From Nitrosopumilus sp. (lineage in GTDB: Archaea; Thermoproteota; Nitrososphaeria; Nitrososphaerales; Nitrosopumilaceae): a stretch of DNA of 64,000 nt. The stretch covers positions 1,312,001 through 1,376,000 of the forward strand of contig OZ245003.1 of the NCBI GenBank assembly GCA_965223425.1, written 5' to 3'. The position numbers were made by a program, and so were the translations under genes. The notes under the pieces were generated by a model, which ran no database searches, had not been told where the DNA came from, and saw only the letters and a list, made by a program, of their open reading frames with translations. Within the stretch, counting starts at the first letter, position 1; each line of letters begins with the position of its first letter. Shown one piece after another: positions 1 to 64,000 of this stretch.

Positions 1-42
1 CATTAAGAAAGAAGAACATACAGTTTACTTTGCTGACTTGAA

Positions 43-618
43 TCATTTGAATTTCTTTTTGGCAAATTTTGAAAGACCCTGTTTTTTTAACTGTTCGGAC
101 TCTTTCATTACAGATTTGTGCTGATCAGATTTGTGCTGCTTTAGCTTCTTTTTCAAAGCAGGAAATTCATTTGCAAGAATTTTCATAGCATAAATTCCTG
201 CATTGCCAGCTTTGTTAATGCCAACAGCTACTACGGGGGATCCTGATGGCATCTCCGAAATTGACAATAAAGAATCCAACCCCCCAAACGCAGAAAACTT
301 TGCGCCATCTGTTTTTTTTTGATGCCTGTCATTGTAGACAAGTATTGGAACCCCAACAACAGGAATTACTGTGTGTGATGCAATCATTCCTGGCAAATGC
401 GCTGCTCCGCCGGCGCCTGCAATAATTACTTTGAACCCCATTTTTTCTGCATGTTTTGCATACTCGTCTAGCCTAGCAGGAGTTCTGTGTGCTGAAACAA
501 TTTGATCCTCGTGCTTGACTTTATACTCGTCTAAAATTTCGGCTGCCCCTTTCATAATCCTGCTATCTGAACTAGAGCCCATAATGATTCCAACCAGGGG
601 GGTTTTTGAATACGCCAT
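43..618 (-). CDS. purE: N5-CAIR mutase PurE
   Basis: Motifs IIMGSSSD, SAHRTP, AGAGGAAHLPGM, MPSGSPV. Confidence 0.97.
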   Translation of the reverse strand: MAYSKTPLVGIIMGSSSDSRIMKGAAEILDEYKVKHEDQIVSAHRTPARLDEYAKHAEKMGFKVIIAGAGGAAHLPGMIASHTVIPVVGVPILVYNDRHQKKTDGAKFSAFGGLDSLLSISEMPSGSPVVAVGINKAGNAGIYAMKILANEFPALKKKLKQHKSDQHKSVMKESEQLKKQGLSKFAKKKFK

Positions 619-707
619 AATATTAAAAAAAACTAGAGAGTATTATCTATAACTATTAGAAAAAATCCGACAAATTTGCCCAAATCATCATTAGCTATTT
701 TTAGTAC

Positions 708-1871
708 ATGAACCTGATTGCTATGATGGCAAAAATACTTGGAATTATTGGAGGCGGCCAACTTGGAATGATGATTACAGAAGCTGCAAAGACAATGCCT
801 GAACACATATCAAAAGTCATCGTACTGGATCCAACTGAAGGCTGCCCTGCCGCACAAGTCGGCGCTGAGCAAATTATTGCAGATTTCAAGGACAAGGAGG
901 CAATCGAGGATTTGGCCAATAAATCAGATATAATCACCTATGAAATTGAGTCTGGCAATAGTGATGTTTTAAAATCTGTTGAAAAAAATGCAGAGATAGA
1001 ACCTTCTCCTGAAACCCTAAAGACTATTCAAGACAAGTTTTTACAAAAGACTTTCTTGTCAGAAAACAGAATCCCGGTTCCAAAGTTTGTTGAAATTGAT
1101 ACAATTGAAGATGTCAAAAATGGACTAAATGACTTTGGATATCCTGCATTACTAAAAGCAAGAAGAGGCGCTTACGATGGCAGAGGTAACTTTAAAATCA
1201 ATTCTGAAAATGAAATCCAAAAAGCGTTTGATTATTTTCAAGGCCAGGCTTTGCTGTTGGAAAAATTTGTTCCGTTTGTCATGGAGGTATCGGTAATCGC
1301 GTCACGAAACACTAAAGGCCAAATTAAGACATATCCGCTAGTTGAAAACATACATGAAGAAAATATTTTACGGGAAACGATAGCTCCGGCCAGAGTTACA
1401 GAAGAAATTACAAGAAAAGCTGAGAAAATTGCCGAGGAAACAATGATGGTTCTCAAGGGTGCGGGAGTTTTTGGAATCGAGATGTTTGTCACTCAAGAAA
1501 ATGACATACTAATTAATGAAATTGCTCCCAGAGTTCACAATTCCGGCCATCACACGCTACAGTCCAGCGAAACATCTCAGTTTGAACAACATTTGCGAGC
1601 AATTTTAGGGTTAGATCTTGGAAGTACAAAACTCATCCACAGCGCAATTATGTACAATATTTTGGGAACAAAAGGGTTTGAAGGTGAATATAGATCGCTT
1701 GATATTTCAAACGACAATTTATTTTTAAAAATGTACGGTAAAAAAATTTCAAAACCATTGAGAAAGATGGGACATCTAAACTTAGTTGGAACGCAGGGGG
1801 AATCCATTGATCAGCTGTTGCAAAAATTAGAGGCCATTAAAGAAAAAACAGTGGTTCAACCTGCTGATTAG
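708..1871 (+). CDS. purK: N5-CAIR synthetase PurK (ATP-grasp); true start may be a few codons downstream
   Basis: GIIGGGQLGMM, GAYDGRGN, NEIAPRVHNSGH, SQFEQHLRA; divergent from purE. Confidence 0.96.
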   Translation: MNLIAMMAKILGIIGGGQLGMMITEAAKTMPEHISKVIVLDPTEGCPAAQVGAEQIIADFKDKEAIEDLANKSDIITYEIESGNSDVLKSVEKNAEIEPSPETLKTIQDKFLQKTFLSENRIPVPKFVEIDTIEDVKNGLNDFGYPALLKARRGAYDGRGNFKINSENEIQKAFDYFQGQALLLEKFVPFVMEVSVIASRNTKGQIKTYPLVENIHEENILRETIAPARVTEEITRKAEKIAEETMMVLKGAGVFGIEMFVTQENDILINEIAPRVHNSGHHTLQSSETSQFEQHLRAILGLDLGSTKLIHSAIMYNILGTKGFEGEYRSLDISNDNLFLKMYGKKISKPLRKMGHLNLVGTQGESIDQLLQKLEAIKEKTVVQPAD

Positions 1872-1880
1872 ATTTATTAA

Positions 1881-2294
1881 TTGTTGAAAGTGATGCTGAG
1901 TATGGCCTTAACTGCGGCATTAATAATTACTGGAATAGCAATCGGATTGCTAGTAATTTATGCTGCAGATGTTGCAGTAGCAGAAAGTACTGGTAATGGT
2001 GAAGGGTTTCTCCCATTTGATCACAAGGCCAGAGGAATGGGATTAGGTTTGCCTGCACTGATATTGCCAATTGTGGCCTATCTTATTTCAAGAAAAGAGC
2101 CCTCACAAGGCCTTGGAATCATGATAATTGTCGCAGGTGTTTTGATTGTTGCCGGCGGAGTGTTTGTGATTGGCAATGCAGATCCGGTTGAAGCAGAAGA
2201 ATCGGGAAGAAATGTCATGTCAGAAACAGCGCCATTGCTTATTGCAGGAGCAGTTCAAATCGGATTAGGCACACTTAAAATAAAAAAATCTTAA
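1881..2294 (+). CDS. Hypothetical membrane protein (about 4 TM segments)
   Basis: 137-aa ORF with several hydrophobic stretches, in operon context. Confidence 0.75.
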   Translation: MLKVMLSMALTAALIITGIAIGLLVIYAADVAVAESTGNGEGFLPFDHKARGMGLGLPALILPIVAYLISRKEPSQGLGIMIIVAGVLIVAGGVFVIGNADPVEAEESGRNVMSETAPLLIAGAVQIGLGTLKIKKS

Positions 2295-2303
2295 GAGAAT
2301 TAC

Positions 2304-2429
2304 ATGCCCATCTGTGCCAAGTGCAGTAACGACGTAAGAAAAGTATATGATTGTGATCACACTGAATTTCAAGAATACTGTGTTGAATGCTATACGGAAT
2401 TACATTACTATCTAACCGAAAGTGAGTGA
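2304..2429 (+). CDS. Small Cys-rich putative zinc-finger protein (41 aa), absent from ORF track
   Basis: MPICAKCSNDVRKVYDCDHTEFQEYCVECYTELHYYLTESE; CxxC...CxxC; fills the gap and stops 1 nt before the next ATG. Confidence 0.7.
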   Translation: MPICAKCSNDVRKVYDCDHTEFQEYCVECYTELHYYLTESE

Positions 2430-2430
2430 T

Positions 2431-2670
2431 ATGGTGTCTGAGAGAGAAATAGCGATTTATGCCCTAGGTAAAACTGAAGGAATTCATTCAGTTGCAGAGA
2501 CGTTAGGCAAGGGATTAGAGGATGAAAAATACGTTGAATCATGGAAGAAAACCATGAGGATGTTGGGAATTGACATGCCTCTTGAAGATCTTGAAAAAAT
2601 TTACAATGAATTTGCACAAAAAATGGATGACATAGTATCTAATTCTGAAAAAAGGCAGTCTGAAAAATAA
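2431..2670 (+). CDS. Hypothetical protein
   Basis: ATG at 2431 right after the upstream stop; helical, charged composition. Confidence 0.7.
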   Translation: MVSEREIAIYALGKTEGIHSVAETLGKGLEDEKYVESWKKTMRMLGIDMPLEDLEKIYNEFAQKMDDIVSNSEKRQSEK

Positions 2671-2700
2671 ACAATTTTCATATACTCTAAAAAGTACAGA

Positions 2701-3375
2701 ATGTCATTGAAAGCAATAATCCTGGCAGGAGGTCGCGGAAAACGGTTAAGACCCATTACTGATTATGTTCCAAAACCACTGATTCCGTTAAACAACGTAC
2801 CAATCATTGAATGGCAAATAAAATATTTAAAAAAATTTGGGGTAGACGAAGTAATAATTTGCACAGGCTACAAAACAGAAATGATTGAAAGTTATATCGG
2901 CATGAAAAAAACTGGAGTTAGGATAAAATTTTCTGTTGAAAAATCGCCACTGGGAACTGCGGGGGCAATCAAACAGGCCGGAAAGATGATCAAAGAAAAA
3001 TCATTTTTTGTACTAAACGGGGACATTATCACAAACATCAATTTAAAAAAACTTGCATCCAAACCAAACTCAATTGCGTCAATTGAACTGAGAACTGATT
3101 TTGGAATTTTAGAAACATCTGGAAATAACGTTCAAAAGTTTAAAGAAAAAAGAGAAATTTCCAATTTATGGATGAACGCTGGGATTTACCATCTTCAAAG
3201 AACAGTATTGAGGGATTTGCCCAATAAAGGATCTATTGAAAAAACACTTTTTCCAGAATATGCAAGGAAAAACAAACTATCTGCAATTAAATTCAAAGGC
3301 GTAAAATGGTATTCTATAGATTCCTTTAAGGACATGGAACAAAGCTCATCGGAGATAAAGAAAATAATAAAATAA
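2701..3375 (+). CDS. Nucleotidyltransferase (sugar-1-phosphate NTP transferase family)
   Basis: AIILAGGRGKRLRPIT, PKPL, PLGTAGA, NGDI. Confidence 0.92.
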   Translation: MSLKAIILAGGRGKRLRPITDYVPKPLIPLNNVPIIEWQIKYLKKFGVDEVIICTGYKTEMIESYIGMKKTGVRIKFSVEKSPLGTAGAIKQAGKMIKEKSFFVLNGDIITNINLKKLASKPNSIASIELRTDFGILETSGNNVQKFKEKREISNLWMNAGIYHLQRTVLRDLPNKGSIEKTLFPEYARKNKLSAIKFKGVKWYSIDSFKDMEQSSSEIKKIIK

Positions 3376-3384
3376 AATTATTTG

Positions 3385-3531
3385 TTATGCACCGGTGCGA
3401 TGCAATGTCACCATCATGTATGCCACTTCTTCAACAAAAGGTTCATCCTTGCTTGCTGAGGCATACTTTGTGGCATCATCCCAAAAAGTAATCTTTTCTG
3501 ATGGTTTTTCTGCGAATGTCTGTTCACTCAA
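3385..3531 (-). CDS. Possible small hypothetical protein (48 aa, TTG start)
   Basis: MSEQTFAEKPSEKITFWDDATKYASASKDEPFVEEVAYMMVTLHRTGA fills an otherwise empty intergenic gap. Confidence 0.35.
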   Translation of the reverse strand: MSEQTFAEKPSEKITFWDDATKYASASKDEPFVEEVAYMMVTLHRTGA

Positions 3532-3634
3532 GACGTTTTATTGTGACCGTGATCTGATAATATTTTCTCCCTCAACCAAATTTCACCCATTACTAAAACT
3601 GATATACTAAATATCCGATCTGCACTATACCATC

Positions 3635-4600
3635 ATGCGTATTTCATGTAGCTTGGGCTCGTTATTGACTGTAGATGAAGTCCTGAGATGTTCTGAGATC
3701 ATCTCCGATACTCGTACAAACACCATTTGGCTTCCTGAGACCTGGGGAATGGAGAACTTTGCAATGCTTGGCGCCATTTCAAACAAAACAAAAACTCAGA
3801 AACTAGGTTCATCCATAATCAACATCTATTCTAGAAGCCCTGCTGCAATTGCCATGGGAGCTGCAACAGCAGACGCATTGTCTGGCGGCCGACTAATTCT
3901 AGGTCTTGGAGCAAGCAGCATGCCAATAGTTGAAGCATTCCACGGTTACAAATTTGAAAAGCCACTGCAAAGAATGAAAGAGTATGTTGAGATCATACGA
4001 TTGGTTCTTTCAGGAAACAAGATAAACTATGCAGGAAAAATTTTCAACCTGAAAGATTTTTCATTACTAATTAAACCGCAACGCGCTGCAATTCCGATAT
4101 ATTTGGCCGCAATTAACCAAAAAATGGTGGATTTAACATGGGAGATTGCAGACGGGGTTATTTTTTATCTGAGGCCAAAAAATGAAATGAAGCAGACAAT
4201 TTCCAAAATGCAGAAAGAAAGAAAAATAGATGTCACCTGTCAATTAATCACATGCATTTCAAAAAATTCTGATGCGGCAATTGAGCGCGCAAAAAAAACA
4301 CTGTCATTTTATGTTGCAGTGGGTAAAATATATCGCGAATTTTTATCAGATAGCGGCTACAAAAAAGAATGTGACAGCATCTTTGCTGAGTTTAATAAAT
4401 CTGGTTTGAAGTCAATACATGAGTTAGTTCCTGACTCTATGTTGGAGTCACTATGTGTTGCCGGCACTCCAGAAGAGTGCAAGTCTCAATTGCGGGAATT
4501 CAAGGAGACAGGTATTGATTTGCCCATACTCCAATTCAATCCGATTGGAAACACCTTGGATTCATTTAATTTGTTAAAAAATACGTTTTTGGAGCAATGA
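3635..4600 (+). CDS. LLM-class (F420/flavin-dependent) oxidoreductase
   Basis: WLPETWG, SRSPAAIAMGAAT, SGGRLILGLG, IPIYLAA, ADGV. Confidence 0.9.
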   Translation: MRISCSLGSLLTVDEVLRCSEIISDTRTNTIWLPETWGMENFAMLGAISNKTKTQKLGSSIINIYSRSPAAIAMGAATADALSGGRLILGLGASSMPIVEAFHGYKFEKPLQRMKEYVEIIRLVLSGNKINYAGKIFNLKDFSLLIKPQRAAIPIYLAAINQKMVDLTWEIADGVIFYLRPKNEMKQTISKMQKERKIDVTCQLITCISKNSDAAIERAKKTLSFYVAVGKIYREFLSDSGYKKECDSIFAEFNKSGLKSIHELVPDSMLESLCVAGTPEECKSQLREFKETGIDLPILQFNPIGNTLDSFNLLKNTFLEQ

Positions 4601-4601
4601 T

Positions 4602-5711
4602 ATGACAAAAGTGGGAATTGCAGCATATGGGATTATCCCGTTTTCTAAGAAAGATCAAAAAATCGAATCTGTGCTTTTAGAGTCTTTGAAGAGTCTTTTT
4701 GAAAACAATTCCAAAATAAATAAAAACGAAATTGATGCCGTCCTTGTATCCACTAGCGATGATTCAAAATACCTGTCTCCCATCATCTCTGAAATGAGCG
4801 GAGTCAAGCCCAAAATAGCACATTCTGTTGAAAGTCTATGCAATTCAGGCACAAATTCAATAGTTTCGGGGTATTCATACATTGCATCAGGACTCGCAGA
4901 TTTAGTTCTCGTATGTGGTGCAGAAAGACACGACAGTCCCGGACAAGTTTTAGAATGGGATAATTCCAGGGGAGAGTTCAAGCATCCCATATTCTGGGCA
5001 TCAATATTCTCAAAATCATACAAACGAGAGTATTCAATTGCTGATGAGGAACTAGCACTAGTTTCAGTCAAAAACCACAAACAGGCAAGAAACAATCCTA
5101 ACGCGCTATCTAATCGGACCTTCAGTGTTGATGACGTGATGAATTCAAAAAAACTGACAGAGGATCTTCGGCTGCTTGACTGTTCAAGATCGTGTACTGG
5201 AGGCGCATCAATTCTTCTGGCTTCAGAGGCAATGACAAAAAAAATTTCAGAAAGCCCGGTTTGGATAAAAGGAATTGGACAGCAAACGGTTTCAGGAAGC
5301 TTTGCAAAAAATCCCTCTTTTAGCTCAATGGATTCAAGTAAAACTGCAAGTATCTCTGCATTAAAAATGGCCGATCATTCAATAAGCGATGTCGATGTTG
5401 CTGAAATACATGATGCGTTTTCAGTTTGCGAGCCAATGGCACTAGAGGCCATGAGGTTTGTGGATAAGGGATGCGGAACAAACATGATCAAAGAGCTACA
5501 TGAAACAAATAATTTCAAGATCAACCCCAGAGGAGGGCTAATTGGTGCAGGACATCCATTTGGTGCAACAGGCATAGCTCAAACTATAGAAATTGCACAA
5601 CAGCTTTCAGCAAAAGCTGACAAGAGGCAAGTAGATAATGCCAAAATAGGCCTGGTTCACAACATGTCTGCAGCGGCCACATCATCAACTGTATTGGTGC
5701 TGGAACGATGA
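4602..5711 (+). CDS. Thiolase family protein (archaeal SCP2-like type)
   Basis: VESLCNSG, AEIHDAF, INPRGGLIGAGHPFGATG. Confidence 0.92.
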   Translation: MTKVGIAAYGIIPFSKKDQKIESVLLESLKSLFENNSKINKNEIDAVLVSTSDDSKYLSPIISEMSGVKPKIAHSVESLCNSGTNSIVSGYSYIASGLADLVLVCGAERHDSPGQVLEWDNSRGEFKHPIFWASIFSKSYKREYSIADEELALVSVKNHKQARNNPNALSNRTFSVDDVMNSKKLTEDLRLLDCSRSCTGGASILLASEAMTKKISESPVWIKGIGQQTVSGSFAKNPSFSSMDSSKTASISALKMADHSISDVDVAEIHDAFSVCEPMALEAMRFVDKGCGTNMIKELHETNNFKINPRGGLIGAGHPFGATGIAQTIEIAQQLSAKADKRQVDNAKIGLVHNMSAAATSSTVLVLER

Positions 5712-6016
5712 GCTTTGACTCAGAATTGGCAAAGGGGGTTTTTACACTCCCGCAATGTGACAGATGTAAAAAAACAGTCTGGCCGCCATCGGAATTCTGT
5801 GATCATTGTTTTGGCCACGTTGTGCTAAAAAAAGGGGATTTTGAAGGCAGGATTAAAGAATTTTCAAGGCAAAACGAGCAATATTTTTGCGTTGTTGAAA
5901 TAGAAAAAACAGTTAGGATTATGGCAAAAATTCCAACCGTGCCACAAATTGGCCAATCAGTAAAAATAACAAAATGCGGTATTGAGAATGGTAATTATTT
6001 TTTCCACGTTAACTAA
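5708..6016 (+). CDS. DUF35-type Zn-ribbon/OB-fold thiolase partner
   Basis: CDRC...PP...CDHC; overlaps the thiolase stop. Confidence 0.85.
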   Translation: MSFDSELAKGVFTLPQCDRCKKTVWPPSEFCDHCFGHVVLKKGDFEGRIKEFSRQNEQYFCVVEIEKTVRIMAKIPTVPQIGQSVKITKCGIENGNYFFHVN

Positions 6017-6869
6017 ATTTTGTATAGATATACGGCGTTTCTACTTTTTGATCAAATGTCCAAACAGTTGGCAGTGAAATGGTATCAATTATTTTGAGAT
6101 TGTATTTTTCTATTAGTGAACTCCATCCTCCATTTTCAATATTTGTTGACAGTTGTCTCTTTGAATGGGTTCCGGCAAAGACTATTCCCGTATTTTTTAC
6201 AAGATTTGGGATTGATTGAAGTTTCTCAATGATGCTAGTTGCTAAAACATCTCCTCCCATTTGTGGCAGCCCGCCAATGAAAAAAGCCGGCTTGGTTAAA
6301 TTCAGTTTCAGATAGTCAAACTCTATAGCGTCATCACAGATAGGGTTAAAGTTTTGGTTTGTAGATTTTGATATAGTATTTTGTAAATCGACTAACTGCT
6401 CATCAATTTCAATACTGTACGTTTGCAGGCCAAATAATTTTCCGCAATATGCAATTCGCCCATCCCCTGAGCCAATATCAATTAATTCCTCATATCCCAA
6501 CTCATAAGCTAACCTTGACATAAAATACGCAGAGATGATCCATGTTGGATAAAATGGCTGACAGCTTGAACCATGTTTGATGCTATTTAACCAATATTCG
6601 TTGATATCTCCCTCATAAACAGTACATATCACGCTTGAAATTTTATCGTCAAAATAATTATAATATATTGGATTTTTTTGTGCAAACTGATGCAATTGTT
6701 GAATGTGCACGTCATCAAGCAAAAGACTTTCCAAGCTACTTTTAGGAATGAATTCTTGTATGTGCGCATTTCCGGAATAACTTTTTGCGAATTCTTGTTT
6801 GAGGAACCCCAATTCGCGTATGGCCTTGTGCATATGTTTTGAGAAATTACATGGGTTTGATAAACTCAT
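6009..6869 (-). CDS. SAM-dependent methyltransferase-like protein
   Basis: LIDIGSGDGR motif I, SIEID. Confidence 0.75.
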   Translation of the reverse strand: MSLSNPCNFSKHMHKAIRELGFLKQEFAKSYSGNAHIQEFIPKSSLESLLLDDVHIQQLHQFAQKNPIYYNYFDDKISSVICTVYEGDINEYWLNSIKHGSSCQPFYPTWIISAYFMSRLAYELGYEELIDIGSGDGRIAYCGKLFGLQTYSIEIDEQLVDLQNTISKSTNQNFNPICDDAIEFDYLKLNLTKPAFFIGGLPQMGGDVLATSIIEKLQSIPNLVKNTGIVFAGTHSKRQLSTNIENGGWSSLIEKYNLKIIDTISLPTVWTFDQKVETPYIYTKFS

Positions 6870-7211
6870 TGCATGTCTTAGCTATTTAGATGCTATAGAC
6901 GCTATTATTTCCTGTCCAATTTTTTTATTTGTTCTATTGTAATTGATGGGCTGGTTTGTCTTTTAATGTCTAATTCTTCAGAATCCAAAGCTGTTTGGAA
7001 ACCTAATTGATTAGGCGTTTAGACATGCGCCACGCTGTTCTAAGTTTTCCAGCAATTGTCTCAAACACTAAAAATCTCCATTCAAAACTGCTTAAAGATT
7101 GAATTGTTAATGGAGAGGCATTGATCACAAAACATTCATGCAATCAACCATGTTTTTTGACAGGTTATTGTCAAATTACCTACTTTACTATACATTGACA
7201 GGTAAAAACAA

Positions 7212-7781
7212 GTGTTGCAAAGAAAACCAGTTTCAATCACTATTCAAAAACAAAAAAAACCATCAAAAACCAACAAAAATAACCAAAAAACTACGCAGAT
7301 ACGCAGACAGCGTGGATATCAATGGGAAGGCACCATTGTAAAACGATTCAACAGTGCGCCTCAATGGAAGGCATTCAGGTTAGGCTCCCCAAGCATTGCA
7401 TTGCCTGATGTACTTGCAGTCAACACCGAAGATAGTTCACTATACACCATTGAGGCAAAATCAGGTACAGGCACATCTTTGGCAGTACCATATGATCAAA
7501 TTGAACGGTGTCTTGATTGGATCAAGACGTTTGATATTTACAAAAAAAGAAAAGTTTTACTGGCTTTCAAATTTCTCTCAAAGAAGAGAATCGGGCTAGG
7601 AACATACGAAAGTAGGGAACTGCGGGAATTTTTTAAGATTTGGGATGCTTCTTTAGAAATTACGAACTGTGTCTGTACATATGAAGGCAAAATTTTTGCA
7701 AAAATCAACGGTTCTAAAAAAGAGTTACCTCTCAAGGAATGTTTGATGCCATTTAAAACTAAACAGCGCCATAGTGCCTAA
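7212..7781 (+). CDS. Hjc-like Holliday junction resolvase (PD-(D/E)XK)
   Basis: RGYQWE...LPDVLA...IEAKS. Confidence 0.75.
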   Translation: MLQRKPVSITIQKQKKPSKTNKNNQKTTQIRRQRGYQWEGTIVKRFNSAPQWKAFRLGSPSIALPDVLAVNTEDSSLYTIEAKSGTGTSLAVPYDQIERCLDWIKTFDIYKKRKVLLAFKFLSKKRIGLGTYESRELREFFKIWDASLEITNCVCTYEGKIFAKINGSKKELPLKECLMPFKTKQRHSA

Positions 7782-7815
7782 TTGAATAGCTTTCAAATCG
7801 TTTTTTAAGGATAAA

Positions 7816-8274
7816 GTGCAAGTTTTGATGTTGCCTGAGGATAATACCGAACCAAATGAAACAACGTCTGAATCTCTGTTAGAAACAGTCTCTGATGCAG
7901 AAGTCAACTCAAGAGTTAGTTTTGAGGAATTTACCGATGAAAGAATCCTGATCAGTCATGATGCTTTTGGAAATAAGCAAATGAAGATCAAGGTGTTGGA
8001 AGTATCCGATGAAATATCCCCATCAAAATGGAAGTTTGGAGACAGAGTAAAAGTTACCAAAATCCTTGTAACTGTAAAGCACCTCACAACACAAGAAGTT
8101 GAAGAAGGCGAGTTTGATATCGAGGCCATAGAAAGGGAGCTGGCTGAAAAAAGACACTACACTTCAACTAATAGATGGATCCCTGTAAATGATATCAAAA
8201 ACGGGTATGTTGTAGGTTCAATGCATACCAGACTAATCAGCGATGCTTCTGCACTAGATTATATCGCATTTTGA
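7816..8274 (+). CDS. Hypothetical protein
   Basis: 152-aa ORF with host-like composition. Confidence 0.7.
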   Translation: MQVLMLPEDNTEPNETTSESLLETVSDAEVNSRVSFEEFTDERILISHDAFGNKQMKIKVLEVSDEISPSKWKFGDRVKVTKILVTVKHLTTQEVEEGEFDIEAIERELAEKRHYTSTNRWIPVNDIKNGYVVGSMHTRLISDASALDYIAF

Positions 8275-8346
8275 CTCGACGTCAACTCTCACATTAATCA
8301 TTTTTATCTGAAAAACATTATAAACAAAAGAATTTGAAAGTGGTGT

Positions 8347-8664
8347 ATGAGTTCAAAAGAATTCGAGGTAAATGGAACTGATTACCGTGTTGTCTTAACA
8401 GAACAAGTAATTGGCCACATAAACAACCTCAAAAATCTCTATAATGCAGCATACGAAGATCCTGAAAGCTTTGAAGACATCAGTGCTGAAATTTCAAATA
8501 CGATTAACGAAATTGCAGGAAATGTAGAGCCCGAGGCAGAAGACAGTGATCTTGACGGACTAATACAGGAAATCATCAAAGCTGTAGACAGTAAAGCCGA
8601 GGAAATTGAAAAAGAGTTAGAAGAAAAAGAAAAACCTAAGAAAAAATCAAAATCTAGCAAATGA
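8347..8664 (+). CDS. Acidic hypothetical protein with basic tail
   Basis: 105-aa ORF, TATA-like TTATAAA about 25 bp upstream. Confidence 0.75.
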   Translation: MSSKEFEVNGTDYRVVLTEQVIGHINNLKNLYNAAYEDPESFEDISAEISNTINEIAGNVEPEAEDSDLDGLIQEIIKAVDSKAEEIEKELEEKEKPKKKSKSSK

Positions 8665-8732
8665 TCCCATTTGACCTTAAACTCATAAAAAATTGCAGTA
8701 TATGTTATATTTGAAAACAACCTATTCTAGTT

Positions 8733-8849
8733 ATGTCCGGAGGTTGTGAATGTGGGATCTGTGGTCACTCTCACGAATCAGAATGTCTTGAAAAGGAGTG
8801 CAAATGCTGTTTGAATTTTCATGAGAGATCAGGACCTAAACGAAAGTAG
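8733..8849 (+). CDS. Cys/His-rich metallothionein-like peptide (38 aa), absent from ORF track
   Basis: MSGGCECGICGHSHESECLEKECKCCLNFHERSGPKRK; TTATATTT box about 25 bp upstream. Confidence 0.6.
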   Translation: MSGGCECGICGHSHESECLEKECKCCLNFHERSGPKRK

Positions 8850-8963
8850 CCATTGTTCAAAGTCAGTTTTTCTTGTTGTGACAACTACATTTTTTTGAAA
8901 AATGTCTTGAGCACCCAAATAATCTATGATCTTGGCACCCACATAAAACACATCTTTTATCAG

Positions 8964-9338
8964 TCATAATTTTTCAACTAGTTCTCCCACCTTCTCCATC
9001 ATCTTCTTATCCTCTAGCGTTTCTAGTATTTTCAATCGCATATTTTTGATTCTGCCTACATCATTTGAGTATAAAGTGGCCATTGTTTCGATCTCCTGTT
9101 CAAACGAAAAATTATTCAAATAGTGCTGAAATTTTGTTTTAAGTGTTCTAAAATCCGAGGATTGTATTTTCTCAGCATCAACTTTTTTCGATATAACTTT
9201 TAAAAATCCATTAATTTTCAAGAACTCTTTCTTGATGCTGTCTAGATCTTCGGGTTTATCCTGAATTTCTTTAAGAGTGGCATAAGACTCAAGCACTTGA
9301 TTTAGTATGTTTTTTAAATATTCATTATAAGTGACCAT
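8964..9338 (-). CDS. Hypothetical protein
   Basis: 124-aa helical ORF with host-like composition. Confidence 0.75.
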   Translation of the reverse strand: MVTYNEYLKNILNQVLESYATLKEIQDKPEDLDSIKKEFLKINGFLKVISKKVDAEKIQSSDFRTLKTKFQHYLNNFSFEQEIETMATLYSNDVGRIKNMRLKILETLEDKKMMEKVGELVEKL

Positions 9339-9379
9339 GGTTGTTTTTCAAATTTATCTAATCTAAAGCTTATCTGTAG

Positions 9380-10400
9380 TTAGCACGTTAAATAACTGAA
9401 TGTTTTCACAGGCAGAATCTCCTTTCTGGCAAACAGCATACGACGTACTGACTGCTCCATCTCATCTAGCGTATCAAACACTTTTGCAGACAGTGCCCGT
9501 TTTATCATCTTCCATTGTATCTCAGTGGGATTAAGCTCCGGCGTGTACGGCACTAGGCATTCCAGAACCTCCTTTACCTTTTTGGATTTGTGATATGACG
9601 TTGTACACAAACAGCAGCACCTTGCCGAATCTTTTGTGAATACGCTCCAAAAAGTCGCAAAAGCTGTCGCTTTGACTTTTCATAAAACATAAAGCAAAAT
9701 GCGTTTACTGCCAAAACCCCAAATGTGTCTCCTCTCACGTGACAAAAAAGATGGGGGATGTTGTGGCATGTCTGCCGCGCCGCCTCCATCCATAACCTAG
9801 CTTGCTTTGCGCCTTTTGAATCGAGGACTCGTCATCTGCTAGGATGGTGGCGTACCCCTGCGCTGACTTTTCTGCAACGAGCTTTTTTGCCCGTTCCTGA
9901 AACTCTTTTTTTGAGGCTGATCTTGGGTTTTTTGGACGCGCCTTGTTACAGCAGATGAAAATGTCTACTCGACAGACGCCAGATTCGGCCTAAGGAGCGG
10001 ATGGGCATCTGATCAATTGCCTTTTCTGTCCAGATTATTTGCAAATCAGGCAAAATCTTGTCGTCCTTTCACTCCGTGGAAACACATTTTCATCCACTGT
10101 GCATGAGAACGATGATGCTGTCAGTCTTGGATAGCATCTTTTCAATCTTTTTGAGTTTGACCTTTGGCGGCCTTCCGCTCTTGGGAAGATCCCAGAAGGA
10201 GACCCAGTTCGGGCACTGCATGAGCGAGTCTGCCGTATGCTGGATGCTTTGGCTGTTCATGCACACCATGTTTACTGCGGCCATTCTCTTGACCACCTTG
10301 GGATCCCTCTCTTTCTTGTACGCCTTCCTAAAGCCTTCCGGTTTTGCTACTGGCATTGTAATGCATGGTACTAGGTGATCAAAATGTATTACCATCTAAC
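9380..10400 (-). mobile_element. Degenerate IS630-family element (fragmented transposase); ends approximate
   Basis: N-terminal HTH fragment ending DLPKSGRPP (10090-10395) and C-terminal PYTPELNPTEIQW fragment (9380-9610). Confidence 0.85.
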
Positions 10401-10539
10401 ATGTTTGGCCTCAAGAACATTTGAGTGACAGTATAAATCTAAACCGGAATTTCAAGAATTTGTCCTGCAGCTTTTACGAAATCTTCTGTATGTTTGACCA
10501 TGTTTTGTGCTTGTGTGTGAGAAATTGTTCCAGCCATGT

Positions 10540-11908
10540 CAGTAGTTCCCAGATGTAGATTTACCGCAACCGCAACCGGCATCGGTTCTACTTGCCTCGA
10601 TCATTGACAAACAACTCGTTTCTGCTTGTAATGTACACGATAAACAACGCCATGGTGAGTTTTTTTCCCGCAGAAGACACTCTTCCATGCCTCTTTCCCG
10701 CATCAAGGCAGAACCTGGCAATCCTCCACAGGTTGTACAGCAGCAGCGGCAGGTAAAACATCAGCAGCCTCACAGACAGGGAGTTGCTGCATGTCCTGCC
10801 CATGATCTCCTTTATGACGCGAAACCCCGTCTCGATGCCCCATCTCTTGCGGTACTGCTCCGGTATGATGCCTGTCATGGCTCTGGCGCTCCTGATGGGA
10901 ATGTTTGTTGCAAACGCAATGTATTGCTCCTCCCCCTCCTCTTCCCCCTCCCCCTTTTTCTTCTTCTTCCTGTCTCTTTTGACAATTACAAGGTTGTAGG
11001 TCACAGTTACGCCGTCTTTGTTGGTCATTGACTGCTGCGATACCTGGCTTGCCTTTCCGTCCTTGTACATCTTGACTATCCTCTTGATCTTGGAGTTCAT
11101 GATGACAGGCATAATGTAGCGGCACCCGCCCTTTCCTGCCTCTGTCATGCAGTCAACGTTGTAAAAGGCGCGGTCGTACAGGAACACAGTCTTTGAGTGT
11201 GCGCCCCCTCTGAGGATTTTCGTGCGTGTTTTGGCTATAAAATCGGCCAGTTTTTCCTTTGCCGGTAGTAGCTTCGATTCCAGGACAATCTGCGAGGAGT
11301 CCCTGCCGACTCCGTGCACTGCGACATACGAGAGAAACGTGGATGTTCCTGCCCTTGGACGCGACTTTCTTGTATGCCCCTGCAGCTGCTCCCCATGGTA
11401 TGGTATGTCCGTAACGTCTATTGCAATGGCGTCGATGTCCTGCAGCATTCCTGTATGGCGGGCGTGCCGCACCGTGCGTGCTAATGTCTTTGCACACCAG
11501 GCCTGCACGTCTGCCGGTTTGACGCCACGGACTGCAGACATGACCAGGTCTGCATCAGGCGTACGTGCACCCGTGTCTTGAAGCCTGTTGTGCCGTACGA
11601 GGGATTCTACAAACGTGTTTCTCTCAGACGCCTTGATTAGCACGTCCAGTATGTCATTGCATCCGTATACGGCGTTGTGCCTCTCAGACATTGGCATGCC
11701 AAGCTTTTGAAACGACGAGCGCAGGATTTTAAACCGGTTTGATGTTATATTGTACTGGCGTGCGATCAGTTCGTCATGTAATTCGACTTTCATGACATAT
11801 TGCACGCCGTAGCCTAATCTGGATCTTTGCATTGCAGTTATGCGGTAACGCACCGGCATCTGGGCATAAACCTACATCTGGGCACAAATCTACATCTGGG
11901 AACTACTG
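10540..11908 (-). mobile_element. ISH3-like IS, apparently intact
   Basis: 23-bp TIRs CAGTAGTTCCCAGATGTAGATTT; ATGT target duplication at 10536-10539 and 11909-11912. Confidence 0.93.
10588..11859 (-). CDS. DDE transposase (ISH3/IS4-like)
   Basis: IAIDVTD, LYDRAF, YRKRWGIETGFR. Confidence 0.9.
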   Translation of the reverse strand: MPVRYRITAMQRSRLGYGVQYVMKVELHDELIARQYNITSNRFKILRSSFQKLGMPMSERHNAVYGCNDILDVLIKASERNTFVESLVRHNRLQDTGARTPDADLVMSAVRGVKPADVQAWCAKTLARTVRHARHTGMLQDIDAIAIDVTDIPYHGEQLQGHTRKSRPRAGTSTFLSYVAVHGVGRDSSQIVLESKLLPAKEKLADFIAKTRTKILRGGAHSKTVFLYDRAFYNVDCMTEAGKGGCRYIMPVIMNSKIKRIVKMYKDGKASQVSQQSMTNKDGVTVTYNLVIVKRDRKKKKKGEGEEEGEEQYIAFATNIPIRSARAMTGIIPEQYRKRWGIETGFRVIKEIMGRTCSNSLSVRLLMFYLPLLLYNLWRIARFCLDAGKRHGRVSSAGKKLTMALFIVYITSRNELFVNDRGK

Positions 11909-12232
11909 ATGTCGTATTGTGACTTGTTCCTACTGTTTCTCCCATTATTGAATGCAATTATCACATTGTTTGGAATCTGACCTGAATAGATATTTTTTAT
12001 AAAAATTACGACTACCATATGATGGTTATCTCTTCCTCTTTTTGGTCTATATCCCATGTTATACATTAATGCTGTACCTGCTTGGAGCATGGCATTATAT
12101 GCAGTATTATGAGTAGTTTCTGCTAAATCTGGATCTGAAATTATTTTTTTGGAATTTCTTAAATCACGTTTTGCAATATCCATTTTATCTATAATCTGCT
12201 GAGAACTACTTGCAAATGGTTCTATTAATCCC

Positions 12233-13258
12233 TCACTTTGTAATTCGTTTAAACTCTTGCTCATCTCCTACCACCATAATCATCGGATTGTTTGTAATTT
12301 CTCTTAACAGAGGTATCCTATCTTTAGATTTCATCTTAAATTCTTTTTCTGTCCATAATGTATAATGAATTTCTCTTCCAATCCTTCTTTCAAGTTCTGC
12401 AACGGATTCCATTAAATCGCCTTCTACTATCGAACCTATTACAAGTAAATCAACATCACTCGCGTCTGTTTCTTCTCCTTTTGCAATTGAACCAAAAATT
12501 AACGCAAATTTTATTTTTTCTTTAGATAATTCTTTTTTAATTAATTCGCCTGCTAATTCATATTTCAGAAATATTTTTCTTAATTCGTTGTATATTGTGC
12601 TGTTTTTGTTTATTTTATATAATACTAGATTTCCCTGTTTACGTTTTTTAACCAAGCCCAAGGGAAATATGTTATCCATCTCTTTGTACACAGTTGATGG
12701 AGACATACTAATTCTTCTTGCAATTTCATTTAAATGAAATTCATTCATAGAATTTAAAAATAATAATTTTAAGATGAGAATTAACGTATTGGATCTAAAT
12801 AATCTATCCAATGAAGTTTGTACTTTGATCTGTGGTGTTTGTTTTTTAGCTGGAAATAAAACTTTTCTTTTTACTGAAAGTAATGCTTTACTTTGTTCAG
12901 GCTTTACAACTTCTCGTATCTTTTCATCAATAGATATTACACCAATTCCAAGATTCTTACATGCGTTGATCATGTTCTTTGTGATTGATTTTTTTGGCAA
13001 CGCAAGATATGAAAAATTCACTGCATTTTTAAGATGTAATGCTTGTCGTATGCCGCTTTCTATGTTGCCTCTGTTTCCTTTTATTTCCACTGCTGTGATT
13101 TTTCCATTATCTTGTACTGCAACTAGGTCTACCATTCTGCCTCTAATTTTGACATTGTTTTTTACGTCAAAGCCCTTCTTGGCAAAATACTCTCCTACTT
13201 TTGCTTCCAATAGTTTCCAAGACCTCAAAACCCTGATTTCCTGTGATTGGACAATCAT
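12233..13258 (-). CDS. Fusion: PD-(D/E)XK endonuclease-like domain + wHTH + minimal nucleotidyltransferase
   Basis: VDLVA...AVEIK; FHLNEIARRISMSPSTVYKE; FGSIAKGEETDASDVDL; overlaps the HEPN gene start. Confidence 0.85.
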   Translation of the reverse strand: MIVQSQEIRVLRSWKLLEAKVGEYFAKKGFDVKNNVKIRGRMVDLVAVQDNGKITAVEIKGNRGNIESGIRQALHLKNAVNFSYLALPKKSITKNMINACKNLGIGVISIDEKIREVVKPEQSKALLSVKRKVLFPAKKQTPQIKVQTSLDRLFRSNTLILILKLLFLNSMNEFHLNEIARRISMSPSTVYKEMDNIFPLGLVKKRKQGNLVLYKINKNSTIYNELRKIFLKYELAGELIKKELSKEKIKFALIFGSIAKGEETDASDVDLLVIGSIVEGDLMESVAELERRIGREIHYTLWTEKEFKMKSKDRIPLLREITNNPMIMVVGDEQEFKRITK

Positions 13259-13276
13259 TTCTTAATAGGAAATATG

Positions 13277-13306
13277 GTTTTCTAGTATTTATAATTTTGT
13301 AGAAAC
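13277..13306. promoter_or_regulatory. Putative promoter/operator of the MNT-HEPN operon
   Basis: Inverted arms TTTCTA...TAGAAA bracketing a TTTATAA box just upstream of the start. Confidence 0.35.
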
Positions 13307-13307
13307 T

Positions 13308-14598
13308 GGTTCTGTGAAGTTATCGGGAGTTACATGTCAATTCCCAAAATGTACAAGCCTCCAAACCGCAAGATATTCGCTGAAGGCGATAAAGCCAATA
13401 TCACAGAAATATGCGCCGAACTCTGACCTAATGGATATGGCGGCTACATTCACAAAGATGGCCAATCATTGCATCAAGATAGGGTTGAAAGAAGACACTC
13501 ACAATATGAAGAGGCTGTCCATGTTATGTTATCACGAATTACGTAACTATGACATTTTATCGTCATACAAGATATGTGCAATATCAAGAGCTGCAGGCAT
13601 ATTATCAAACAGAAAACAATCAGTCAAACGAGGTGTCAGAATAAGAGACCCAATAGTCAAAAATCCCTTTATGACAAACTGTTACGGCATAAAACACAAC
13701 GGTGCACTACTAACAATCCCATACAAGAAGCATAACCCAATCAACATTTTACTCAACGATCACGCCCAAAAAATCCTGTCTGATCCCGCCCTGACGGTGC
13801 GCTCGTTTTCACTGACTGCCCTCAACATCAGTCTTTGTGTTTCAAAAAAAGTACAAGAGATAGAGTGCACCAAGAAAGTTGGAATAGACAGAAACCTAAG
13901 AAATGTGACGTGTGGGAGCGAGGAAGGGGTGACAGTCTACAAGACAAACAAACTGTTATCCATAAAGGAGAACACAGTACACGCCAGGGCAGGCTTCCAC
14001 AGAAATGACCGCAGGAAGAAAAATCAGTTCTGCAAGGAAAAACAGAGAAGACTGACTGACAGAACAAAGCAGTACATCCACAGAATATCAAAGGATATTG
14101 TGGATAATGCCGTCAAAGAAAAGGCTGCAATCGTTCTAGAAAACCTGAAAGGAGTTAGAAAACTCTACAAAAAAGGAAATGGTCAGGGCAGCAAGTACAG
14201 GCGCAGATTGAACGGGTGGCAATTCTACGAGCTGCAACGCCAAATAGAATACAAAGCCCGATGGGTCGGGCTCCCGCCAGTCGAGACAGTAGACCCAAGA
14301 AACACGAGCACGCAGTGTCCGCAATGCGGAAAGAGACTCCAAGAGGACATGCAACAGCATCGTAAACTGTCGTGTAATAATTGCGGTTTGTTTATGGACA
14401 GGGATATTGTCGCTGCCATGAACAACATATCACGCAAGCTGCCCCCTAGGTTTAGGGGCAGTAGAGATGACATATGTGAAGCGCAGTCCGGCACTTTTGA
14501 GCCGGCGATGACGGAATCCGGCACACCATTGGCAATCCGAATAGTCGATATGTCAAAGTCGAGTTATAGGGGTTAACTCCCGATAACTTCACAGAACC
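13308..14598 (+). mobile_element. Non-autonomous TIR element carrying only tnpB
   Basis: Perfect 25-bp TIRs GGTTCTGTGAAGTTATCGGGAGTTA at 13308-13332 and 14574-14598; no target duplication seen. Confidence 0.85.
13314..14576 (+). CDS. tnpB: TnpB/Cas12f-like RNA-guided endonuclease; true start probably downstream of 13314
   Basis: RuvC-I GIDRN, RuvC-II IVLENL, Zn finger CPQC...CNNC, RuvC-III DRDIVAAMN; stop codon lies inside the right TIR. Confidence 0.93.
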   Translation: MKLSGVTCQFPKCTSLQTARYSLKAIKPISQKYAPNSDLMDMAATFTKMANHCIKIGLKEDTHNMKRLSMLCYHELRNYDILSSYKICAISRAAGILSNRKQSVKRGVRIRDPIVKNPFMTNCYGIKHNGALLTIPYKKHNPINILLNDHAQKILSDPALTVRSFSLTALNISLCVSKKVQEIECTKKVGIDRNLRNVTCGSEEGVTVYKTNKLLSIKENTVHARAGFHRNDRRKKNQFCKEKQRRLTDRTKQYIHRISKDIVDNAVKEKAAIVLENLKGVRKLYKKGNGQGSKYRRRLNGWQFYELQRQIEYKARWVGLPPVETVDPRNTSTQCPQCGKRLQEDMQQHRKLSCNNCGLFMDRDIVAAMNNISRKLPPRFRGSRDDICEAQSGTFEPAMTESGTPLAIRIVDMSKSSYRG

Positions 14599-15690
14599 TT
14601 ATGTTACTATCTCATCAAGGCGGTCTTCTTCCTGGGCTTGCCTAATCTCCATCGCAATTCTTCTACCTACGCCAAAGGTTTTACCGTATTGATATTTTGT
14701 ATAAGGGCTTGTAGTTGCAACTATCGGATTTCCAGGAACTCTTAATGACACATCATATACGATTAGCTCCAAATCTTTTGTAATCACGCTCTGCAACGAG
14801 AATGGGCCAATAATGCCTGGCGCATACTCTCTTCTGACTGCTGCCACAAACCTGTCCCCCATTTTGATCACTTTTTCAAGCAGTGACTCTCTGATACTTG
14901 CAGGCGTGTGACCTACTTCTATATTTTGTAGATCCACGTCGATGTCTAATTGCTGCCTTGCAGGTAATGCATTGTAATCATGAATGTTTGTTTGCAACCT
15001 TCTTTCTATCCCGATGAAATCCACCTGGTCTGAAATTGGCGTGTGAAAGAAATTAAAATTCATGTACGTCCCTACCGCCAGTTCTTCTATACTTGATTTT
15101 TCTAAATCTTTTTTTGAGATAATGCCTTGCTTGATTTTTGCTGCTGATTTTTCCTTGTAATCCTTGTAAGACGAAACTGTAAAAAATGCCCTCTCCAAGG
15201 GCCTATTTTTTTCTTGAACCTTTACAATACAAGGCCTGTTGATTCTCTTTGGATCCTTGAACAGCTTGGGGTATTTTATTCTGGCTTTTTCTAAAAGATA
15301 ATACTGCCCTTTTTTTGCAGTTCTTTCTTCTGCTTGAAACAGACGTCTATTTCCAAAAATTGGCACTTTGAATGTGTTTTCTATTGTCTTGTATCCGAGA
15401 TAAACGGTAAGTGATCTGTGTGGAACTATGATTGTGTTTGACTCCCGCAGTTTTTTTTGAATTTTGGCCAAAGCCATGTCTTTGAATTTGTCAAGTACTA
15501 CGATCTCATCTGCAATTCTCTTGAATCTTTGATATGGCCCCTCTCTTCCTTTTTGGCAAAATACTGTGGTTTGAAAGTCCTCATCTTTTGCCCCGTCCAT
15601 TACTTCTAATGCCGAATGACTGCCAAGAACCCCAATTTTTACGTCCGAATAATCGTTGACTATCTTCTTAATCTCAGAGCTTTTAATCAT
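14599..15690 (-). CDS. purP: PurP-family formate--phosphoribosylaminoimidazolecarboxamide ligase (ATP-grasp)
   Basis: GSHSALEVMDGAKDE, IFGNR, SIRESLL, GIIGPFSLQ. Confidence 0.88.
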   Translation of the reverse strand: MIKSSEIKKIVNDYSDVKIGVLGSHSALEVMDGAKDEDFQTTVFCQKGREGPYQRFKRIADEIVVLDKFKDMALAKIQKKLRESNTIIVPHRSLTVYLGYKTIENTFKVPIFGNRRLFQAEERTAKKGQYYLLEKARIKYPKLFKDPKRINRPCIVKVQEKNRPLERAFFTVSSYKDYKEKSAAKIKQGIISKKDLEKSSIEELAVGTYMNFNFFHTPISDQVDFIGIERRLQTNIHDYNALPARQQLDIDVDLQNIEVGHTPASIRESLLEKVIKMGDRFVAAVRREYAPGIIGPFSLQSVITKDLELIVYDVSLRVPGNPIVATTSPYTKYQYGKTFGVGRRIAMEIRQAQEEDRLDEIVT

Positions 15691-15786
15691 AATATGCTTA
15701 GGTTATGGGATCTAATATAGCTAATTTTCAATTTAGAGATCGGTAAAAATCACAAGATTTTTTTTAATTGGCATCTGATATTTGGT

Positions 15787-15939
15787 ATGCTTTATCATTT
15801 CGAGTTACAGATGGCAGGAGTGATTCTTTTGACTGCAATGGCCGCAGGTGGGATTTCTTTGTGGCTTAAACGAAGAAGAATTAGAAAAGAGCTAGAAGAA
15901 GATGATGCTGCTAAAAGCGATGAGGCACAAAACCCATAG
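15787..15939 (+). CDS. Small single-pass membrane protein (50 aa), absent from ORF track
   Basis: MLYHFELQMAGVILLTAMAAGGISLWLKRRRIRKELEE...; TM followed by a basic stop-transfer segment. Confidence 0.55.
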   Translation: MLYHFELQMAGVILLTAMAAGGISLWLKRRRIRKELEEDDAAKSDEAQNP

Positions 15940-15991
15940 TGCTAAAAATTCATCCATCTAATAGATAAAATACCGCAAGTTCCAAGATTAA

Positions 15992-16552
15992 TTGTTGAAA
16001 CTAATCATCGGTATTACTGGCAGCACTGGAGCAATTTATGGAATTAGAATGTTGGAGACTTTGAAAAAACTCGATGTTGAAACCCATTTGATAATGTCAG
16101 AGTGGGCCGAAAAATGCATCTCGATGGAGACAGAGTTTACACCTGATTATGTAAAATCACTTGCGACTAGCGTCTCAGATGAAAAAAACATGGCATCAAG
16201 TGTCTCAAGTGGCACTCATAGAGTTGATGGAATGGTTGTTGCGCCTTGTAGCATGAAAACGTTATCTGCAATTGCAAATGGATATGATGACACGTTAATT
16301 GCAAGGGCTGCAGGAGTCACAATAAAAGAATCTAGAAAACTAATTTTAATGGTAAGGGAAACGCCCCTTTCTGCAATTCATTTAGAGAACATGTTGAAAC
16401 TATCTAGACTGGGAACGGTGATTTTGCCTCCTGTAACGGAATTTTACACAAAACCCAAATCAATTGATGATATAGTTAATCATGGGGTGGGAAAATGCTT
16501 GGACCAATTTGACATAGAGCACGATTTATACCCTAGATGGGGCACTCTCTGA
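15992..16552 (+). CDS. ubiX: Flavin prenyltransferase UbiX
   Basis: GITGSTGAIYG, SSG, APCSMKTL, RETPL. Confidence 0.95.
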   Translation: MLKLIIGITGSTGAIYGIRMLETLKKLDVETHLIMSEWAEKCISMETEFTPDYVKSLATSVSDEKNMASSVSSGTHRVDGMVVAPCSMKTLSAIANGYDDTLIARAAGVTIKESRKLILMVRETPLSAIHLENMLKLSRLGTVILPPVTEFYTKPKSIDDIVNHGVGKCLDQFDIEHDLYPRWGTL

Positions 16553-16558
16553 CTTGCC

Positions 16559-16987
16559 GTGTCCAAGTTCTCTATAGAAAAAACAGTCAAGGCAAAAAGA
16601 GAAGCTGTTTTTGAAATACTATCCAACTACAAAAATTATCAGAGACTGGTCCCTCAGCACTTTTCATCAATCCGCATGCGCTCGGTTCGAGGAAATGTTT
16701 CTGTAGTGGAGGAGCATATGAATCTTGGAAAGCAAGAACTTGTAATTATGGCCAAGCATGTTACAAAGAGACCTGTCTTACATGAGGTTTTTGTCATTGG
16801 GGGGGATGTCAGGGGAAGCCGCATCAAACAGCAGTTTCTTGACATTCCAGAAGGAACAAAAGTCATAGTTGATGTGGACTTGAAGCTAAAAGGCAAAATG
16901 AAAGTGTCAAATTTGCTTGGAAAAAATGCCTTTGAGCAAGATTATGCCAACATTTTAGGTGATTTTTTGAAAATTGCTGAAAGCTAG
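16559..16987 (+). CDS. SRPBCC/START-like (polyketide cyclase) protein
   Basis: KAKREAVFEILSNYKNY...P N-terminal pattern, 142 aa. Confidence 0.7.
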   Translation: MSKFSIEKTVKAKREAVFEILSNYKNYQRLVPQHFSSIRMRSVRGNVSVVEEHMNLGKQELVIMAKHVTKRPVLHEVFVIGGDVRGSRIKQQFLDIPEGTKVIVDVDLKLKGKMKVSNLLGKNAFEQDYANILGDFLKIAES

Positions 16988-17190
16988 TCTGATTTTGCCT
17001 CTTTGTCTTTAAAGTCCTTGAGCTCTTTTTCTCCTTCGATCTTGCCTTTTTCAAACTCCCCTTTGGCCTTGCCAAATGTTTTTGCAAGTTCTGGAATCTT
17101 TTTTGCGCCAAAAATTAGAACAACTGCAATAATTATGATGAAAATCCATTCTTGGCCTGCGATGAAATTGGCCAAACCCATTCCAAACAT
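16984..17190 (-). CDS. tatA: Twin-arginine translocase TatA
   Basis: LIFGAKKIPELAKTFGKAKGEF. Confidence 0.95.
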   Translation of the reverse strand: MFGMGLANFIAGQEWIFIIIIAVVLIFGAKKIPELAKTFGKAKGEFEKGKIEGEKELKDFKDKEAKSD

Positions 17191-17217
17191 TATGTACCTA
17201 CTTGATCAAATTTGGAT

Positions 17218-18009
17218 TTAAGTGTTCAACTTTTTGCGTTCTTTACGCTCAATGATTATCATGCCTGTCGCATACAATGCAATCATCGGACCTGCAATAA
17301 ACCACATTGTAACCCCGCTTCCATCCGGTGTGATAACTGCGCCAAAGACGACAATTGCCACAATGGCATATCTGATGTTTTTTCTCCAAAAGTCCGAACC
17401 TGCCATTCCTGATTCAGATACTGCATACATGACAAGTGGAAGTTGAAATGAAAATCCAAACGCCAGCAAAAACTGCAAGACAAACGTAACAAAATCCATT
17501 ATGTTTAGAAAAGTTATCAGTCCTGCTGATTCCCCATATCTGTACAAAAACTCTAAAATGTATGGGATTACAAAATTATGCGAAAAAACACAACCTGCAA
17601 TAAACAGCCCTAATGCTGGCAGTGTGATGCTTCTGCTGACATTGATTTCATTTTCTTTTAATGCCGGTTTGATAAATCCAACTAATTCTTTGATGATAAC
17701 TGGCATCCCAACTACGATTCCGACAAGTGCTGCAATGTATACTTGGGCAAAGAAAGCCTGTCCTGGCGCTGTTTGAATCAGCTGAACGTCTTCGGGCACA
17801 AGGTTGGTTTTCATATGATTGGTAATCTGGGCTGCAATATTGTCAAGCGGCTCTGGTGTCAGATAGTATAATGTAGTTTGTCCTGTTTGGATTGGTTCAA
17901 TATGAAAGGTCAAAATAACTGCAGTAATGATGCCAATAACTAGTACTATTCTAAGTAGCCTCTTTCTTAACTCTTCAAAATGTCTGTTGATTCCTTCCAA
18001 TTCTGACAT
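17218..18009 (-). CDS. tatC: Twin-arginine translocase TatC
   Basis: HFEELRKRL, PALKENE, FQLPL, ITPDGSG. Confidence 0.95.
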   Translation of the reverse strand: MSELEGINRHFEELRKRLLRIVLVIGIITAVILTFHIEPIQTGQTTLYYLTPEPLDNIAAQITNHMKTNLVPEDVQLIQTAPGQAFFAQVYIAALVGIVVGMPVIIKELVGFIKPALKENEINVSRSITLPALGLFIAGCVFSHNFVIPYILEFLYRYGESAGLITFLNIMDFVTFVLQFLLAFGFSFQLPLVMYAVSESGMAGSDFWRKNIRYAIVAIVVFGAVITPDGSGVTMWFIAGPMIALYATGMIIIERKERKKLNT

Positions 18010-18038
18010 TGAACATCTTTGCGTTTTAACTATATCCA

Positions 18039-18506
18039 TTATGTGGGAATCGGCAATAGTTTTGCTTCTGGCAGTCCTGCCTCTTTGAGTTGTTCAGCAG
18101 TTAAATCTTCAAACTCTAGAGAAATAACGGCCTTGGTGCTAAATTTTGTTTCCATCTCTTTTGCCAAACCCCCGATATCTCTGCTGGCGTAGATTTCTTT
18201 CGAGTCCTTTAGGAAAATTCTTTCCCCCTTTTCCATCTCTTTGCCATTGAATTTTCCTTTCAAAAAACTAGTAATTGATGGAAGTTCGTTTCTGTCAATG
18301 TTGTTATGAAAATAGCATATGCCTTTTACTGATTCATAATCATATGCAGTCCCATGCCTGTACATGAAGACTCCGATAAAACGAGCCTCCTCCTCTGGCT
18401 CTCTGACGCATTTAATCTCCCAGTTTAGCAATTTACTTTCATCGTATGCAAAGCCGTCCATCTCATCTGATGTGATCTTCCAATATCTTGATCTGCCTTT
18501 TGCCAT
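18039..18506 (-). CDS. Hypothetical protein
   Basis: 155-aa ORF co-oriented with tatC. Confidence 0.75.
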   Translation of the reverse strand: MAKGRSRYWKITSDEMDGFAYDESKLLNWEIKCVREPEEEARFIGVFMYRHGTAYDYESVKGICYFHNNIDRNELPSITSFLKGKFNGKEMEKGERIFLKDSKEIYASRDIGGLAKEMETKFSTKAVISLEFEDLTAEQLKEAGLPEAKLLPIPT

Positions 18507-18605
18507 TATGTACTAACATGGAATATTCTGGTATAAATTCCAATGTCTATACACTACTAGTCAAATTCGATGATTGCTTTTATAATAAACTCGCGCATTC
18601 ATTTC

Positions 18606-18761
18606 ATGGGAAACAGAATTACTGTCGTATTAAGCTCTGCTAACGTCGAAAAACTTCGCAATATCCAAGCAAAAATGATAAGAACCTCCCCAAAATCTAT
18701 TAGCTTCTCACACGTATTGAATTTAGTTGTGAGTGAGGGCTTGAAGAAAACCAAAGCTTGA
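18606..18761 (+). CDS. Small ribbon-helix-helix-like protein
   Basis: MGNRITVVL...KLRNIQAKMI...SFSHVLN; TTTATAA box upstream. Confidence 0.6.
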   Translation: MGNRITVVLSSANVEKLRNIQAKMIRTSPKSISFSHVLNLVVSEGLKKTKA

Positions 18762-19034
18762 TGCAGAAATTAAAACCATTTGGATTGCCTCTATTTCTAA
18801 CTGTTCAGACCCGTTAAATTATATCAGTAATCGGTTCGGGGCCGGCAATATCTAAACAACACAAGTCCTCCGAACCGAGTACCTAACGAATATTTCAAAA
18901 TAAGTATTAAAGCGCGTGTTTCAAGTGCACTGAACTCTTCGGGACGTTTCACAATTTTTGTCCCTAGAAAAAACCAAATCGTTCGAAGATCCAAGTGCAT
19001 TATATCTGGCTCTGTCAAATCTACGGTTTGTATT

Positions 19035-20105
19035 AGATGAGTTGCGCAATTACAATCAAAATCCCATCTTTCACTCGATAGTTTTTGATTTTATGGAATC
19101 ACAACAAGCTCTTGCTTCCACCGTATCTTGAAATTAACAATTCCGCAGACTATCTCGCTAATGGTGTCATAACGACGCAATCTGTTCCTAAATGTATATG
19201 CGCTGATTCTGAATTTCTTGATTTGTGCAATGACATGCTCTCTATCCTGATTCTAACTTTAGCTTGAGATTTGTTCCACTCTTTCTGAGAATCAGTTAGC
19301 TTTCTTCCTTTCTTTTTTCTGTATGGCAAAATGCTGGTCTGTTTTGGAAGGTCCTTTTCAATCCCCAAATATCCGAGGCCATAAAAGCTTAACAGCTCTT
19401 CAGACAGTGTCGGATGTTTTGATTTGTAAATTTTGTAACCGTGGCGACATCCGGGTGAATGTGCAGGTTTGTGAATTATGACTCCGTCAAGGTTTATCGT
19501 AATCTGGTTTTGTACTGTGTGGTTTTTCTTTTTGCCTGAATAGTGTGTCTTACGTTTGCGCTTGTTTTTTGACCTCGGTATTGGCTGCTCCGTACCGCCT
19601 GTGATTGCAATTAGTTCCGGGAAGAACTCTTGGAGCTGCTGCATGCCGCTGATCTTTTTTGAATCTGCATACTTTTTGGCGGGAATTGGGATTGACTGCT
19701 TTACTGCGGGCTCCAAATATCTGATATCCCGCACCACATTTGACTTGTTCAGATCAAATATCATTCCCGACACATCATGTGTTGTGTACATTCTGTAGTG
19801 CATTGACAGCATCAGAACTCTGTCTTTGATTGGTAGATCAAATTGTGTCCTGCACCAATGTCTCTTTTTCTTTTCTTTTCTGATAGACGTCTTGCTTCTG
19901 TAGTTTTGTATTTTTTTTGTATTTCTTTTGACAAGGAATCAAATTGTGGAACAGTCAGTCCTGTTATTGACAGGAATTGTTTTGGTCTTTTTGCTAGTTT
20001 CGTGTGATTGAACATGAATTGAAAATGGTTGTTTCTTAGCTTTGGATCTTGTTGTTAGGAAATATTGAGATTATACTCAAACTGAATCAATTGCGCAACT
20101 CATCT
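19035..20105 (-). mobile_element. IS5-family (ISL2-like) element with inactivated transposase
   Basis: TIRs AGATGAGTTGCGCAATT; flanks ATT/AGT; YSGKKK motif; frameshifts and Asp-to-Gly changes. Confidence 0.9.
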
Positions 20106-20349
20106 AGTATTTGTGATATGGAACTGGTATCATATCAATACGAACTGTCTAATTTTACTGGAGATTATGTAGATGCAGAAATACACACTCATGATATTTT
20201 TAAAAGCAGAGAAGATTTTGTACATATTACATTGTAACAGCTCGCGTTTTTGAAGCGATTTGAGGCAGTACATAGTCTGTTGCATAACCATGCCCTAAAC
20301 TAGTAAAAACAACGAGGATTTTTGTACTTGAAATTGAAGTTATGTAACA

Positions 20350-20394
20350 GACTAACAAGCAGTACACATCTGACTAACAAGCAGTACACATCTG
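20350..20394. repeat. 22-bp tandem duplication
   Basis: GACTAACAAGCAGTACACATCT x2. Confidence 0.9.
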
Positions 20395-20580
20395 CAGGAT
20401 CGTCGGGTCTTCTTCTGTGGTTTTGAATCAGGACGCCATCACATGACTGACGGAATTCCCTGATGACGAACTGGGATCTTTGATGTCAGTAGGACTTCTA
20501 GGCAACTTCAAAAACGCGATCAGTTACGATTTTGTGCTTTTTGGGTCAACTGTAAAACGACATAATATTCATATATGTTA

Positions 20581-20600
20581 TGATATATCATGATATATCA
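20581..20600. promoter_or_regulatory. Putative TA autoregulatory operator
   Basis: Palindrome TGATATATCA in tandem x2, directly before the antitoxin ATG. Confidence 0.5.
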
Positions 20601-20834
20601 ATGTCCATAACAACGATAAGGATAACCTCAGAGATCAAAAACGAGATAGCAAACAGGGCAAATTTTCCAGGCGAGACGATGGAGTCCATCCTAAAAAGAA
20701 TGCTTGAGCACTATGACATGGATCTTTACCTAAATAAGGAAGAGGTCAAGACAGTACAAAAAGGACTAGATGACATCAAAGCCGGACAGACAGTATCAAG
20801 CAGTGAACTCCGCAAAAAGCTGGGTCTCAAATAA
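20601..20834 (+). CDS. Putative antitoxin (RHH-like N-terminus, RelB-type partner)
   Basis: MSITTIRIT...GETMESIL...GLDDIKAGQTVSSSELRKKLG; TAATG overlap with the toxin. Confidence 0.8.
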   Translation: MSITTIRITSEIKNEIANRANFPGETMESILKRMLEHYDMDLYLNKEEVKTVQKGLDDIKAGQTVSSSELRKKLGLK

Positions 20835-22224
20835 TGTCTTGGAATGTGAGGTATTCAAATGAATCCATGTGTTTTCTAGAAAAGTTGATGGGCAGAAACC
20901 CCAACGATGTGCAGGCTATAGTGGGGTTGTCGCCAAATTCACATCAAGCTGCCACCACCGGGGTTGTCGCCAAATTCACATCAAGCTGCCACCACCTGAA
21001 TATTTCGCCTTGCGGCGCACTCTAGACGGTTTAACACTTCCAAGTTCCATCCTATTGTCTTGCACAGTCCAAACCGCCTTCTTGTGGATGTCTTTCTGAA
21101 CCTGCACAGCAACCTGTGGCCCTCTGTCTCCTCTGCTCCAAATATTCCCTCTATCATGCCTCGTTTTTTGTAGATCTCCCCGTCAAACAGCCCTGCGGCC
21201 TTTTTCCTGAACTTTTTTGTTCTGTTCACGGCATTGCCCCTCTGCTTTATGTTCGGGGTCATGCCGGCACCAAAGACAAGCCTGCAGTTCCTATCCGAAT
21301 CATACCCCCTGTCTGCGTTGAACCTGCCTGCAAAGGCAATGCCTGTCTTTTTGATCTTCTTTAGCAGCGAGGCAAAGACTGTAGTGTCTGCCATCCTGTT
21401 GGATGTGATGCGGCAGGAGAGTATGACCTGCAGGCCCAGTACCGAGGCCACGTGCCATTTCAGATACTTTTTTTGACGCTTTGCCTCCTGTTGTGCCTGT
21501 TTTTGGCCTTTTTTTGCACCCTTTCATACCTGTCAGTGGCAACGCCGCTGCTGTCTGATGCCAGCGCAAGATCAGAGGCATCAAATCCTGCAAGGCACGA
21601 TGCTGCCGTGACGGCAACCGTGTCCTCAAGCCACGCAACAGGAATCTTTTGCATGAACCTGGCAATGGTGCTGTGATCCGGCAGGGGTTCGTTCCACGGC
21701 ATCCTCAGCAGAGCTGCAAGATTCTCCATGTCCCTGAATGTAAAGTCAAGGCACACCGTGAGTATGCAGAGAAATGCAAGCTTGTTTTTGTCATGTACCG
21801 GTTTGCGCCCCGCACCAGACCTTCTGGCATGTACGGGACACGGATTTTTCACAATCAAAGAAACTATATGGGACGTGAGAAAATCCAGTTCTCGGGTGTG
21901 GGCATCGTGATAGTACTTCCAGTACTGATCACGTCTCTTATGGTATGTCATTGGGAAACCCACACCTCCCTGATCAATATGCGTGAAAAATCACAAAATT
22001 AGATCATTTGGTCGAATTTGGCGACAACCCCGGCTATAGTAGACAAAGTAGATGAAATTGCAGAAGGGCACCCTTATCCGTTTATCAAAAAGATGAGAGG
22101 CATTCCGCTTTACTCTCTGAGAGTAGGCAGATACAGGGCGATCTTGCAGCTTTGGAACAGAAAGATGATAGTCTACGTTGTCAAGATAGCAGATAGAAGT
22201 TTGGCGTATCAAAATCTAACGTAG
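20834..22224 (+). pseudogene. RelE/ParE-family toxin split by an IS5-family element
   Basis: MSWNVRYS...VQAIV + DKVDEIAEGHP...IKKMRG...YSLRVGRYRAI...IADR join in frame once the IS and one TSD are removed. Confidence 0.9.
20923..22031 (-). mobile_element. IS5-family element; transposase in two ORFs (21460-21963, 20981-21451) joined near an A7 run
   Basis: 18-bp TIR GGGGTTGTCGCCAAATTC; 9-bp TSD GGCTATAGT (20914-20922, 22032-22040); PDHSTI, DSSG, ADRGYD, IEGIFG. Confidence 0.93.
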
Positions 22225-22353
22225 TCTTGGAAGGACAGTCGGTATTAGCGTTTGCAATTCCAACAACACGTTACCTGCAGACTTGCGTTAACTGTAAATG
22301 GCATCATCTCATGCGTTCCCATCTGCACAAAATAAACGCAGTCAGCCAAGACA

Positions 22354-23570
22354 GTACCGTGTTGCATAACTCGGCCTGATCACATCCCGTTCGTCCCAGG
22401 ATCCATGCACTTGCTCCCCTACATTGCTGCTGCCACCCACCGGTTGTACATGGCAATCCTCACCCTTGCCTCTCTTACCATGCTCTCCCATTTGCGTGAG
22501 AGCAGATGCTCTCCGAACATCCGCTTGAATGCGGAGATGATTGCCCCTATTCTCCACCTTTTGCCGTACCCTACAGTCGACTTCCAGTATCTTCTGTTCT
22601 CCTTTTTCTGTTCCACTGTCCGTCCCTTGACGTGCATGTCTGCGCTGCCTCCCAGCTGCTCTTTCACGGCCCGGTTCCACGCCTTGCCGTCATCGCCCCT
22701 GCCGCTCTCAGTAAAGCACGGTTTGAGGGGCACAAGCGGCTCGATGCCCTTCCTCCTGCACGCATTCATGTTTTTCTTGGAGGCATATGCGCAGTCTGCA
22801 AGCAGGCTGGCACTTGGCACTTCTTCTTCTTCTTCTTCCTTGCCGCCTGCCGAACCGGCAAGCGGAGAGACTCCGTCTGCAAGCATGTTTGGCCTCCTTC
22901 TCGCATCGTCCTTCCCGGTCTTGGCAAACGGTTCGGCTGCTGCCTGATCCGGCAGATCCCGCAGTACCGGCGAGTCGCCGGTTCTGTCGTCTGTGACTAC
23001 GGCAGCCAGTATCATGCCGGTGTCCGCATCTGCCAGCAGGTGCATCTTGACATACCCCCTGCGCACCACCACCTTCCACTTGTCGCGTATCCGTTCTCCG
23101 CGGTTCCACTGTCTGAGTCCGGTGGCATCGGCCACCAGGGTTACGTGCCGGGATGCATCATGAACGTATATGGCGTTGCCGTGAATGCTAATGTCAAATT
23201 TCTCCATTCTTCTGCACACGTGGTATGGTGCGGCAAGTCGTGTCCCTCAAGCATCTTGTCTGCCATCCCGGACAGCTGCCTGAATGGAACGCCGAGGGCG
23301 GTTCTCAGTGCGGCTGTCATGTGATCATGGTGTCTGCATACTGGAACTGGGCCCCCTCCTCCTTGCCGCAGTTGGCCTGCCTTACCTCGCAGCTCCAGTC
23401 AGGGTTGTACTGCACTACCAGCTCTGCACCACGCCGTACGTACTTTGCATTATCGGTCAACACTTGGAGCATGCTGTCATGATCTAAAGCTTTTTCGGTC
23501 AGAAACATGTGTGTTTGTTGGTCAGTTTAAACTGCGTGGCAGATTTTAGGCGTGTTGTGCAACAAGCTAC
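22354..23570 (-). mobile_element. Degenerate IS5-family (IS903-like) element; ends approximate
   Basis: DATG, KMHL, ADCAY, RWRIGAIISAFKRMFG; imperfect TIRs containing TGTTGCA(T/C)AAC; frameshifted. Confidence 0.85.
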
Positions 23571-23821
23571 CATACGATCCTGGAGGCCCGGGATAGGGAC
23601 ACATTTCCATGTACTGAACAAGCATGGCAATCCAATGGGAAATCAAGACATAAACCAAATTCAAAAAACAATACAAAATTCTTGCTTCTCAAACCAAGCA
23701 AAGTATAAATCAAGCAATACAAGAACTAAGAAACTCTGAAAACCCCACTAGATTGGGAGGTGACTTTGTACCAAAATTTTCGGAAGATAGATTAACCTCG
23801 ATTTCAATCTACAAATTATTA

Positions 23822-24082
23822 ATGCCTGCTTTTAACGTACATGTAACCATTGAAAATAAAACCGGTATTAGTGATCCTGAGGGAGATACCATTTTGAATG
23901 ATCTAGTTCTAAAAGGAACACACAAAACAATTTCAAAAATTAAAACTGCAAAAATGCTAAAATTCACAATCAAAGAAAAAGACACTAAAGCCGCTCAATC
24001 AAAAGTACAAGAGGTTTGTGATGAACTGCGAATATACAATCCCATGGTAAGCAAAGTGTCTTTTGTTTGCTATAAAGCATGA
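23822..24082 (+). CDS. purS: FGAM synthase subunit PurS
   Basis: ENKTGISDPEG...YNPMV; upstream of purQ-purL. Confidence 0.9.
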   Translation: MPAFNVHVTIENKTGISDPEGDTILNDLVLKGTHKTISKIKTAKMLKFTIKEKDTKAAQSKVQEVCDELRIYNPMVSKVSFVCYKA

Positions 24083-24587
24083 TTGCTCTTAGAATGGTGA
24101 ACTTGTCCCAATCTGTTCCTTCTAGCCAACAGTAGTTCTGTGGCCCTTCCTTGCCTGTTCTGCCCTCTGCCTCTTCTTTACTCTTCAAGCCCCTTTCTTC
24201 TTGTAATTCCATTTCTGTCTCAGTGAATACTTTTTCAATTGCACTCATCTGGCATTTGCCAATTTTTTTGCAGTTGGGCCAGTAACACAAGCAGCCTCAC
24301 CTGACATGCATTCCATTAATGTACATCCTAATTACAAACGGCATCTTTGGCAGAAACCCCACCTGCCATCTGTTTTCTTGTAGAAACAACTTCTGCAAAT
24401 GACATTGCAGGTATGATTCCTTTGATGGAATTAACGCTAAAACGAAAACTTTCACAAAAATCCTTGCAGTTTACATAAACAAAGCAATGCCTGTTTAATC
24501 TTTGAGTCAAATAGCGCATAAATTTCCTCAGAGATCGCTTGTTTTTGACCCGATTCAAATTAAATATCGCCGAGTGTAATTACACTT

Positions 24588-25268
24588 GTGAAGGTTGGAG
24601 TTGTAGTTTTTCCTGGCAGTAATTGCGATCGTGACATGTACCATGTTTTAACTGATGTCTTTAACCTTGACGCACAATATTATTGGCATGAAAAACCTCT
24701 CCCAAAAAACATTGATGCTGTAATACTTCCCGGTGGATTCTCTTATGGGGATAGGTTAAGAGCTGGTGTGATTGCCGCTCACAGCCCAATTATTAAAGAC
24801 GTACAAAAAATGGCAGAAAAAGGAATTCCGATTTTAGGCGTATGCAATGGGTTTCAAATTCTTGTAGAATCTGGATTGCTTCCTGGAGTTTTACTCAAAA
24901 ATGAATCCCTTAACTTTATGTGCGAGTGGACAAATCTGGTTGTTGAAAACAACAAGACACCATTTACGAACCAATTCAAACTACATGAAAAAATTCCCAT
25001 TCCTATCGCAAATGGTGAGGGACGGTACTATGTTGATGATGACACACTAGAACAATTACAGAAAAAAAACCAAGTTGTATTTAGATATGGCCAAGTTGTA
25101 AACGGGTCTTCAAACAGAATTGCAGGTGTTTGCAATCCTGACGGCAATGTTGTTGGCATGATGCCTCATCCAGAAAGAGCAGTCGAGTCTGAAATCAACC
25201 CCGTTGATAACAAGCCCGCTTCTTTAATTTTTGAATCTTTGCTGACAAAAATAGGTGTTAGCAATTGA
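24588..25268 (+). CDS. purQ: FGAM synthase subunit PurQ
   Basis: FPGSNCD, PGGFSYGD, GVCNGFQ, GMMPHPER. Confidence 0.97.
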   Translation: MKVGVVVFPGSNCDRDMYHVLTDVFNLDAQYYWHEKPLPKNIDAVILPGGFSYGDRLRAGVIAAHSPIIKDVQKMAEKGIPILGVCNGFQILVESGLLPGVLLKNESLNFMCEWTNLVVENNKTPFTNQFKLHEKIPIPIANGEGRYYVDDDTLEQLQKKNQVVFRYGQVVNGSSNRIAGVCNPDGNVVGMMPHPERAVESEINPVDNKPASLIFESLLTKIGVSN

Positions 25269-27430
25269 GTTTAGAGTCTCAAGAACTATCTGAATTAAAA
25301 TCAAAAATTGGCAGAAATCCAACTTCGACTGAGCTACAGATTGTAGCTGCAGAATGGTCTGAGCACTGTTCATACAAATCATCAAAAAAACATCTCAAAA
25401 TGCTTCCTATGAAGGGACCCCTTGTGATTCATGAGAAAGGATATGACTCTGGCGTGTTAGATGTCGGTAACGGATATGTCGTTACTGCGCATATTGAGAG
25501 TCATAATCATCCATCAGCTGTTGAACCGTATGGCGGCGCTGCAACCGGGGTGGGCGGTGTCATTCGAGATATCTTGTCTGCGGGAACGCGACCGATTGCA
25601 ATACTTGATGGGCTACGTTTTGGAAACATAGAAAGAGATCAACAAGCAAGATGGCTTTTCAAAAATGCAGTTACGGGAATCGCAGATTATGGAAATTGTT
25701 TAGGCATTCCAACAGTTGGCGGTGAGGTTGAATTTGACGATTGTTATCAAAACTATGCGCTAGTTGATGTTGCAGCAGTTGGATTTGGAAAAAAAGAGAA
25801 CATGATAAAAAACCATGCAAAGAAAGGGGATTTGGTGATTCTGCTTGGAGGCCCTACTGGAAGAGATGGGATGGGAGGCTCGCAGTTTGCATCTGATTCT
25901 TTAGAGTCTGAGGATCGCTCTGCCGTGCAAATACCTGACCCGTTCATTGAGAAACTAATTATTGAAGCTATTCTGGAGGCTAGAAACCATAAGCTGATTC
26001 ATGCCATGAAAGATCTTGGAGGGGGAGGCCTTTCGTGTGCAGTTTCAGAGACTGCAGACGCGTTAGAGGTTGGAATAGAGATGGATGTTGACATGGTTCA
26101 TACCCGCGAATCAAGCATGCGTCCAGATGAAATCATGGTGTCTGAATCACAAGAAAGAATGCTAATTATCACAAGTAAACCTAAATTAAAAAAATTACAA
26201 GAAATTTGCAAAAAATTCCGCATTGCATGCTCTGTCATTGGCAAAGTAAAATCAGATAATAGCATGCACGTAACAAAAGGCAAAAAGATATTTGCGCATC
26301 TTCCAACTGATGTGGTGGCAAATGCCACTCTTCTGGATTTGCCTTCCAAAAAACCCGTTTACCTGGATGGGATCGAAAAAGAAAAAAGCCTCAAAACTGT
26401 TTCTGATTATTCTAAAACAATGATGAGATTACTTGCCTCCCCAAATATAGCAAGCAAGATCTGGGTTTATGGCCAATATGATCACGAGGTAGGAATCAGA
26501 ACTGTTGTAAAACCTGGACATGATGCGTCTGTTTTACGGCTAGACAACGGGAAATTTCTTTCTGTAAAAATTGATGGAAATCCAAAACAGTGCTACATCA
26601 ACCCACGGGAAGGCGCAATAGGCTGCTTTGAGGAGGCATGTAGAAACGTTGTCTGTACTGGTGCAAAACCAATCGGCATGCTTGATCACCTCCAATTTGG
26701 AAATCCAAAAGACCCTGAAATTTTCTGGACGTTCTTAGAGTCCTTGAAAGGGCTGGCCGATTTTGCAAAAGACACGAAAATACCGTGTGTTGGAGGCAAG
26801 GTTAGCCTGTATAACGAAACTCCGATTGGACCAATAAAACCGACTCCTCTAATTGGCGTACTGGGACTAATTGACAAAAGGCCACTTGTGCCTCAAAAGA
26901 TTGCAGAAGGTGACTGTCTAGTAATTGTTGGAGATACCAAAGACGAGATGGGCGGTTCTGAGTATTTTGAATATGTGCATAAATTCATTGGAGGAAAGTG
27001 CCCTTCTGTTAATTTTGTTGAATCAAAGAAAAATATGAACGCAGTTTTGGATTCCGTAAAGAATCAATTGCTAAAATCTGCCCATGATTGCTCAAAAGGC
27101 GGGCTGGCAATCGCCGTATCTGAGCTTTGTATGACAAATAAAATTGGTTGCAAGGTGTCCCTTGGTAAAATTCCTGGAGAAAAACTTGCCGAAGATAGAC
27201 TGTTGTTTTCTGAAAGCCATTCTCGCTATCTGTTAACTGTAAGCAAAAAGAATCTCAAAAAACTAGAGACATTACTCAAAAGGAACAAAGTCTCATTTGG
27301 TCAAATCAGTCAGTTTAAAGGAGAAAAAATTCAGTTTGTAAAGGGAACAAAACCTGTTATTGATCTAAGCGTTGATAAGGCGCAAAAAACCTGGTTAAGC
27401 TCGTTAAGGGATTTGGTGCTTCATGGTTAA
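25265..27430 (+). CDS. purL: FGAM synthase subunit PurL
   Basis: WSEHCSYK, ESHNHPS, SESQERM, GGKVSLYN. Confidence 0.97.
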   Translation: MSLESQELSELKSKIGRNPTSTELQIVAAEWSEHCSYKSSKKHLKMLPMKGPLVIHEKGYDSGVLDVGNGYVVTAHIESHNHPSAVEPYGGAATGVGGVIRDILSAGTRPIAILDGLRFGNIERDQQARWLFKNAVTGIADYGNCLGIPTVGGEVEFDDCYQNYALVDVAAVGFGKKENMIKNHAKKGDLVILLGGPTGRDGMGGSQFASDSLESEDRSAVQIPDPFIEKLIIEAILEARNHKLIHAMKDLGGGGLSCAVSETADALEVGIEMDVDMVHTRESSMRPDEIMVSESQERMLIITSKPKLKKLQEICKKFRIACSVIGKVKSDNSMHVTKGKKIFAHLPTDVVANATLLDLPSKKPVYLDGIEKEKSLKTVSDYSKTMMRLLASPNIASKIWVYGQYDHEVGIRTVVKPGHDASVLRLDNGKFLSVKIDGNPKQCYINPREGAIGCFEEACRNVVCTGAKPIGMLDHLQFGNPKDPEIFWTFLESLKGLADFAKDTKIPCVGGKVSLYNETPIGPIKPTPLIGVLGLIDKRPLVPQKIAEGDCLVIVGDTKDEMGGSEYFEYVHKFIGGKCPSVNFVESKKNMNAVLDSVKNQLLKSAHDCSKGGLAIAVSELCMTNKIGCKVSLGKIPGEKLAEDRLLFSESHSRYLLTVSKKNLKKLETLLKRNKVSFGQISQFKGEKIQFVKGTKPVIDLSVDKAQKTWLSSLRDLVLHG

Positions 27431-28856
27431 AGAAAATTGCGGCGTAGTTGGAATCTACAGTCTAAGCGGTACTAATGTCGTTCCAATGGTAATTGATGCG
27501 CTACGCGCACTACAGCATAGGGGCCAGGAAGCATGGGGTCTTGCTGTTCCAAACAAACCTCCCCTAAAAAGACTGGGACTAGTCTCAGCAGCATCATCGG
27601 AATTTAAAAAAATTGCAGAAGACTATGCATCTCCTGCTGTAATTGGGCACGTGCGATATTCTACAATTGGGAAAAGCTCGCTTGAAAACGCACAGCCCCT
27701 AAAAGTAAAGGATCTCTGCATTGCTCATAATGGAACAATTGCAAATGTTCAAGAGTTATCAAACCTCGTGGGGGGGTGTTCATTTACACCTCAAAACGCA
27801 AGTGACACGCTTGTTGCAGCACAAAGACTTGTCTCGTTAATTTCTGAAAAGGGACAAATGGGAAAGGCACTCTCAGTTCTGAAAAACGAGATGGTTGGCT
27901 CTTACTGTTTTACATTTATCTCCGATGACGGCTCTGTTTATGCTGCACGTGATCCAAAAGGGTTCCGTCCAATGGTTCTAGGACACAAAGAGACAGACGA
28001 TACCTTCATTGTTGCATCTGAATCCTCTGCATTATCTGCAGTGGGTGCCAAGTTAGAGCGAAATGTAAATCCTGGTGAACTAATCAGACTGAGCCAGGAC
28101 GGGTTAGAGACAGAACGGTTCTCCGATGATCCTGCGCGCGCGCATTGCTCTTTTGAGTTCACTTATTTTGCGCATCCGTCAAGTAACATGGAGGGAGCTA
28201 ACATCTATGTCGCAAGAAAAAATATTGGCAAGTTTTTGGCAAAAAAATTCCCTATACCTGATGCTGATTTAGTAATACCCGTGCCAGATTCTGCAAGGCC
28301 TGCTGCACTTGGATATGCTCAAGAGCTTGGCGTATCCTTTGACGAGGGATTACTCAAAGACAGATACAGCAAAAAAGGGCCATTACGAAGTTTCATCGAG
28401 CCGCATCAAACTGACAGAGTCGAAATCAACAGATGGATTATACCCATCCGAGAAATAATTGAGGGAAGGCACGTTGTCGTAATTGATGATAGTTTAGTTA
28501 GAGGAACCAGCTCAAAGGCCATAATCAAGGCTTTACGTCGAGCAGGCGCTAGAAAAATTAGCATGGTGATCACATATCCCCCAATCAAGTTCCCATGCTA
28601 TGCTGGGATTGATTTTCCTTCCCAAGAAGAGCTTGCAACCTTTTCAAATGGAAAAGACATGACCCAAGACGAAACTACTGAGATGATCCGACAGAGTATC
28701 GGTGCTGACTTTTTAGGATACAATGATGCTGAAAATCTTGCAGCAGCTGTTGGAATCCCCACGGATTCTATGTGTTTTACATGTTCATCAGGCAACTATG
28801 AATCACTTGGAATTGTCCCGAAATTTAGAAGCAGAGAAGAGATGAAAGGCGAATAG
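27423..28856 (+). CDS. purF: Amidophosphoribosyltransferase PurF
   Basis: ENCGVVG, LQHRGQE, GHVRYST, VIDDSLVRGT. Confidence 0.97.
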   Translation: MVKENCGVVGIYSLSGTNVVPMVIDALRALQHRGQEAWGLAVPNKPPLKRLGLVSAASSEFKKIAEDYASPAVIGHVRYSTIGKSSLENAQPLKVKDLCIAHNGTIANVQELSNLVGGCSFTPQNASDTLVAAQRLVSLISEKGQMGKALSVLKNEMVGSYCFTFISDDGSVYAARDPKGFRPMVLGHKETDDTFIVASESSALSAVGAKLERNVNPGELIRLSQDGLETERFSDDPARAHCSFEFTYFAHPSSNMEGANIYVARKNIGKFLAKKFPIPDADLVIPVPDSARPAALGYAQELGVSFDEGLLKDRYSKKGPLRSFIEPHQTDRVEINRWIIPIREIIEGRHVVVIDDSLVRGTSSKAIIKALRRAGARKISMVITYPPIKFPCYAGIDFPSQEELATFSNGKDMTQDETTEMIRQSIGADFLGYNDAENLAAAVGIPTDSMCFTCSSGNYESLGIVPKFRSREEMKGE

Positions 28857-28858
28857 TC

Positions 28859-29152
28859 GTGCAAGCCATTTGGAATGATGTTGTAATTGCTGAAAGTGAT
28901 AATACAGTTGTAGTTGAGGGAAACCATTATTTTCCATTTGACTCGATAAAACAGGAATATTTTCAAAAAACTGATTTGACTTCTTTTTGCGGCTGGAAGG
29001 GAACAGCAAATTACTATTCAGTCACCGTTAATGGAAAAACCAACAAGGACTGTGCATGGTACTATGCAGAACCAAATGACGCTGCCATGAAAATCAAAGG
29101 AATGGTGGCTTTTTGGAATGGTGTTACAGTAAAGCCTTCCCAGAAGCACTAA
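28859..29152 (+). CDS. DUF427 family protein
   Basis: VEGNHYFP, CGWKGTANYY, AWYY, VAFW. Confidence 0.88.
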   Translation: MQAIWNDVVIAESDNTVVVEGNHYFPFDSIKQEYFQKTDLTSFCGWKGTANYYSVTVNGKTNKDCAWYYAEPNDAAMKIKGMVAFWNGVTVKPSQKH

Positions 29153-29214
29153 ATTTTCCTCTGAACTGTAACCCGTAATTCGTGATTCTACAGATTCTGG
29201 ACGTGTGTGATTCT

Positions 29215-29324
29215 TTGTAGTAGAAAGTTTCCCCTCTTGGTAATTTCTACTTGCCATATCCAGATTTACAGTTCCAGAGGGGGGAGAATTGTAGTAGAAA
29301 GTTTCCCCTCTTGGTAATTTCTAC
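29215..29324. repeat. Two identical 36-bp hairpin-like repeats separated by 38 bp
   Basis: TTGTAGTAGAAAGTTTCCCCTCTTGGTAATTTCTAC at 29215-29250 and 29289-29324. Confidence 0.9.
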
Positions 29325-29501
29325 GAAGTACTTCTGGGAAGACTACTGAAAACGCAAACTATATTATCAAACCTTTTCATAGCCATATATTGGAAAATAA
29401 TTCGTCTGCCAGAGTAGGCGTCTCTAGTCTAATAAATTACATGGATGCAAGCTGTTGTTGTTGTTGTTGTTGCCATGCGTCAAAATTATCTGCCTCCTTT
29501 C

Positions 29502-29617
29502 TGCACGTAACCTTTGATACTCCGCCCGCGGGGGGGGGGGACTCCAACTGCACCTTAAACGTCAGCATGGTCATGGCATGCACGTAACCTTTGATACTCC
29601 GCCCGCGGGGGGGGGGG
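29502..29617. repeat. Two 39-bp direct repeats each ending in G11
   Basis: TGCACGTAACCTTTGATACTCCGCCCGC(G)11 at 29502-29540 and 29579-29617; (TGT)n microsatellite at about 29453-29472. Confidence 0.9.
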
Positions 29618-29668
29618 TTAGTAGCAGCAGTAATAGTGGGAGAAGAAAAGTACAGGAGAGTCTGAGAG

Positions 29669-32600
29669 TTGCGACGATTGATAAAACCGCCGTTGTTTGC
29701 AACAGTAGCAGCAACAGCAGCACTTGTTCTTCTGATTCCCCTTTGCATCTCCTTTGCGGATGCCACGATAGATTCGCCTGTTCCAGTCGCCTCTATCACT
29801 GACGGCCAAACCCATTCTAACGGCAAGACATTTGACGAGCTTCGACGTGCATGGGCCGTCACTACCGTGAATATGGACTCCAGCACGTACGCCTTGGTCG
29901 TAGCATACAGTGACCACGGAGTCCAGATAATAGACATTACCAATCCTGCAAACCCCGTCCCAGTAGCCTCTATCACTGACGGCCAAACCCATTCTAACGG
30001 CAAGACATTTGACGAGCTTCGAGGTGCACGGGCCATCACCACCGTGGATATAGGCATCAGTACCTACGCCTTGGTCGCATCATATAATGACCGCGGAGTC
30101 CAGATAATAGACATTACCAATCCTGCCTCGCCGGCCCCAGTCGCCTCCTTTGATGACGAGGACACCGTCACAGTTGGCAATGCAACCAAGACATTTGACG
30201 AGCTTCGAGGTGCACGAGGCATCACCACCGTGAATATGGACTCTAGTACCTACGCCCTAGTTGCAGCATACTTTGACGACGGCGTCCAGATAATCAACAT
30301 TACAGATCCCGCAAACCCCGTCCCGACAGCCTCCTTTGATAACGGGGACCGCGTTCCAGTCAACGGGACAAACAGGACATTCCACCTTGATGGCGCATGG
30401 GGCATCACCACCGTGAATACAGGCACCAGCACGTACGCCCTGGTCACAGCAGAAGTTATCGACGCCGTCCAGATAGTCGACATCACAGATCCCGAAAACC
30501 CCGTCCCGACAACCGCCTTTAGTGACGGGGCCACCGTCACAGTCAACGGGACAGACAGGACATTTGACGAGCTTGATGGTGTCAATGACATCACCACCGT
30601 GGATATAGGCACCAGTACCTACGCCTTGATCGCAGCAGAAATTGACAACGGCGTCCAGATAGTCGACATCACAGATCCCGAAAACCCCGTCCCGACAGCC
30701 TCCTTTGAAAACGGGACCAAGATCACAGTCAACGGGACAGACAGGACATTTGATGAGCTTATAAATCCACGAGGCATCACCACAGCAACTATCGGCACCA
30801 GTACCTACGCCTTGGTCGCAGCATATACTGACGACGGCGTCCAGATAGTCGACATCACAGATCCCGCAAACCCCGTCCCGACAACCTCCTTTGATGACGG
30901 GGACACTGTCACAGTCAATGGAACAACCAAGACATTTGACGAGCTTGACGGCGCACGAGGCATCACCACCGTGGATATAGGCACCAGTACCTACGCCCTA
31001 GTTGCAGCATACCATGACGACGGCGTCCAGATAGTCGACATCTCGTCAAGATCTATTGCAAACCAGCCTACTGTAGCCCCAACCCTCACGTCTGTTGAAA
31101 GGCACGACCCTGCCACACAGGACACAAACGATAACACCCCGACCTTCAGGGTAACCTTCAGCGAGGCAGTAAACAACGTGGATGAATCAGACTTTGAGAC
31201 CACAGGTAGCGCCACAGCGACAGTCTCTGCAGTCACCCCGGTGCCCGGCGGTACCGTATACCACGTGGAGGTGACAGTAACTGAAGACGGCATAGTGCGC
31301 CTTGGCATCGCGACAGCAAACGACATCAAGGATGTCACAGGCAACGCGCTGTCCGGCACGACACCTGCCGGGGCAGACGAACCGTACACCATAGATACCG
31401 TTGCCCCAACCCTTGCATCCGTTACAAGGCACAGCCCCACAGATGAGGACACAAGCAGCAGTATCCTGGTCTTCAGGGCCGCCTTCAGCGAGGCAGTCGC
31501 CAACGTGGATGAACCAGACTTTGTGATCCTGGGCAACTCCAATATGAGCGAGTTTACAGTCACCCCAGTGCCTTCCAGCTCCAACTCCACATACGAAGTA
31601 CGCGTATTTGTATTAGAAGACGGCACGGTCGAACTTGGCATCAATGCTACGGCAAACGACATCAAAGACGCCGCAGGCAATGCCCTGTCCGACACGGAAC
31701 CGACGGGGGACGACGAAACATACACAGTAGATAATGTTCGGCCAACCCTTACATCCGTTAAAAGGCACGAGCCTTTTACAGAAAACACAAACGATACCAC
31801 CCCGACCTTCAGGGTGACGTTCAGCGAGGCAGTAAACAGCGTGGACACATCAGACTTTGTGACCACGGGCAACGCCACTGCCACAGTCTCTACAGTAGTA
31901 CCGCTGTCCGGCGGTACGGCATACCACGTGGGGGTGACCGTGACTGCAAACGGCACAGTCGGCCTTTCCATCTCACCGGCAAGAGACATTGAGGACGCCG
32001 CAGGCAACAACGTGCGTCTTGCGCTGCCTACCGGGGACAACGAATTATACAACGTCCTCCTCCTCCCGCAGGCAGAAAACCGGCCCCCGACAATCACCCT
32101 AAACGGAGACAACCCTGCCACGGCAGAAAGGTACGCCACGTATACCGATGCCGGGGCAGCCTGCGCCGATGATGACGGCGATGGCACAACGCTTACCAAC
32201 TCCTCCAATGTGGACACGGACACGATCCAGCCAGATCCGTACAGGTACACCTACTCGTGTACGGACGAACACGGGCTTGCCGCGACAAACGTGACCAGAG
32301 CAGTCCATGTGGAGGATACCGTGACACCCGTGCTTTCCCTTAACGGCCTGTCATCCGTATCGCTGACAGTGGGCGACCCGTACACGGAAGAAGGGGCAAC
32401 CTGCACCGACTCGGGCCGTCCCATTGATGTCGGAGTCGGCGGCGCTACGGTGGACACGGCTGTTGCCGGCCAGTACGGTGTGATATATACCTGCTCAGAC
32501 GGGTACAACCGCGCAAATCCGGTAACCAGGACCGTAACTGTTACGGAACCTGCGATAACGCCACCACCACCACCACCACCACCACCGGACGGCAACGTTC

Positions 32601-34120
32601 CCCCCACTGCGTCAATCAGCGCGCCTTCCCGGGCAGCAGAGGGAACGCAGGTAACCCTTGACGGGACCGGCTCTGCTGACACTGACGGCACCATACAATC
32701 ATACAACTGGACTGCCGGCAACCCGGCAGTAACCATCACCGGCGGCAACCAGGAAACTGCATCATTTACGGCGCCCCAGGTCGCAGAAGACACTTCTCTG
32801 CTCATCACGCTGAAGGTAACTGACGACTACGGCGCCACAGGCTCTGCACAGCACAACATGACCATAACTGACACAAACCAGCCACCGGACGGCACCACGC
32901 CACCTCCACCCAACGAGCCTCCCGTCATCTCGTATACGGTAAACCCCGACTCAAGCGGGCCTGACAGCATCACGCTGGACCGCGATACCGGCTTTGATCT
33001 TGCCGATCTGGGCGTGACGTGCTCTGACCCGGAGGACGGCGACATTACGCCCGTGAGTGAGAATGAGAACCTGTATGATCCAACCACAGAAGACAGTCAG
33101 TCCATCCTATACTCGTGTACTGACTCAGACAACAACACCGTATACCTCCGGGTTGTCCTGAACCTTTCTGCGCCTGACACCACCAGCGATGACGACAACG
33201 AGCACAAGACCCGCCCAACCTTTGGAAACTCTTGGAGCACCAACCAGAAGCTGGTCTCCTGCGGCTACTCCATGGACGGGTCGTGCCACGACGTGCTGGC
33301 ATACCACGTCGACTATCAGCGCGCAGAGATACGGACCGGCTCCACGCACGACTTTGCGCTAAAGGCATACGCAGAAAAGGGCCTTGACAGGGTGGCAGTA
33401 GGCTTTGGCGTGCCCTCAGTGGGATCCCCGTTCTCTGACGCAGAGGCCTCCATAACCGTCCATCTGGGACGCAACTACACCACAGACTCCACCTACGAGG
33501 TGGCAGGAATATCGCATGATGTCCGCCGCGGAAGCACAAGCTCCGTAATAGACGCGTCAGGCATCACAGCCTCTGTTGATTCTGCGGCGTGCATGTCCGA
33601 TGTCAAGCCGGGAGCAGCAGCGACGACGGCCACAAAAGGAGAGGAGAACAACAACAACAGCAACAACGACTACGACTGCATCTCCGTCCTGATATCTGGC
33701 GTCCTGTTCCTGGAGCAGACATACGACGAGCCATTCATGATCCAGGCAGTCGACTCCAAGCGCCGCGTCACAAACCACTACATGAACGACGGGCTGGCAA
33801 TATCAGGGGAGTCGCTTAACCCGCTAATGGTCATCCTGCTACAGACAAAGTACTCCTCCCAGTCTGATATCATAACCCACGAGCTGGTGCGGACAGACAA
33901 GATAAATGACGTGTGGACTGACCAGTTCGGTTACACCTGGACGAAAAACTCGTACGGCACGTGGCACTACCTTGAGGGCCCCGCACACAGCACCGGCACT
34001 GCCTGCACTGACGTCAACAACAGGCTGTGCGACGCGTTTGCCGCAAAGATGGCAGGGCACACGGCGCTCATGGAGCAGCTGCGCGATGCGGAGTACGGCG
34101 ACATATACCAGACGCAATAG
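29669..34120 (+). CDS. Large secreted/surface protein: signal peptide, 7 LVIVD-like beta-propeller blades, Ig-like repeats, DUF5011-like and PKD-like domains, Pro linkers
   Basis: 7x ITTV.IG.STYALV...DGVQI.DIT; 3x FRVTFSEAV-like units; TLNGDNP/YTEEGATC; VTLDGTGSADTDG; GC clearly above flanks. Confidence 0.88.
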   Translation: MRRLIKPPLFATVAATAALVLLIPLCISFADATIDSPVPVASITDGQTHSNGKTFDELRRAWAVTTVNMDSSTYALVVAYSDHGVQIIDITNPANPVPVASITDGQTHSNGKTFDELRGARAITTVDIGISTYALVASYNDRGVQIIDITNPASPAPVASFDDEDTVTVGNATKTFDELRGARGITTVNMDSSTYALVAAYFDDGVQIINITDPANPVPTASFDNGDRVPVNGTNRTFHLDGAWGITTVNTGTSTYALVTAEVIDAVQIVDITDPENPVPTTAFSDGATVTVNGTDRTFDELDGVNDITTVDIGTSTYALIAAEIDNGVQIVDITDPENPVPTASFENGTKITVNGTDRTFDELINPRGITTATIGTSTYALVAAYTDDGVQIVDITDPANPVPTTSFDDGDTVTVNGTTKTFDELDGARGITTVDIGTSTYALVAAYHDDGVQIVDISSRSIANQPTVAPTLTSVERHDPATQDTNDNTPTFRVTFSEAVNNVDESDFETTGSATATVSAVTPVPGGTVYHVEVTVTEDGIVRLGIATANDIKDVTGNALSGTTPAGADEPYTIDTVAPTLASVTRHSPTDEDTSSSILVFRAAFSEAVANVDEPDFVILGNSNMSEFTVTPVPSSSNSTYEVRVFVLEDGTVELGINATANDIKDAAGNALSDTEPTGDDETYTVDNVRPTLTSVKRHEPFTENTNDTTPTFRVTFSEAVNSVDTSDFVTTGNATATVSTVVPLSGGTAYHVGVTVTANGTVGLSISPARDIEDAAGNNVRLALPTGDNELYNVLLLPQAENRPPTITLNGDNPATAERYATYTDAGAACADDDGDGTTLTNSSNVDTDTIQPDPYRYTYSCTDEHGLAATNVTRAVHVEDTVTPVLSLNGLSSVSLTVGDPYTEEGATCTDSGRPIDVGVGGATVDTAVAGQYGVIYTCSDGYNRANPVTRTVTVTEPAITPPPPPPPPPDGNVPPTASISAPSRAAEGTQVTLDGTGSADTDGTIQSYNWTAGNPAVTITGGNQETASFTAPQVAEDTSLLITLKVTDDYGATGSAQHNMTITDTNQPPDGTTPPPPNEPPVISYTVNPDSSGPDSITLDRDTGFDLADLGVTCSDPEDGDITPVSENENLYDPTTEDSQSILYSCTDSDNNTVYLRVVLNLSAPDTTSDDDNEHKTRPTFGNSWSTNQKLVSCGYSMDGSCHDVLAYHVDYQRAEIRTGSTHDFALKAYAEKGLDRVAVGFGVPSVGSPFSDAEASITVHLGRNYTTDSTYEVAGISHDVRRGSTSSVIDASGITASVDSAACMSDVKPGAAATTATKGEENNNNSNNDYDCISVLISGVLFLEQTYDEPFMIQAVDSKRRVTNHYMNDGLAISGESLNPLMVILLQTKYSSQSDIITHELVRTDKINDVWTDQFGYTWTKNSYGTWHYLEGPAHSTGTACTDVNNRLCDAFAAKMAGHTALMEQLRDAEYGDIYQTQ

Positions 34121-34417
34121 CCGTCCGGCAATGCTGGCGTGCACGGCGCAGACAACAGGCAGGAAAAACCTGCCCCGCCGCGAAGCTGATCATTTCTTTT
34201 GGCACATGCAGGCAGGAATTCATTCCATGCTACTAAAACCTATGTTGAAAAATTAGCATCCTCTTCTGCTGGCCGGAGATCACAAACTTGTTGATCTGCA
34301 CACCGGACACGCTGATCGACGTATCTTGCAAAATTCTGCACTTTGTTTGGGGTTTCTTACTTTCATGTTTACAGGCAAGTAATCAATTTTATTTATTAGA
34401 AAGACGCTGTAGAATTT

Positions 34418-34804
34418 GTGAAACAGTATACTGTAATTCTTGGTGTGGGAGTTGGAGCAATTGCAATAATGGCAGTAATTTTTGGCATGGATATTTTGAA
34501 GTTGTCTGTCTCTACACAAGACTATGACGTTTTTGTTGACCCCATTTTAGATAAACAAAATTTGTTTGTAATGGGAAGAGTCACAATTCAAAATACCGGT
34601 TCTCAACCACTAACTAATGTTCATGTCAACTTTGGTTCTGGAGACACTCTTGATCTTGGAACGCTCAAAACAGGGCAAAAAATCATAGTTTCCCCACCTC
34701 CTGAAAATCCTATGGAGTTTGTAATGATTAGTGCTGATAATGGTGTCTTTGCGAACAAAGCATATCGTGAGATGCCAAAAATGGTTGGCATGATGGGATC
34801 CTAA
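34418..34804 (+). CDS. Membrane-anchored Ig-like hypothetical protein
   Basis: N-terminal TM, IQNTG...GTLKTGQ. Confidence 0.75.
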   Translation: MKQYTVILGVGVGAIAIMAVIFGMDILKLSVSTQDYDVFVDPILDKQNLFVMGRVTIQNTGSQPLTNVHVNFGSGDTLDLGTLKTGQKIIVSPPPENPMEFVMISADNGVFANKAYREMPKMVGMMGS

Positions 34805-35038
34805 TCCTTGTCTTAATCGTCATAACGGTTATGGCTTTGATGATTATCATAACACTCAATGAAATCAAATCTGTCCAATTTTATGATACTGTTAGGCAAC
34901 AAATGAAGTTAGGTTTTGGATGTGTGTGTGTGAGTCACGTTTTTCACTCTTTTCTATATGGTTTGACAGTTACGGCTGGCCCGAAACTGTTCCTGAATTT
35001 CTTAGCAGTTAAATTATAACAAAAACAAGTATGATTGT

Positions 35039-35863
35039 TTGAAGTTTCTTACAAGTGGGAAGGTAAAGGACATTTACGACGTAGATGGTAACACACTTCT
35101 CTTCAAATTCTCAAACCGAGTATCTGCATATGATGTCAAGTTCAAGCAGGATATTCCGAAGAAAGGTGAGGTTTTGTGCAAGTTTGCAGAGTTTTGGTTC
35201 AACAAACTGCCTGTCCCAAATCATTTTGTTCGACGGGAATCTGATACTGAAATTGTTGTCAAAAAGATGCAGATGCTTCCAATAGAGTGTGTTGTTAGAG
35301 GCTATTTTTATGGAAGCTTGGTGAACAGATGGAAAAATGGTAAAGTTGCCGTACCTGAAGGAGCAGAAACAAAATTAGCTGCAAAGCTGCCAGAACCAAT
35401 GTTTGATCCTACAACAAAATCCGAACATGATATCCCTATCAACAAAACTAAAGCACTTGAAATGGAGCTAGTTACAGAAGAGCAATATCTGTGGTTGGAG
35501 AAAACTTCAGTTGATATCTACAAAAAGATGGCAGAAGTTGCTGATTCTGTTGGTTTCATTTTAGCTGATTTGAAATTAGAGTTTGGAATTTTGAATGGAG
35601 AAATCACTTTGGGTGATTCAATTGGCCCTGATGAATATCGCTTGTGGCCTAAAGATTCCTTTGAGGTTGGAAAAATTCAAGAAGCATATGACAAACAACT
35701 TTTACGTGACTGGCTGACTGCAAATGGTTATCAAAAACAGTTTGACGATGCACGCAATGCCGGAAATGAACCAGTTGCGCCAGAGATTCCATCAGAGATA
35801 ATTGGAAAAATGACAGAACGCTACGTTACTGCATATGAAAAACTAACAAAACAATCACTGTAA
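35039..35863 (+). CDS. purC: SAICAR synthase PurC
   Basis: SGKVKDIY, ECVVRGY, ADLKLEFG, YDKQ. Confidence 0.96.
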   Translation: MKFLTSGKVKDIYDVDGNTLLFKFSNRVSAYDVKFKQDIPKKGEVLCKFAEFWFNKLPVPNHFVRRESDTEIVVKKMQMLPIECVVRGYFYGSLVNRWKNGKVAVPEGAETKLAAKLPEPMFDPTTKSEHDIPINKTKALEMELVTEEQYLWLEKTSVDIYKKMAEVADSVGFILADLKLEFGILNGEITLGDSIGPDEYRLWPKDSFEVGKIQEAYDKQLLRDWLTANGYQKQFDDARNAGNEPVAPEIPSEIIGKMTERYVTAYEKLTKQSL

Positions 35864-36012
35864 TTGCATTGTTGGCCTGTTGTTGTTGACTAGAAGCTGA
35901 CTTTCAACTCGAATTTAATTTTTAAGTCATATCAAAATGATGTCCTGGTGCGTCATTTGCTGACATTGTTTGCCAGATAATCGTTTTTTGATATCTTCAA
36001 ACCACTACAATA

Positions 36013-36099
36013 ATTATTGTAATGATTTTAATATTATTGTAATGATTTTAATATTATTGTAATGATTTTAATATTATTGTAATGATTTTAATATTATTG
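36013..36099. repeat. AT-rich 20-bp tandem repeat x4.3
   Basis: ATTATTGTAATGATTTTAAT unit. Confidence 0.92.
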
Positions 36100-36241
36100 G
36101 ATATGCTATGATATTTTTTGTACCGGTTCTAATGATTCTCATAGCGGTATGAATCTTATTGAAACAAGAAAAAATTGATGCGATTAGACAAAAAAATATG
36201 ATACAGGGATCTTTTAGATCATACAGAAAACCAGTCTTAGC

Positions 36242-36745
36242 ATGTCTACGTTATTAGAAAAACCAATCAAAGTAAATCGTATCGTTACGACAAGCATGGG
36301 CCACGCACGTGCAATCGAAGACCCTGTACGAGCTAAAACTGTGGAAATTTTATACCGCCAAGCACTTTCTGCTGAGCAGATCTCCCGTGCTCTAAAAAAG
36401 GAAGGACACAAAAAGGCCCTTACGACAATCCGCCATCATCTGGAAATTCTAAAGGAATCTGGATTGATTGAGATTGTCAAAATCGAAGAGTCAAGAGGTG
36501 CGATAACAAAGTTCTACGGCACGTCAACTAAACTGCTGGATTTTCAAACACCAGAAGACTTTGACTCAAAATATTCAAAGGTGATTGACAACACATCAAC
36601 TAAAATTGAAAAGATCCTAAAAAATTTGACGCCAAAAACAGCCAAGTCCAGGAGCAAAAAGTCTGAAGGCTATTCACAATACCTTGTAATGGAGATTATG
36701 AACCGAGCAATGACTAACGTCCTTGAAAATTCTGGCAAAAAATAA
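36242..36745 (+). CDS. ArsR-like winged-helix transcriptional regulator
   Basis: DPVRAK...TTIRHHLEILKESGLI...KFY. Confidence 0.88.
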   Translation: MSTLLEKPIKVNRIVTTSMGHARAIEDPVRAKTVEILYRQALSAEQISRALKKEGHKKALTTIRHHLEILKESGLIEIVKIEESRGAITKFYGTSTKLLDFQTPEDFDSKYSKVIDNTSTKIEKILKNLTPKTAKSRSKKSEGYSQYLVMEIMNRAMTNVLENSGKK

Positions 36746-37149
36746 TGGAAGAAAAAGCCGCACGACTATTTTCTGATAGAAACCTTGTTTTTATTGCCAC
36801 AATAATGAAAGACGGATCCCCCCAAGTGTCTCCTGTTTGGGCAAGCTATGAGGACGGATATGTGATGGTAAACACAGCTGAGGGAAGAATAAAACACAAA
36901 AATGTTTTACGTGATCCCCGTGTTGCTGTATCTGCCGTGTCAAAAGACAACCCACTTGACATGGCAACGATTCGTGGAACTGTTGAAGAACTAATTCCTG
37001 ATTATGATTACAAACATGCAGACAAACTTGCACAACAATACACGAGTCGTGAACACTATCCGTTCAAACGTGATGATGAAAAAAGAATAATTCTAAAAAT
37101 CAAGCCAAACAAAGTGTTTGTTCTGCCTGAATTAAAGATGGACGAGTAA
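36745..37149 (+). CDS. PPOX-class F420-dependent oxidoreductase
   Basis: ATIMKDGSPQVSPVW, KNVLRDPRVA. Confidence 0.9.
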   Translation: MEEKAARLFSDRNLVFIATIMKDGSPQVSPVWASYEDGYVMVNTAEGRIKHKNVLRDPRVAVSAVSKDNPLDMATIRGTVEELIPDYDYKHADKLAQQYTSREHYPFKRDDEKRIILKIKPNKVFVLPELKMDE

Positions 37150-37156
37150 GATTCAG

Positions 37157-37185
37157 AATGTTTCTAAATTCGAATTTAGAAATAT
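37157..37185. other. 11-6-11 palindromic site, copy 1
   Basis: A-ATGTTTCTAAA-TTCGAA-TTTAGAAATAT between convergent genes. Confidence 0.6.
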
Positions 37186-37230
37186 GATTAATCAAGAACA
37201 GAAAAATAGAAAAAAGGAAGCGAAGGCAGT

Positions 37231-37497
37231 TTAACGTTTTCGACGTTTAACTGCCTTTCTCTTTGGTACTGCTTTGCGCTTTGGAACTTTACGCTTTGCC
37301 GCAGATTTTCTCTTTGGCGCTACTTTGCGTTTAGATGCCTTTCTCTTGCGAGTTGCTACTCCACGTTTAGCTGCTACCTTTCGTTTACGAGCTGCTGCTG
37401 CTTTTGTCGCTGCTGCTTTTTTAACTGCCGCGTTTCTCTTTCGAGTACGTGCTCCTTTTTTAGCTGCTGCTGCTCTTTTGGCTTTAGATATTGCCAT
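37231..37497 (-). CDS. Lys/Arg/Ala-rich histone H1-like basic protein
   Basis: MAISKAKRAAAAKKGARTRKR...; low-complexity basic repeats. Confidence 0.75.
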   Translation of the reverse strand: MAISKAKRAAAAKKGARTRKRNAAVKKAAATKAAAARKRKVAAKRGVATRKRKASKRKVAPKRKSAAKRKVPKRKAVPKRKAVKRRKR

Positions 37498-37598
37498 AAC
37501 TTTTTCCAAAAGTTCTGTGTGTTATATGGCAAAGGTCACACATAATTGCGCTATCCATAGTAAAATTTGACACGTTTTTTATTTTGCAAAATCTGCGA

Positions 37599-38084
37599 TC
37601 AGCAATTTGTTATGCAGACAACAGCTGTGTCCACTGTTGATTGCATTTTTTGCGGTCTTATGATTATCTTGTATTGTTTTTCTTCATCAAATGGAATATC
37701 AAATTGCGTTGTTCTTTCAACTGGCTTGTTTGGTTGTAACCAATCTGTTAACAAGTCTTTTGCAGAAAATTCACCGTAAACAGCCTCGTGCCTTTGCTGT
37801 TTTTCATCAATAAAGTAAAACTGCCCTCCTGAAAGCAGGGTTTCTTCATTGGATACGTTTTTTGCAGTAATTCCAATCTTTACAAAGACATTTTCTGGCA
37901 CAACTTCTTTGCTTCCCTCATGTGTCCCATCAAATGTAATCACATATTCCACAGATCCAACCGTAACTGTCTGTCCTGCAACTGATGGAATGTAATTTGT
38001 CTGGTATTGTGTATACATGAACAATGCAACTGCCATAGAAGCTATTATTGCGCCCACAAAAATCACCATTCCAAGTCGTACCAT
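37599..38084 (-). CDS. Membrane-anchored DUF4352-like protein
   Basis: N-terminal TM, FVKIGITAKN, QFYFID, LQPN...FDIP. Confidence 0.7.
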   Translation of the reverse strand: MVRLGMVIFVGAIIASMAVALFMYTQYQTNYIPSVAGQTVTVGSVEYVITFDGTHEGSKEVVPENVFVKIGITAKNVSNEETLLSGGQFYFIDEKQQRHEAVYGEFSAKDLLTDWLQPNKPVERTTQFDIPFDEEKQYKIIIRPQKMQSTVDTAVVCITNC

Positions 38085-38198
38085 GATTTTTTGCTTATTT
38101 TTTGGTATATAGTTGAAACGAAATAGGACGAAAGCTCAGACTAGTGCAAAAAAATGGCACAGGCGAGATGGCAGGTCTGAACTCTGATGGGGGGGGGG

Positions 38199-38277
38199 GT
38201 GGTTGTAGCCAAATTCGACCAAATGATCTAATTTTGTGATTTTTCACGCATATTGATCAGAGAGGTGTGGGTTCCCC
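38199..38277 (+). mobile_element. Isolated upstream end of the IS5-family element seen at 20923-22031
   Basis: Near-identical to the reverse complement of about 21955-22031; preceded by a G11 tract. Confidence 0.85.
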
Positions 38278-38286
38278 TGTGTTTTG

Positions 38287-38679
38287 CTAGAGCTTTTTCT
38301 CCAGCGTATTGCTTATGCTCTTGAGGACACCCATCATCTCTGAATGGTTTTGTTTCTGAGACGATGCCATTTCCTTCTGAGACGATGCCATTTCCTTCTG
38401 AGACGATGCCATTTCCTTCTGAGACGATGCCATTTCCTTCTGAGACGATGCCATTTCCTTGAGGATGCTGTTTTGCTCGTTGAACCTCTCATGCAGCTTT
38501 TTGGCTACCTGTCTTGTTGCAAGCATCATGTATATGCCTACGGTACCGGCAATAATAAAGGCAGCTCCCAGCGCGATTAGCATCTCTGAGTGCGGGGGAA
38601 CATATCCAAAGCCGAGAATCACGATTCCCCCTGCAACTATCGCAAACAGAAACGCGTTGTCTCTAATTGCGTCTTGCAT
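38287..38679 (-). CDS. 2-TM protein with coiled-coil tail, (KEMASSQ)x5
   Basis: ORF track; heptad expansion. Confidence 0.75.
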   Translation of the reverse strand: MQDAIRDNAFLFAIVAGGIVILGFGYVPPHSEMLIALGAAFIIAGTVGIYMMLATRQVAKKLHERFNEQNSILKEMASSQKEMASSQKEMASSQKEMASSQKEMASSQKQNHSEMMGVLKSISNTLEKKL

Positions 38680-38959
38680 GCTTTTTTCTGGAATGCCTGT
38701 ATTTTAGGATTGTCTTTGCATGCGCCTTTTTTGCAGATTACTCTAGTTCCATCAAGTGGTATTTGTTGTGAATACTTGCCACGATGATCCATGTCTCTTT
38801 TTCTCCGCGGTTATGGTACAAAACAGTGATCAGATCACCAAAACGTATCAGACCCGCATATTATCGGCCTCCTTTGATTGATTTTGTTTGTTGCAATCTG
38901 GGAAGTTTTTCCCAGCTGCCAGTTGCGCGCCAAATAGCGCTAACGCACATTGTGTTTTG

Positions 38960-39268
38960 CTAGAGCTTTTTCTCCAGCGTATTGCTTATGCTCTTGAGGA
39001 CACCCATCATCTCTGAATGGTTTTGTTTCTGAGACGATGCCATTTCCTTGAGGATGCTGTTTTGCTCGTTGAACCTCTCATGCAGCTTTTTGGCTACCTG
39101 TCTTGTTGCAAGCATCATGTATATGCCTACGGTACCGGCAATAATAAAGGCAGCTCCCAGCGCGATTAGCATCTCTGAGTGCGGGGGAACATATCCAAAG
39201 CCGAGAATCACGATTCCCCCTGCAACTATCGCAAACAGAAACGCGTTGTCTCTAATTGCGTCTTGCAT
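38960..39268 (-). CDS. 2-TM protein with coiled-coil tail, (KEMASSQ)x1
   Basis: Paralog otherwise identical to 38287-38679. Confidence 0.75.
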   Translation of the reverse strand: MQDAIRDNAFLFAIVAGGIVILGFGYVPPHSEMLIALGAAFIIAGTVGIYMMLATRQVAKKLHERFNEQNSILKEMASSQKQNHSEMMGVLKSISNTLEKKL

Positions 39269-39440
39269 GCTTTTTTCTGGAATGCCTGTATTTTAGGATT
39301 GTCTTTGCATGCGCCTTTTTTGCAGATTACTCTAGTTCCATCAAGTGGTATTTGTTGTGAATACTTGCCACGATGATCCATGTCTCTTTTTCTCCGCGGT
39401 TATGGTACAAAACAGTGATCAGATCACCAAAACGTATCAG

Positions 39441-39539
39441 GCCGTGCCTTATTCAATTTATTCTGATGATCCTGACGGAAATAAATTAGAACTTGCTTGT
39501 CATGATCATGGTTTTGTTAAATTAAACATCAAATTTTGA
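39441..39539 (+). pseudogene. C-terminal fragment of a VOC/glyoxalase-family gene
   Basis: SIYSDDPDGNKLEL, starting right after the end of the duplication. Confidence 0.5.
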
Positions 39540-39741
39540 GGGGTTTAGCTTTTACGCACGACCACAAAAGATCATACATGTCTAGCTGAGCTAGCCCGAT
39601 GGTTTGGCAGTTGCATGCAGCAGCTAGGCACGGGTGTTAAACCCCCCCTAAAATCAGGCATTTTTGAAAAAACGGCACTGTGCCTGAATTCCTCTCTGTG
39701 GGAGGGGGGTTTAGCCTTTACGCACAAAACCGGATCTCAGC

Positions 39742-40248
39742 CTATGTGGAGACATTGGAATCGATGAAATTCCTGGCAATCTTTGAAAACTTTTTCTCGC
39801 TCATCATTACTGCTTCCGGGTTGCCTGCCCTGAGGGACATCATGAAAGAGTTATGGCCTTTGCTGTTTACCACATCAAAGCTGATGTACTTGTCGCTGCT
39901 ATCATCATATTCGTCTTCAAGGTTTGTGTATCCAATGATCTTGCCATTGATGATGTTCCTCTTGCATTTGAGGGCGTGAGATAATCCGTATGCTACGATA
40001 AATTCAAACGGTTTGCCGTGTACGCTGACGTAGTATGTGTCAGGCATTATCATGTGGTATTCATAGCAGGAGTATGGACCAAAGTTGATAGTATAGTCTG
40101 TCGTTCTGACCTTGCTTTCTTTGCCGGTGCGGAAAGGAATGCTGTCTGGCCGCGTAATGTCGCCTGGAGACCTGGTATCAGGCATCGTCCCTTGTTTTTC
40201 AATATGTATGTCACATTTGTCAAAAAACTCTCGGTATTTTTTATCCAT
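39742..40248 (-). CDS. Hypothetical protein
   Basis: ORF track (alternative ATG at 40296 overlaps a MITE-type end). Confidence 0.6.
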   Translation of the reverse strand: MDKKYREFFDKCDIHIEKQGTMPDTRSPGDITRPDSIPFRTGKESKVRTTDYTINFGPYSCYEYHMIMPDTYYVSVHGKPFEFIVAYGLSHALKCKRNIINGKIIGYTNLEDEYDDSSDKYISFDVVNSKGHNSFMMSLRAGNPEAVMMSEKKFSKIARNFIDSNVST

Positions 40249-40400
40249 CGTGACTCGTGTGGAATTTTTTTTCTTTATAATGTTTTTTAAATACATCAGC
40301 TAAGCGAAAAATGCTCTAATTCAGGCCAAATCGGCTACAAAATGCAAACAGATCAATGAGCCACTCTTTCCTCTTTTTCCTAGCGTTTTTACCGAATTTA

Positions 40401-41405
40401 TCATGTCTGCTTCCCTCTAGTTTTTACGGCTCTGTTTGCCGCCATACTGTTACATTTTTTAGACGCATCCATGGCGTGCTTGACACACTCTAGTATGATA
40501 TCATGGTTTTCAGGAACAATCCGAATTCTCCTTTCGGATTTGAAGAACCATCTTTTTACCTCACGAATACTCTCATCGTCGATGTCAAAGTCTTCTGGCT
40601 CACATCTGAATGCCAGTGTTGCCGTTTTTTTATTCATTATGATGAACGCAAATGCAGTCTTGCTCATTCCTGTGCCTATGCTTAACTTATACCATCTATT
40701 CTGTGCATGTCCACTACATTCTGTATTTTTCGTTATTGTCTCAATAAGTTCCATTACGGTCTTTCTGTTACTGTCCTCTGCCGTATCCAATCTATCTTGC
40801 CAAGTGGATATCATGCCACCTACATCATCTACATCATCTTCATCATCTTCTATGTTGCCTACAACTACATTTGTATTTACCAACTGTTTACCGTTATTTT
40901 CATAAAACTTTATCTCGACGCATCTAACTTTGATTCCATTTGTGTCCAAATACTTGCACATATCTTTAGTTTTATCATCAAACTCTTTTGCGACAATGTA
41001 CAGTTCTTGGCTCTGGTTGAAACCATCCGGGGCATTTTTGAATTCTGATTCGAATCTCTTATACAGGTCTTGATGGGCGCCTAGGTGGTGTTTCTTTGCA
41101 ATGTTGTTCAATTCGTCGTAACTGCGATATTTTGTCCACACGGCATATTCAAGAATCTGTGATACCGTATCGCGTGGAGCAAGTCCCTTTTTTATTTCAA
41201 TTATGATAATGTCTCCTTTCCTATCAATACCCATAAGATCTATTATGCCTTTATCTTTTGTCTGGATCTGCCGTCCTATTATGATGATGTCTGTTTTCAG
41301 TACTTTTGGATGCTTTTCCAAAAAGTCCTCTATGTCCTTCTCCTTGTTTGCGGTAGTCTCTTTATACTCTGTCGTATCTCCGCCATCAATATTGTGTATT
41401 CCCAT
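40401..41405 (-). CDS. NucS/DUF91-like PD-(D/E)XK endonuclease with extra C-terminal domain
   Basis: EKDIED...IGRQ...IDLMGID...IIEIK...QILEY. Confidence 0.85.
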   Translation of the reverse strand: MGIHNIDGGDTTEYKETTANKEKDIEDFLEKHPKVLKTDIIIIGRQIQTKDKGIIDLMGIDRKGDIIIIEIKKGLAPRDTVSQILEYAVWTKYRSYDELNNIAKKHHLGAHQDLYKRFESEFKNAPDGFNQSQELYIVAKEFDDKTKDMCKYLDTNGIKVRCVEIKFYENNGKQLVNTNVVVGNIEDDEDDVDDVGGMISTWQDRLDTAEDSNRKTVMELIETITKNTECSGHAQNRWYKLSIGTGMSKTAFAFIIMNKKTATLAFRCEPEDFDIDDESIREVKRWFFKSERRIRIVPENHDIILECVKHAMDASKKCNSMAANRAVKTRGKQT

Positions 41406-41502
41406 GAGACAACTGACTATGGCAACATAATAAATTATTCTTTATTGTATAGATAATTGGAGCCAGTTTTTTGTGAAAAGAGAAACGTCAAGGAACCCAC
41501 AT

Positions 41503-41641
41503 CTAGAATGTCTTCATCAGATACTGGGTCATCTTCTCATTCATCTCTGAGACTTTCTGGATGGCTTGTGCAAAAGCTCCCTGGCTTAGCTGGCTGTATT
41601 TGTTATTGTAGTTATTTCCATAACTGTTGCTATAATTACTG
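41503..41641 (-). pseudogene. Chimeric relic of a diverged second copy of the nuclease + DUF2299-like cassette
   Basis: 41503-41592 resembles 42554-42643; 41593-41641 resembles about 43420-43468. Confidence 0.75.
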
Positions 41642-41649
41642 GGAAATCT

Positions 41650-42465
41650 TCACGTATTTTCTTGCACTTTGTCAAGCAAGTTGCGCTTTCTTGTCTCAAA
41701 TTCCGACTCTGAGATAATGCCCATTCCCATAAGGTCGTACCATCTCCTGATCTTCTTGATTATTTCATCATCGCTTGCTTTTGACTCGTACTTTATCTTG
41801 GATGCCATGACTCCTATGTTGTCGGCCCCTTTGTCACCTGCCTCCTTTATCTTGGATGCCATGACTCCTATGTTGTCGGCCCCTTTGTCACCTGCCTCCT
41901 TGATCTTTGATGCGACATTTGACATGCCATCAGCTGTTTTGTTGCCGTATTTTTTCAGTTTCTCCCTTATCTCGTAACTGTGTTTGTCTTTGTCGCGTCT
42001 TGCATTTTTCCATTCCTTTTTGGACTTGTATCCAAAATTCTCCAAGTTGTATGATGTAGTCCACTTGAACATGGAATAAATCACCAGTGCGATGGAGCCT
42101 ATGTATATGACTAGATCGTATACAACCAATATTGAATAGGACAAGACAAAAGCCAGATCTTCAGAGTAAACGGCATCAGGCAACAGGCCACCTATGAGCG
42201 GTACGATAACATCCATCTCAATTTCTGCAGAAAATAAAAAATCTGTAAGATCAGACGCGTTGCTGGGATTAAAACCATAATACAGCAAACCGTCTATGAT
42301 GAACCAGACAACAATGAATATGGAGAAAATCGGAATCCACCTGCGCGTTTTTTTCATTTTCTGGGTCCAGAGCAATGCGAGGATTGTAGGCGAGAACACA
42401 CATGCCCAAAACCTGCTGACTGGCACTTTGCTGTCTTTTAGATCTGTCTTTGGCGTGTCGTTCAC
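41650..42465 (-). CDS. Membrane protein with 18-aa repeats and C-terminal SHOCT domain
   Basis: TM segments; ASKIKEAGDKGADNIGVM x2; MGIISESEFETRKRNLL. Confidence 0.8.
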   Translation of the reverse strand: MNDTPKTDLKDSKVPVSRFWACVFSPTILALLWTQKMKKTRRWIPIFSIFIVVWFIIDGLLYYGFNPSNASDLTDFLFSAEIEMDVIVPLIGGLLPDAVYSEDLAFVLSYSILVVYDLVIYIGSIALVIYSMFKWTTSYNLENFGYKSKKEWKNARRDKDKHSYEIREKLKKYGNKTADGMSNVASKIKEAGDKGADNIGVMASKIKEAGDKGADNIGVMASKIKYESKASDDEIIKKIRRWYDLMGMGIISESEFETRKRNLLDKVQENT

Positions 42466-42553
42466 TGTTAACCGTCAAAATACAGACAATAAAACAATTT
42501 CTACTGAATTGTTTGCCTCTGACATGATCAGTCAGGCGATCTGGAGACTTTCG

Positions 42554-43000
42554 TCAGAACGTTTTCATCAGGTACCGGATCATCTTCTCACTCATCTCTG
42601 AGACTTTCTGGATGGTTTGTGCAAAATCCCCCTGGTTTAGCTGCTCTTTTTTGTCCAGAACAGCGTACACCCCCACCGTTTTTTTGCCGTTCTCATCTGA
42701 GAACCTGTGCACAGCGCCGATGGCCTTGCAGTATTCTGCGACCCTTCCCTCAAAACTGGCCTTTTGCTGATCTGAGAATTTCAGGAGTCTGGCATTCTGG
42801 TTGTTCTTTAGGGGGCATTTTGCCCCCAGAACAAGTACGTCTGGCTGGCTTTTTGGCTCAAATATCTCCACGGCATTCCCAAAACTGTTGACATGGCTTA
42901 CTGTGATCCTAAATGAATCGCCTTCTGCAGTAGTGTTCTTGAACTTGTAGCTTTCATGAGTCAGCCACCGCTCTACTGCGTCTCTGAGGTTCTGGGCCAT
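42554..43000 (-). CDS. DUF2299-like protein
   Basis: LRDAVERWLTHE.Y.F N-terminus, 148 aa. Confidence 0.6.
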   Translation of the reverse strand: MAQNLRDAVERWLTHESYKFKNTTAEGDSFRITVSHVNSFGNAVEIFEPKSQPDVLVLGAKCPLKNNQNARLLKFSDQQKASFEGRVAEYCKAIGAVHRFSDENGKKTVGVYAVLDKKEQLNQGDFAQTIQKVSEMSEKMIRYLMKTF

Positions 43001-43053
43001 GGTCTGGGTGCTGTCTTGCCCAATATTATGTTGTTTTGGGCTGATAGATTTAT

Positions 43054-43082
43054 AATGTTTCTAAATTCGAGTTTAGAAATAT
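43054..43082. other. 11-6-11 palindromic site, copy 2
   Basis: 28/29 identical to 37157-37185 (central TTCGAG). Confidence 0.6.
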
Positions 43083-43275
43083 ATGTATCATAATGCGTCA
43101 GGGCCACTGGGATCAAAAACATTGCAACAAAAACACGATGATCTCTTCTGCAGCTTATGACAAGCGCTCTATCTCATCAGATCAAATGGATGATTCCTAC
43201 TCTGCCATGGGCAGTTCTGAAAATGAACATGATGGTAAACTTTACAGGATCTCAAGACGGGTTTACACTAGTCTC

Positions 43276-44022
43276 TCAAAATCTTTTTTGTGAAGCACAT
43301 CTTACATGAATCCAATTTGAGTATCTGTCTTGCGCAACTCTGTCTTTACCTGCTGTTATTTTGCGTTTACATATTTTACACACGCTGCTGAACTTTGCCA
43401 TTATTCCTCCATATTGCCGGCTGTATTTGTTATTGTAGTTATTTCTATAACCGTTGCTATAATTACTGTGGCTGTTATCATAACTCTTGCTATGGCTGTC
43501 ATTGTAATCATCTTCATCGTCTACGACATCTGTCAAAGTGTGTGCAAACGAACTTCCTGACATCATGTCCCAATCCATGTCAATATACTCTGGTTTGCTT
43601 AAGATATTCTCTATGTGAAAGACAGCAATCGGTAGGCGTATGTCTGATAGTGTCTTGTATTGATTGTCTGAAAATATTCCCAGCCCCGTCTTTACTTCTG
43701 CCCAGCAGAAATTCTTGGGATGCTGGATTTGTGAAATATCAGCTTGTTCTATCTTACATGCAAGATAATCAAACACAAAACTTGGATTGTGAGAGGAATG
43801 GTTGGATGGTTTGGATATTTGGATAATTTCCGGTCTTATGTGCTTTGGAATGTGGACACGAATCCTCTCAAAACCCATCTTAAAAACAACAGAACCGAGG
43901 TCTTTGCAACCGTATAGATTTTCAAGCGAGCAATATGCCCAACCCCTCTGTGAGCATAGCTCCTTGTAGTATGTCTCACCAAGAGCACCTTTAAGTGATT
44001 TGGTAATTTTTGGGTGTGTCAT
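43276..44022 (-). CDS. PD-(D/E)XK nuclease-like protein with low-complexity linker and C-terminal CxxC...HxxC finger
   Basis: KGALGE, FDYLAC...WAEVKTG, CKIC...HVRC. Confidence 0.7.
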   Translation of the reverse strand: MTHPKITKSLKGALGETYYKELCSQRGWAYCSLENLYGCKDLGSVVFKMGFERIRVHIPKHIRPEIIQISKPSNHSSHNPSFVFDYLACKIEQADISQIQHPKNFCWAEVKTGLGIFSDNQYKTLSDIRLPIAVFHIENILSKPEYIDMDWDMMSGSSFAHTLTDVVDDEDDYNDSHSKSYDNSHSNYSNGYRNNYNNKYSRQYGGIMAKFSSVCKICKRKITAGKDRVAQDRYSNWIHVRCASQKRF

Positions 44023-44100
44023 GTACTATTGGTATCATTGTATCTAAAAATTGTTTCTTGGTGAACCTTTCTTCATACTGCACATTATGGTTATAATATT

Positions 44101-45289
44101 AGACCTGATCTGTAATTACTAACAAAACCTGACGTTTCACCAAACTGATTCCTTGTTACGTCATGGTATCACAACAAAATCTCGCGTCTTCAGCTTGTAG
44201 TTGATCAGGCCGCAGATTATGGCATTGATGCAGTCATACCTGCACAGTCTGTTCCTAAACTTGTCCCTCATTATGCCGAATTTCTTGATCCTTGAGATGA
44301 CATGCTCATCGGTACCCTTGCTCTGGACAGCTCCCGGTTGAATTCCTTCTGCGCATCATCAAGCTTGCCGCCCCTTGGCCTCCTGTGCGGGATCAACACG
44401 TCAAGCTCCGGATAGTCCTTCCGTATCCCCTGATATCCAAGATCCACAAGGATTTTCAGATCTCTTGAAAGTTTTGGGCACTTGCTTGAAGACAGAATAG
44501 TCATGCCTGCCTCCAGCGAGTGCGGCGTCCTGTGCATAATCATGCCGTCTGCGTTTACAACGCACTGTGTCTTGACCGTATGCATCTTCTTTTTGCCCGA
44601 ATAGTGTGTTTTTCTCCTGGACTTGTTCTTGAGCCTTGGAATCTGCTGCTCTGATGCGTCAATGACTGCGTGCAGCCCCGGAAAGGCGCATGCCAGCTCC
44701 CGAATGTCTGATATCTGTCTGGTCTCTGCAAGCTTTTTGTCAGGCAGTGACAGTGCAGACCTTATGGCAGGCTCCATGTATCGTATGCCGGTGCTGACAT
44801 TTGACTGGCTCAGGTCAAAAAGCAGGCTCAGGGGACCCTGTGTGACGTGTGTCCTGTAGTGGATCAGTGCCATCAGGATTCTGTCCCTGCGGCAGTGTTT
44901 GAACCTGCGCCCTGCGCCGATGTCTCGGATTCTGTTATTCCTGTAGAGGCGCTTTTCCTCCGTTATCAGCTAAGCGAAATGTAAACAGAATATTCCTTTT
45001 GTTTTGTTATTAAACATAATTTGAGTCACATTCCATTGTTCTATTCCTATTTTTTGTCCGATTTTTAGTACATTTCGCTTAGCTGATTATCTTATATTGT
45101 GACTTTATCTCCGGGCACAGATCATAAAACTGCTCGGGGGTAACTCCCGTCATGGACAGGAATAATTTTGGTTTTTTTGCCAGCTTTTTGTGGTTTAACA
45201 TGACATGCATGGCATTTTGCCTGTTTTGGATCTTGTTGAGAACAAATATCTGGAAAATGGTAAAATTATGTTAATAACAGATAGGGTCT
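44101..45289 (-). mobile_element. IS5-family (ISL2-like) element, interrupted by a MITE; inverted twin of 59105-60172
   Basis: Ends AGACCTGATCTG / CAGATAGGGTCT; DASEQ, YSGKKK, VDLGY; abuts the CRISPR array. Confidence 0.93.
44966..45086. mobile_element. 121-bp MITE
   Basis: 18-bp TIRs TCAGCTAAGCGAAATGTA; TTA duplication (44963-44965, 45087-45089); absent from the twin IS. Confidence 0.93.
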
Positions 45290-45298
45290 ACTGATTCC

Positions 45299-48200
45299 GT
45301 TTCAATCTTTGTTGTATTAGAATTTCTTTTAGACTCTATTTCGGCGGGGATTACACCTAACTCCTGTTGTTTCAATCTTTGTTGTATTAGAATTTCTTTT
45401 AGACAGACTAAAGACAATACCTATCAAGAAAAAAACAAAGTGTTTCAATCTTTGTTGTATTAGAATTTCTTTTAGACTGCCCACGTTGATGTGATGTGCC
45501 CTGTTACGGCTAGTTTCAATCTTTGTTGTATTAGAATTTCTTTTAGACCTAGGTATATGGAATTGTTACGAAAATATGATTCCTATGTTTCAATCTTTGT
45601 TGTATTAGAATTTCTTTTAGACTGAATAAGTAGAGTTTATATATTATCCTGAAAATAGTTTCAATCTTTGTTGTATTAGAATTTCTTTTAGACTCATTCA
45701 TACTCCATTGACTTCGTTCGCTTCCACTGTTTCAATCTTTGTTGTATTAGAATTTCTTTTAGACTGTGATAGTATCACAATCCTGACGATCTGTGATACG
45801 TTTCAATCTTTGTTGTATTAGAATTTCTTTTAGACTATGTTACGGTTCTTGCCTCGGTATCGCGCAGAAGTTTCAATCTTTGTTGTATTAGAATTTCTTT
45901 TAGACCGAAAAAATCCAAAATATGAGGGGACCCTATAATGTGTTTCAATCTTTGTTGTATTAGAATTTCTTTTAGACGGGAAGGTTACAGACAGACTAGA
46001 CAAATATTTGAAGTTTCAATCTTTGTTGTATTAGAATTTCTTTTAGACTTACCTTCAAGCTCAACACCTCAACACGCTTTTGTGAGTTTCAATCTTTGTT
46101 GTATTAGAATTTCTTTTAGACGGTGCTGTAGAGCTTATTCAGGAATGGAGTAACGAGTTTCAATCTTTGTTGTATTAGAATTTCTTTTAGACAGACTATT
46201 TTAGGTCAGTTTACAGCAAATGACATGTTTCAATCTTTGTTGTATTAGAATTTCTTTTAGACTTCTATCAAACACCGTTCCCTCTCTCTCAAGATTGTTT
46301 CAATCTTTGTTGTATTAGAATTTCTTTTAGACTATGCGAGGATTTATAACCTCGACCTTAATTATTAAGTTTCAATCTTTGTTGTATTAGAATTTCTTTT
46401 AGACTCAGTCATGGTTCAATATTGTAGACTTGATACTAGTTTCAATCTTTGTTGTATTAGAATTTCTTTTAGACCACACATTGCATATTAACCTTTCAAA
46501 CGATAACTGTTTCAATCTTTGTTGTATTAGAATTTCTTTTAGACAAAACCTATTTTGTAACTTTACATTTTAGGATATTTCGTTTCAATCTTTGTTGTAT
46601 TAGAATTTCTTTTAGACATAGTCGTAGACTATATTAAGTCAGCGGGGGGGGGGTGTTTCAATCTTTGTTGTATTAGAATTTCTTTTAGACAGTCAAGTAT
46701 CGTTGTCTCTGATGAATCAAGTGAAAGTTTCAATCTTTGTTGTATTAGAATTTCTTTTAGACTGCGTTGTTTGTTGGGTTTGGAGCAGCGCTTAGTTTGT
46801 TTCAATCTTTGTTGTATTAGAATTTCTTTTAGACATCATCTGAAATAAATTGAGTTCTATGACTGTGAATGTTTCAATCTTTGTTGTATTAGAATTTCTT
46901 TTAGACATAAAGGAACATCAGGAGATATACAACCAGAAAAAAGTTTCAATCTTTGTTGTATTAGAATTTCTTTTAGACGGAGGACAAGGAGGACGATCTT
47001 AACTCAGTCCTCCGGTTTCAATCTTTGTTGTATTAGAATTTCTTTTAGACTTTCTGAGAAGTATCTTAGCAGGGTCAGAAAGAAGTTTCAATCTTTGTTG
47101 TATTAGAATTTCTTTTAGACTATGATAGTGTGAACGAAAGAGTTACCAGAGTAAAGTTTCAATCTTTGTTGTATTAGAATTTCTTTTAGACCAAGTGTTC
47201 TGCCGGACTGTTCGTTGAACATGAGGTGTTTCAATCTTTGTTGTATTAGAATTTCTTTTAGACACATTATCAACGCCCCAACTGCCCAACACTACGTTCA
47301 GTTTCAATCTTTGTTGTATTAGAATTTCTTTTAGACCTGATATGCCGACAGAACATCCCTTGTGAATCCGTGTTTCAATCTTTGTTGTATTAGAATTTCT
47401 TTTAGACAAAATTCGGATCTGACAACAACAAACCGCTGTCATAGTTTCAATCTTTGTTGTATTAGAATTTCTTTTAGACTCTAAGGTTACCGTCTGTCTC
47501 ATCAAATCCCCAGTGTTTCAATCTTTGTTGTATTAGAATTTCTTTTAGACTGGCTCACGCCAGAGGCAATGACGTCATATCTGATGTTTCAATCTTTGTT
47601 GTATTAGAATTTCTTTTAGACTGATCAGTTTCCTTTTTAGTGTCTGGATGTCCCCATGTTTCAATCTTTGTTGTATTAGAATTTCTTTTAGACTAGAACC
47701 TATTTGCTAGACGTCATTGATGACGATATGTTTCAATCTTTGTTGTATTAGAATTTCTTTTAGACCCACCAGGAGGAGGTTTTGACGTAACGGGGCTATG
47801 TTTCAATCTTTGTTGTATTAGAATTTCTTTTAGACCAAAGGGGGGGGGATAGCCCGATTGTGGCGCTCTGTTTCAATCTTTGTTGTATTAGAATTTCTTT
47901 TAGACCGTCACCCGTGGCCGTCAGGATTGTATCTGTCTTGTTGGTTTCAATCTTTGTTGTATTAGAATTTCTTTTAGACAAAAAATCCAAGATGATCTAA
48001 TTTTGTCAAAGTTACGGTTTCAATCTTTGTTGTATTAGAATTTCTTTTAGACATCCAGTTCTAGTCTTAGCTGCTGTTTGTCATTGCGTTTCAATCTTTG
48101 TTGTATTAGAATTTCTTTTAGACTTACCTTTACAGTTACAATTTCATTGTCCAGTGAAAAGTTTCAATCTTTGTTGTATTAGAATTTCTTTTAGACATTC

Positions 48201-50540
48201 AGATGGGCAAGTCATGTCTGCAAATTATTCAAGGTTTCAATCTTTGTTGTATTAGAATTTCTTTTAGACTTTCCGCAATATGATCAATCAAACTGCCCGA
48301 TGTGGTTTCAATCTTTGTTGTATTAGAATTTCTTTTAGACTTACTGCGAGTGGTGTTGTACTTGCACCATTTAAGTTTCAATCTTTGTTGTATTAGAATT
48401 TCTTTTAGACCATGTCATACTATACCAAAACAGCCACTGCATATGTTTCAATCTTTGTTGTATTAGAATTTCTTTTAGACTACCGGATCTAAGTGAATGG
48501 TTCCATTGGTTGTTGTTTCAATCTTTGTTGTATTAGAATTTCTTTTAGACGGAATGACCATAAAATTAGACAATATTTCAGAGATGTTTCAATCTTTGTT
48601 GTATTAGAATTTCTTTTAGACATACAGAGTAGGCAGATTATAATGCCGATTGGAGGTTTCAATCTTTGTTGTATTAGAATTTCTTTTAGACGAAAAATTG
48701 ACCTGCTAATGGTTGACCCGCCGTAGTTTCAATCTTTGTTGTATTAGAATTTCTTTTAGACAAACTGGTTGTCAAAGACAAAACCGCTGCATATGAGTTT
48801 CAATCTTTGTTGTATTAGAATTTCTTTTAGACCTATAGAGTGCGTCTCTCTTAGCACTGATGCCCCGTTTCAATCTTTGTTGTATTAGAATTTCTTTTAG
48901 ACTGAAAGTAGTCAACTCCTGCGTTTGGTTCTGTACTCAGTTTCAATCTTTGTTGTATTAGAATTTCTTTTAGACTTCACACTTGGCGTCCCCTAACGTT
49001 TCATTTGTTTGTTTCAATCTTTGTTGTATTAGAATTTCTTTTAGACTTATTGCAACTATATAGAAACTGATCAGAGTTATTATGTTTCAATCTTTGTTGT
49101 ATTAGAATTTCTTTTAGACTCTCACTTCATAGATTTGTAAGTGCATGTATGACCTGTTTCAATCTTTGTTGTATTAGAATTTCTTTTAGACTCTCGATCG
49201 TCCTGATACACCCGTATACATGACAGTTTCAATCTTTGTTGTATTAGAATTTCTTTTAGACATAAAAGCCCAGAGAGCCAAAGCAATAACAGGCCTTGTT
49301 TCAATCTTTGTTGTATTAGAATTTCTTTTAGACTTCAGATCAGAGGACAGACAGGGATTCAGTTCTATGTTTCAATCTTTGTTGTATTAGAATTTCTTTT
49401 AGACGGATTATCATCAATTCTTGACCACTTGCTTGACTCGTGTTTCAATCTTTGTTGTATTAGAATTTCTTTTAGACTGAATAAATTGCCATTTTGATTC
49501 ACCCATTCTTCGTTTCAATCTTTGTTGTATTAGAATTTCTTTTAGACAGTACACCAGGTTGAAAACTGTTTACAGGTGAATAGTTTCAATCTTTGTTGTA
49601 TTAGAATTTCTTTTAGACTTGCTGATATGCTGTTAATATTTTGTGGGCAATCAGTTTCAATCTTTGTTGTATTAGAATTTCTTTTAGACTATCTCCAGCG
49701 AAATGATCAGGAGCGTGCAAAGTGTTTCAATCTTTGTTGTATTAGAATTTCTTTTAGACCATAGCAGGAGACAGCATCAGTTATCTATCCACAAGTTTCA
49801 ATCTTTGTTGTATTAGAATTTCTTTTAGACCAAAGAATTGACCTCTAGACATCCCAGCGATTACGTTTCAATCTTTGTTGTATTAGAATTTCTTTTAGAC
49901 ATGAAAAAGCCGGACGGATTGGACGGCTCGCCGGACGTTTCAATCTTTGTTGTATTAGAATTTCTTTTAGACTGACCTGATGTTAATTGATGTTAGACTG
50001 GTTAAGGTTTCAATCTTTGTTGTATTAGAATTTCTTTTAGACAGTCGACTGCATTGTAAAAAAAATAACGGAGTGTAAGTTTCAATCTTTGTTGTATTAG
50101 AATTTCTTTTAGACTCTTGCGGTGGGTCCAGCCGTTTTCGGACTCAAAAGTTTCAATCTTTGTTGTATTAGAATTTCTTTTAGACTGGTTCATGTTATCA
50201 GAATATCCACACACGTATAAGTTTCAATCTTTGTTGTATTAGAATTTCTTTTAGACCAAACGGATTTTTTCGCGTAGCGCCCAGTGATTTTAGTTTCAAT
50301 CTTTGTTGTATTAGAATTTCTTTTAGACCCAGCTATGATGGCTAAACTCACTCGCATCCAAAGTTTCAATCTTTGTTGTATTAGAATTTCTTTTAGACCA
50401 TAATATGTTCAGCCTCTCCGCGCATGCAACGTGAGTTTCAATCTTTGTTGTATTAGAATTTCTTTTAGACCATATCTTGTGGAGACTGACGTGCAAAGTG
50501 TGACGTTTCAATCTTTGTTGTATTAGAATTTCTTTTAGAC
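45299..50540 (-). CRISPR. CRISPR array, about 74 repeats of 36 bp and about 73 spacers of roughly 33-38 bp; leader-distal end truncated by IS
   Basis: Repeat (- strand) GTCTAAAAGAAATTCTAATACAACAAAGATTGAAAC with the ATTGAAAC handle; counted by eye. Confidence 0.98.
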
Positions 50541-50622
50541 AGTCCAATTTTTTGCCTCTTTTCCTTATTTGGAGTTAATTTTCTTCCGCATTTATTTGCT
50601 GAACCACCGTGTTTAAAAATTA
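50541..50622 (-). promoter_or_regulatory. CRISPR leader
   Basis: AT-rich non-coding stretch between cas4 and the first repeat, with a TTTTTAAA box on the - strand. Confidence 0.75.
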
Positions 50623-51207
50623 TTATTGACTATTTAATGAACCTATATCGCAGATTTTTCTATAACAGCAGTTTACACATCTTCGATCGTAATATGATTC
50701 TGGTGAAATTCCTGTGTTGATGATGTTCTTTGTCTCATGTAACATCCTGATCGCATAATCTTTAATGTCCTTATCTATATTCACATGTATTTTTACACGT
50801 TTATTGTTTTTTGTAAAGTATACGTATGCGTAATATACTGGTTTGTGCAAATTCTCTTCTAAAAGTACAGATAGAAGACCAAGCTGCACACGTAGGCTGT
50901 CATGTATCTTGCTGTAATTTGTATACTTTCGTTCAATTAGGACAATTTGATCTACTGTCTCTACCGCATGATCTACTATACCAACAAAGCCATGCTTTTT
51001 AGAGTATAGTTTTTGCGATGTAATCTTTGTACCTATCAGCCCCTCTGGAACAAAACTCTTGTTTGTTTTCTCCGATGTCCAATGATGTCTTTTGCCGGAC
51101 TGAACAGTGCCTCTCTTTTCTTCATATTGTTCTAATCCCATTACATGCCCATAGTACGTAAACTTTGGACAGAACACATTTTCAACTACTGTTGTGACTG
51201 ACATCAT
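50623..51207 (-). CDS. cas4: CRISPR-associated exonuclease Cas4
   Basis: FCPK, GIVD...IERK, CVNCCYRKIC. Confidence 0.93.
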   Translation of the reverse strand: MMSVTTVVENVFCPKFTYYGHVMGLEQYEEKRGTVQSGKRHHWTSEKTNKSFVPEGLIGTKITSQKLYSKKHGFVGIVDHAVETVDQIVLIERKYTNYSKIHDSLRVQLGLLSVLLEENLHKPVYYAYVYFTKNNKRVKIHVNIDKDIKDYAIRMLHETKNIINTGISPESYYDRRCVNCCYRKICDIGSLNSQ

Positions 51208-51210
51208 GGT

Positions 51211-51504
51211 CTAAAACACCATGGATGGCCTCTTTCCCTGTGCATATTGCGCATCAAAATCCCTGCCTACCGTGATCATCTTTCCAAAACATAGATTGCA
51301 GCTCATTATGAGATAAAACGAATCTGTCTCCTGATTTATTGCCTGTCTTATCTTCTCTATCATATCCTTTTTTTGCTGGTTTGAGATGTTGCCACAAAAC
51401 ACGCTTTTTTGTATTCTTATCAACCCTGCATCCTTGAGAACCTGAATCGTGGATTCGCGTGTGTTGTTGTCTGTTATATCATATGTGGCATAATACATAG
51501 TCAT
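51211..51504 (-). CDS. cas2: Cas2
   Basis: YDIT...RIQKSVF. Confidence 0.95.
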   Translation of the reverse strand: MTMYYATYDITDNNTRESTIQVLKDAGLIRIQKSVFCGNISNQQKKDMIEKIRQAINQETDSFYLIMSCNLCFGKMITVGRDFDAQYAQGKRPSMVF

Positions 51505-52496
51505 TGCACTGTGACATTCTCCGCAATTTTATCAACATCCAAAAGCTGATTTATGATGCTTCTACAATACTTCCATGTATTTACTTCCAACTGTTTTTGG
51601 CATACATCTCGGTATATTCGTATAAGCTCAAACCTTCCTTGCTTTGTTATCTCAACTCCTGGGAAGATGTCTTTTTTTATGTTATTGGAAAACCACATGT
51701 CCTTAACCATTCTCCTGCTAAACAAGTATACTAAAGACTTGTCTATTATTGGCCTACATGGCTCTATTAGATCGTATACGAGGGTAGGTTTAGCATAGCT
51801 GTCTTTGTGGTAGAATCCAGCTGTTGGGTCAAGTCCAGACAGTATCACTACCTTTTCAATGCTGGAATATGCCATGCCGTAGAGATAGTTCAGAGATGCA
51901 TTAAACGGATCAACCCCTGGATTTTGTGTTCTGCGCTCAAAGCGCCATTTTTTTGGAAGTGTAGCTGATATTATTTTAAAATATCTTGTAGCACAACTTC
52001 CTTCAAATCCTAGAAAATGTAGTGCAAAACTCCTATCATATGCAGTATCTTTTACAACATGTATGGTTTTGTTGAAAAATGACACAGCTTCTGCAATGTC
52101 TTTTGTCATCTCACTGGGCTCCCTGTTTTGTTTCAGCTCCGAAAGGAATCGCTTCTGTTTTGATAACTTTTCCAGTAAAAGTTTCTTTGTAATATCAAAT
52201 GCAAATAAAGTATCCAAGTTAAGGTACTGTTGTCTTCTTATCTGTGTCTGGCGTCCTGGGGAGCTGGCCCACATCCGCGCAAGCGGTTTGCCCGACTGTG
52301 AGGCCACTACTAACTGTATGTGTCTTTCTATACAAAGACGAATTGCAGCAGTGCTGATCATCGCGTTTGCAGTTATCAGTATGGCATCTACCATCTCTGC
52401 TGCTATTTCTTCATCATTCTGATCTGGTATTTTTATTATAAATCGTTCTCTCTTCCTGCGCAAGCTTGCCCCATGGGTGGTAATATCAATTATCAT
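51501..52496 (-). CDS. cas1: Cas1
   Basis: GFEG, DPFNASLNYLY, GLDP..GFYH, LVYDLIEP. Confidence 0.96.
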   Translation of the reverse strand: MIIDITTHGASLRRKRERFIIKIPDQNDEEIAAEMVDAILITANAMISTAAIRLCIERHIQLVVASQSGKPLARMWASSPGRQTQIRRQQYLNLDTLFAFDITKKLLLEKLSKQKRFLSELKQNREPSEMTKDIAEAVSFFNKTIHVVKDTAYDRSFALHFLGFEGSCATRYFKIISATLPKKWRFERRTQNPGVDPFNASLNYLYGMAYSSIEKVVILSGLDPTAGFYHKDSYAKPTLVYDLIEPCRPIIDKSLVYLFSRRMVKDMWFSNNIKKDIFPGVEITKQGRFELIRIYRDVCQKQLEVNTWKYCRSIINQLLDVDKIAENVTVQ

Positions 52497-52825
52497 CTAC
52501 TTTCTGTATTATGCCAAACCCCTTTGATACACTTTTCCCTATGCCGATGTATTTTGGTAGCGACAGATTTGTCACAAACTTAGCATAAAACCCTGAAAAC
52601 CTATGTTTGTGTACAATAACTGGTGCCTTTTTGTACCATTTTATCTGAACATACAGATGGTAGTCTATTTTGATTCCTATGCCCTTTAACATACTTAGCA
52701 AGTTTCCGATAAGCATCTCCTCCAAAAACCTTCTCCTAAACTGTGGGTCAATATTCTTGAATTTTACATAATTTTCTGCATTTAGCGCAATCCATGGAGA
52801 TTTAAATGAATATTGTGTTATTTTT
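52486..52825 (-). pseudogene. cas6: C-terminal half of a second Cas6
   Basis: SPWIALNAENY...GIGKSVSKGFG, colinear with the last about 110 aa of 58364-59020; homology stops near 52825. Confidence 0.8.
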
Positions 52826-52862
52826 ATAAAACTAATATAATACTCAGATCCTATTTTTTCAC

Positions 52863-54536
52863 ATGTTAGCCTATACAATCTTTGATGAAAATAATAGTAC
52901 GGGTTTGGAGCCTGGAAATGGAATACCAATTAAAAAAATATTTGTAAAAAACAACACCATTATAATTGATGATAAAACAATTGAACAATATGGAGTAAAA
53001 ACACTCCCACAATCTACAGTTGGGAGTCTGATGGTAAAGCAGTTTAATATGCCACTTGATACAGAACCATCTCTTAATCTGCCAAACAAAAAAGTTGCAT
53101 CAAACTCACCAAAACCATATGTAGTAATTCCAGGATACATAAAGATATTTAAAAAGAAAGACCAAATCACAGGAGAAATCACGTTAGGTAATAAAAAAAA
53201 GGATTATTTTGCAAAATTAAGCATTCCTGATTTTGAGCAAGAAATTATCTCTTCTGATATTAATTTTAAAATTGATTCTCAAAGATATTTTATGAATAAT
53301 GAAACACTGTATGATGTTTACTACAAACATAAAATACTTGAAGACAGCAAGTTAAAATCCACACTATTTGAAAAAGTTGTAATCAAGTTTTTTGATTACA
53401 TTAAAGAAAAAAATCTAGAATTCCCTCAAATCAAAACAAGTTTTTCATTATACATTTTACCAAGTGATGATCCAATTATTTTTACTTCTCAGGAAATCCA
53501 AAAGCAATCATTGAACAAGATGGATGCCTTTGGAAATAATCTAGAATATTATCCAAAAAAGCCAACAACAGGCTTGTTTTTTTGTTCATATGATGATAAG
53601 GCATTTACTATAAACTGTACTGAAAAAGACAAATTTTATGAAACTTTGGGAATAGGAAATATATCTCATAAAAAATTATCATTACCAAACAGCAAAAAAA
53701 TAACCATATATCCCTTTGATTGGTATTTTATTAATTTGGAGAATTCTGCAAAAATATTTACAAAACGGAATCAGGGTATATATGACCAACTATATCATAA
53801 TTATTTAGATTTAAAAAAAGAGTACAGTCTTACAGATACTCTCGCATCCCTTATGGTCTTTTGCATAAATAAGAATAATGCAAAACTCGAAGTCATATTA
53901 AATGAAAATCTGACAATGGTAAAAATGGAGTCATTATTGGGGGATGTACAACTAAAAAATATTCCTCCCTTTGCATTAGAACTGTTGATAGTTAAAAAAG
54001 GCTCCAAGTCATTTTTCAGATATTATGTGATGGCAATCAAATCACTACTAAATGAAATACCAGTTAACAGAGATTTACTAATTAAGATATTTACATCTAA
54101 AATCCGTGACGAAATTCGAGAATGGGTGAAGGGAAAATCAGACACGAACGCAAATTATTTTTTCAAGCGATCAGAGTTTTGTCTAATAACTTTAAATTCA
54201 TCATATGTCTCGGATACTACATTGAAGGAAGAAGAAGATTTTGCAAAGTCAGTAGGAGAAATTACAAGACAGTACATTTCATTTAGAATGACTAATAATC
54301 ACGATAATAATTCACTACGTGAAATTTTATCAAAACCAAAATATGATATTCAAACATTACAGTATGTGATAAAGCAGATAGGTAGAGGCATACATCTTCT
54401 TAACATTAAATCAGAAATGTATAATCGTATATTAAATAGGATTTCTGATATCACTCCAGAAATAGTCGATTCTGATTCAAGAAAAGACTTTTCTTATCAC
54501 TTTTACATGGGATATTTCAAAGGAGTTAAAAAATGA
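52863..54536 (+). CDS. cas8b: Type I-B large subunit (Cas8b-like)
   Basis: Size and position before cas7; C-terminal FYMGYF; little direct motif evidence. Confidence 0.7.
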   Translation: MLAYTIFDENNSTGLEPGNGIPIKKIFVKNNTIIIDDKTIEQYGVKTLPQSTVGSLMVKQFNMPLDTEPSLNLPNKKVASNSPKPYVVIPGYIKIFKKKDQITGEITLGNKKKDYFAKLSIPDFEQEIISSDINFKIDSQRYFMNNETLYDVYYKHKILEDSKLKSTLFEKVVIKFFDYIKEKNLEFPQIKTSFSLYILPSDDPIIFTSQEIQKQSLNKMDAFGNNLEYYPKKPTTGLFFCSYDDKAFTINCTEKDKFYETLGIGNISHKKLSLPNSKKITIYPFDWYFINLENSAKIFTKRNQGIYDQLYHNYLDLKKEYSLTDTLASLMVFCINKNNAKLEVILNENLTMVKMESLLGDVQLKNIPPFALELLIVKKGSKSFFRYYVMAIKSLLNEIPVNRDLLIKIFTSKIRDEIREWVKGKSDTNANYFFKRSEFCLITLNSSYVSDTTLKEEEDFAKSVGEITRQYISFRMTNNHDNNSLREILSKPKYDIQTLQYVIKQIGRGIHLLNIKSEMYNRILNRISDITPEIVDSDSRKDFSYHFYMGYFKGVKK

Positions 54537-55492
54537 CAAAGTCTGAAATTTTATTCTATTATGAATCACGTCAGAATCCTAATGGTGATCCTGATTCTGA
54601 AAACCAACCAAGATTAATGCATGATGAGACTATAATGGTAACTGATGTAAGAATAAAACGAACCATCAGAGATTATGCAAAACAAAAGTTCGGTTATAAA
54701 TTATTTGTAGATTATAATGAAAAAGGAGATCCAGTAACTGCGGACTCTCGAGCAAAAGAGATTGCAGAACAAGCACAGGATAAAGGAGGTGATTTTATTA
54801 AAATCATGTTAGAGAATACTTTTGATGTTCCTCTTTTTGGAGCTTTAGTTACAATCAAGGGAAAGTCAAAGAAAAACTCCGATGACTCTGATGTAGAGGC
54901 GGGTTCCCAAAAACTTACAGGACCTGTCCAATTTGCAATAGGAAAAAGTGTAAACAAAGTAAATCTCATCCAGCCTACTATCACATCAAGGTTTGTTGGA
55001 AAAGAAAAAGAAGGACAAGCAAAACAGTTCAGCACAATTGGAAAATTCTACGCAGTTGAATATGCATTAATTAAGACATGTGGTGCTATCAACCCATCAA
55101 ATCTAGGTAAGTATTTGCAGTATGATGTTATTCAAGATAACTTTACAAAATACTGCAATGAATTTCCAGAGATTTTGTTTGATGGGACAAATCAGTTAAT
55201 CACTAGATCAAAGTATCCACAAAGAAGCATATTGTTTATTCAGGTAGATTACAATGATACAATTTACAATGATTTATCTAGTTTAGTAGCAGAAAGTGAA
55301 ATCTTAAAAAATGATACGACATTCCCAACTGAGCTAAATAAAACACCATTTGACTTTACAGATCTTATCTCAACGTTGAACTCTCGTAAAGATAAGATTG
55401 AGAAAATAAAAATAAAGTTTGCAGACGATATTAGCAAAGATGTATCTGATATGATATCCAAACTAGATGGTATTACAGTTGAACAGTTGTAA
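54533..55492 (+). CDS. cas7: Cas7 (Csh2-type)
   Basis: NPNGDP..NQPR, VTDVRIKRTIRDY, TGPVQF. Confidence 0.93.
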   Translation: MTKSEILFYYESRQNPNGDPDSENQPRLMHDETIMVTDVRIKRTIRDYAKQKFGYKLFVDYNEKGDPVTADSRAKEIAEQAQDKGGDFIKIMLENTFDVPLFGALVTIKGKSKKNSDDSDVEAGSQKLTGPVQFAIGKSVNKVNLIQPTITSRFVGKEKEGQAKQFSTIGKFYAVEYALIKTCGAINPSNLGKYLQYDVIQDNFTKYCNEFPEILFDGTNQLITRSKYPQRSILFIQVDYNDTIYNDLSSLVAESEILKNDTTFPTELNKTPFDFTDLISTLNSRKDKIEKIKIKFADDISKDVSDMISKLDGITVEQL

Positions 55493-56235
55493 TGACTAGG
55501 ATCATATCATTTGAAGTTACTGGAAATTATGCGTCATTTAGAGATCCTTCAGTCACCACTAACCAGGTAATATACTATATTCCATCAAAGAGTGCAATTG
55601 TTGGATTAGTTGGTGCAATAATCGGAGTCAAGCGTGGCAATACACTTGATGAATTATACAGTAAAGAGTATCTAGAGTTTTTCTCAAAGATCAAAGTGGG
55701 AATAAAACTATGTAACAATCCCAAAAAAATCATTTATTTTACAAATCATCGCTCATTAAAATCCCCCAAGACAAAGCCAGTAAAAAAAGAGATATTGGAG
55801 AATCCAAAATATGTAATATATCTTCAAGCCGAAGATAATATCCTAGATAAAATTACAACAGTGATAAAAAACAACAAATATGAGTTTACCCCATATTTGG
55901 GGCATGCCTACTGCATTGCTAGAATCTCTAATTTACAACAATATGTTGGTAAATTATTGGCAAACGTTTCTAATCGCATAACAGATTGTATTGTATTAGA
56001 TGAATCTAGTTCTAATAATAATACAAGTTTTATATTCAAAGTAAAAACCAAAGACAATTCAAAAATAATTATTGAAAGGCATCTGCATCATTTTTTTGAG
56101 AAATCCGGTTTTACTAAATGTGTCTTAAAACACTGGATACCTTTTGACTCCTCAGAAATGAAGATACAATCATTAAGGGAAAACAAATTATCCAACTTTT
56201 ATGAAATCAACGAAAAAGTGTACTGTTTGTATTGA
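55492..56235 (+). CDS. cas5: Cas5
   Basis: GNYASFR...PSKSAIVGLVGAIIG, PYLG. Confidence 0.93.
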   Translation: MTRIISFEVTGNYASFRDPSVTTNQVIYYIPSKSAIVGLVGAIIGVKRGNTLDELYSKEYLEFFSKIKVGIKLCNNPKKIIYFTNHRSLKSPKTKPVKKEILENPKYVIYLQAEDNILDKITTVIKNNKYEFTPYLGHAYCIARISNLQQYVGKLLANVSNRITDCIVLDESSSNNNTSFIFKVKTKDNSKIIIERHLHHFFEKSGFTKCVLKHWIPFDSSEMKIQSLRENKLSNFYEINEKVYCLY

Positions 56236-58373
56236 ATTTTCTATCACATAATACTGATGGCAAAGAACATTTGGATTTTCATCTAGTTTATGTTGCTCAG
56301 AGAGCTAAAAAAATAGTAGACACGAGTAGCTTTACTTCGTCTAATGCCGCATATTATGCAGGGCTGTTTCATGATCTAGGAAAACTAAACCCATACTACC
56401 AGAAACTTTTTTCAGGAGAAGATAAAAATGAATTACTAAAATCATATCACGGTTACCATTCCTATTACTCTTGTTGGCTTGCAGAATCTTTTCTGGACGC
56501 AAACTACACCTTATCAGATGAGGATAAAGTAAGAGTAATTATGTTAATTGCAGGACATCATACAAAATTACGAAAAGAACCTACAAACTACATAGGAAAA
56601 GACAATGAAAAAAAGAATAAAACTGCAAGATATATTCTTGATAACTTGGAGAAATTCATCAGACAGACAACAAAAGAGCAGTTAAAGGAATTACCAGAGA
56701 TTAATCCATCAATAGATTATACACGATATGAGGAAAAATTAGAAACCAAACCAAATGAAGACAGTATAGAGGCATTTTTGGAATGTGGATTTTTGTTTTC
56801 ATCACTTTTACAGGCAGACAGGGGTAGTTTTTCTGACTTTGAGGAAAAAAAACTTGATTCTTCTTTTATATTTAATACTGAAAATCTAGTAAAGAAGGGT
56901 AACAAACTGTCTGATTTTAGATCATCATTACAAAATACAGTTTTAAAAAGTACTGATGTTACAAAACCAATCTTTGTACTAAATGCCCCTACAGGCTGTG
57001 GGAAGACAAAGGCGTTTTTGGATGTAATCAAAAAATACAATCCAAAACGGATTTTTTATTTTTCACCACTCTTGGCATTAACTGATGATATTGCAAAAAA
57101 GATAGATGATACATGCAAAAACAACCCAGACACAAAAAAACAGATACTCGTATTCAACAATACATTCACAAACAGCTTGAATGAAAAAATTCCAGAAAAC
57201 GGAGATGATATTCAAAATATGCCAGAAAAATGGAACTTTGATTTTGAGGCATTTAATGAAAAGATGGTAATTGCAACAACTCAGAGATTATTAATGACAA
57301 TATACTCAAATTCTCACAAGGACAAACTAAAGCTTGCATCCCTTAGAGACTCTTTGCTCATTATAGATGAAGTCCAAACGCTGCCAAAAGTTTTACTAAA
57401 AAACCTCATATCAATACTAAATGCAATGAACAAATATCTTAACACAAGGACATTGCTAGTCAGTGCAACAATTCCTTTTGAGTTATCAGATCTACCAAAG
57501 ATAGGGCTTGATAAAAATCAGACACGTCAGTATCTTATGGAGAGAAATTATGATATACTAAAAGAAAACTTTGATGTGAAGAAAATACAGACAGGCAAGA
57601 CCTTGATCATGCTAAATACAAGAAAAAATGCAAAGGAGACATTTGAGCAGATAGAGCACAAAAATTTATTTTACATATCATCTGGCATCAAAAAAGAACA
57701 TAGGGAAAAAATATTATTAGATATTAACGAATCACCTGACTCTATTCTGGTATCCACCCAAGTAGTTGAGGCTGGAGTTGATATTAGTTTTAATAGTATA
57801 TGGAGGCAGATGGCGCCAGTTGACAATATAATTCAGGTTATGGGAAGACTAGACAGAGAATCTCAAGATAGAAATGCCAAACTACATATTTTTGATTCAG
57901 ATGTGGCAAACTTTGCTCCCTATTCTGCATTAGAGTTTGAAGAATCTAAAAAAATCATTTCCAGAGTCTCAAACAGTATGGAATTATATGCCGAGCTGGA
58001 AGAATATTATAAAAAAATCTCTACTGAAAACCTTCAACAAAAAAACCAAGAAGAGACTCTTCAATGTCATATGGATAAATTGGATTTTGATGAAATATGG
58101 GGTTTCGTAAAACCATTCATTGGAGAGTCCTACTATGACTCTGTGTACATACCAAGTTATGATACATGGGATGAAGTTAAAGTGGAATTATTATCAAAAG
58201 AAAAACTTGCCATAAAAAAACATGCAGGGTTGATAGCTCAGCTTCCGGTAAAAAGATACAAAATAGAGCATATGTTTGATGAGCAACTTTTGGAGAAAAA
58301 TATTCTCTATCCAAAAAAAGAACATTTAGATGAGATATATGACAAACATTTGGGGTTGGACATATGGAGATAG
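56232..58373 (+). CDS. cas3: Cas3 HD nuclease-helicase
   Basis: FHDLGK, GHH, QAD, APTGCGKT, DEVQ, SAT, TQVVEAGVD, GRLDR. Confidence 0.96.
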   Translation: MNFLSHNTDGKEHLDFHLVYVAQRAKKIVDTSSFTSSNAAYYAGLFHDLGKLNPYYQKLFSGEDKNELLKSYHGYHSYYSCWLAESFLDANYTLSDEDKVRVIMLIAGHHTKLRKEPTNYIGKDNEKKNKTARYILDNLEKFIRQTTKEQLKELPEINPSIDYTRYEEKLETKPNEDSIEAFLECGFLFSSLLQADRGSFSDFEEKKLDSSFIFNTENLVKKGNKLSDFRSSLQNTVLKSTDVTKPIFVLNAPTGCGKTKAFLDVIKKYNPKRIFYFSPLLALTDDIAKKIDDTCKNNPDTKKQILVFNNTFTNSLNEKIPENGDDIQNMPEKWNFDFEAFNEKMVIATTQRLLMTIYSNSHKDKLKLASLRDSLLIIDEVQTLPKVLLKNLISILNAMNKYLNTRTLLVSATIPFELSDLPKIGLDKNQTRQYLMERNYDILKENFDVKKIQTGKTLIMLNTRKNAKETFEQIEHKNLFYISSGIKKEHREKILLDINESPDSILVSTQVVEAGVDISFNSIWRQMAPVDNIIQVMGRLDRESQDRNAKLHIFDSDVANFAPYSALEFEESKKIISRVSNSMELYAELEEYYKKISTENLQQKNQEETLQCHMDKLDFDEIWGFVKPFIGESYYDSVYIPSYDTWDEVKVELLSKEKLAIKKHAGLIAQLPVKRYKIEHMFDEQLLEKNILYPKKEHLDEIYDKHLGLDIWR

Positions 58374-59020
58374 ATATACCCCTATGTTATTCTGAGATAG
58401 TTCTACATGAAAAAAGACGTCTCTCTGCAACACAGCTAAGATCATTTATCGGATACAAGTTCATAGAGAATACAGAGTTTCATCACCATGATGATAATCC
58501 TTACAGATATCCATTAATCCAATACAAAAGAATAAATGATTCCCTCTACATTTTAGGAATTGCCAAATATGCTGATCTTGTATTTGATAGAGTTTCAGAA
58601 CTGCAGCACATTACGCTGAAGAACACTGACTTGTCAATATCAAATATTGTATTTGAGAAAACCACACATACAGTTACCGAAAAAATCTACAAGTATCGTT
58701 TTATTAGTCCTTGGATTGCACTTAATGCAGAAAATTATGTAAAATACAATAATCTGGATTTAACATTTCATAAAAAATTTTTAGAAAATATATTGACTGG
58801 AAATTTACTTAGTATGTTAAAAGGGCTTGATATTAGAATAGATTATACCTTATACGTTGAGCTCAAATGGTTCAAACATTTACCAATAACTGCCCACAAA
58901 CATGGCTTTTCAGGATTTTATGCAGAGTTTATAACTAATTTATCATTACCAAAATATATTGGAATTGGAAAAAGTGTTTCAAAGGGCTTTGGTGTAATAC
59001 AAAGAATGAAAACTAGCTGA
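58364..59020 (+). CDS. cas6: Cas6 (Cas6b-type) endoribonuclease
   Basis: YRYPLIQYK, SPWIALN, GIGKSVSKGFG glycine loop. Confidence 0.93.
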   Translation: MEIDIPLCYSEIVLHEKRRLSATQLRSFIGYKFIENTEFHHHDDNPYRYPLIQYKRINDSLYILGIAKYADLVFDRVSELQHITLKNTDLSISNIVFEKTTHTVTEKIYKYRFISPWIALNAENYVKYNNLDLTFHKKFLENILTGNLLSMLKGLDIRIDYTLYVELKWFKHLPITAHKHGFSGFYAEFITNLSLPKYIGIGKSVSKGFGVIQRMKTS

Positions 59021-59058
59021 ATCTATTATATACTTGAAATTATTGAGATATTATCATG

Positions 59059-59104
59059 TTCTACTAAAACAAAGATTGAAACGTTTGTTATTTCACTGCA
59101 AAGT
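59059..59104 (+). ncRNA. Putative CRISPR-like regulatory RNA: degenerate repeat + spacer, cut by an IS
   Basis: 59059-59082 matches the last 24 nt of the array repeat at 22/24 and keeps ATTGAAAC; TATTATATA box at about 59024-59032; spacer matches 60218-60236. Confidence 0.75.
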
Positions 59105-60172
59105 AGACCCTATCCGTTATTAACATAATTTTACCATTTTTCAGATATTTGTTCTCAACTAGATCCAAAACAGGCAAAATGCCATGCATGTCATGTTAAA
59201 CCACAAAAAGCTGGCAAAAAAACCAAAATTATTCCTGTCCATGACGGGAGTTACCCCCGGGCAGTTTTATGATCTGTGCCCGGAGATAGAGTCACAGTAC
59301 AAGATAACGGAGGAAAGACGCCTCTCCAGGAATAACAGAATCCGAGACATCGGCGCAGGGCGCAGGTTCAAACACTGCCGCAGGGACAGAATCCTGATGG
59401 CACTGATCCACTACAGGACATACGTCACACAGGGTCTCCTGAGCCTGCTTTTTGACCTGAGCCAGTCAAATGTCAGTACCGGCATACGATACATGGAGCC
59501 TGCCATAAAATCTGCACTGTCACTGCCTGACAAAAAGCTTGCAGAGACCAGACAGATATCAGACATTCGGGAGCTGGCATGCGCCTTTCCTGGGCTGCAC
59601 GCAGTCATTGACGCATCAGAGCAGCAGATTCAAAGGCCCAAGAACAAGTCCAGGAGAAAGACACACTATTCGGGCAAAAAGAAGATGCATACGGTCAAGA
59701 CACAGTACGTTGTAAACGCAGACGGCATGATTATGCACAGGACGCCGCACTCGCCTGGAAGCAGGCATGACTATTCTGTCTTCAAGTCAAAGTGCCCAAA
59801 ACTTTCAGGAGATCTGAAAATCCTTGTGGATCTTGGATATCAGGGGATACGGAAGGACTATCCGGAGCTTGACGTGTTGATCCCGTACAAGAAGCCAAGG
59901 GGCGGCAAGCTTGATGATGCGCAGAAGGAATTCAACCGGGAGCTGTCCAGAGCAAGGGTACCGGTGAGCATGTCATCTCAAGGATCAAGAAATTCGGCAT
60001 AATGAGGGACAAGTTTAGGAACAGACTGTGCAGGTATGACTGCATCAATGCCATAATCTGCGGCCTGATCAACTACAAGCTGAAGACGCGCGATTTTGTT
60101 GTGATACCATGACGTAACAAGGAATCAGTTTGGTGAAACGTCAGGTTTTGTTAGTAATTACAGATCAGGTCT
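59105..60172 (+). mobile_element. IS5-family (ISL2-like) element; transposase 59184-60002 frameshifted before the catalytic Glu
   Basis: Ends AGACCCTATC / GATCAGGTCT; AGT duplication at 59102-59104 and 60173-60175. Confidence 0.93.
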
Positions 60173-60214
60173 AGTATACGCTCAAGTAATTCCTATTATA
60201 ATAAGGAAATAATG

Positions 60215-60260
60215 TTAGTTTGATATTTAACTGCAATAGAATTTTGATCAATTATAAATA
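60215..60260 (+). promoter_or_regulatory. TTA PAM + crRNA-like target site followed by the TATA box of the small-ORF operon
   Basis: TTA-GTTTGATATTTAACTGCAA (60215-60236); TTATAAAT at 60252-60259; ATG at 60281. Confidence 0.7.
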
Positions 60261-60280
60261 ATTTAAAATCAACCACATAC

Positions 60281-60439
60281 ATGAAAAATATTACTTATAT
60301 CCCAATAATAGTTTTCACAGAAGAGCAATTGTTAGAACAAAAACGATTACAAAGAGAATTGAAGATATGTTATGAGAAGAATATATCATCAAGTTTTAAC
60401 ATACATTATTATTTGGAATTAAAGGAGGAATATTTCTAA
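60281..60439 (+). CDS. 52-aa hypothetical protein, absent from ORF track
   Basis: MKNITYIPIIVFTEEQLLEQKRLQRELKICYEKNISSSFNIHYYLELKEEYF; TAATG overlap with the next ORF. Confidence 0.55.
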   Translation: MKNITYIPIIVFTEEQLLEQKRLQRELKICYEKNISSSFNIHYYLELKEEYF

Positions 60440-60663
60440 TGCCTGTTTTTGAATTTCGTTTGACTTGTGTGAATGAAAATTTATGTAAAGAAACTCAACT
60501 TGTAATGTCAGATTTTAAAAACAAAAATGTAAAGGGAGATAAAAGTTATGATCATGTTGCACTAAAAACATTCTCAAGTTGGGAAGATGCCATCAAGGTA
60601 TCCGCCGAGATTGAGAGGAAACTTGGTAAAAATTTGGTTGATTTGACAATCGCCGAGAAATAA
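60439..60663 (+). CDS. 74-aa hypothetical protein
   Basis: ORF track; AAGGAGG upstream; translationally coupled. Confidence 0.65.
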   Translation: MPVFEFRLTCVNENLCKETQLVMSDFKNKNVKGDKSYDHVALKTFSSWEDAIKVSAEIERKLGKNLVDLTIAEK

Positions 60664-60664
60664 T

Positions 60665-61013
60665 TTGAAAAAATTACAAATCATTGTTAAAGAAGGAATA
60701 TCAAATCGTACTTTAGATAATATTGTTATTGATCTTTCACAAATAACAGGTGTAGACATAAAAGAAAAAACCTAGACTTCTTTCAGTAGGTATTGATAAA
60801 TTCTATATTTGGCAAAATGTGTTATTAGATATTAGTTCAACAACCATAGTGGAACTTAAAAGGGAATTAAAGAAAACTTTGAATGCTTCTATTGAAGAGA
60901 TGCCCACTACATGGTGGGGACGAAATGGGGAAAAAGCATTTGTGACAATGGGGTTGGCAAGTGTAGCTGGATTTGTAGTTGGAATGTTATCTTGGGTCAC
61001 TCACCCCCCTTAG
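60665..61013 (+). pseudogene. About 115-aa C-terminally membrane-anchored protein, frameshifted in an A6 run
   Basis: TTG 60665; removing one A at 60765-60770 joins MKKLQIIV...DIKEK to PRLLSVG...AFVTMGLASVAGFVVGMLSWVTHPP. Confidence 0.55.
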
Positions 61014-61036
61014 AATTTTGAATTAATGTAATCCGT

Positions 61037-61170
61037 TTATATTTCTATTAATTGCAATTCTACATTTTCCTTAGGTGTCCTATTACCTAATGCACTATGT
61101 TGTTTAATATTATTGTGAAATAATTGATAGCTTATCATTATGACCCAATCTTGTATTTGTTTGCAGGCTT
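61037..61170 (-). pseudogene. C-terminal relic of an integrase-core DDE transposase
   Basis: YQLFHNNIKQHSALGNRTPKE resembles the YNxxRPHxALxxxTP motif. Confidence 0.5.
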
Positions 61171-61355
61171 TACGCAGATGTCGTTGCAAACAGTTAGATG
61201 TGTTTTCAGGCAGAGACTGTCTCAGGCTACTTGCGTGGGAGAGAGAACCTGCCATCTTCTGCACCTGATAGCACAACCGGTTTGATGTAGACGCACCAGC
61301 TTTGATTCCTTTTGCAAGACGTGATATCATAAAAAAAACCGTGTGTCGCGCCGTG

Positions 61356-62945
61356 CTATTCTATAATGCCGTGGAAGAGATCGTATTTTCTTCCGTACTC
61401 TGTCTCCTCACCGCACTCGCACAGCATTGCCAGAAACTCCCCCGCGTCTCTAGAGATTGATGAGTATAGCGTAGTGTAGAAGTAATGCGTTCGTCTGCCG
61501 CATTTGCCGCACTGCCAAATATCTGTCAGCACATCGTCTTTGCGTTTCTTGTATTCCCGTTCTCCTGGCAGTGCGTCAGGCTCAAAGAAGCTGTCTGTGA
61601 TCGGACTTGAGTAGGCACCGCCTTTGATTGTATCCCCTGATTCCTTGCCAAACCACCATCCTGGGATAACGTTGCTGCATTTTGGGCAGCTTCCGAGGCA
61701 TTCAATATTCCAACCTCCAAAGATCTTAGATAGCATATTTCTATCTGTGATCTGTTCTAGCGCAACAAGCTCTTCCCCATATCCTGAGATGCTGTTAGCT
61801 ACGGTGTCTTCTTCCATTATGTATGGCAGCCACACTGTATCTGCGTGGTGAAACGTATTTTCACACAGGTGGCATTTTACATCATGGTGTTTGGGCGGGT
61901 TCATCATGAATTCAATGATATTCTCATCTGCAATCTCGTTTCCTTGCCGCAACATTTTTTTAAAATATGCTGCCTTGCGGTAGTCTGGATTTATTTTCAG
62001 CACCCTGTCCAAGCATTCTGCCGCATTGTCATAGATTTCCAGATTCAGCAACGATATGCCCTTGTTGTGAATTGCCGTGTCATAGTCTGGCCTAATCTTA
62101 ATTGCTTTATCAAAGTTTTCTATTGCCAACTCATGCATCTTCATGATGCTCAGCGCACGGCCCTTGTTGGAAAAAACGGCGGGGTTGTTTGGATTTATTT
62201 TCAGCGACCTGTCAAAACATTCCATGGATTTTTTGTATTTGCCAAGGAATGCATATGCTGCCCCCATGCTACTAAGCGTGGTAATGACTAGGTTCGTCCA
62301 TGAGAAATTATAAGTAACCTTGCTTTCTGGCGCAATTCCCTTCAGATCCATATCCATTGGAGAGCTGGGCATGTCGCTTAGCGCCATCTCAAAATACTTT
62401 AGAGCCCTTTTGTAACTTCTATTGTCCATCAAAGAGATTCCCTTCACGTGGTTTTGTCTGTGCTTTCTGCAAGCTGCCTGCTGGTCGTACAGTGCTCTTT
62501 TTGTCGATTCGAGTTCCTCTGGCGAAAAGTTGCTGCACGTTCCCTGGCCATCAAGGTGCACTGTGCTCTCTTCGACAAAAAAACCCACAATGGCCCCTGA
62601 GTACAAAAGTTCACACGTGTGGCCGCTGAGGGGTTTAAAGCGGTGCTTTACATGCTCTGTGTACCTGCCGTGGATCCACTTTAAGACCGGGTCGTCTATT
62701 AGCAGGCTTTGCATGCTCGTCCACAACCGCGCACCAAGTACTGTCTGGTGCTCTTCCTGCGTGTGCCTTAATGATGCCTCTGGAAACCTATCCTGCATCT
62801 CTTCTGGTACCTCTAGTGCCATGAGGCATTTGCGATAGGTGTTGTCTGGCATCTCTGGCCTTATGGCAAAGGTGAATTCTATGCCGATGGCTTTTGGCTG
62901 CCTGTTGCTGTTGGCCTTGTTTTTTTGCTCCCTAAAAGTCCTCAA
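61356..62945 (-). CDS. TPR-repeat protein with C-terminal CxxC motifs; start uncertain
   Basis: About 4 TPRs (MGAAY..LGKY, NKGRAL, NKGISL); CHLC, CPKC, CGKC, CEC. Confidence 0.8.
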   Translation of the reverse strand: MRTFREQKNKANSNRQPKAIGIEFTFAIRPEMPDNTYRKCLMALEVPEEMQDRFPEASLRHTQEEHQTVLGARLWTSMQSLLIDDPVLKWIHGRYTEHVKHRFKPLSGHTCELLYSGAIVGFFVEESTVHLDGQGTCSNFSPEELESTKRALYDQQAACRKHRQNHVKGISLMDNRSYKRALKYFEMALSDMPSSPMDMDLKGIAPESKVTYNFSWTNLVITTLSSMGAAYAFLGKYKKSMECFDRSLKINPNNPAVFSNKGRALSIMKMHELAIENFDKAIKIRPDYDTAIHNKGISLLNLEIYDNAAECLDRVLKINPDYRKAAYFKKMLRQGNEIADENIIEFMMNPPKHHDVKCHLCENTFHHADTVWLPYIMEEDTVANSISGYGEELVALEQITDRNMLSKIFGGWNIECLGSCPKCSNVIPGWWFGKESGDTIKGGAYSSPITDSFFEPDALPGEREYKKRKDDVLTDIWQCGKCGRRTHYFYTTLYSSISRDAGEFLAMLCECGEETEYGRKYDLFHGIIE

Positions 62946-63083
62946 TTACGAACATAATTTTTTTTATTGTTTTTTAGTCTTGCTATGTTGTCCGGTGATC
63001 CCTCTTTTTCCTATCCTGAGATCATTTTGGTGCAGCGGTCTTGCAGAATGCCTTGTGACAGGCAGCCCTGTGCAATCTGCACT

Positions 63084-64000
63084 AGGCCTCTTGCGCAACT
63101 AACATAGTTTGATCACAACCTCAACGTTACTGCACAGCAAGATCCAAAGCTAACCTTTCATTACTCCATTTTATGCTAAATCATAAAAAACCAGCAAAAA
63201 AAAACACGAGAGCGTTCCAATCATTTGCGGGAATTGCTCTACAACAGCTTGACTTCTTATCCAAGGCAAACCAAAAAGAACTAGCAGCAACAGAAAGAAA
63301 AGATCATCAAAAGAAAAGACAGCGAAACATTGGAGATGAGTGAAAATTTAACCCGTCCATTAATGATAGATTGGCAGTGTTGCTATTCCGTTGCAGAATG
63401 CACACCACACGTGAATTTGCAGGATATCGCTTCAATTTAGATCAGGGTGATATGCATAGAAACATCAAATATTTGGAGCCTGCAGTAAGAAAATCAACTC
63501 CCATCCCCTCCAAACTGTATGCAGATTCAAAAAAGATCTACAGTATACAACAGTAGCAGCAGCAGCAAGGATTCTTCCCTGGCCTAACTGCAGTGACTGA
63601 CGGCACTGAGCAGCAAATCCCAACACCAAAAGACAAGCGCAAAAGAAAATCGCACTGCCCGGGCAAAAAGAAAAGCGTGCAATCAAACATCAGACCACAG
63701 TCAATGGCATCGGAGGCACAGTCCACAAACTGCCGCATTCTCCTGGATGAAGAAATGATTGTGCAACATGCAAAATAAAACACCCGGTATTATCCGAAGA
63801 GCTGATGCGCTTTTATGGTCCTGATATCTGGGCGTGGAAAAGGACTTTGAAGACCGGATCAGCATTTTACCATACAAGAAAAAAAGGAAGAGAGACAATC
63901 CCACACCAAAAGGAATGGAACAGGACTCAATCCAGAACCCGAACCAGGGTGGAGGCACGCAATCAGTAAAACAAAAAAATTCAGAATTAATTGCGACAAA
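63084..64000 (+). mobile_element. Degenerate IS5-family (ISL2-like) element running off the window
   Basis: End AGGCCTCTTGCGCAACT after an ACT flank; fragments homologous to 19035-20105 (YLEPAV, TDGTEQ). Confidence 0.85.

What the first reader, a model, noticed from the sequence alone, without database searches (positions are those of the whole stretch)
13308..14598. TnpB with intact RuvC motifs enclosed by perfect 25-bp terminal inverted repeats with IS6-like termini
Seen: a lone tnpB with all three RuvC acidic residues and the Zn finger, bounded by perfect TIRs starting GGTTCTGT. The stop codon lies inside the right TIR, the right end abuts the purP stop codon, and there is no transposase or target duplication. 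Established: IS200/IS605 and IS607 elements, the usual TnpB carriers, have no TIRs, and GGTTCTGT is the terminus of IS6-family members such as IS257 and ISS1. Inference: TnpB captured by a non-autonomous DDE-type element mobilised in trans, a prokaryotic parallel to Fanzor capture. The omega-RNA would run through the TIR and take purP-antisense flank (TTATGTTACTATCTC...) as guide.
Basis: partly seen in the sequence, partly recalled or inferred. Interest (0 to 1): 0.8.

Follow-up and report, generated by a model that had tools for sequence, protein, structure and literature searches.

The report
TnpB riding an IS6-like transposon
An RNA-guided nuclease gene (TnpB) and its guide-RNA scaffold sit inside a small multi-copy archaeal transposon that has IS6-type inverted ends and makes 8-bp target duplications, and every dated insertion lies next to a short motif placed where the nuclease's recognition motif should be.

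Summary
Window 13308-14598 is a 1291-bp element with perfect 25-bp terminal inverted repeats (TIRs) around an intact tnpB.

It is one of about 12 copies in this genome. The family makes 8-bp target duplications. The window copy lacks one only because it recombined with an inverted copy 126 kb away, and empty sites in relatives confirm this.

The genome has no Y1 TnpA and no serine recombinase. IS240/IS6-type DDE transposase elements with the same GGTTCTG ends and 8-bp duplications occur in this genome and across the class. None lies within 1.2 kb of a TnpB gene, so the element is non-autonomous and probably moved in trans.

A covarying RNA structure overlaps the 3' end of tnpB and runs into the right TIR, like an omega RNA.

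The new point is a motif. At 35 of 35 insertion sites with a duplication, 5'-WTR (mostly TTG or TTA) sits just 5' of the duplication, on the tnpB-upstream side only. DDE-only elements show it in 4 of 24 end views. This is the geometry expected of a TnpB target-adjacent motif (TAM) with a guide starting at the duplication.

DDE-linked TnpBs with inverted ends were reported in 2023, so this is a new variant, not a new kind.

The parts
13297..13299 (+). TTG, candidate TAM, immediately 5' of the left 8-mer
   Evidence: At 35 of 35 sites with a duplication, position -11 is W, -10 is T and -9 is R relative to the left end. The sequence was read.
13300..13307 (+). TAGAAACT, the left half of the target duplication of the insertion that created this left end
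   Evidence: The same 8-mer flanks the right end of copy C1:1451399-1452689.
13308..14598 (+). Whole 1291-bp non-autonomous element
   Evidence: Seven other copies of exactly 1291 bp are 97.0-98.9% identical with no gaps. In other sequencing runs, unlike flanks begin exactly at 13308 and 14598 (table 7).
13308..13332 (.). Left terminal inverted repeat, 25 bp, starting GGTTCTGT
13314..14576 (+). tnpB ORF. RuvC D192 = 13887-13889, E276 = 14139-14141, D364 = 14403-14405. Zn-finger cysteines are 335, 338, 354 and 357. Homologues start at codon 23 = 13380.
   Evidence: pN/pS is 0.40 among 8 copies.
14438..14598 (+). Omega-RNA-like scaffold. Helices: 14438-14445 with 14455-14462; 14468-14474 with 14549-14555; 14489-14492 with 14501-14504. 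It continues through the right TIR to the element end.
   Evidence: On 25 sequences, 96.8% of cells pair against 34-43% when partners are slid. 16 of 19 pairs show compensatory changes. No Rfam family matches.
14574..14598 (.). Right terminal inverted repeat; it contains the tnpB stop codon
14599..14618 (+). Predicted guide template. The first 8 nt (TTATGTTA) are half of a target duplication whose partner lies next to the left end of copy C1:1451399-1452689.
   Evidence: That this stretch serves as guide is inferred from TnpB biology.
14599..15690 (-). purP (formate-dependent FAICAR synthetase). Its stop codon lies inside the 8-mer.

Best explanation
The element is a non-autonomous transposon built on the chassis of the archaeal IS6-like (IS240-type DDE) insertion sequences. 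It has two roughly 25-bp inverted ends starting GGTTCTG and makes an 8-bp target duplication. Its only cargo is tnpB plus an omega-RNA scaffold that overlaps the 3' end of the gene and ends at the right TIR.

Proposed mechanism, in order:
1. An IS240-type DDE transposase encoded elsewhere moves the element in trans (inferred).
2. Transcription through the right end yields an omega RNA whose guide is the 8-bp duplication plus the flank beyond it (inferred).
3. In a chromosome copy that lacks the element, that guide sequence is preceded by the left flank, and there every dated insertion carries 5'-WTR (mostly TTG or TTA). I read this as the TAM.
4. TnpB would therefore cut only the empty allele. 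In the occupied site the guide match is preceded by the TIR tip ...AACC.
5. Recombinational repair from an occupied copy would then restore or spread the element (inferred, by analogy with IS200/IS605 TnpB).

On this reading, copies that land beside a WTR persist and others are lost.

The window copy later recombined with an inverted copy 126 kb away. This swapped the flanks and erased its duplication (shown).
For: Anatomy and copy number
- The 25-mer TIR has 26 matches with at most 3 mismatches in the genome, 16 of them exact.
- 12 full or interrupted copies were tabulated. 5 have a perfect 8-bp duplication, 1 has one mismatch, and 2 form the reciprocal pair.
- 8 copies keep an uninterrupted frame. 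pN/pS is 0.40 over 28 pairs.
- All 20 tblastn TnpB segments in the genome lie in elements with these ends.

Classical partners missing
- There are 0 hits for Y1_Tnp (PF01797) and 0 for Resolvase (PF00239) in a genome that is 99.99% complete.

Same ends on DDE elements
- PF13610 (DDE_Tnp_IS240) matches in the genome lie beside such ends.
- 12 complete DDE-carrying elements with both GGTTCTG-type ends and perfect 8-bp duplications were found among 51 loci examined.
- Within this genome, the end beside the DDE fragment at C1:793017 and the left end of the second TnpB subfamily (C1:1781136) are alike over about 30 nt, by my reading.
- The published IS6/IS26 consensus is GGTTCTGTTGCAAA with 8-bp repeats (PMC6807381; PMC7986276; passages read).

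Breadth
- 49 of 78 TnpB loci from other assemblies have both ends. 25 have a perfect 8-bp duplication and 2 have one mismatch.
- TnpBs only 30-33% identical also sit in such elements with duplications: L013, L020, L022 and L039.

Omega RNA
- Three helices show 96.8% pairing against 34-43% in slid controls, and 16 of 19 pairs are compensatory.

TAM
- WTR is present at 35 of 35 sites on the tnpB-upstream side, and in 3 of 35 at the mirrored position.
- DDE-only elements show it in 4 of 24 end views (hand count).
- Fisher p = 3.8e-12. The genome-wide frequency of WTR is 0.079.

Inversion
- In 8 of 9 relatives examined, the DNA next to the purP stop codon is homologous to the flank beside the left end of copy 1451399. 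In 0 of 9 is it homologous to the window copy's own left flank.
Against: - No call shows transposition, an RNA with defined ends, or cleavage.
- No DDE element in this genome is a proven helper. The only full-length close DDE ORF (C1:917303-918340, 345 aa) has a degenerate left end. It is about 37 residues shorter at the N-terminus than relatives.
- 13 of 39 genomes with this TnpB clade showed no IS240-type DDE at E <= 1e-30 (hand cross-tabulation). Most of these 13 are fragmented assemblies.
- 29 of the 35 motif sites come from two genomes (8 from G000, 21 from one relative).
- Among elements without a recognisable duplication, only 13 of 22 show WTR.
- A random-insertion-plus-filter model needs non-WTR insertions to persist under about 1% as well as WTR ones. 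That figure is my own arithmetic, not a call result.
- IS6-family transposition is described as replicative (PMC7986276). That removes the excision step which gives TnpB its known role. No experimental data exist for archaeal members (PMC6807381).
Confidence: 0.65

Rival explanations
1. The WTR motif is chosen at the moment of insertion. TnpB, or another factor bound to the left end, recognises WTR in target DNA and positions the DDE transpososome so that strand transfer occurs at a fixed 8-bp offset. The motif would then be a targeting signal rather than the product of later homing or selection.
For: The motif is invariant at 35 of 35 sites and one-sided with respect to tnpB. It is absent from DDE-only elements (4 of 24 end views). 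That degree of invariance is easier to obtain by targeting than by a filter acting on random insertions.
Against: No known TnpB directs a transposase. No DDE gene lies within 1.2 kb of any of 85 TnpB loci, so any partnership would have to act in trans. The position of the motif is exactly what the ordinary TAM-plus-guide geometry predicts, without any new activity.
Confidence: 0.2
2. TnpB is passive or decaying cargo. The element is simply a MITE-like vehicle, and the flank motif reflects something else, such as a promoter need or AT-rich targets.
For: The usual start codon is replaced by CTG in this genome's copies. Copies differ by 1-3%, so the last burst of transposition is not recent.
Against: The catalytic triad and Zn finger are invariant. 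8 of 12 copies keep the frame and pN/pS is 0.40. The RNA structure keeps compensatory changes. An invariant T followed by R at fixed positions is too sharp for a compositional effect, given a background frequency of 0.079.
Confidence: 0.08
3. An ordinary IS605/IS1341-type tnpB element with its own internal ends has inserted into an older MITE, so the TIRs are unrelated to TnpB.
For: None found.
Against: TIR-to-TIR units of 1262-1450 bp are kept across TnpB subfamilies down to about 45% identity. tnpB begins about 70 nt from the left end and stops inside or near the right TIR. The RNA scaffold runs into the TIR. The motif is set off from the TIR boundary by exactly the duplication. The genome has no Y1 TnpA.
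Confidence: 0.02
4. The mobilising enzyme is a DDE_Tnp_4 (IS5/Harbinger-like) transposase. One relative (G002) has such a gene inside the same TIR pair as tnpB.
For: In L039 a 416-aa DDE_Tnp_4 ORF lies between tnpB and the left TIR, in an element with an 8-bp duplication.
Against: That gene belongs to a separate 1490-bp IS. The IS has 3 other identical-protein copies in G002, and the one compared (L065), like the G303 copies, shares only the 1490 bp. It interrupts the 5' part of tnpB. The closest homologues in this genome have unrelated ends.
Confidence: 0.02

Closest known systems
DDE-transposon-associated TnpB branches (DDE-1 to DDE-6) of Altae-Tran et al. 2023, PMC10691335
   Same: TnpB sits inside transposons with inverted terminal repeats. 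Solo TnpBs occur with the same ends as transposase-bearing relatives. The TnpB 3' end lies close to the transposon end (passages read).
   Different: The main text names only IS630. A 2026 review (PMC13565253) lists ISL2, IS630 and IS1031. IS6, IS240 and Thaumarchaeota do not occur in the main text. In the loci examined here the transposase is never within 1.2 kb of tnpB. I saw no passage describing a TAM displaced from the end by the target duplication.
IS6/IS26 family, archaeal clades (Varani 2021, PMC7986276; Harmer and Hall 2019, PMC6807381)
   Same: The tips are GG with G at position 7 and a CTGT core. Duplications are 8 bp. MITEs and rare passenger genes are known. Related elements here encode a PF13610 DDE transposase.
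   Different: The window element has no transposase. Its cargo is TnpB plus an RNA; 'TnpB' occurs 0 times in PMC7986276. The DDE elements here are 1.9-4.5 kb with extra ORFs and 345-376-aa transposases with Cys-rich N-termini, against about 0.8 kb for classical members. Harmer and Hall argue that archaeal members may not belong in the family.
IS1341-group (tnpB-only) elements of IS200/IS605
   Same: They are a single tnpB gene of similar size, non-autonomous, with an omega-RNA at the 3' end and a TAM on the upstream flank.
   Different: IS200/IS605 elements have no TIRs and no duplication, use subterminal hairpins, and depend on Y1 TnpA (PMC13565253, PMC4810608; passages read). This element has TIRs and 8-bp duplications in a genome with no Y1 TnpA.
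Fanzor in eukaryotic TIR transposons (Bao and Jurka 2013, PMC3627910; abstract seen in the listing)
   Same: A TnpB-family nuclease is carried as cargo by cut-and-paste-type elements that have TIRs and make duplications.
   Different: This is a prokaryotic host, a compact TnpB-size protein, and a different transposon superfamily.

Membership tests
TnpB (RNA-guided endonuclease, OMEGA system) | Sequence membership above the curated cut-off | tested here: met
   NF040570 scores 119.9 bits against a cut-off of 100. PF07282 scores 72.7 against 26.3.
TnpB (RNA-guided endonuclease, OMEGA system) | RuvC D-E-D triad and CxxC...CxxC zinc finger | tested here: met
   D192, E276, D364, C335, C338, C354 and C357 are invariant in 13 sequences. 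The E and the last D align to the matching motifs of a solved relative. Assigning these residues as catalytic rests on family knowledge.
TnpB (RNA-guided endonuclease, OMEGA system) | Structured omega RNA overlapping the 3' end of the gene and ending at the element boundary | tested here: met
   Covariation is shown. The transcript itself has not been observed.
TnpB (RNA-guided endonuclease, OMEGA system) | TAM 5' of the guide-matching target; RNA-guided cleavage | tested here: inconclusive
   A WTR motif sits at the predicted place in 35 of 35 sites. Cleavage cannot be tested with these tools.
IS200/IS605 (IS1341 group) | No terminal inverted repeats and no target duplication; subterminal hairpins | tested here: not met
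   The element has perfect 25-bp TIRs, and the family makes 8-bp duplications.
IS200/IS605 (IS1341 group) | Y1 (HUH) TnpA available in the genome | tested here: not met
   PF01797 gives 0 matches in a genome that is 99.99% complete.
IS607 | Serine recombinase TnpA | tested here: not met
   PF00239 gives 0 matches.
IS6/IS26 family (archaeal IS240-type) | Ends: GG tips, G at position 7, CTGT core, 15-20+ bp TIR | tested here: met
   The TIR starts GGTTCTGTGAAGTTATCG. This compares with the published consensus GGTTCTGTTGCAAA and the motif description.
IS6/IS26 family (archaeal IS240-type) | 8-bp direct target repeats | tested here: met
IS6/IS26 family (archaeal IS240-type) | Encodes its own DDE transposase (PF13610) | tested here: not met
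   There is none in the element and none within 1.2 kb of 85 TnpB loci. It is therefore a non-autonomous derivative, not an IS6 member in the strict sense. Related autonomous elements with such ends do exist.
IS6/IS26 family (archaeal IS240-type) | Mobilisation by that transposase (cointegrate pathway) | not testable with these tools
   This needs a transposition assay.
DDE-associated TnpB branches (Altae-Tran 2023) | Placement of the protein in one of the branches DDE-1 to DDE-6 | not testable with these tools

The most novel reading that the evidence does not exclude
The motif shows that a DDE-type transposon in archaea depends on its TnpB at every successful insertion. Either TnpB homing is effectively obligatory for a copy to persist, so that elements are 'anchored' only beside a TAM. 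Or TnpB reads the TAM in target DNA and sets the insertion point 8 bp downstream, which would be a natural, CRISPR-free form of nuclease-assisted target choice by a DDE transposase. Either way the IS6-like chassis would serve as an exchangeable vehicle (DDE, TnpB, unknown ORFs, MITEs) with TnpB as a self-sufficient 'retention module'.
Probability: 0.2. Interest if true: 0.9.

Novelty: new variant of a known kind. Interest (0 to 1): 0.68.

Why it matters
TnpB's accepted role is to restore IS200/IS605 and IS607 elements after scarless excision. Why it should also ride DDE transposons, in prokaryotes and as Fanzor in eukaryotes, is an open question; the 2026 review (PMC13565253) says the association is rare and its benefit unclear.

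This case offers a compact, abundant system of about 1.3 kb that occurs in many ammonia-oxidising archaea. Here the TnpB-specific flank motif can be separated cleanly from the transposase's own lack of target preference, because DDE-only and cargo-only siblings with the same ends exist side by side.

That makes the question directly testable. It also gives a predicted short TAM (TTG or TTA) and guide start for a small archaeal TnpB.

Tried and rejected
- DDE_Tnp_4 as the partner. A gene of this type lies inside one relative's element. It proved to be a separate 1490-bp IS inserted into tnpB. Its homologues in this genome have unrelated ends.
- A clean left TIR for this genome's best DDE ORF (C1:917303-918340). 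Only a degenerate match was found.
- Rfam over 13200-14750 at E <= 1 gave only one chance-level match, to a human lncRNA model and below its gathering score.
- RNA evidence. The only RNA run found holds 0.09 of the sampled words and is kept as contigs. When laid, its contigs are deeper over 14240-14600 than over the 5' part of the gene. A DNA run shows the same trend because relatives are more alike there. Contig depth is no measure of expression, so I draw nothing from it.
- One contig in X5 joins 13329 to 14577; I did not pursue it.
- The search of earlier findings was not open.
- Literature searches for TnpB with IS6 (whole word), with Thaumarchaeota, and with DDE plus target site duplication plus archaea found no description of this element.
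- The strict end pattern used missed ends such as GGTTCTGTGTAATC. By my hand count against the gene coordinates, it found an end within 100 bp of the DDE stop in 11 of 30 loci. The relaxed search replaces it.

Full report
**1. The observation**

Window 13308-14598 is bounded by two 25-nt arms that are perfectly complementary. The 25-mer occurs only at these two places in the window, against 0 expected in 100 shuffles.

Between the arms lies one ORF, 13314-14576 on the plus strand. It scores above the curated cut-offs of NCBIfam guided_TnpB (119.9 bits against 100) and Pfam Cas12f1-like_TNB. In an alignment with 12 homologues of 51-97% identity, the RuvC residues D192, E276 and D364 and the four zinc-finger cysteines are invariant.

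The stop codon is the first triplet of the right arm. The next base (14599) is the last base of the purP ORF on the other strand. The flanking 8-mers differ.

The GTG start inside the left arm is doubtful. Homologues start at the position of codon 23, which in this genome is CTG.

**2. A multi-copy element that makes 8-bp target duplications**

The whole genome (2.64 Mb, 99.99% complete) holds 26 matches to the 25-mer with at most 3 mismatches, 16 of them exact. I tabulated 12 paired copies:
- Eight are exactly 1291 bp. The other seven are 97.0-98.9% identical to the window copy with no gaps, and all eight keep the frame open.
- Two are interrupted by other insertion sequences.
- Two are diverged and have a damaged left tip.

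Five of the 12 have perfect 8-bp direct repeats of the flank and one has a single mismatch.

The window copy and the inverted copy at C1:1451399-1452689 carry each other's 8-mers (TAGAAACT and TTATGTTA). I tested this against relatives:
- In 8 of 9 relatives examined, the DNA next to the purP stop codon is homologous to the flank beside the left end of copy 1451399.
- In 0 of 9 is it homologous to the window copy's own left flank.
- TTATGTTA, or a one-letter variant of it, is there only once.

So the missing duplication is the trace of a roughly 126-kb inversion by recombination between two copies. In other sequencing runs, unlike flanks begin exactly at 13308 and 14598 (table 7).

**3. What could move it**

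The genome has no match to the Y1 transposase family or to the serine recombinase family. The usual TnpB partners are therefore missing. All 20 tblastn TnpB segments in the genome lie in elements with these ends: the 12 copies, three remnants, and two copies of a second subfamily at 82% identity.

The first 18 nt of the TIR recur at 61 places with at most 3 mismatches. These include:
- MITE-like pairs of 86-141 bp.
- Ends lying 30-65 bp after the stop codons of genes that match Pfam DDE_Tnp_IS240, the IS6-family transposase domain.

Homologues of that transposase were found in 154 of 401 genomes sampled from the class. That count includes five unpublished genomes; without them it is 149 of 396. 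Among 51 such loci, 12 are complete elements of 1855-4509 bp with GGTTCTG-type ends on both sides and a perfect 8-bp duplication. None of them holds TnpB.

Published descriptions of the IS6/IS26 family give 8-bp target repeats, GG tips, a CTGT core and the consensus GGTTCTGTTGCAAA (passages read in PMC7986276, and PMC6807381). Harmer and Hall consider the archaeal members only distantly related to the bacterial ones.

No IS240-type gene lies within 1.2 kb of any of 85 TnpB loci, so the TnpB elements are consistently non-autonomous. Of 39 genomes with this TnpB clade, 26 also had the DDE. This is my hand cross-tabulation and it assumes the two calls drew the same 401 genomes. It is 22 of 35 without the unpublished genomes G164, G257, G305 and G347. 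This is supportive but not proof.

Mobilisation in trans by such a transposase is an inference. The one full-length close homologue in this genome has a degenerate left end.

**4. A false lead**

In relative G002 a DDE_Tnp_4 gene lies between tnpB and the left TIR. It belongs to a 1490-bp IS that has other copies elsewhere; the copy compared in G002 (L065) and the G303 copies share only that 1490 bp. It interrupts the 5' part of tnpB. Without it, that element is 1313 bp long with an 8-bp duplication, like the others.

**5. Breadth**

Of 78 TnpB loci from other assemblies:
- 49 have GGTTCTG-type termini at both ends, and of these 25 have a perfect 8-bp duplication and 2 have one mismatch.
- 21 gave no inverted repeat; many of these are cut by contig ends.
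- 8 lacked one recognisable tip.

TnpBs only 30-33% identical, one from another family of the order, are also framed by such ends and 8-bp duplications: L013, L020, L022 and L039. Record titles and source names place the relatives in Nitrosopumilus and neighbouring ammonia-oxidising archaea, with a few in Bathyarchaeia.

**6. Omega-like RNA**

I aligned the last 260 nt of 25 elements and folded the alignment. It shows three helices, at window 14438-14462, 14468-14474 with 14549-14555, and 14489-14504.
- 96.8% of cells form pairs, against 34-43% when partners are slid by 1-3 columns.
- 16 of 19 pairs show changes on both sides.
- No shuffle reached the observed covariation score.

The conserved sequence continues to the last base of the right TIR. 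No Rfam family matches. This is the layout of a TnpB omega RNA. The transcript itself was not observed.

Among the 8 intact copies, pN/pS is 0.40, and the last 300 nt vary least.

**7. The flank motif**

I oriented every element by tnpB and kept those with a duplication of at most one mismatch. That gave 27 from other assemblies, 21 of them from one genome, plus 8 sites from this genome with the inversion pair re-matched: 35 distinct sites in all.

| Position relative to the left end | Base | Sites |
|---|---|---|
| -11 | T or A | 35 of 35 (T 28, A 7) |
| -10 | T | 35 of 35 |
| -9 | G or A | 35 of 35 |

The triplets are TTG 16, TTA 12, ATA 4 and ATG 3. These three bases lie directly 5' of the 8-bp duplication.

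Controls:
- The mirrored position beyond the right end matches WTR in 3 of 35.
- The 12 DDE-carrying elements match in 4 of 24 end views, with no consistent side. This is my hand count; about 2-3 would be expected by chance.
- Fisher p = 3.8e-12, and the genome-wide frequency of WTR is 0.079.
- Elements without a recognisable duplication match in 13 of 22.

Two flanks seen in other runs also read TTG plus 8.

The motif is thus tied to TnpB cargo and to its orientation, not to the ends as such. It is where a TAM must be if the guide starts at the first base outside the right end. In an empty site the guide-matching sequence (duplication plus right flank) is preceded by the left flank. In the occupied site it is preceded by the TIR tip, which is not WTR.

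**8. Mechanism, and what is shown**

Shown:
- The anatomy, copy number and 8-bp duplications.
- The inversion.
- The absence of classical partners.
- The existence of DDE elements with the same ends.
- RNA covariation.
- The one-sided motif.

Inferred:
- Trans-mobilisation by the IS240-type DDE.
- Read-through production of the guide.
- WTR as the TAM.
- Cleavage of empty alleles followed by recombinational copying.

On this reading, copies persist only beside a TAM. The main rival is that the motif is selected at insertion, with TnpB or a left-end factor steering the transpososome. The data do not separate the two.

**9. Comparison and novelty**

- IS200/IS605 and IS607 membership fails on tested features: this element has TIRs and a duplication, and the genome has no Y1 or serine enzyme.
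- Strict IS6 membership fails because the element has no transposase. It is a cargo-carrying, non-autonomous derivative of the IS6-like archaeal group.
- TnpB inside DDE transposons with inverted ends, including solo TnpBs with the same ends, was reported by Altae-Tran et al. 2023 (PMC10691335; passages read). A 2026 review names ISL2, IS630 and IS1031 (PMC13565253).
- In the texts I could read, I found no mention of IS6 or IS240, of Thaumarchaeota, or of a TAM separated from the end by the duplication. My literature searches found nothing closer.

I therefore rate it a new variant of a known kind. Its value lies in the clean contrast between TnpB-bearing and DDE-only siblings.

Noticed in passing
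window 13308-14598 and G000:C1:1451399-1452689 (outside the window): A roughly 126-kb chromosomal inversion arose by recombination between two inverted copies of the element. The flanks are swapped reciprocally, and relatives show the ancestral order.
   Followed up: yes
G000:C1:1199933-1200276: A 344-bp internal-deletion derivative keeps the right end with the RNA-scaffold region and a left TIR. It has an 8-bp duplication (GGATAATT) and TTG at the expected place. It may be a guide-RNA-only element served by TnpB in trans.
   Followed up: partly
G000:C1:1860917-1862710: A 1794-bp element has related perfect TIRs (starting GGCTCTG) and an 8-bp duplication. Its only sizeable ORFs (163 and 94 aa) have no Pfam match. 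The same chassis is carrying unknown cargo.
   Followed up: partly
G000:C1:1088904-1089044 and 1892824-1892964: These are 141-bp MITEs. One end matches the end beside a truncated IS240-type DDE gene at C1:2470372. The first has an 8-bp duplication.
   Followed up: partly
L088 1437-3797 (G021), and the other loci: IS240-type DDE elements are 1.9-4.5 kb and carry extra ORFs. In L088 these are a divergent 62-aa ORF and a 214-aa ORF, neither with a Pfam match. A homologous small ORF lies beside the DDE fragment at G000:C1:793965-794400. In G007 a DNA methylase gene lies upstream of the DDE.
   Followed up: partly
L013, L020, L022 (relatives): A second TnpB clade, 32-33% identical, sits in the same kind of TIR/8-bp-duplication element. 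The three bases 5' of the duplication are TAT, TAT and TTT. This may be a different TAM, but n = 3.
   Followed up: partly
L046 1331-2820 (G002): A 1490-bp DDE_Tnp_4 insertion sequence, whose transposase has three other identical copies in that genome, has inserted into the 5' part of a tnpB element.
   Followed up: yes
window 10588-11859 (-) and 12233-13258 (-): An unrelated DDE_Tnp_1 transposase gene lies 1.4 kb upstream of the element. Beside the left end is a 341-aa protein that combines weak restriction-endonuclease-like, HTH and nucleotidyltransferase (MntA-like) matches.
   Followed up: no
G000, e.g. C1:2471132-2472274 and more than 30 similar places: The genome is crowded with insertion sequences. 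One repeat of about 1146 bp has more than 30 copies at 92-98% identity. There are 59 matches to DDE_Tnp_4.
   Followed up: no
window 13329 joined to 14577 in run X5: One contig in another sample joins the inner edges of the two TIRs and skips 1247 bp. This may be a TIR-only mini-element (table 5).
   Followed up: no

Follow-up and report, generated by a model that had tools for sequence, protein, structure and literature searches.

The CRISPR-Cas Locus and a Lone Repeat

The window analyzed here, a stretch of 64,000 nt from a Nitrosopumilus genome, contains a type I-B CRISPR-Cas locus followed by a lone truncated repeat, an IS and a small predicted operon (Table 1). CRISPR is rare in Nitrososphaeria; a Cas6 relative was detected in one of 36 same-genus genomes sampled, and a Cas6 search of genome contigs led to two canonical loci.

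Table 1. Features of the CRISPR-Cas locus and the neighboring operon, in positions of the window.
Feature	Position	Strand	Basis or remark
CRISPR array	45299-50540	-	74 identical 36-nt repeats, 73 spacers of 34-38 nt
cas4, cas2, cas1 and C-terminal cas6 fragment	50623-52929	-	Divergent from cas8b
Type I-B effector operon cas8b-cas7-cas5-cas3-cas6	52863-59020	+	ORFs, PADLOC, Pfam; every frame open
Linker with TATA-like box	59021-59058	+	Sequence, local alignments
Lone truncated repeat (psiR1)	59059-59082	+	22/24 to last 24 nt of resident repeat
Guide	59083-59101	+	19 nt, 17/19 to target
IS, DDE_Tnp_4/HTH_Tnp_4 transposase	59105-60172	+	Sequence, Pfam
Conserved upstream element of operon, palindrome TTCCT..AGGAA	60182-60217	+	Also in G169 module
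Candidate PAM TTA (60215-60217) and target (60218-60236)	60215-60236	+	Target 18/19 conserved in G169
Predicted operon TATA box TTATAAAT	60253-60260	+	Sequence, inference
ORF1	60281-60439	+	52 aa
ORF2	60439-60663	+	74 aa, small conserved family
ORF3	60665-61013	+	Frameshifted in A-run 60765-60770

Judged by ORFs and PADLOC, the Cascade genes and cas6 are all full length and open. PADLOC profiles recognize Cas8b1 (1.4e-181), Cas7b, Cas5b and Cas3b in the effector operon, and the cas6 product combines Pfam Cas6b_N and Cas6b_C, with its stop codon at 59018-59020. The array has its leader on the cas4 side and is transcribed from the minus strand, and its distal end is interrupted by a diverged IS copy (about 44096-45289). 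The C-terminal cas6 fragment in the divergent cas4-cas2-cas1 block is 70% identical to cas6; in relatives cas6 leads straight into cas1, unlike here. The only exact protospacer found for the array is a TAT-flanked, full-length self-target of spacer 3. That a living genome carries a spacer matching itself perfectly suggests possible impairment of interference and perhaps of the system as a whole.

A degenerate repeat with an intact handle had been described in an earlier note on this DNA as lying 38 bp after cas6, preceded by a TATA-like box, and both observations hold. The repeat, psiR1, starts 38 nt past the cas6 stop and shares the strand of cas6; in the 2.64-Mb genome, no other site beyond the array reaches 22/24. 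It lacks the 5' 12 nt of the repeat, keeps the Cas6 site together with the 8-nt 5' handle ATTGAAAC (59075-59082), and is identical at 24 of 24 positions to the repeat of a relative, G150; the single Rfam match in the region was to CRISPR-DR7, at 22.2 bits and below the family threshold. Between the cas6 stop and psiR1 there is a TATA-like TTATATAC (59026-59033). In a local alignment, linker positions 59030-59042 agree with the first codons of cas1 of another relative, G149, at 12 of 13 positions, a weak hint that the lone repeat may have been created by a deletion that began at the start of cas1 and ended mid-repeat.

The Guide and Its Target

The 19 nt that follow the handle match the sequence upstream of the operon in 17 of 19 positions, from guide position 1 onward and with mismatches only at positions 6 and 12, and the target is preceded by TTA, just as the earlier note had read these letters. 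Two mismatches placed at random in 19 positions would land on 6 and 12 in one of 171 ways. A match of this extent is less telling by itself, with 81 of 3000 random 19-mers of this genome matching at least 17/19 within 2 kb on either side. When matches were required to be seeded (from position 1 on, every sixth position free), the other 72 array spacers reached at most 16 genome-wide, as compared to 19 for the guide; this control left out spacer 3, whose self-target is full length. The lone repeats of G149 and G164 had no nearby seeded match above 8, and the guide itself has no other target in the genome. The match between guide and target is not chance.

Several origins or roles for this arrangement were considered and set aside. 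An ordinary array remnant does not account for a single 5'-truncated repeat and a spacer with a seeded target of 19 nt that, without the IS, would lie 64 nt away. A decayed tandem duplication fits poorly: the likeness between guide and target ends sharply after position 19, and psiR1 and the upstream flank of the target are unrelated, which is not the pattern that such a duplication would leave. Autoregulation of cas genes of the CreR type was dismissed given that the best seeded match of the guide within the cas locus (50500-59082) is just 8 nt long.

The earlier note had proposed a TTN-type PAM, and while the TTA flank of the target agrees with this, TTN at the level of the system is unsupported, the sole exact protospacer (the self-target) being flanked by TAT. 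Array spacer 15 has a 27/34 match flanked by TAA. Searching INPHARED with this array and the arrays of two relatives gave no real protospacers, a scan of IMG/VR gave no matches for any of the five spacer patterns tried, and comparison of the array with 151 genomes of the genus and 401 of the family gave no usable protospacers. Among 35 short genus-genome matches whose flanks were checked, genuine spacer matches were limited to spacer 3 (29/34) and spacer 15 (27/34); the 22 match groups mapped from the genus and family searches all overlap repeats. Overlapping spacers in the arrays of relatives had inconsistent flanks (GAA, TCA, AAC, TTT, TTG, and TGC).

The guide is separated from the operon by the IS, which inserted 3 nt past the matched part of the guide and is bordered by a 3-bp AGT target duplication (59102-59104 and 60173-60175). 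Four more full-length copies of it occur elsewhere in the genome. An inversion between two inverted IS copies was considered as the origin of the adjacency and proved undecidable, both left flanks ending in AGT. A weak second repeat at 60179-60214, which the earlier note had placed beyond the IS, did not survive scrutiny: its agreement with the repeat (20/36) is equaled by 78 of 29,506 AT-rich 36-mers and is not significant with offsets allowed, and the stretch is kept in a module of the genome G169 that has neither repeat nor guide. It is better described as the conserved upstream element of the operon. Reading the upstream stretch of G169 as a decayed repeat was likewise an impression by eye and was not significant.

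Conservation Among Relatives

Positions 60182-60236, that is the palindrome and the target, are conserved in the homologous G169 module, at about 50 of 55 positions by eye as compared to about 65% nearer the TATA box, and form the best conserved non-coding part between the two modules. This marks the target as an old cis-element and the guide as its derived partner. In a global alignment, the local locus and G169 have no homology upstream of about 60182. Across the 150 other genomes of the genus the exact guide and target pattern was not found, and the target alone was present in G169.

These comparisons bear on a reading that involves no CRISPR function, in which the 19-mer would be one of two protein-binding sites or duplication copies upstream of the operon that abuts a repeat fragment by chance. 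The genome is repeat-rich, random 19-mers match at the frequency given above, and the target lies within a cis-element shared with G169, where no Cas7 was found and where a stretch at equal upstream distance resembles the guide at 13 of 19 positions (by eye). However, the copy begins exactly at the first base past the handle and on the right strand, its mismatches fall on 6 and 12, homology to G169 does not extend upstream of the element, and chance cannot explain a repeat part that matches 24/24 right beside cas6. We regard a local direct repeat as very improbable.

Other contigs provide a second view of the locus. A 10-kb contig from run X5 carries cas6, psiR1 and guide positions 1-16 at about 95% identity over 58000-59098, followed by 23 other letters and then by the palindrome, target and operon (about 84%), with no IS at the corresponding place. 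A related strain thus retains cas6, the lone repeat, the guide and the operon without the IS. In a contig from run X12, cas6 is about 95% identical and divergence begins right past cas6. Two further contigs, of 22613 and 111346 nt, hold Cas6 of at least 90% identity together with ORF2 and ORF3 homologs, the co-location being deduced from equal sizes. A separate search of metagenome contigs with Cas6 and an ORF3 homolog gave no matches. Sponge metagenomes are among the runs that hold small shares of the cas stretch; among the runs listed for this DNA none was of RNA.

The strongest competitor of a working guide is an inactive relic. According to this explanation, a deletion from cas1 to mid-repeat left the tail of an array whose last spacer had been acquired from adjacent DNA of the genome itself, or from a copy of the mobile module, and has since lost its 3' half through rearrangement, so that the pairing is historical and there is no present regulation. 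The trace of cas1 in the linker would fit, as would the direct succession of cas6 and cas1 in relatives, the tolerated self-targeting spacer, the X12 strain without the arrangement after cas6, and an ORF2 family that is multi-copy and apparently mobile. Damage is also widespread, with an IS within the spacer, a frameshifted ORF3 and another IS cutting the main array. Neutral decay should nevertheless scatter mismatches, and both of those present sit on non-pairing positions; the 24-nt repeat part is unchanged relative to a living repeat variant (that of G150), and two strains can be aligned over the first 16 nt of the guide but not over the sequence 3' of it. A self-targeting spacer is also a route that the literature has proposed for the birth of regulatory guides, and such an origin is compatible with present function. 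A relic is a possibility to be taken seriously, although we find it doubtful on balance.

The Operon Downstream of the Target

The target ends 16 nt before the predicted promoter's TATA box (the earlier note had estimated about 15 bp). The ATG of ORF1 at 60281 lies about 25 nt past this box, pointing to a leaderless transcript, and G169 has a TATA-like CATAAATA at equal distance, the layout being the same. ORF1 and ORF2 are coupled through a TAATG overlap. A protein-level relative of ORF1 (L073, 47 aa) adjoins ORF2 in G169, and the ORF1 frame is broken in another G169 copy (L067). The ORF2 family has invariant C10, C16, D38, and H39 and a predicted ferredoxin-like fold. The operon had been described as coupled genes of 52 aa, 74 aa and about 115 aa; the first two are as stated, but the third is not a single frame here, consisting of 36 aa (60665-60775) and an open stretch at 60762-61013. 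Intact ORF3 homologs have 114-119 aa with a predicted ferredoxin-like domain and C-terminal membrane helix, and a contig from run X3 has no indel at the frameshift site.

Searches of Pfam, PHROGs, PADLOC, the ESM Atlas and, for two models, Foldseek against the PDB returned nothing specific for these families and no toxin-like family or fold. ORF2 occurs in six other genomes of the genus (7 of 151 in all) with up to five copies per genome, and this genome holds a paralog of 97% nucleotide identity flanked by repeats of about 40 nt. A Cas7 homolog was not found in any of the five other ORF2-bearing genomes tested, including G169 with its intact ORF1-ORF2 pair, which argues against obligatory toxicity of those two proteins. 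The toxin or addiction role assigned to the operon in the earlier note is not supported: no toxin family or fold was recognized, ORF2 and even the whole module exist in genomes where Cas7 was not found, and ORF3 is frameshifted. That the operon is an addiction or toxin module is a further and weaker inference, and we consider it unlikely.

The scattered copies of ORF2 and its flanked paralog raise the question of whether the guide could be an ordinary immunity spacer against a mobile element bearing this operon, the neighboring copy being an integrated element that escaped cleavage. Thaumarchaeal type I-B spacers are known to match integrated elements, as far as the parts of that study consulted go (PMC6563490). 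On the other hand, the guide from position 20 onward matches neither the local module nor the G169 copy, a fuller match was found in none of the 151 genomes, and the adjacency of 64 nt would have to be a coincidence. Ordinary immunity is an improbable explanation.

A Model of Guided Repression and Its Relatives

The lone repeat with its guide, and a seeded match on the same strand next to a promoter, are consistent with a crRNA-like RNA that would guide Cascade without cleavage. The reading that we favor, if by a modest degree of confidence, is that a CreA-like guide lets Cascade occupy the operon promoter, much like the published CrePA. The guide RNA would be transcribed from the TATA-like box at 59026-59033 or by read-through from cas6, and would carry the last 24 nt of the repeat. 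Cas6 would cut 8 nt before the repeat end to leave the handle and guide, and the RNA, loaded in I-B Cascade, would pair with the minus strand at 60218-60236 through positions 1-5, 7-11, and 13-19, the flipped-out sixth positions being the mismatched ones. With pairing over only about half a spacer length, Cascade should bind and Cas3 should not cut. A Cascade built for a crRNA of 34-38 nt would cover the DNA from 60215 as far as about 60252, at the border of the operon BRE/TATA, and when bound would hinder transcription initiation of ORF1-ORF2-ORF3. As the target stops short of the TATA box, on its upstream side, blockage depends on the footprint of the unpaired part of Cascade. What the sequences show is the anatomy, a match beyond chance, a target conserved in a relative and the arrangement in a second strain; RNA expression and processing, PAM acceptance, repression and an operon phenotype are steps that we infer. 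Silencing by Cascade, as first suggested in the earlier note, thus keeps the seeded same-strand match beside the promoter and gains an IS-free second strain, and it sheds the second repeat and the toxin role. The module may be decaying, with an IS in the guide and a frameshift in ORF3.

The closest parallel is CrePA of Acinetobacter baylyi (type I-F), in which a protein toxin is repressed by CRISPR and 49 of 50 CreP homologs occur in I-F loci; psiS matches a PAM-flanked target immediately before the -35 box over its first 19 nt, the 12th excepted, and mature CreA is composed of the 8-nt handle and 25 nt (10.1101/2024.01.05.574328, as described in the portions available to us). As in CrePA, the guide gene here is upstream of and co-directional with a protein-coding cargo in a cas locus, the first 19 guide nt match save for sixth-multiple positions, the target is just upstream of a core promoter element, and the guide has a 5' handle only and a shortened spacer part. 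Unlike CrePA, this is a type I-B case in an archaeon with a single 5'-truncated repeat, known from sequence alone, and its cargo is a three-gene operon with no KilAC domain and with homologs also away from cas genes.

CreTA of haloarchaeal I-B systems, according to the sections consulted, uses a tiny RNA toxin, CreT, that sequesters a rare tRNA (PMC8501985, PMC9458426), and CreA has seed positions 1-5 and 7-11 (PMC8501985). Type, degenerate repeat with an 8-nt handle, a seed that skips position 6 and a target in the cargo promoter are shared with the present locus, and a one-repeat form exists in Haloarcula hispanica (PMC8501985). In contrast, the cargo here consists of protein genes rather than an RNA toxin, the match covers 19 nt rather than about 11 nt, and the module lies at a rearranged end of the locus, beyond all cas genes rather than between them. 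Regulatory mini-arrays and standalone repeats have also been surveyed by Shmakov et al. (PMC10120712), with cargo genes among the targets, which in the parts seen are mostly cas8 or cas6 promoters. Our locus resembles these and CreR (10.1101/2023.03.10.532045) in its standalone type I repeat and a spacer with partial, seed-anchored complementarity to a promoter region, but differs from most of them in that the longest seeded match of its guide to the cas locus is 8.

The earlier note had known of no such module in Thaumarchaeota. Modules of this kind are published, namely CreTA, CrePA and cargo-aimed mini-arrays. For Thaumarchaeota or Nitrosopumilus no CRISPR-repressed cargo module was found in the literature consulted, and Thaumarchaeo* and Nitroso* occur zero times in the main text of PMC10120712, whose supplements may list such loci. 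Overall, this looks like a known trick, CRISPR as a gene repressor, in what is probably a new archaeal case.

A bolder reading would take the stump of a deleted array, in a marine, Nitrosopumilus-like ammonia oxidizer, to have turned into a one-repeat guide with which type I-B Cascade restrains a mobile three-gene cassette, making this a protein-cargo addiction or anti-anti-CRISPR module, the first in Archaea and in Nitrososphaeria; scars of toxin inactivation, left after repression had weakened, would then be seen in the ORF3 frameshift here and in the broken membrane protein of G169, a genome in which Cas7 was not found. The cassette would in that case comprise a 52-aa peptide and a pair of ferredoxin-like proteins, of which one is tail-anchored in the membrane. 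We consider this full scenario speculative and quite unlikely.

Significance

To our knowledge no genetics exist for Nitrososphaeria. If confirmed, the locus would extend CRISPR-guided repression of non-cas cargo to this group and provide a natural example of how a guide originates, with a deletion fusing the end of an effector operon to mid-repeat, as well as a cargo operon with a testable phenotype. If it is only a relic, it would still document a spacer of self origin stopped midway from immunity to regulation.

Locus Architecture and Its Rearranged End

The CRISPR-Cas locus of the window is of type I-B and is split into two divergent halves. In all relatives examined (the loci L012 and L013, from the same genomes as G071 and G166, respectively, and the genomes G150 and G149) the order is colinear, cas8b-7-5-3-6-1-2-4-array, with cas6 leading directly into cas1, and therefore the junction at the 3' end of this genome's effector operon is, judging by gene order, derived and rearranged. 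Joined to cas1, the C-terminal cas6 fragment overlaps the beginning of cas8b, which lies on the opposite strand; the fragment's identity is 70% to full-length cas6 and 73% to the Cas6 of G150. The adaptation half is nearer to G150 and the effector half to L012/L013, a pattern that looks as if two I-B loci had recombined.

Features of the CRISPR-Cas locus and the adjoining operon
Feature	Position	Strand	Remarks
Distal-end IS copy	about 44096-45289	-	97% to the IS at 59105
CRISPR array	45299-50540	-	74 repeats, all identical; 73 spacers, 34-38 nt
cas4, cas2, cas1 and C-terminal cas6 fragment	50623-52929	-	
C-terminal cas6 fragment	52486-52929	-	147 aa
cas8b, cas7, cas5, cas3, full cas6	52863-59020	+	
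TATA-like sequence in linker	59026-59033		TTATATAC
Lone repeat	59059-59082		
Guide	59083-59101		GTTTGTTATTTCACTGCAA
IS (DDE_Tnp_4)	59105-60172		AGT duplicated on both sides
Target	60218-60236		GTTTGATATTTAACTGCAA
Predicted TATA box	60253-60260		TTATAAAT
ORF1 start codon	60281		ATG; 52 aa
A-run with ORF3 frameshift	60765-60770		
Integrase/transposase-like fragment	61037-61330	-	short
TPR protein	61356-62945	-	529 aa
Degenerate copy of second related IS	63173-64000		

The locus is located in an IS-rich patch. The diverged distal-end IS copy cuts the array 9 nt past its last repeat; inverted repeats delimit an insert of ~120 nt within it (about 44975-45085), and its flanks read AGT and AAT. This copy and the IS at 59105 lie in inverted orientation at the two ends of the CRISPR-cas locus, enclosing all of it. 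Four other IS copies have 3-bp duplications differing in sequence from AGT. The TPR protein lies 3' of the operon, between the integrase/transposase-like fragment and the degenerate IS copy. Runs of 9-11 G or C occur in two spacers (46640-46655; 47870-47900, approximate) and in a duplicated 39-nt stretch (29502-29617), and could be either genuine or homopolymer noise from the assembly.

A Lone Repeat and Its Guide

A genuine repeat part, as described in the earlier note, lies 38 nt after cas6. It agrees at 22/24 with the 24 nucleotides at the 3' end of the resident repeat, is the sole such site outside the array in the 2.64-Mb genome and matches the repeat of the same-genus relative G150 at 24/24, so that it is the unbroken 3' portion of a living variant of the repeat and not a decayed copy. 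Over the full 36 nt the agreement is 25/36, with the first 12 nt unrelated; the sole Rfam match within 58900-61400 is sub-threshold (CRISPR-DR7 at 59050-59082, 22.2 bits vs. a threshold of 37), and the predicted fold is unstructured. The 38-nt linker, which contains the TATA-like sequence, resembles the first cas1 codons of G149 (12/13) at the position where cas1 begins in the relatives, and this gives a weak hint that the lone repeat was created by a deletion from the cas1 start to mid-repeat. Nearly perfect lone repeats distant from arrays are also seen in relatives (L061, G149:C1:1362547-1362586; L025, G164:C1 near 1261564-1261624), with no nearby seeded match >8 found for those of G149 and G164. 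In L024 (G151; minus strand, 1397-1751), a mini-array of five repeats whose 5' parts are degenerate adjoins cas4; its spacers 1 and 2 are identical over the first 13 nt and then diverge.

The guide matches the target on the same strand from the first base 3' of the handle, with TTA, a candidate PAM, directly 5' of the target, and the earlier finding of 17/19 with mismatches exactly at 6 and 12 was reproduced; similarity ends after position 19. Two mismatches fall on these positions in 1 of 171 ways. Guide start and target start are 64 nt apart once the IS and one duplication copy are removed. Local repeats are not rare in this genome, with 81 of 3000 random 19-mers matching at ≥17/19 within 2 kb. 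Genome-wide seeded matching (from position 1 on, each sixth base free) gave 19 for the guide; none of the 72 array spacers compared with it exceeded 16, apart from spacer 3, which has a full self-target. No further guide target was found in the cas locus or downstream (maximum seeded match 8), or elsewhere in the genome. The guide-target observation is, at the level of sequence, largely confirmed and non-random. The most likely explanation, which we favor with modest confidence, is a CreA-like guide with which Cascade would repress the adjoining operon.

The main rival, that the element is a self-derived spacer surviving as a non-functional relic, is possible but rather doubtful. Spacer 3 (50328-50361, approximate) matches a host small membrane-protein gene at 34/34 (G000:C1:198216-198249, in this genome; 5' flank TAT), which is conserved in G069 (29/34). 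That a perfect self-target is tolerated points tentatively to impaired interference or to a non-permissive PAM. Spacer 15 matches G143 at 27/34 (flank TAA); no other protospacers were found in INPHARED, IMG/VR (five spacers), or 151 genus and 401 family genomes, and overlapping spacers in relatives' arrays gave inconsistent flanks.

Related Strains

Contigs of four sequencing runs were aligned to the window. A 10,078-nt contig of run X5 aligns over 58000-59098 at ~95% identity (51 differences), a stretch that takes in the repeat part and the first 16 positions of the guide; 23 other letters follow before the alignment resumes at 60190, and the IS between guide and target is absent. From there the contig continues through ORF1 and ORF2 at ~84% identity, and neither the palindrome nor the target contains an indel. 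A contig of run X12 (cas6 ~95% identical) diverges immediately after cas6. The Cas6 cluster at ≥90% identity has eight members in the protein collection and, judged by equal size, contigs of 22,613 and 111,346 nt hold a member together with ORF2 and ORF3 homologs.

The Operon and Its Proteins

The target ends 16 nt before the predicted TATA box, whose center precedes the ORF1 ATG by about 25 nt, a spacing that would fit a leaderless archaeal gene. A homologous module in G169 (L067, minus strand) has the palindrome, the target at 18/19 and a TATA-like box at equal distance, followed by ORF1 with a broken frame, by an ORF2 at 80% aa identity and by ORF3, which is also broken; G169 lacks the repeat part and the guide, and a search there for a Cas7 homolog found none. 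The exact guide/target pattern occurs once in G169 and twice in this genome, and in no others of the 151 genus genomes. Homology with the G169 locus begins at about 60182, and therefore 60179-60214, earlier proposed as a second repeat, belongs to the operon's own conserved upstream element. That candidate was rejected, its 20/36 score being matched by 78 of 29506 AT-rich 36-mers and not significant over possible offsets.

In another locus of G169 (L073), ORF2 is adjoined by a 47-aa relative of ORF1. The family of the 74-aa ORF2 is small (7/151 genus genomes, up to five copies each; 11 clusters in a large protein collection) and has invariant C10, C16, D38 and H39; the ORF2 model (pLDDT 87) has a ferredoxin-like fold with only generic PDB neighbors (best E-value 2e-3). 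A Cas7 search of five among the six other ORF2-homolog genomes gave 0 matches. A paralog at 97% nt in this genome (G000:C1:1421878-1422095, L072; also L077) has no ORF1, only its start-codon region, which runs directly into ORF2 as a fusion; copies of a ~40-nt repeated element (GGTTCCGTG...ATGGATCTTCTC-like) flank the paralog, a third copy lies ~700 nt on, and this unit may serve the family as a cassette- or MITE-like carrier. The third gene, previously read as a membrane protein of ~115 aa, is split here by a frameshift, with no indel at that position in a contig of run X3; intact homologs have 114-119 aa, and the model of one of them, P0012 (pLDDT 70), shows a ferredoxin-like domain plus a membrane helix at the C terminus and matched no PDB entry at E ≤0.001. 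Pfam, PHROGs, PADLOC and Atlas gave no match for the three ORFs, and the proposed toxin or addiction role is unsupported by direct evidence.

Comparison With Known CRISPR Repressors

The degenerate repeat of haloarchaeal I-B CreTA keeps the 8-nt handle, with seed pairing at 1-5 and 7-11, and a one-repeat form is also known (PMC8501985). In the I-F CrePA of Acinetobacter baylyi, the first 19 nt of the guide match the target except the 12th, the PAM-flanked target just precedes the -35 box of the gene for a protein toxin, and in its mature form the guide consists of the handle and 25 further nt (bioRxiv 10.1101/2024.01.05.574328). Mini-arrays targeting cas8 or cargo genes are described as widespread (PMC10120712), and CreR in a preprint (bioRxiv 10.1101/2023.03.10.532045). 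The present locus shares the anatomy and geometry of CreTA, CrePA and mini-arrays, but differs from the known systems in its subtype/host combination, in its lone truncated repeat, which a deletion apparently produced, and in a cargo that also occurs away from cas loci. The earlier note knew of no such module in Thaumarchaeota; outside supplements, no report of such guides was found for Thaumarchaeota or Nitrosopumilus. Overall, the locus is probably a further member of an already known kind of CRISPR repressor.
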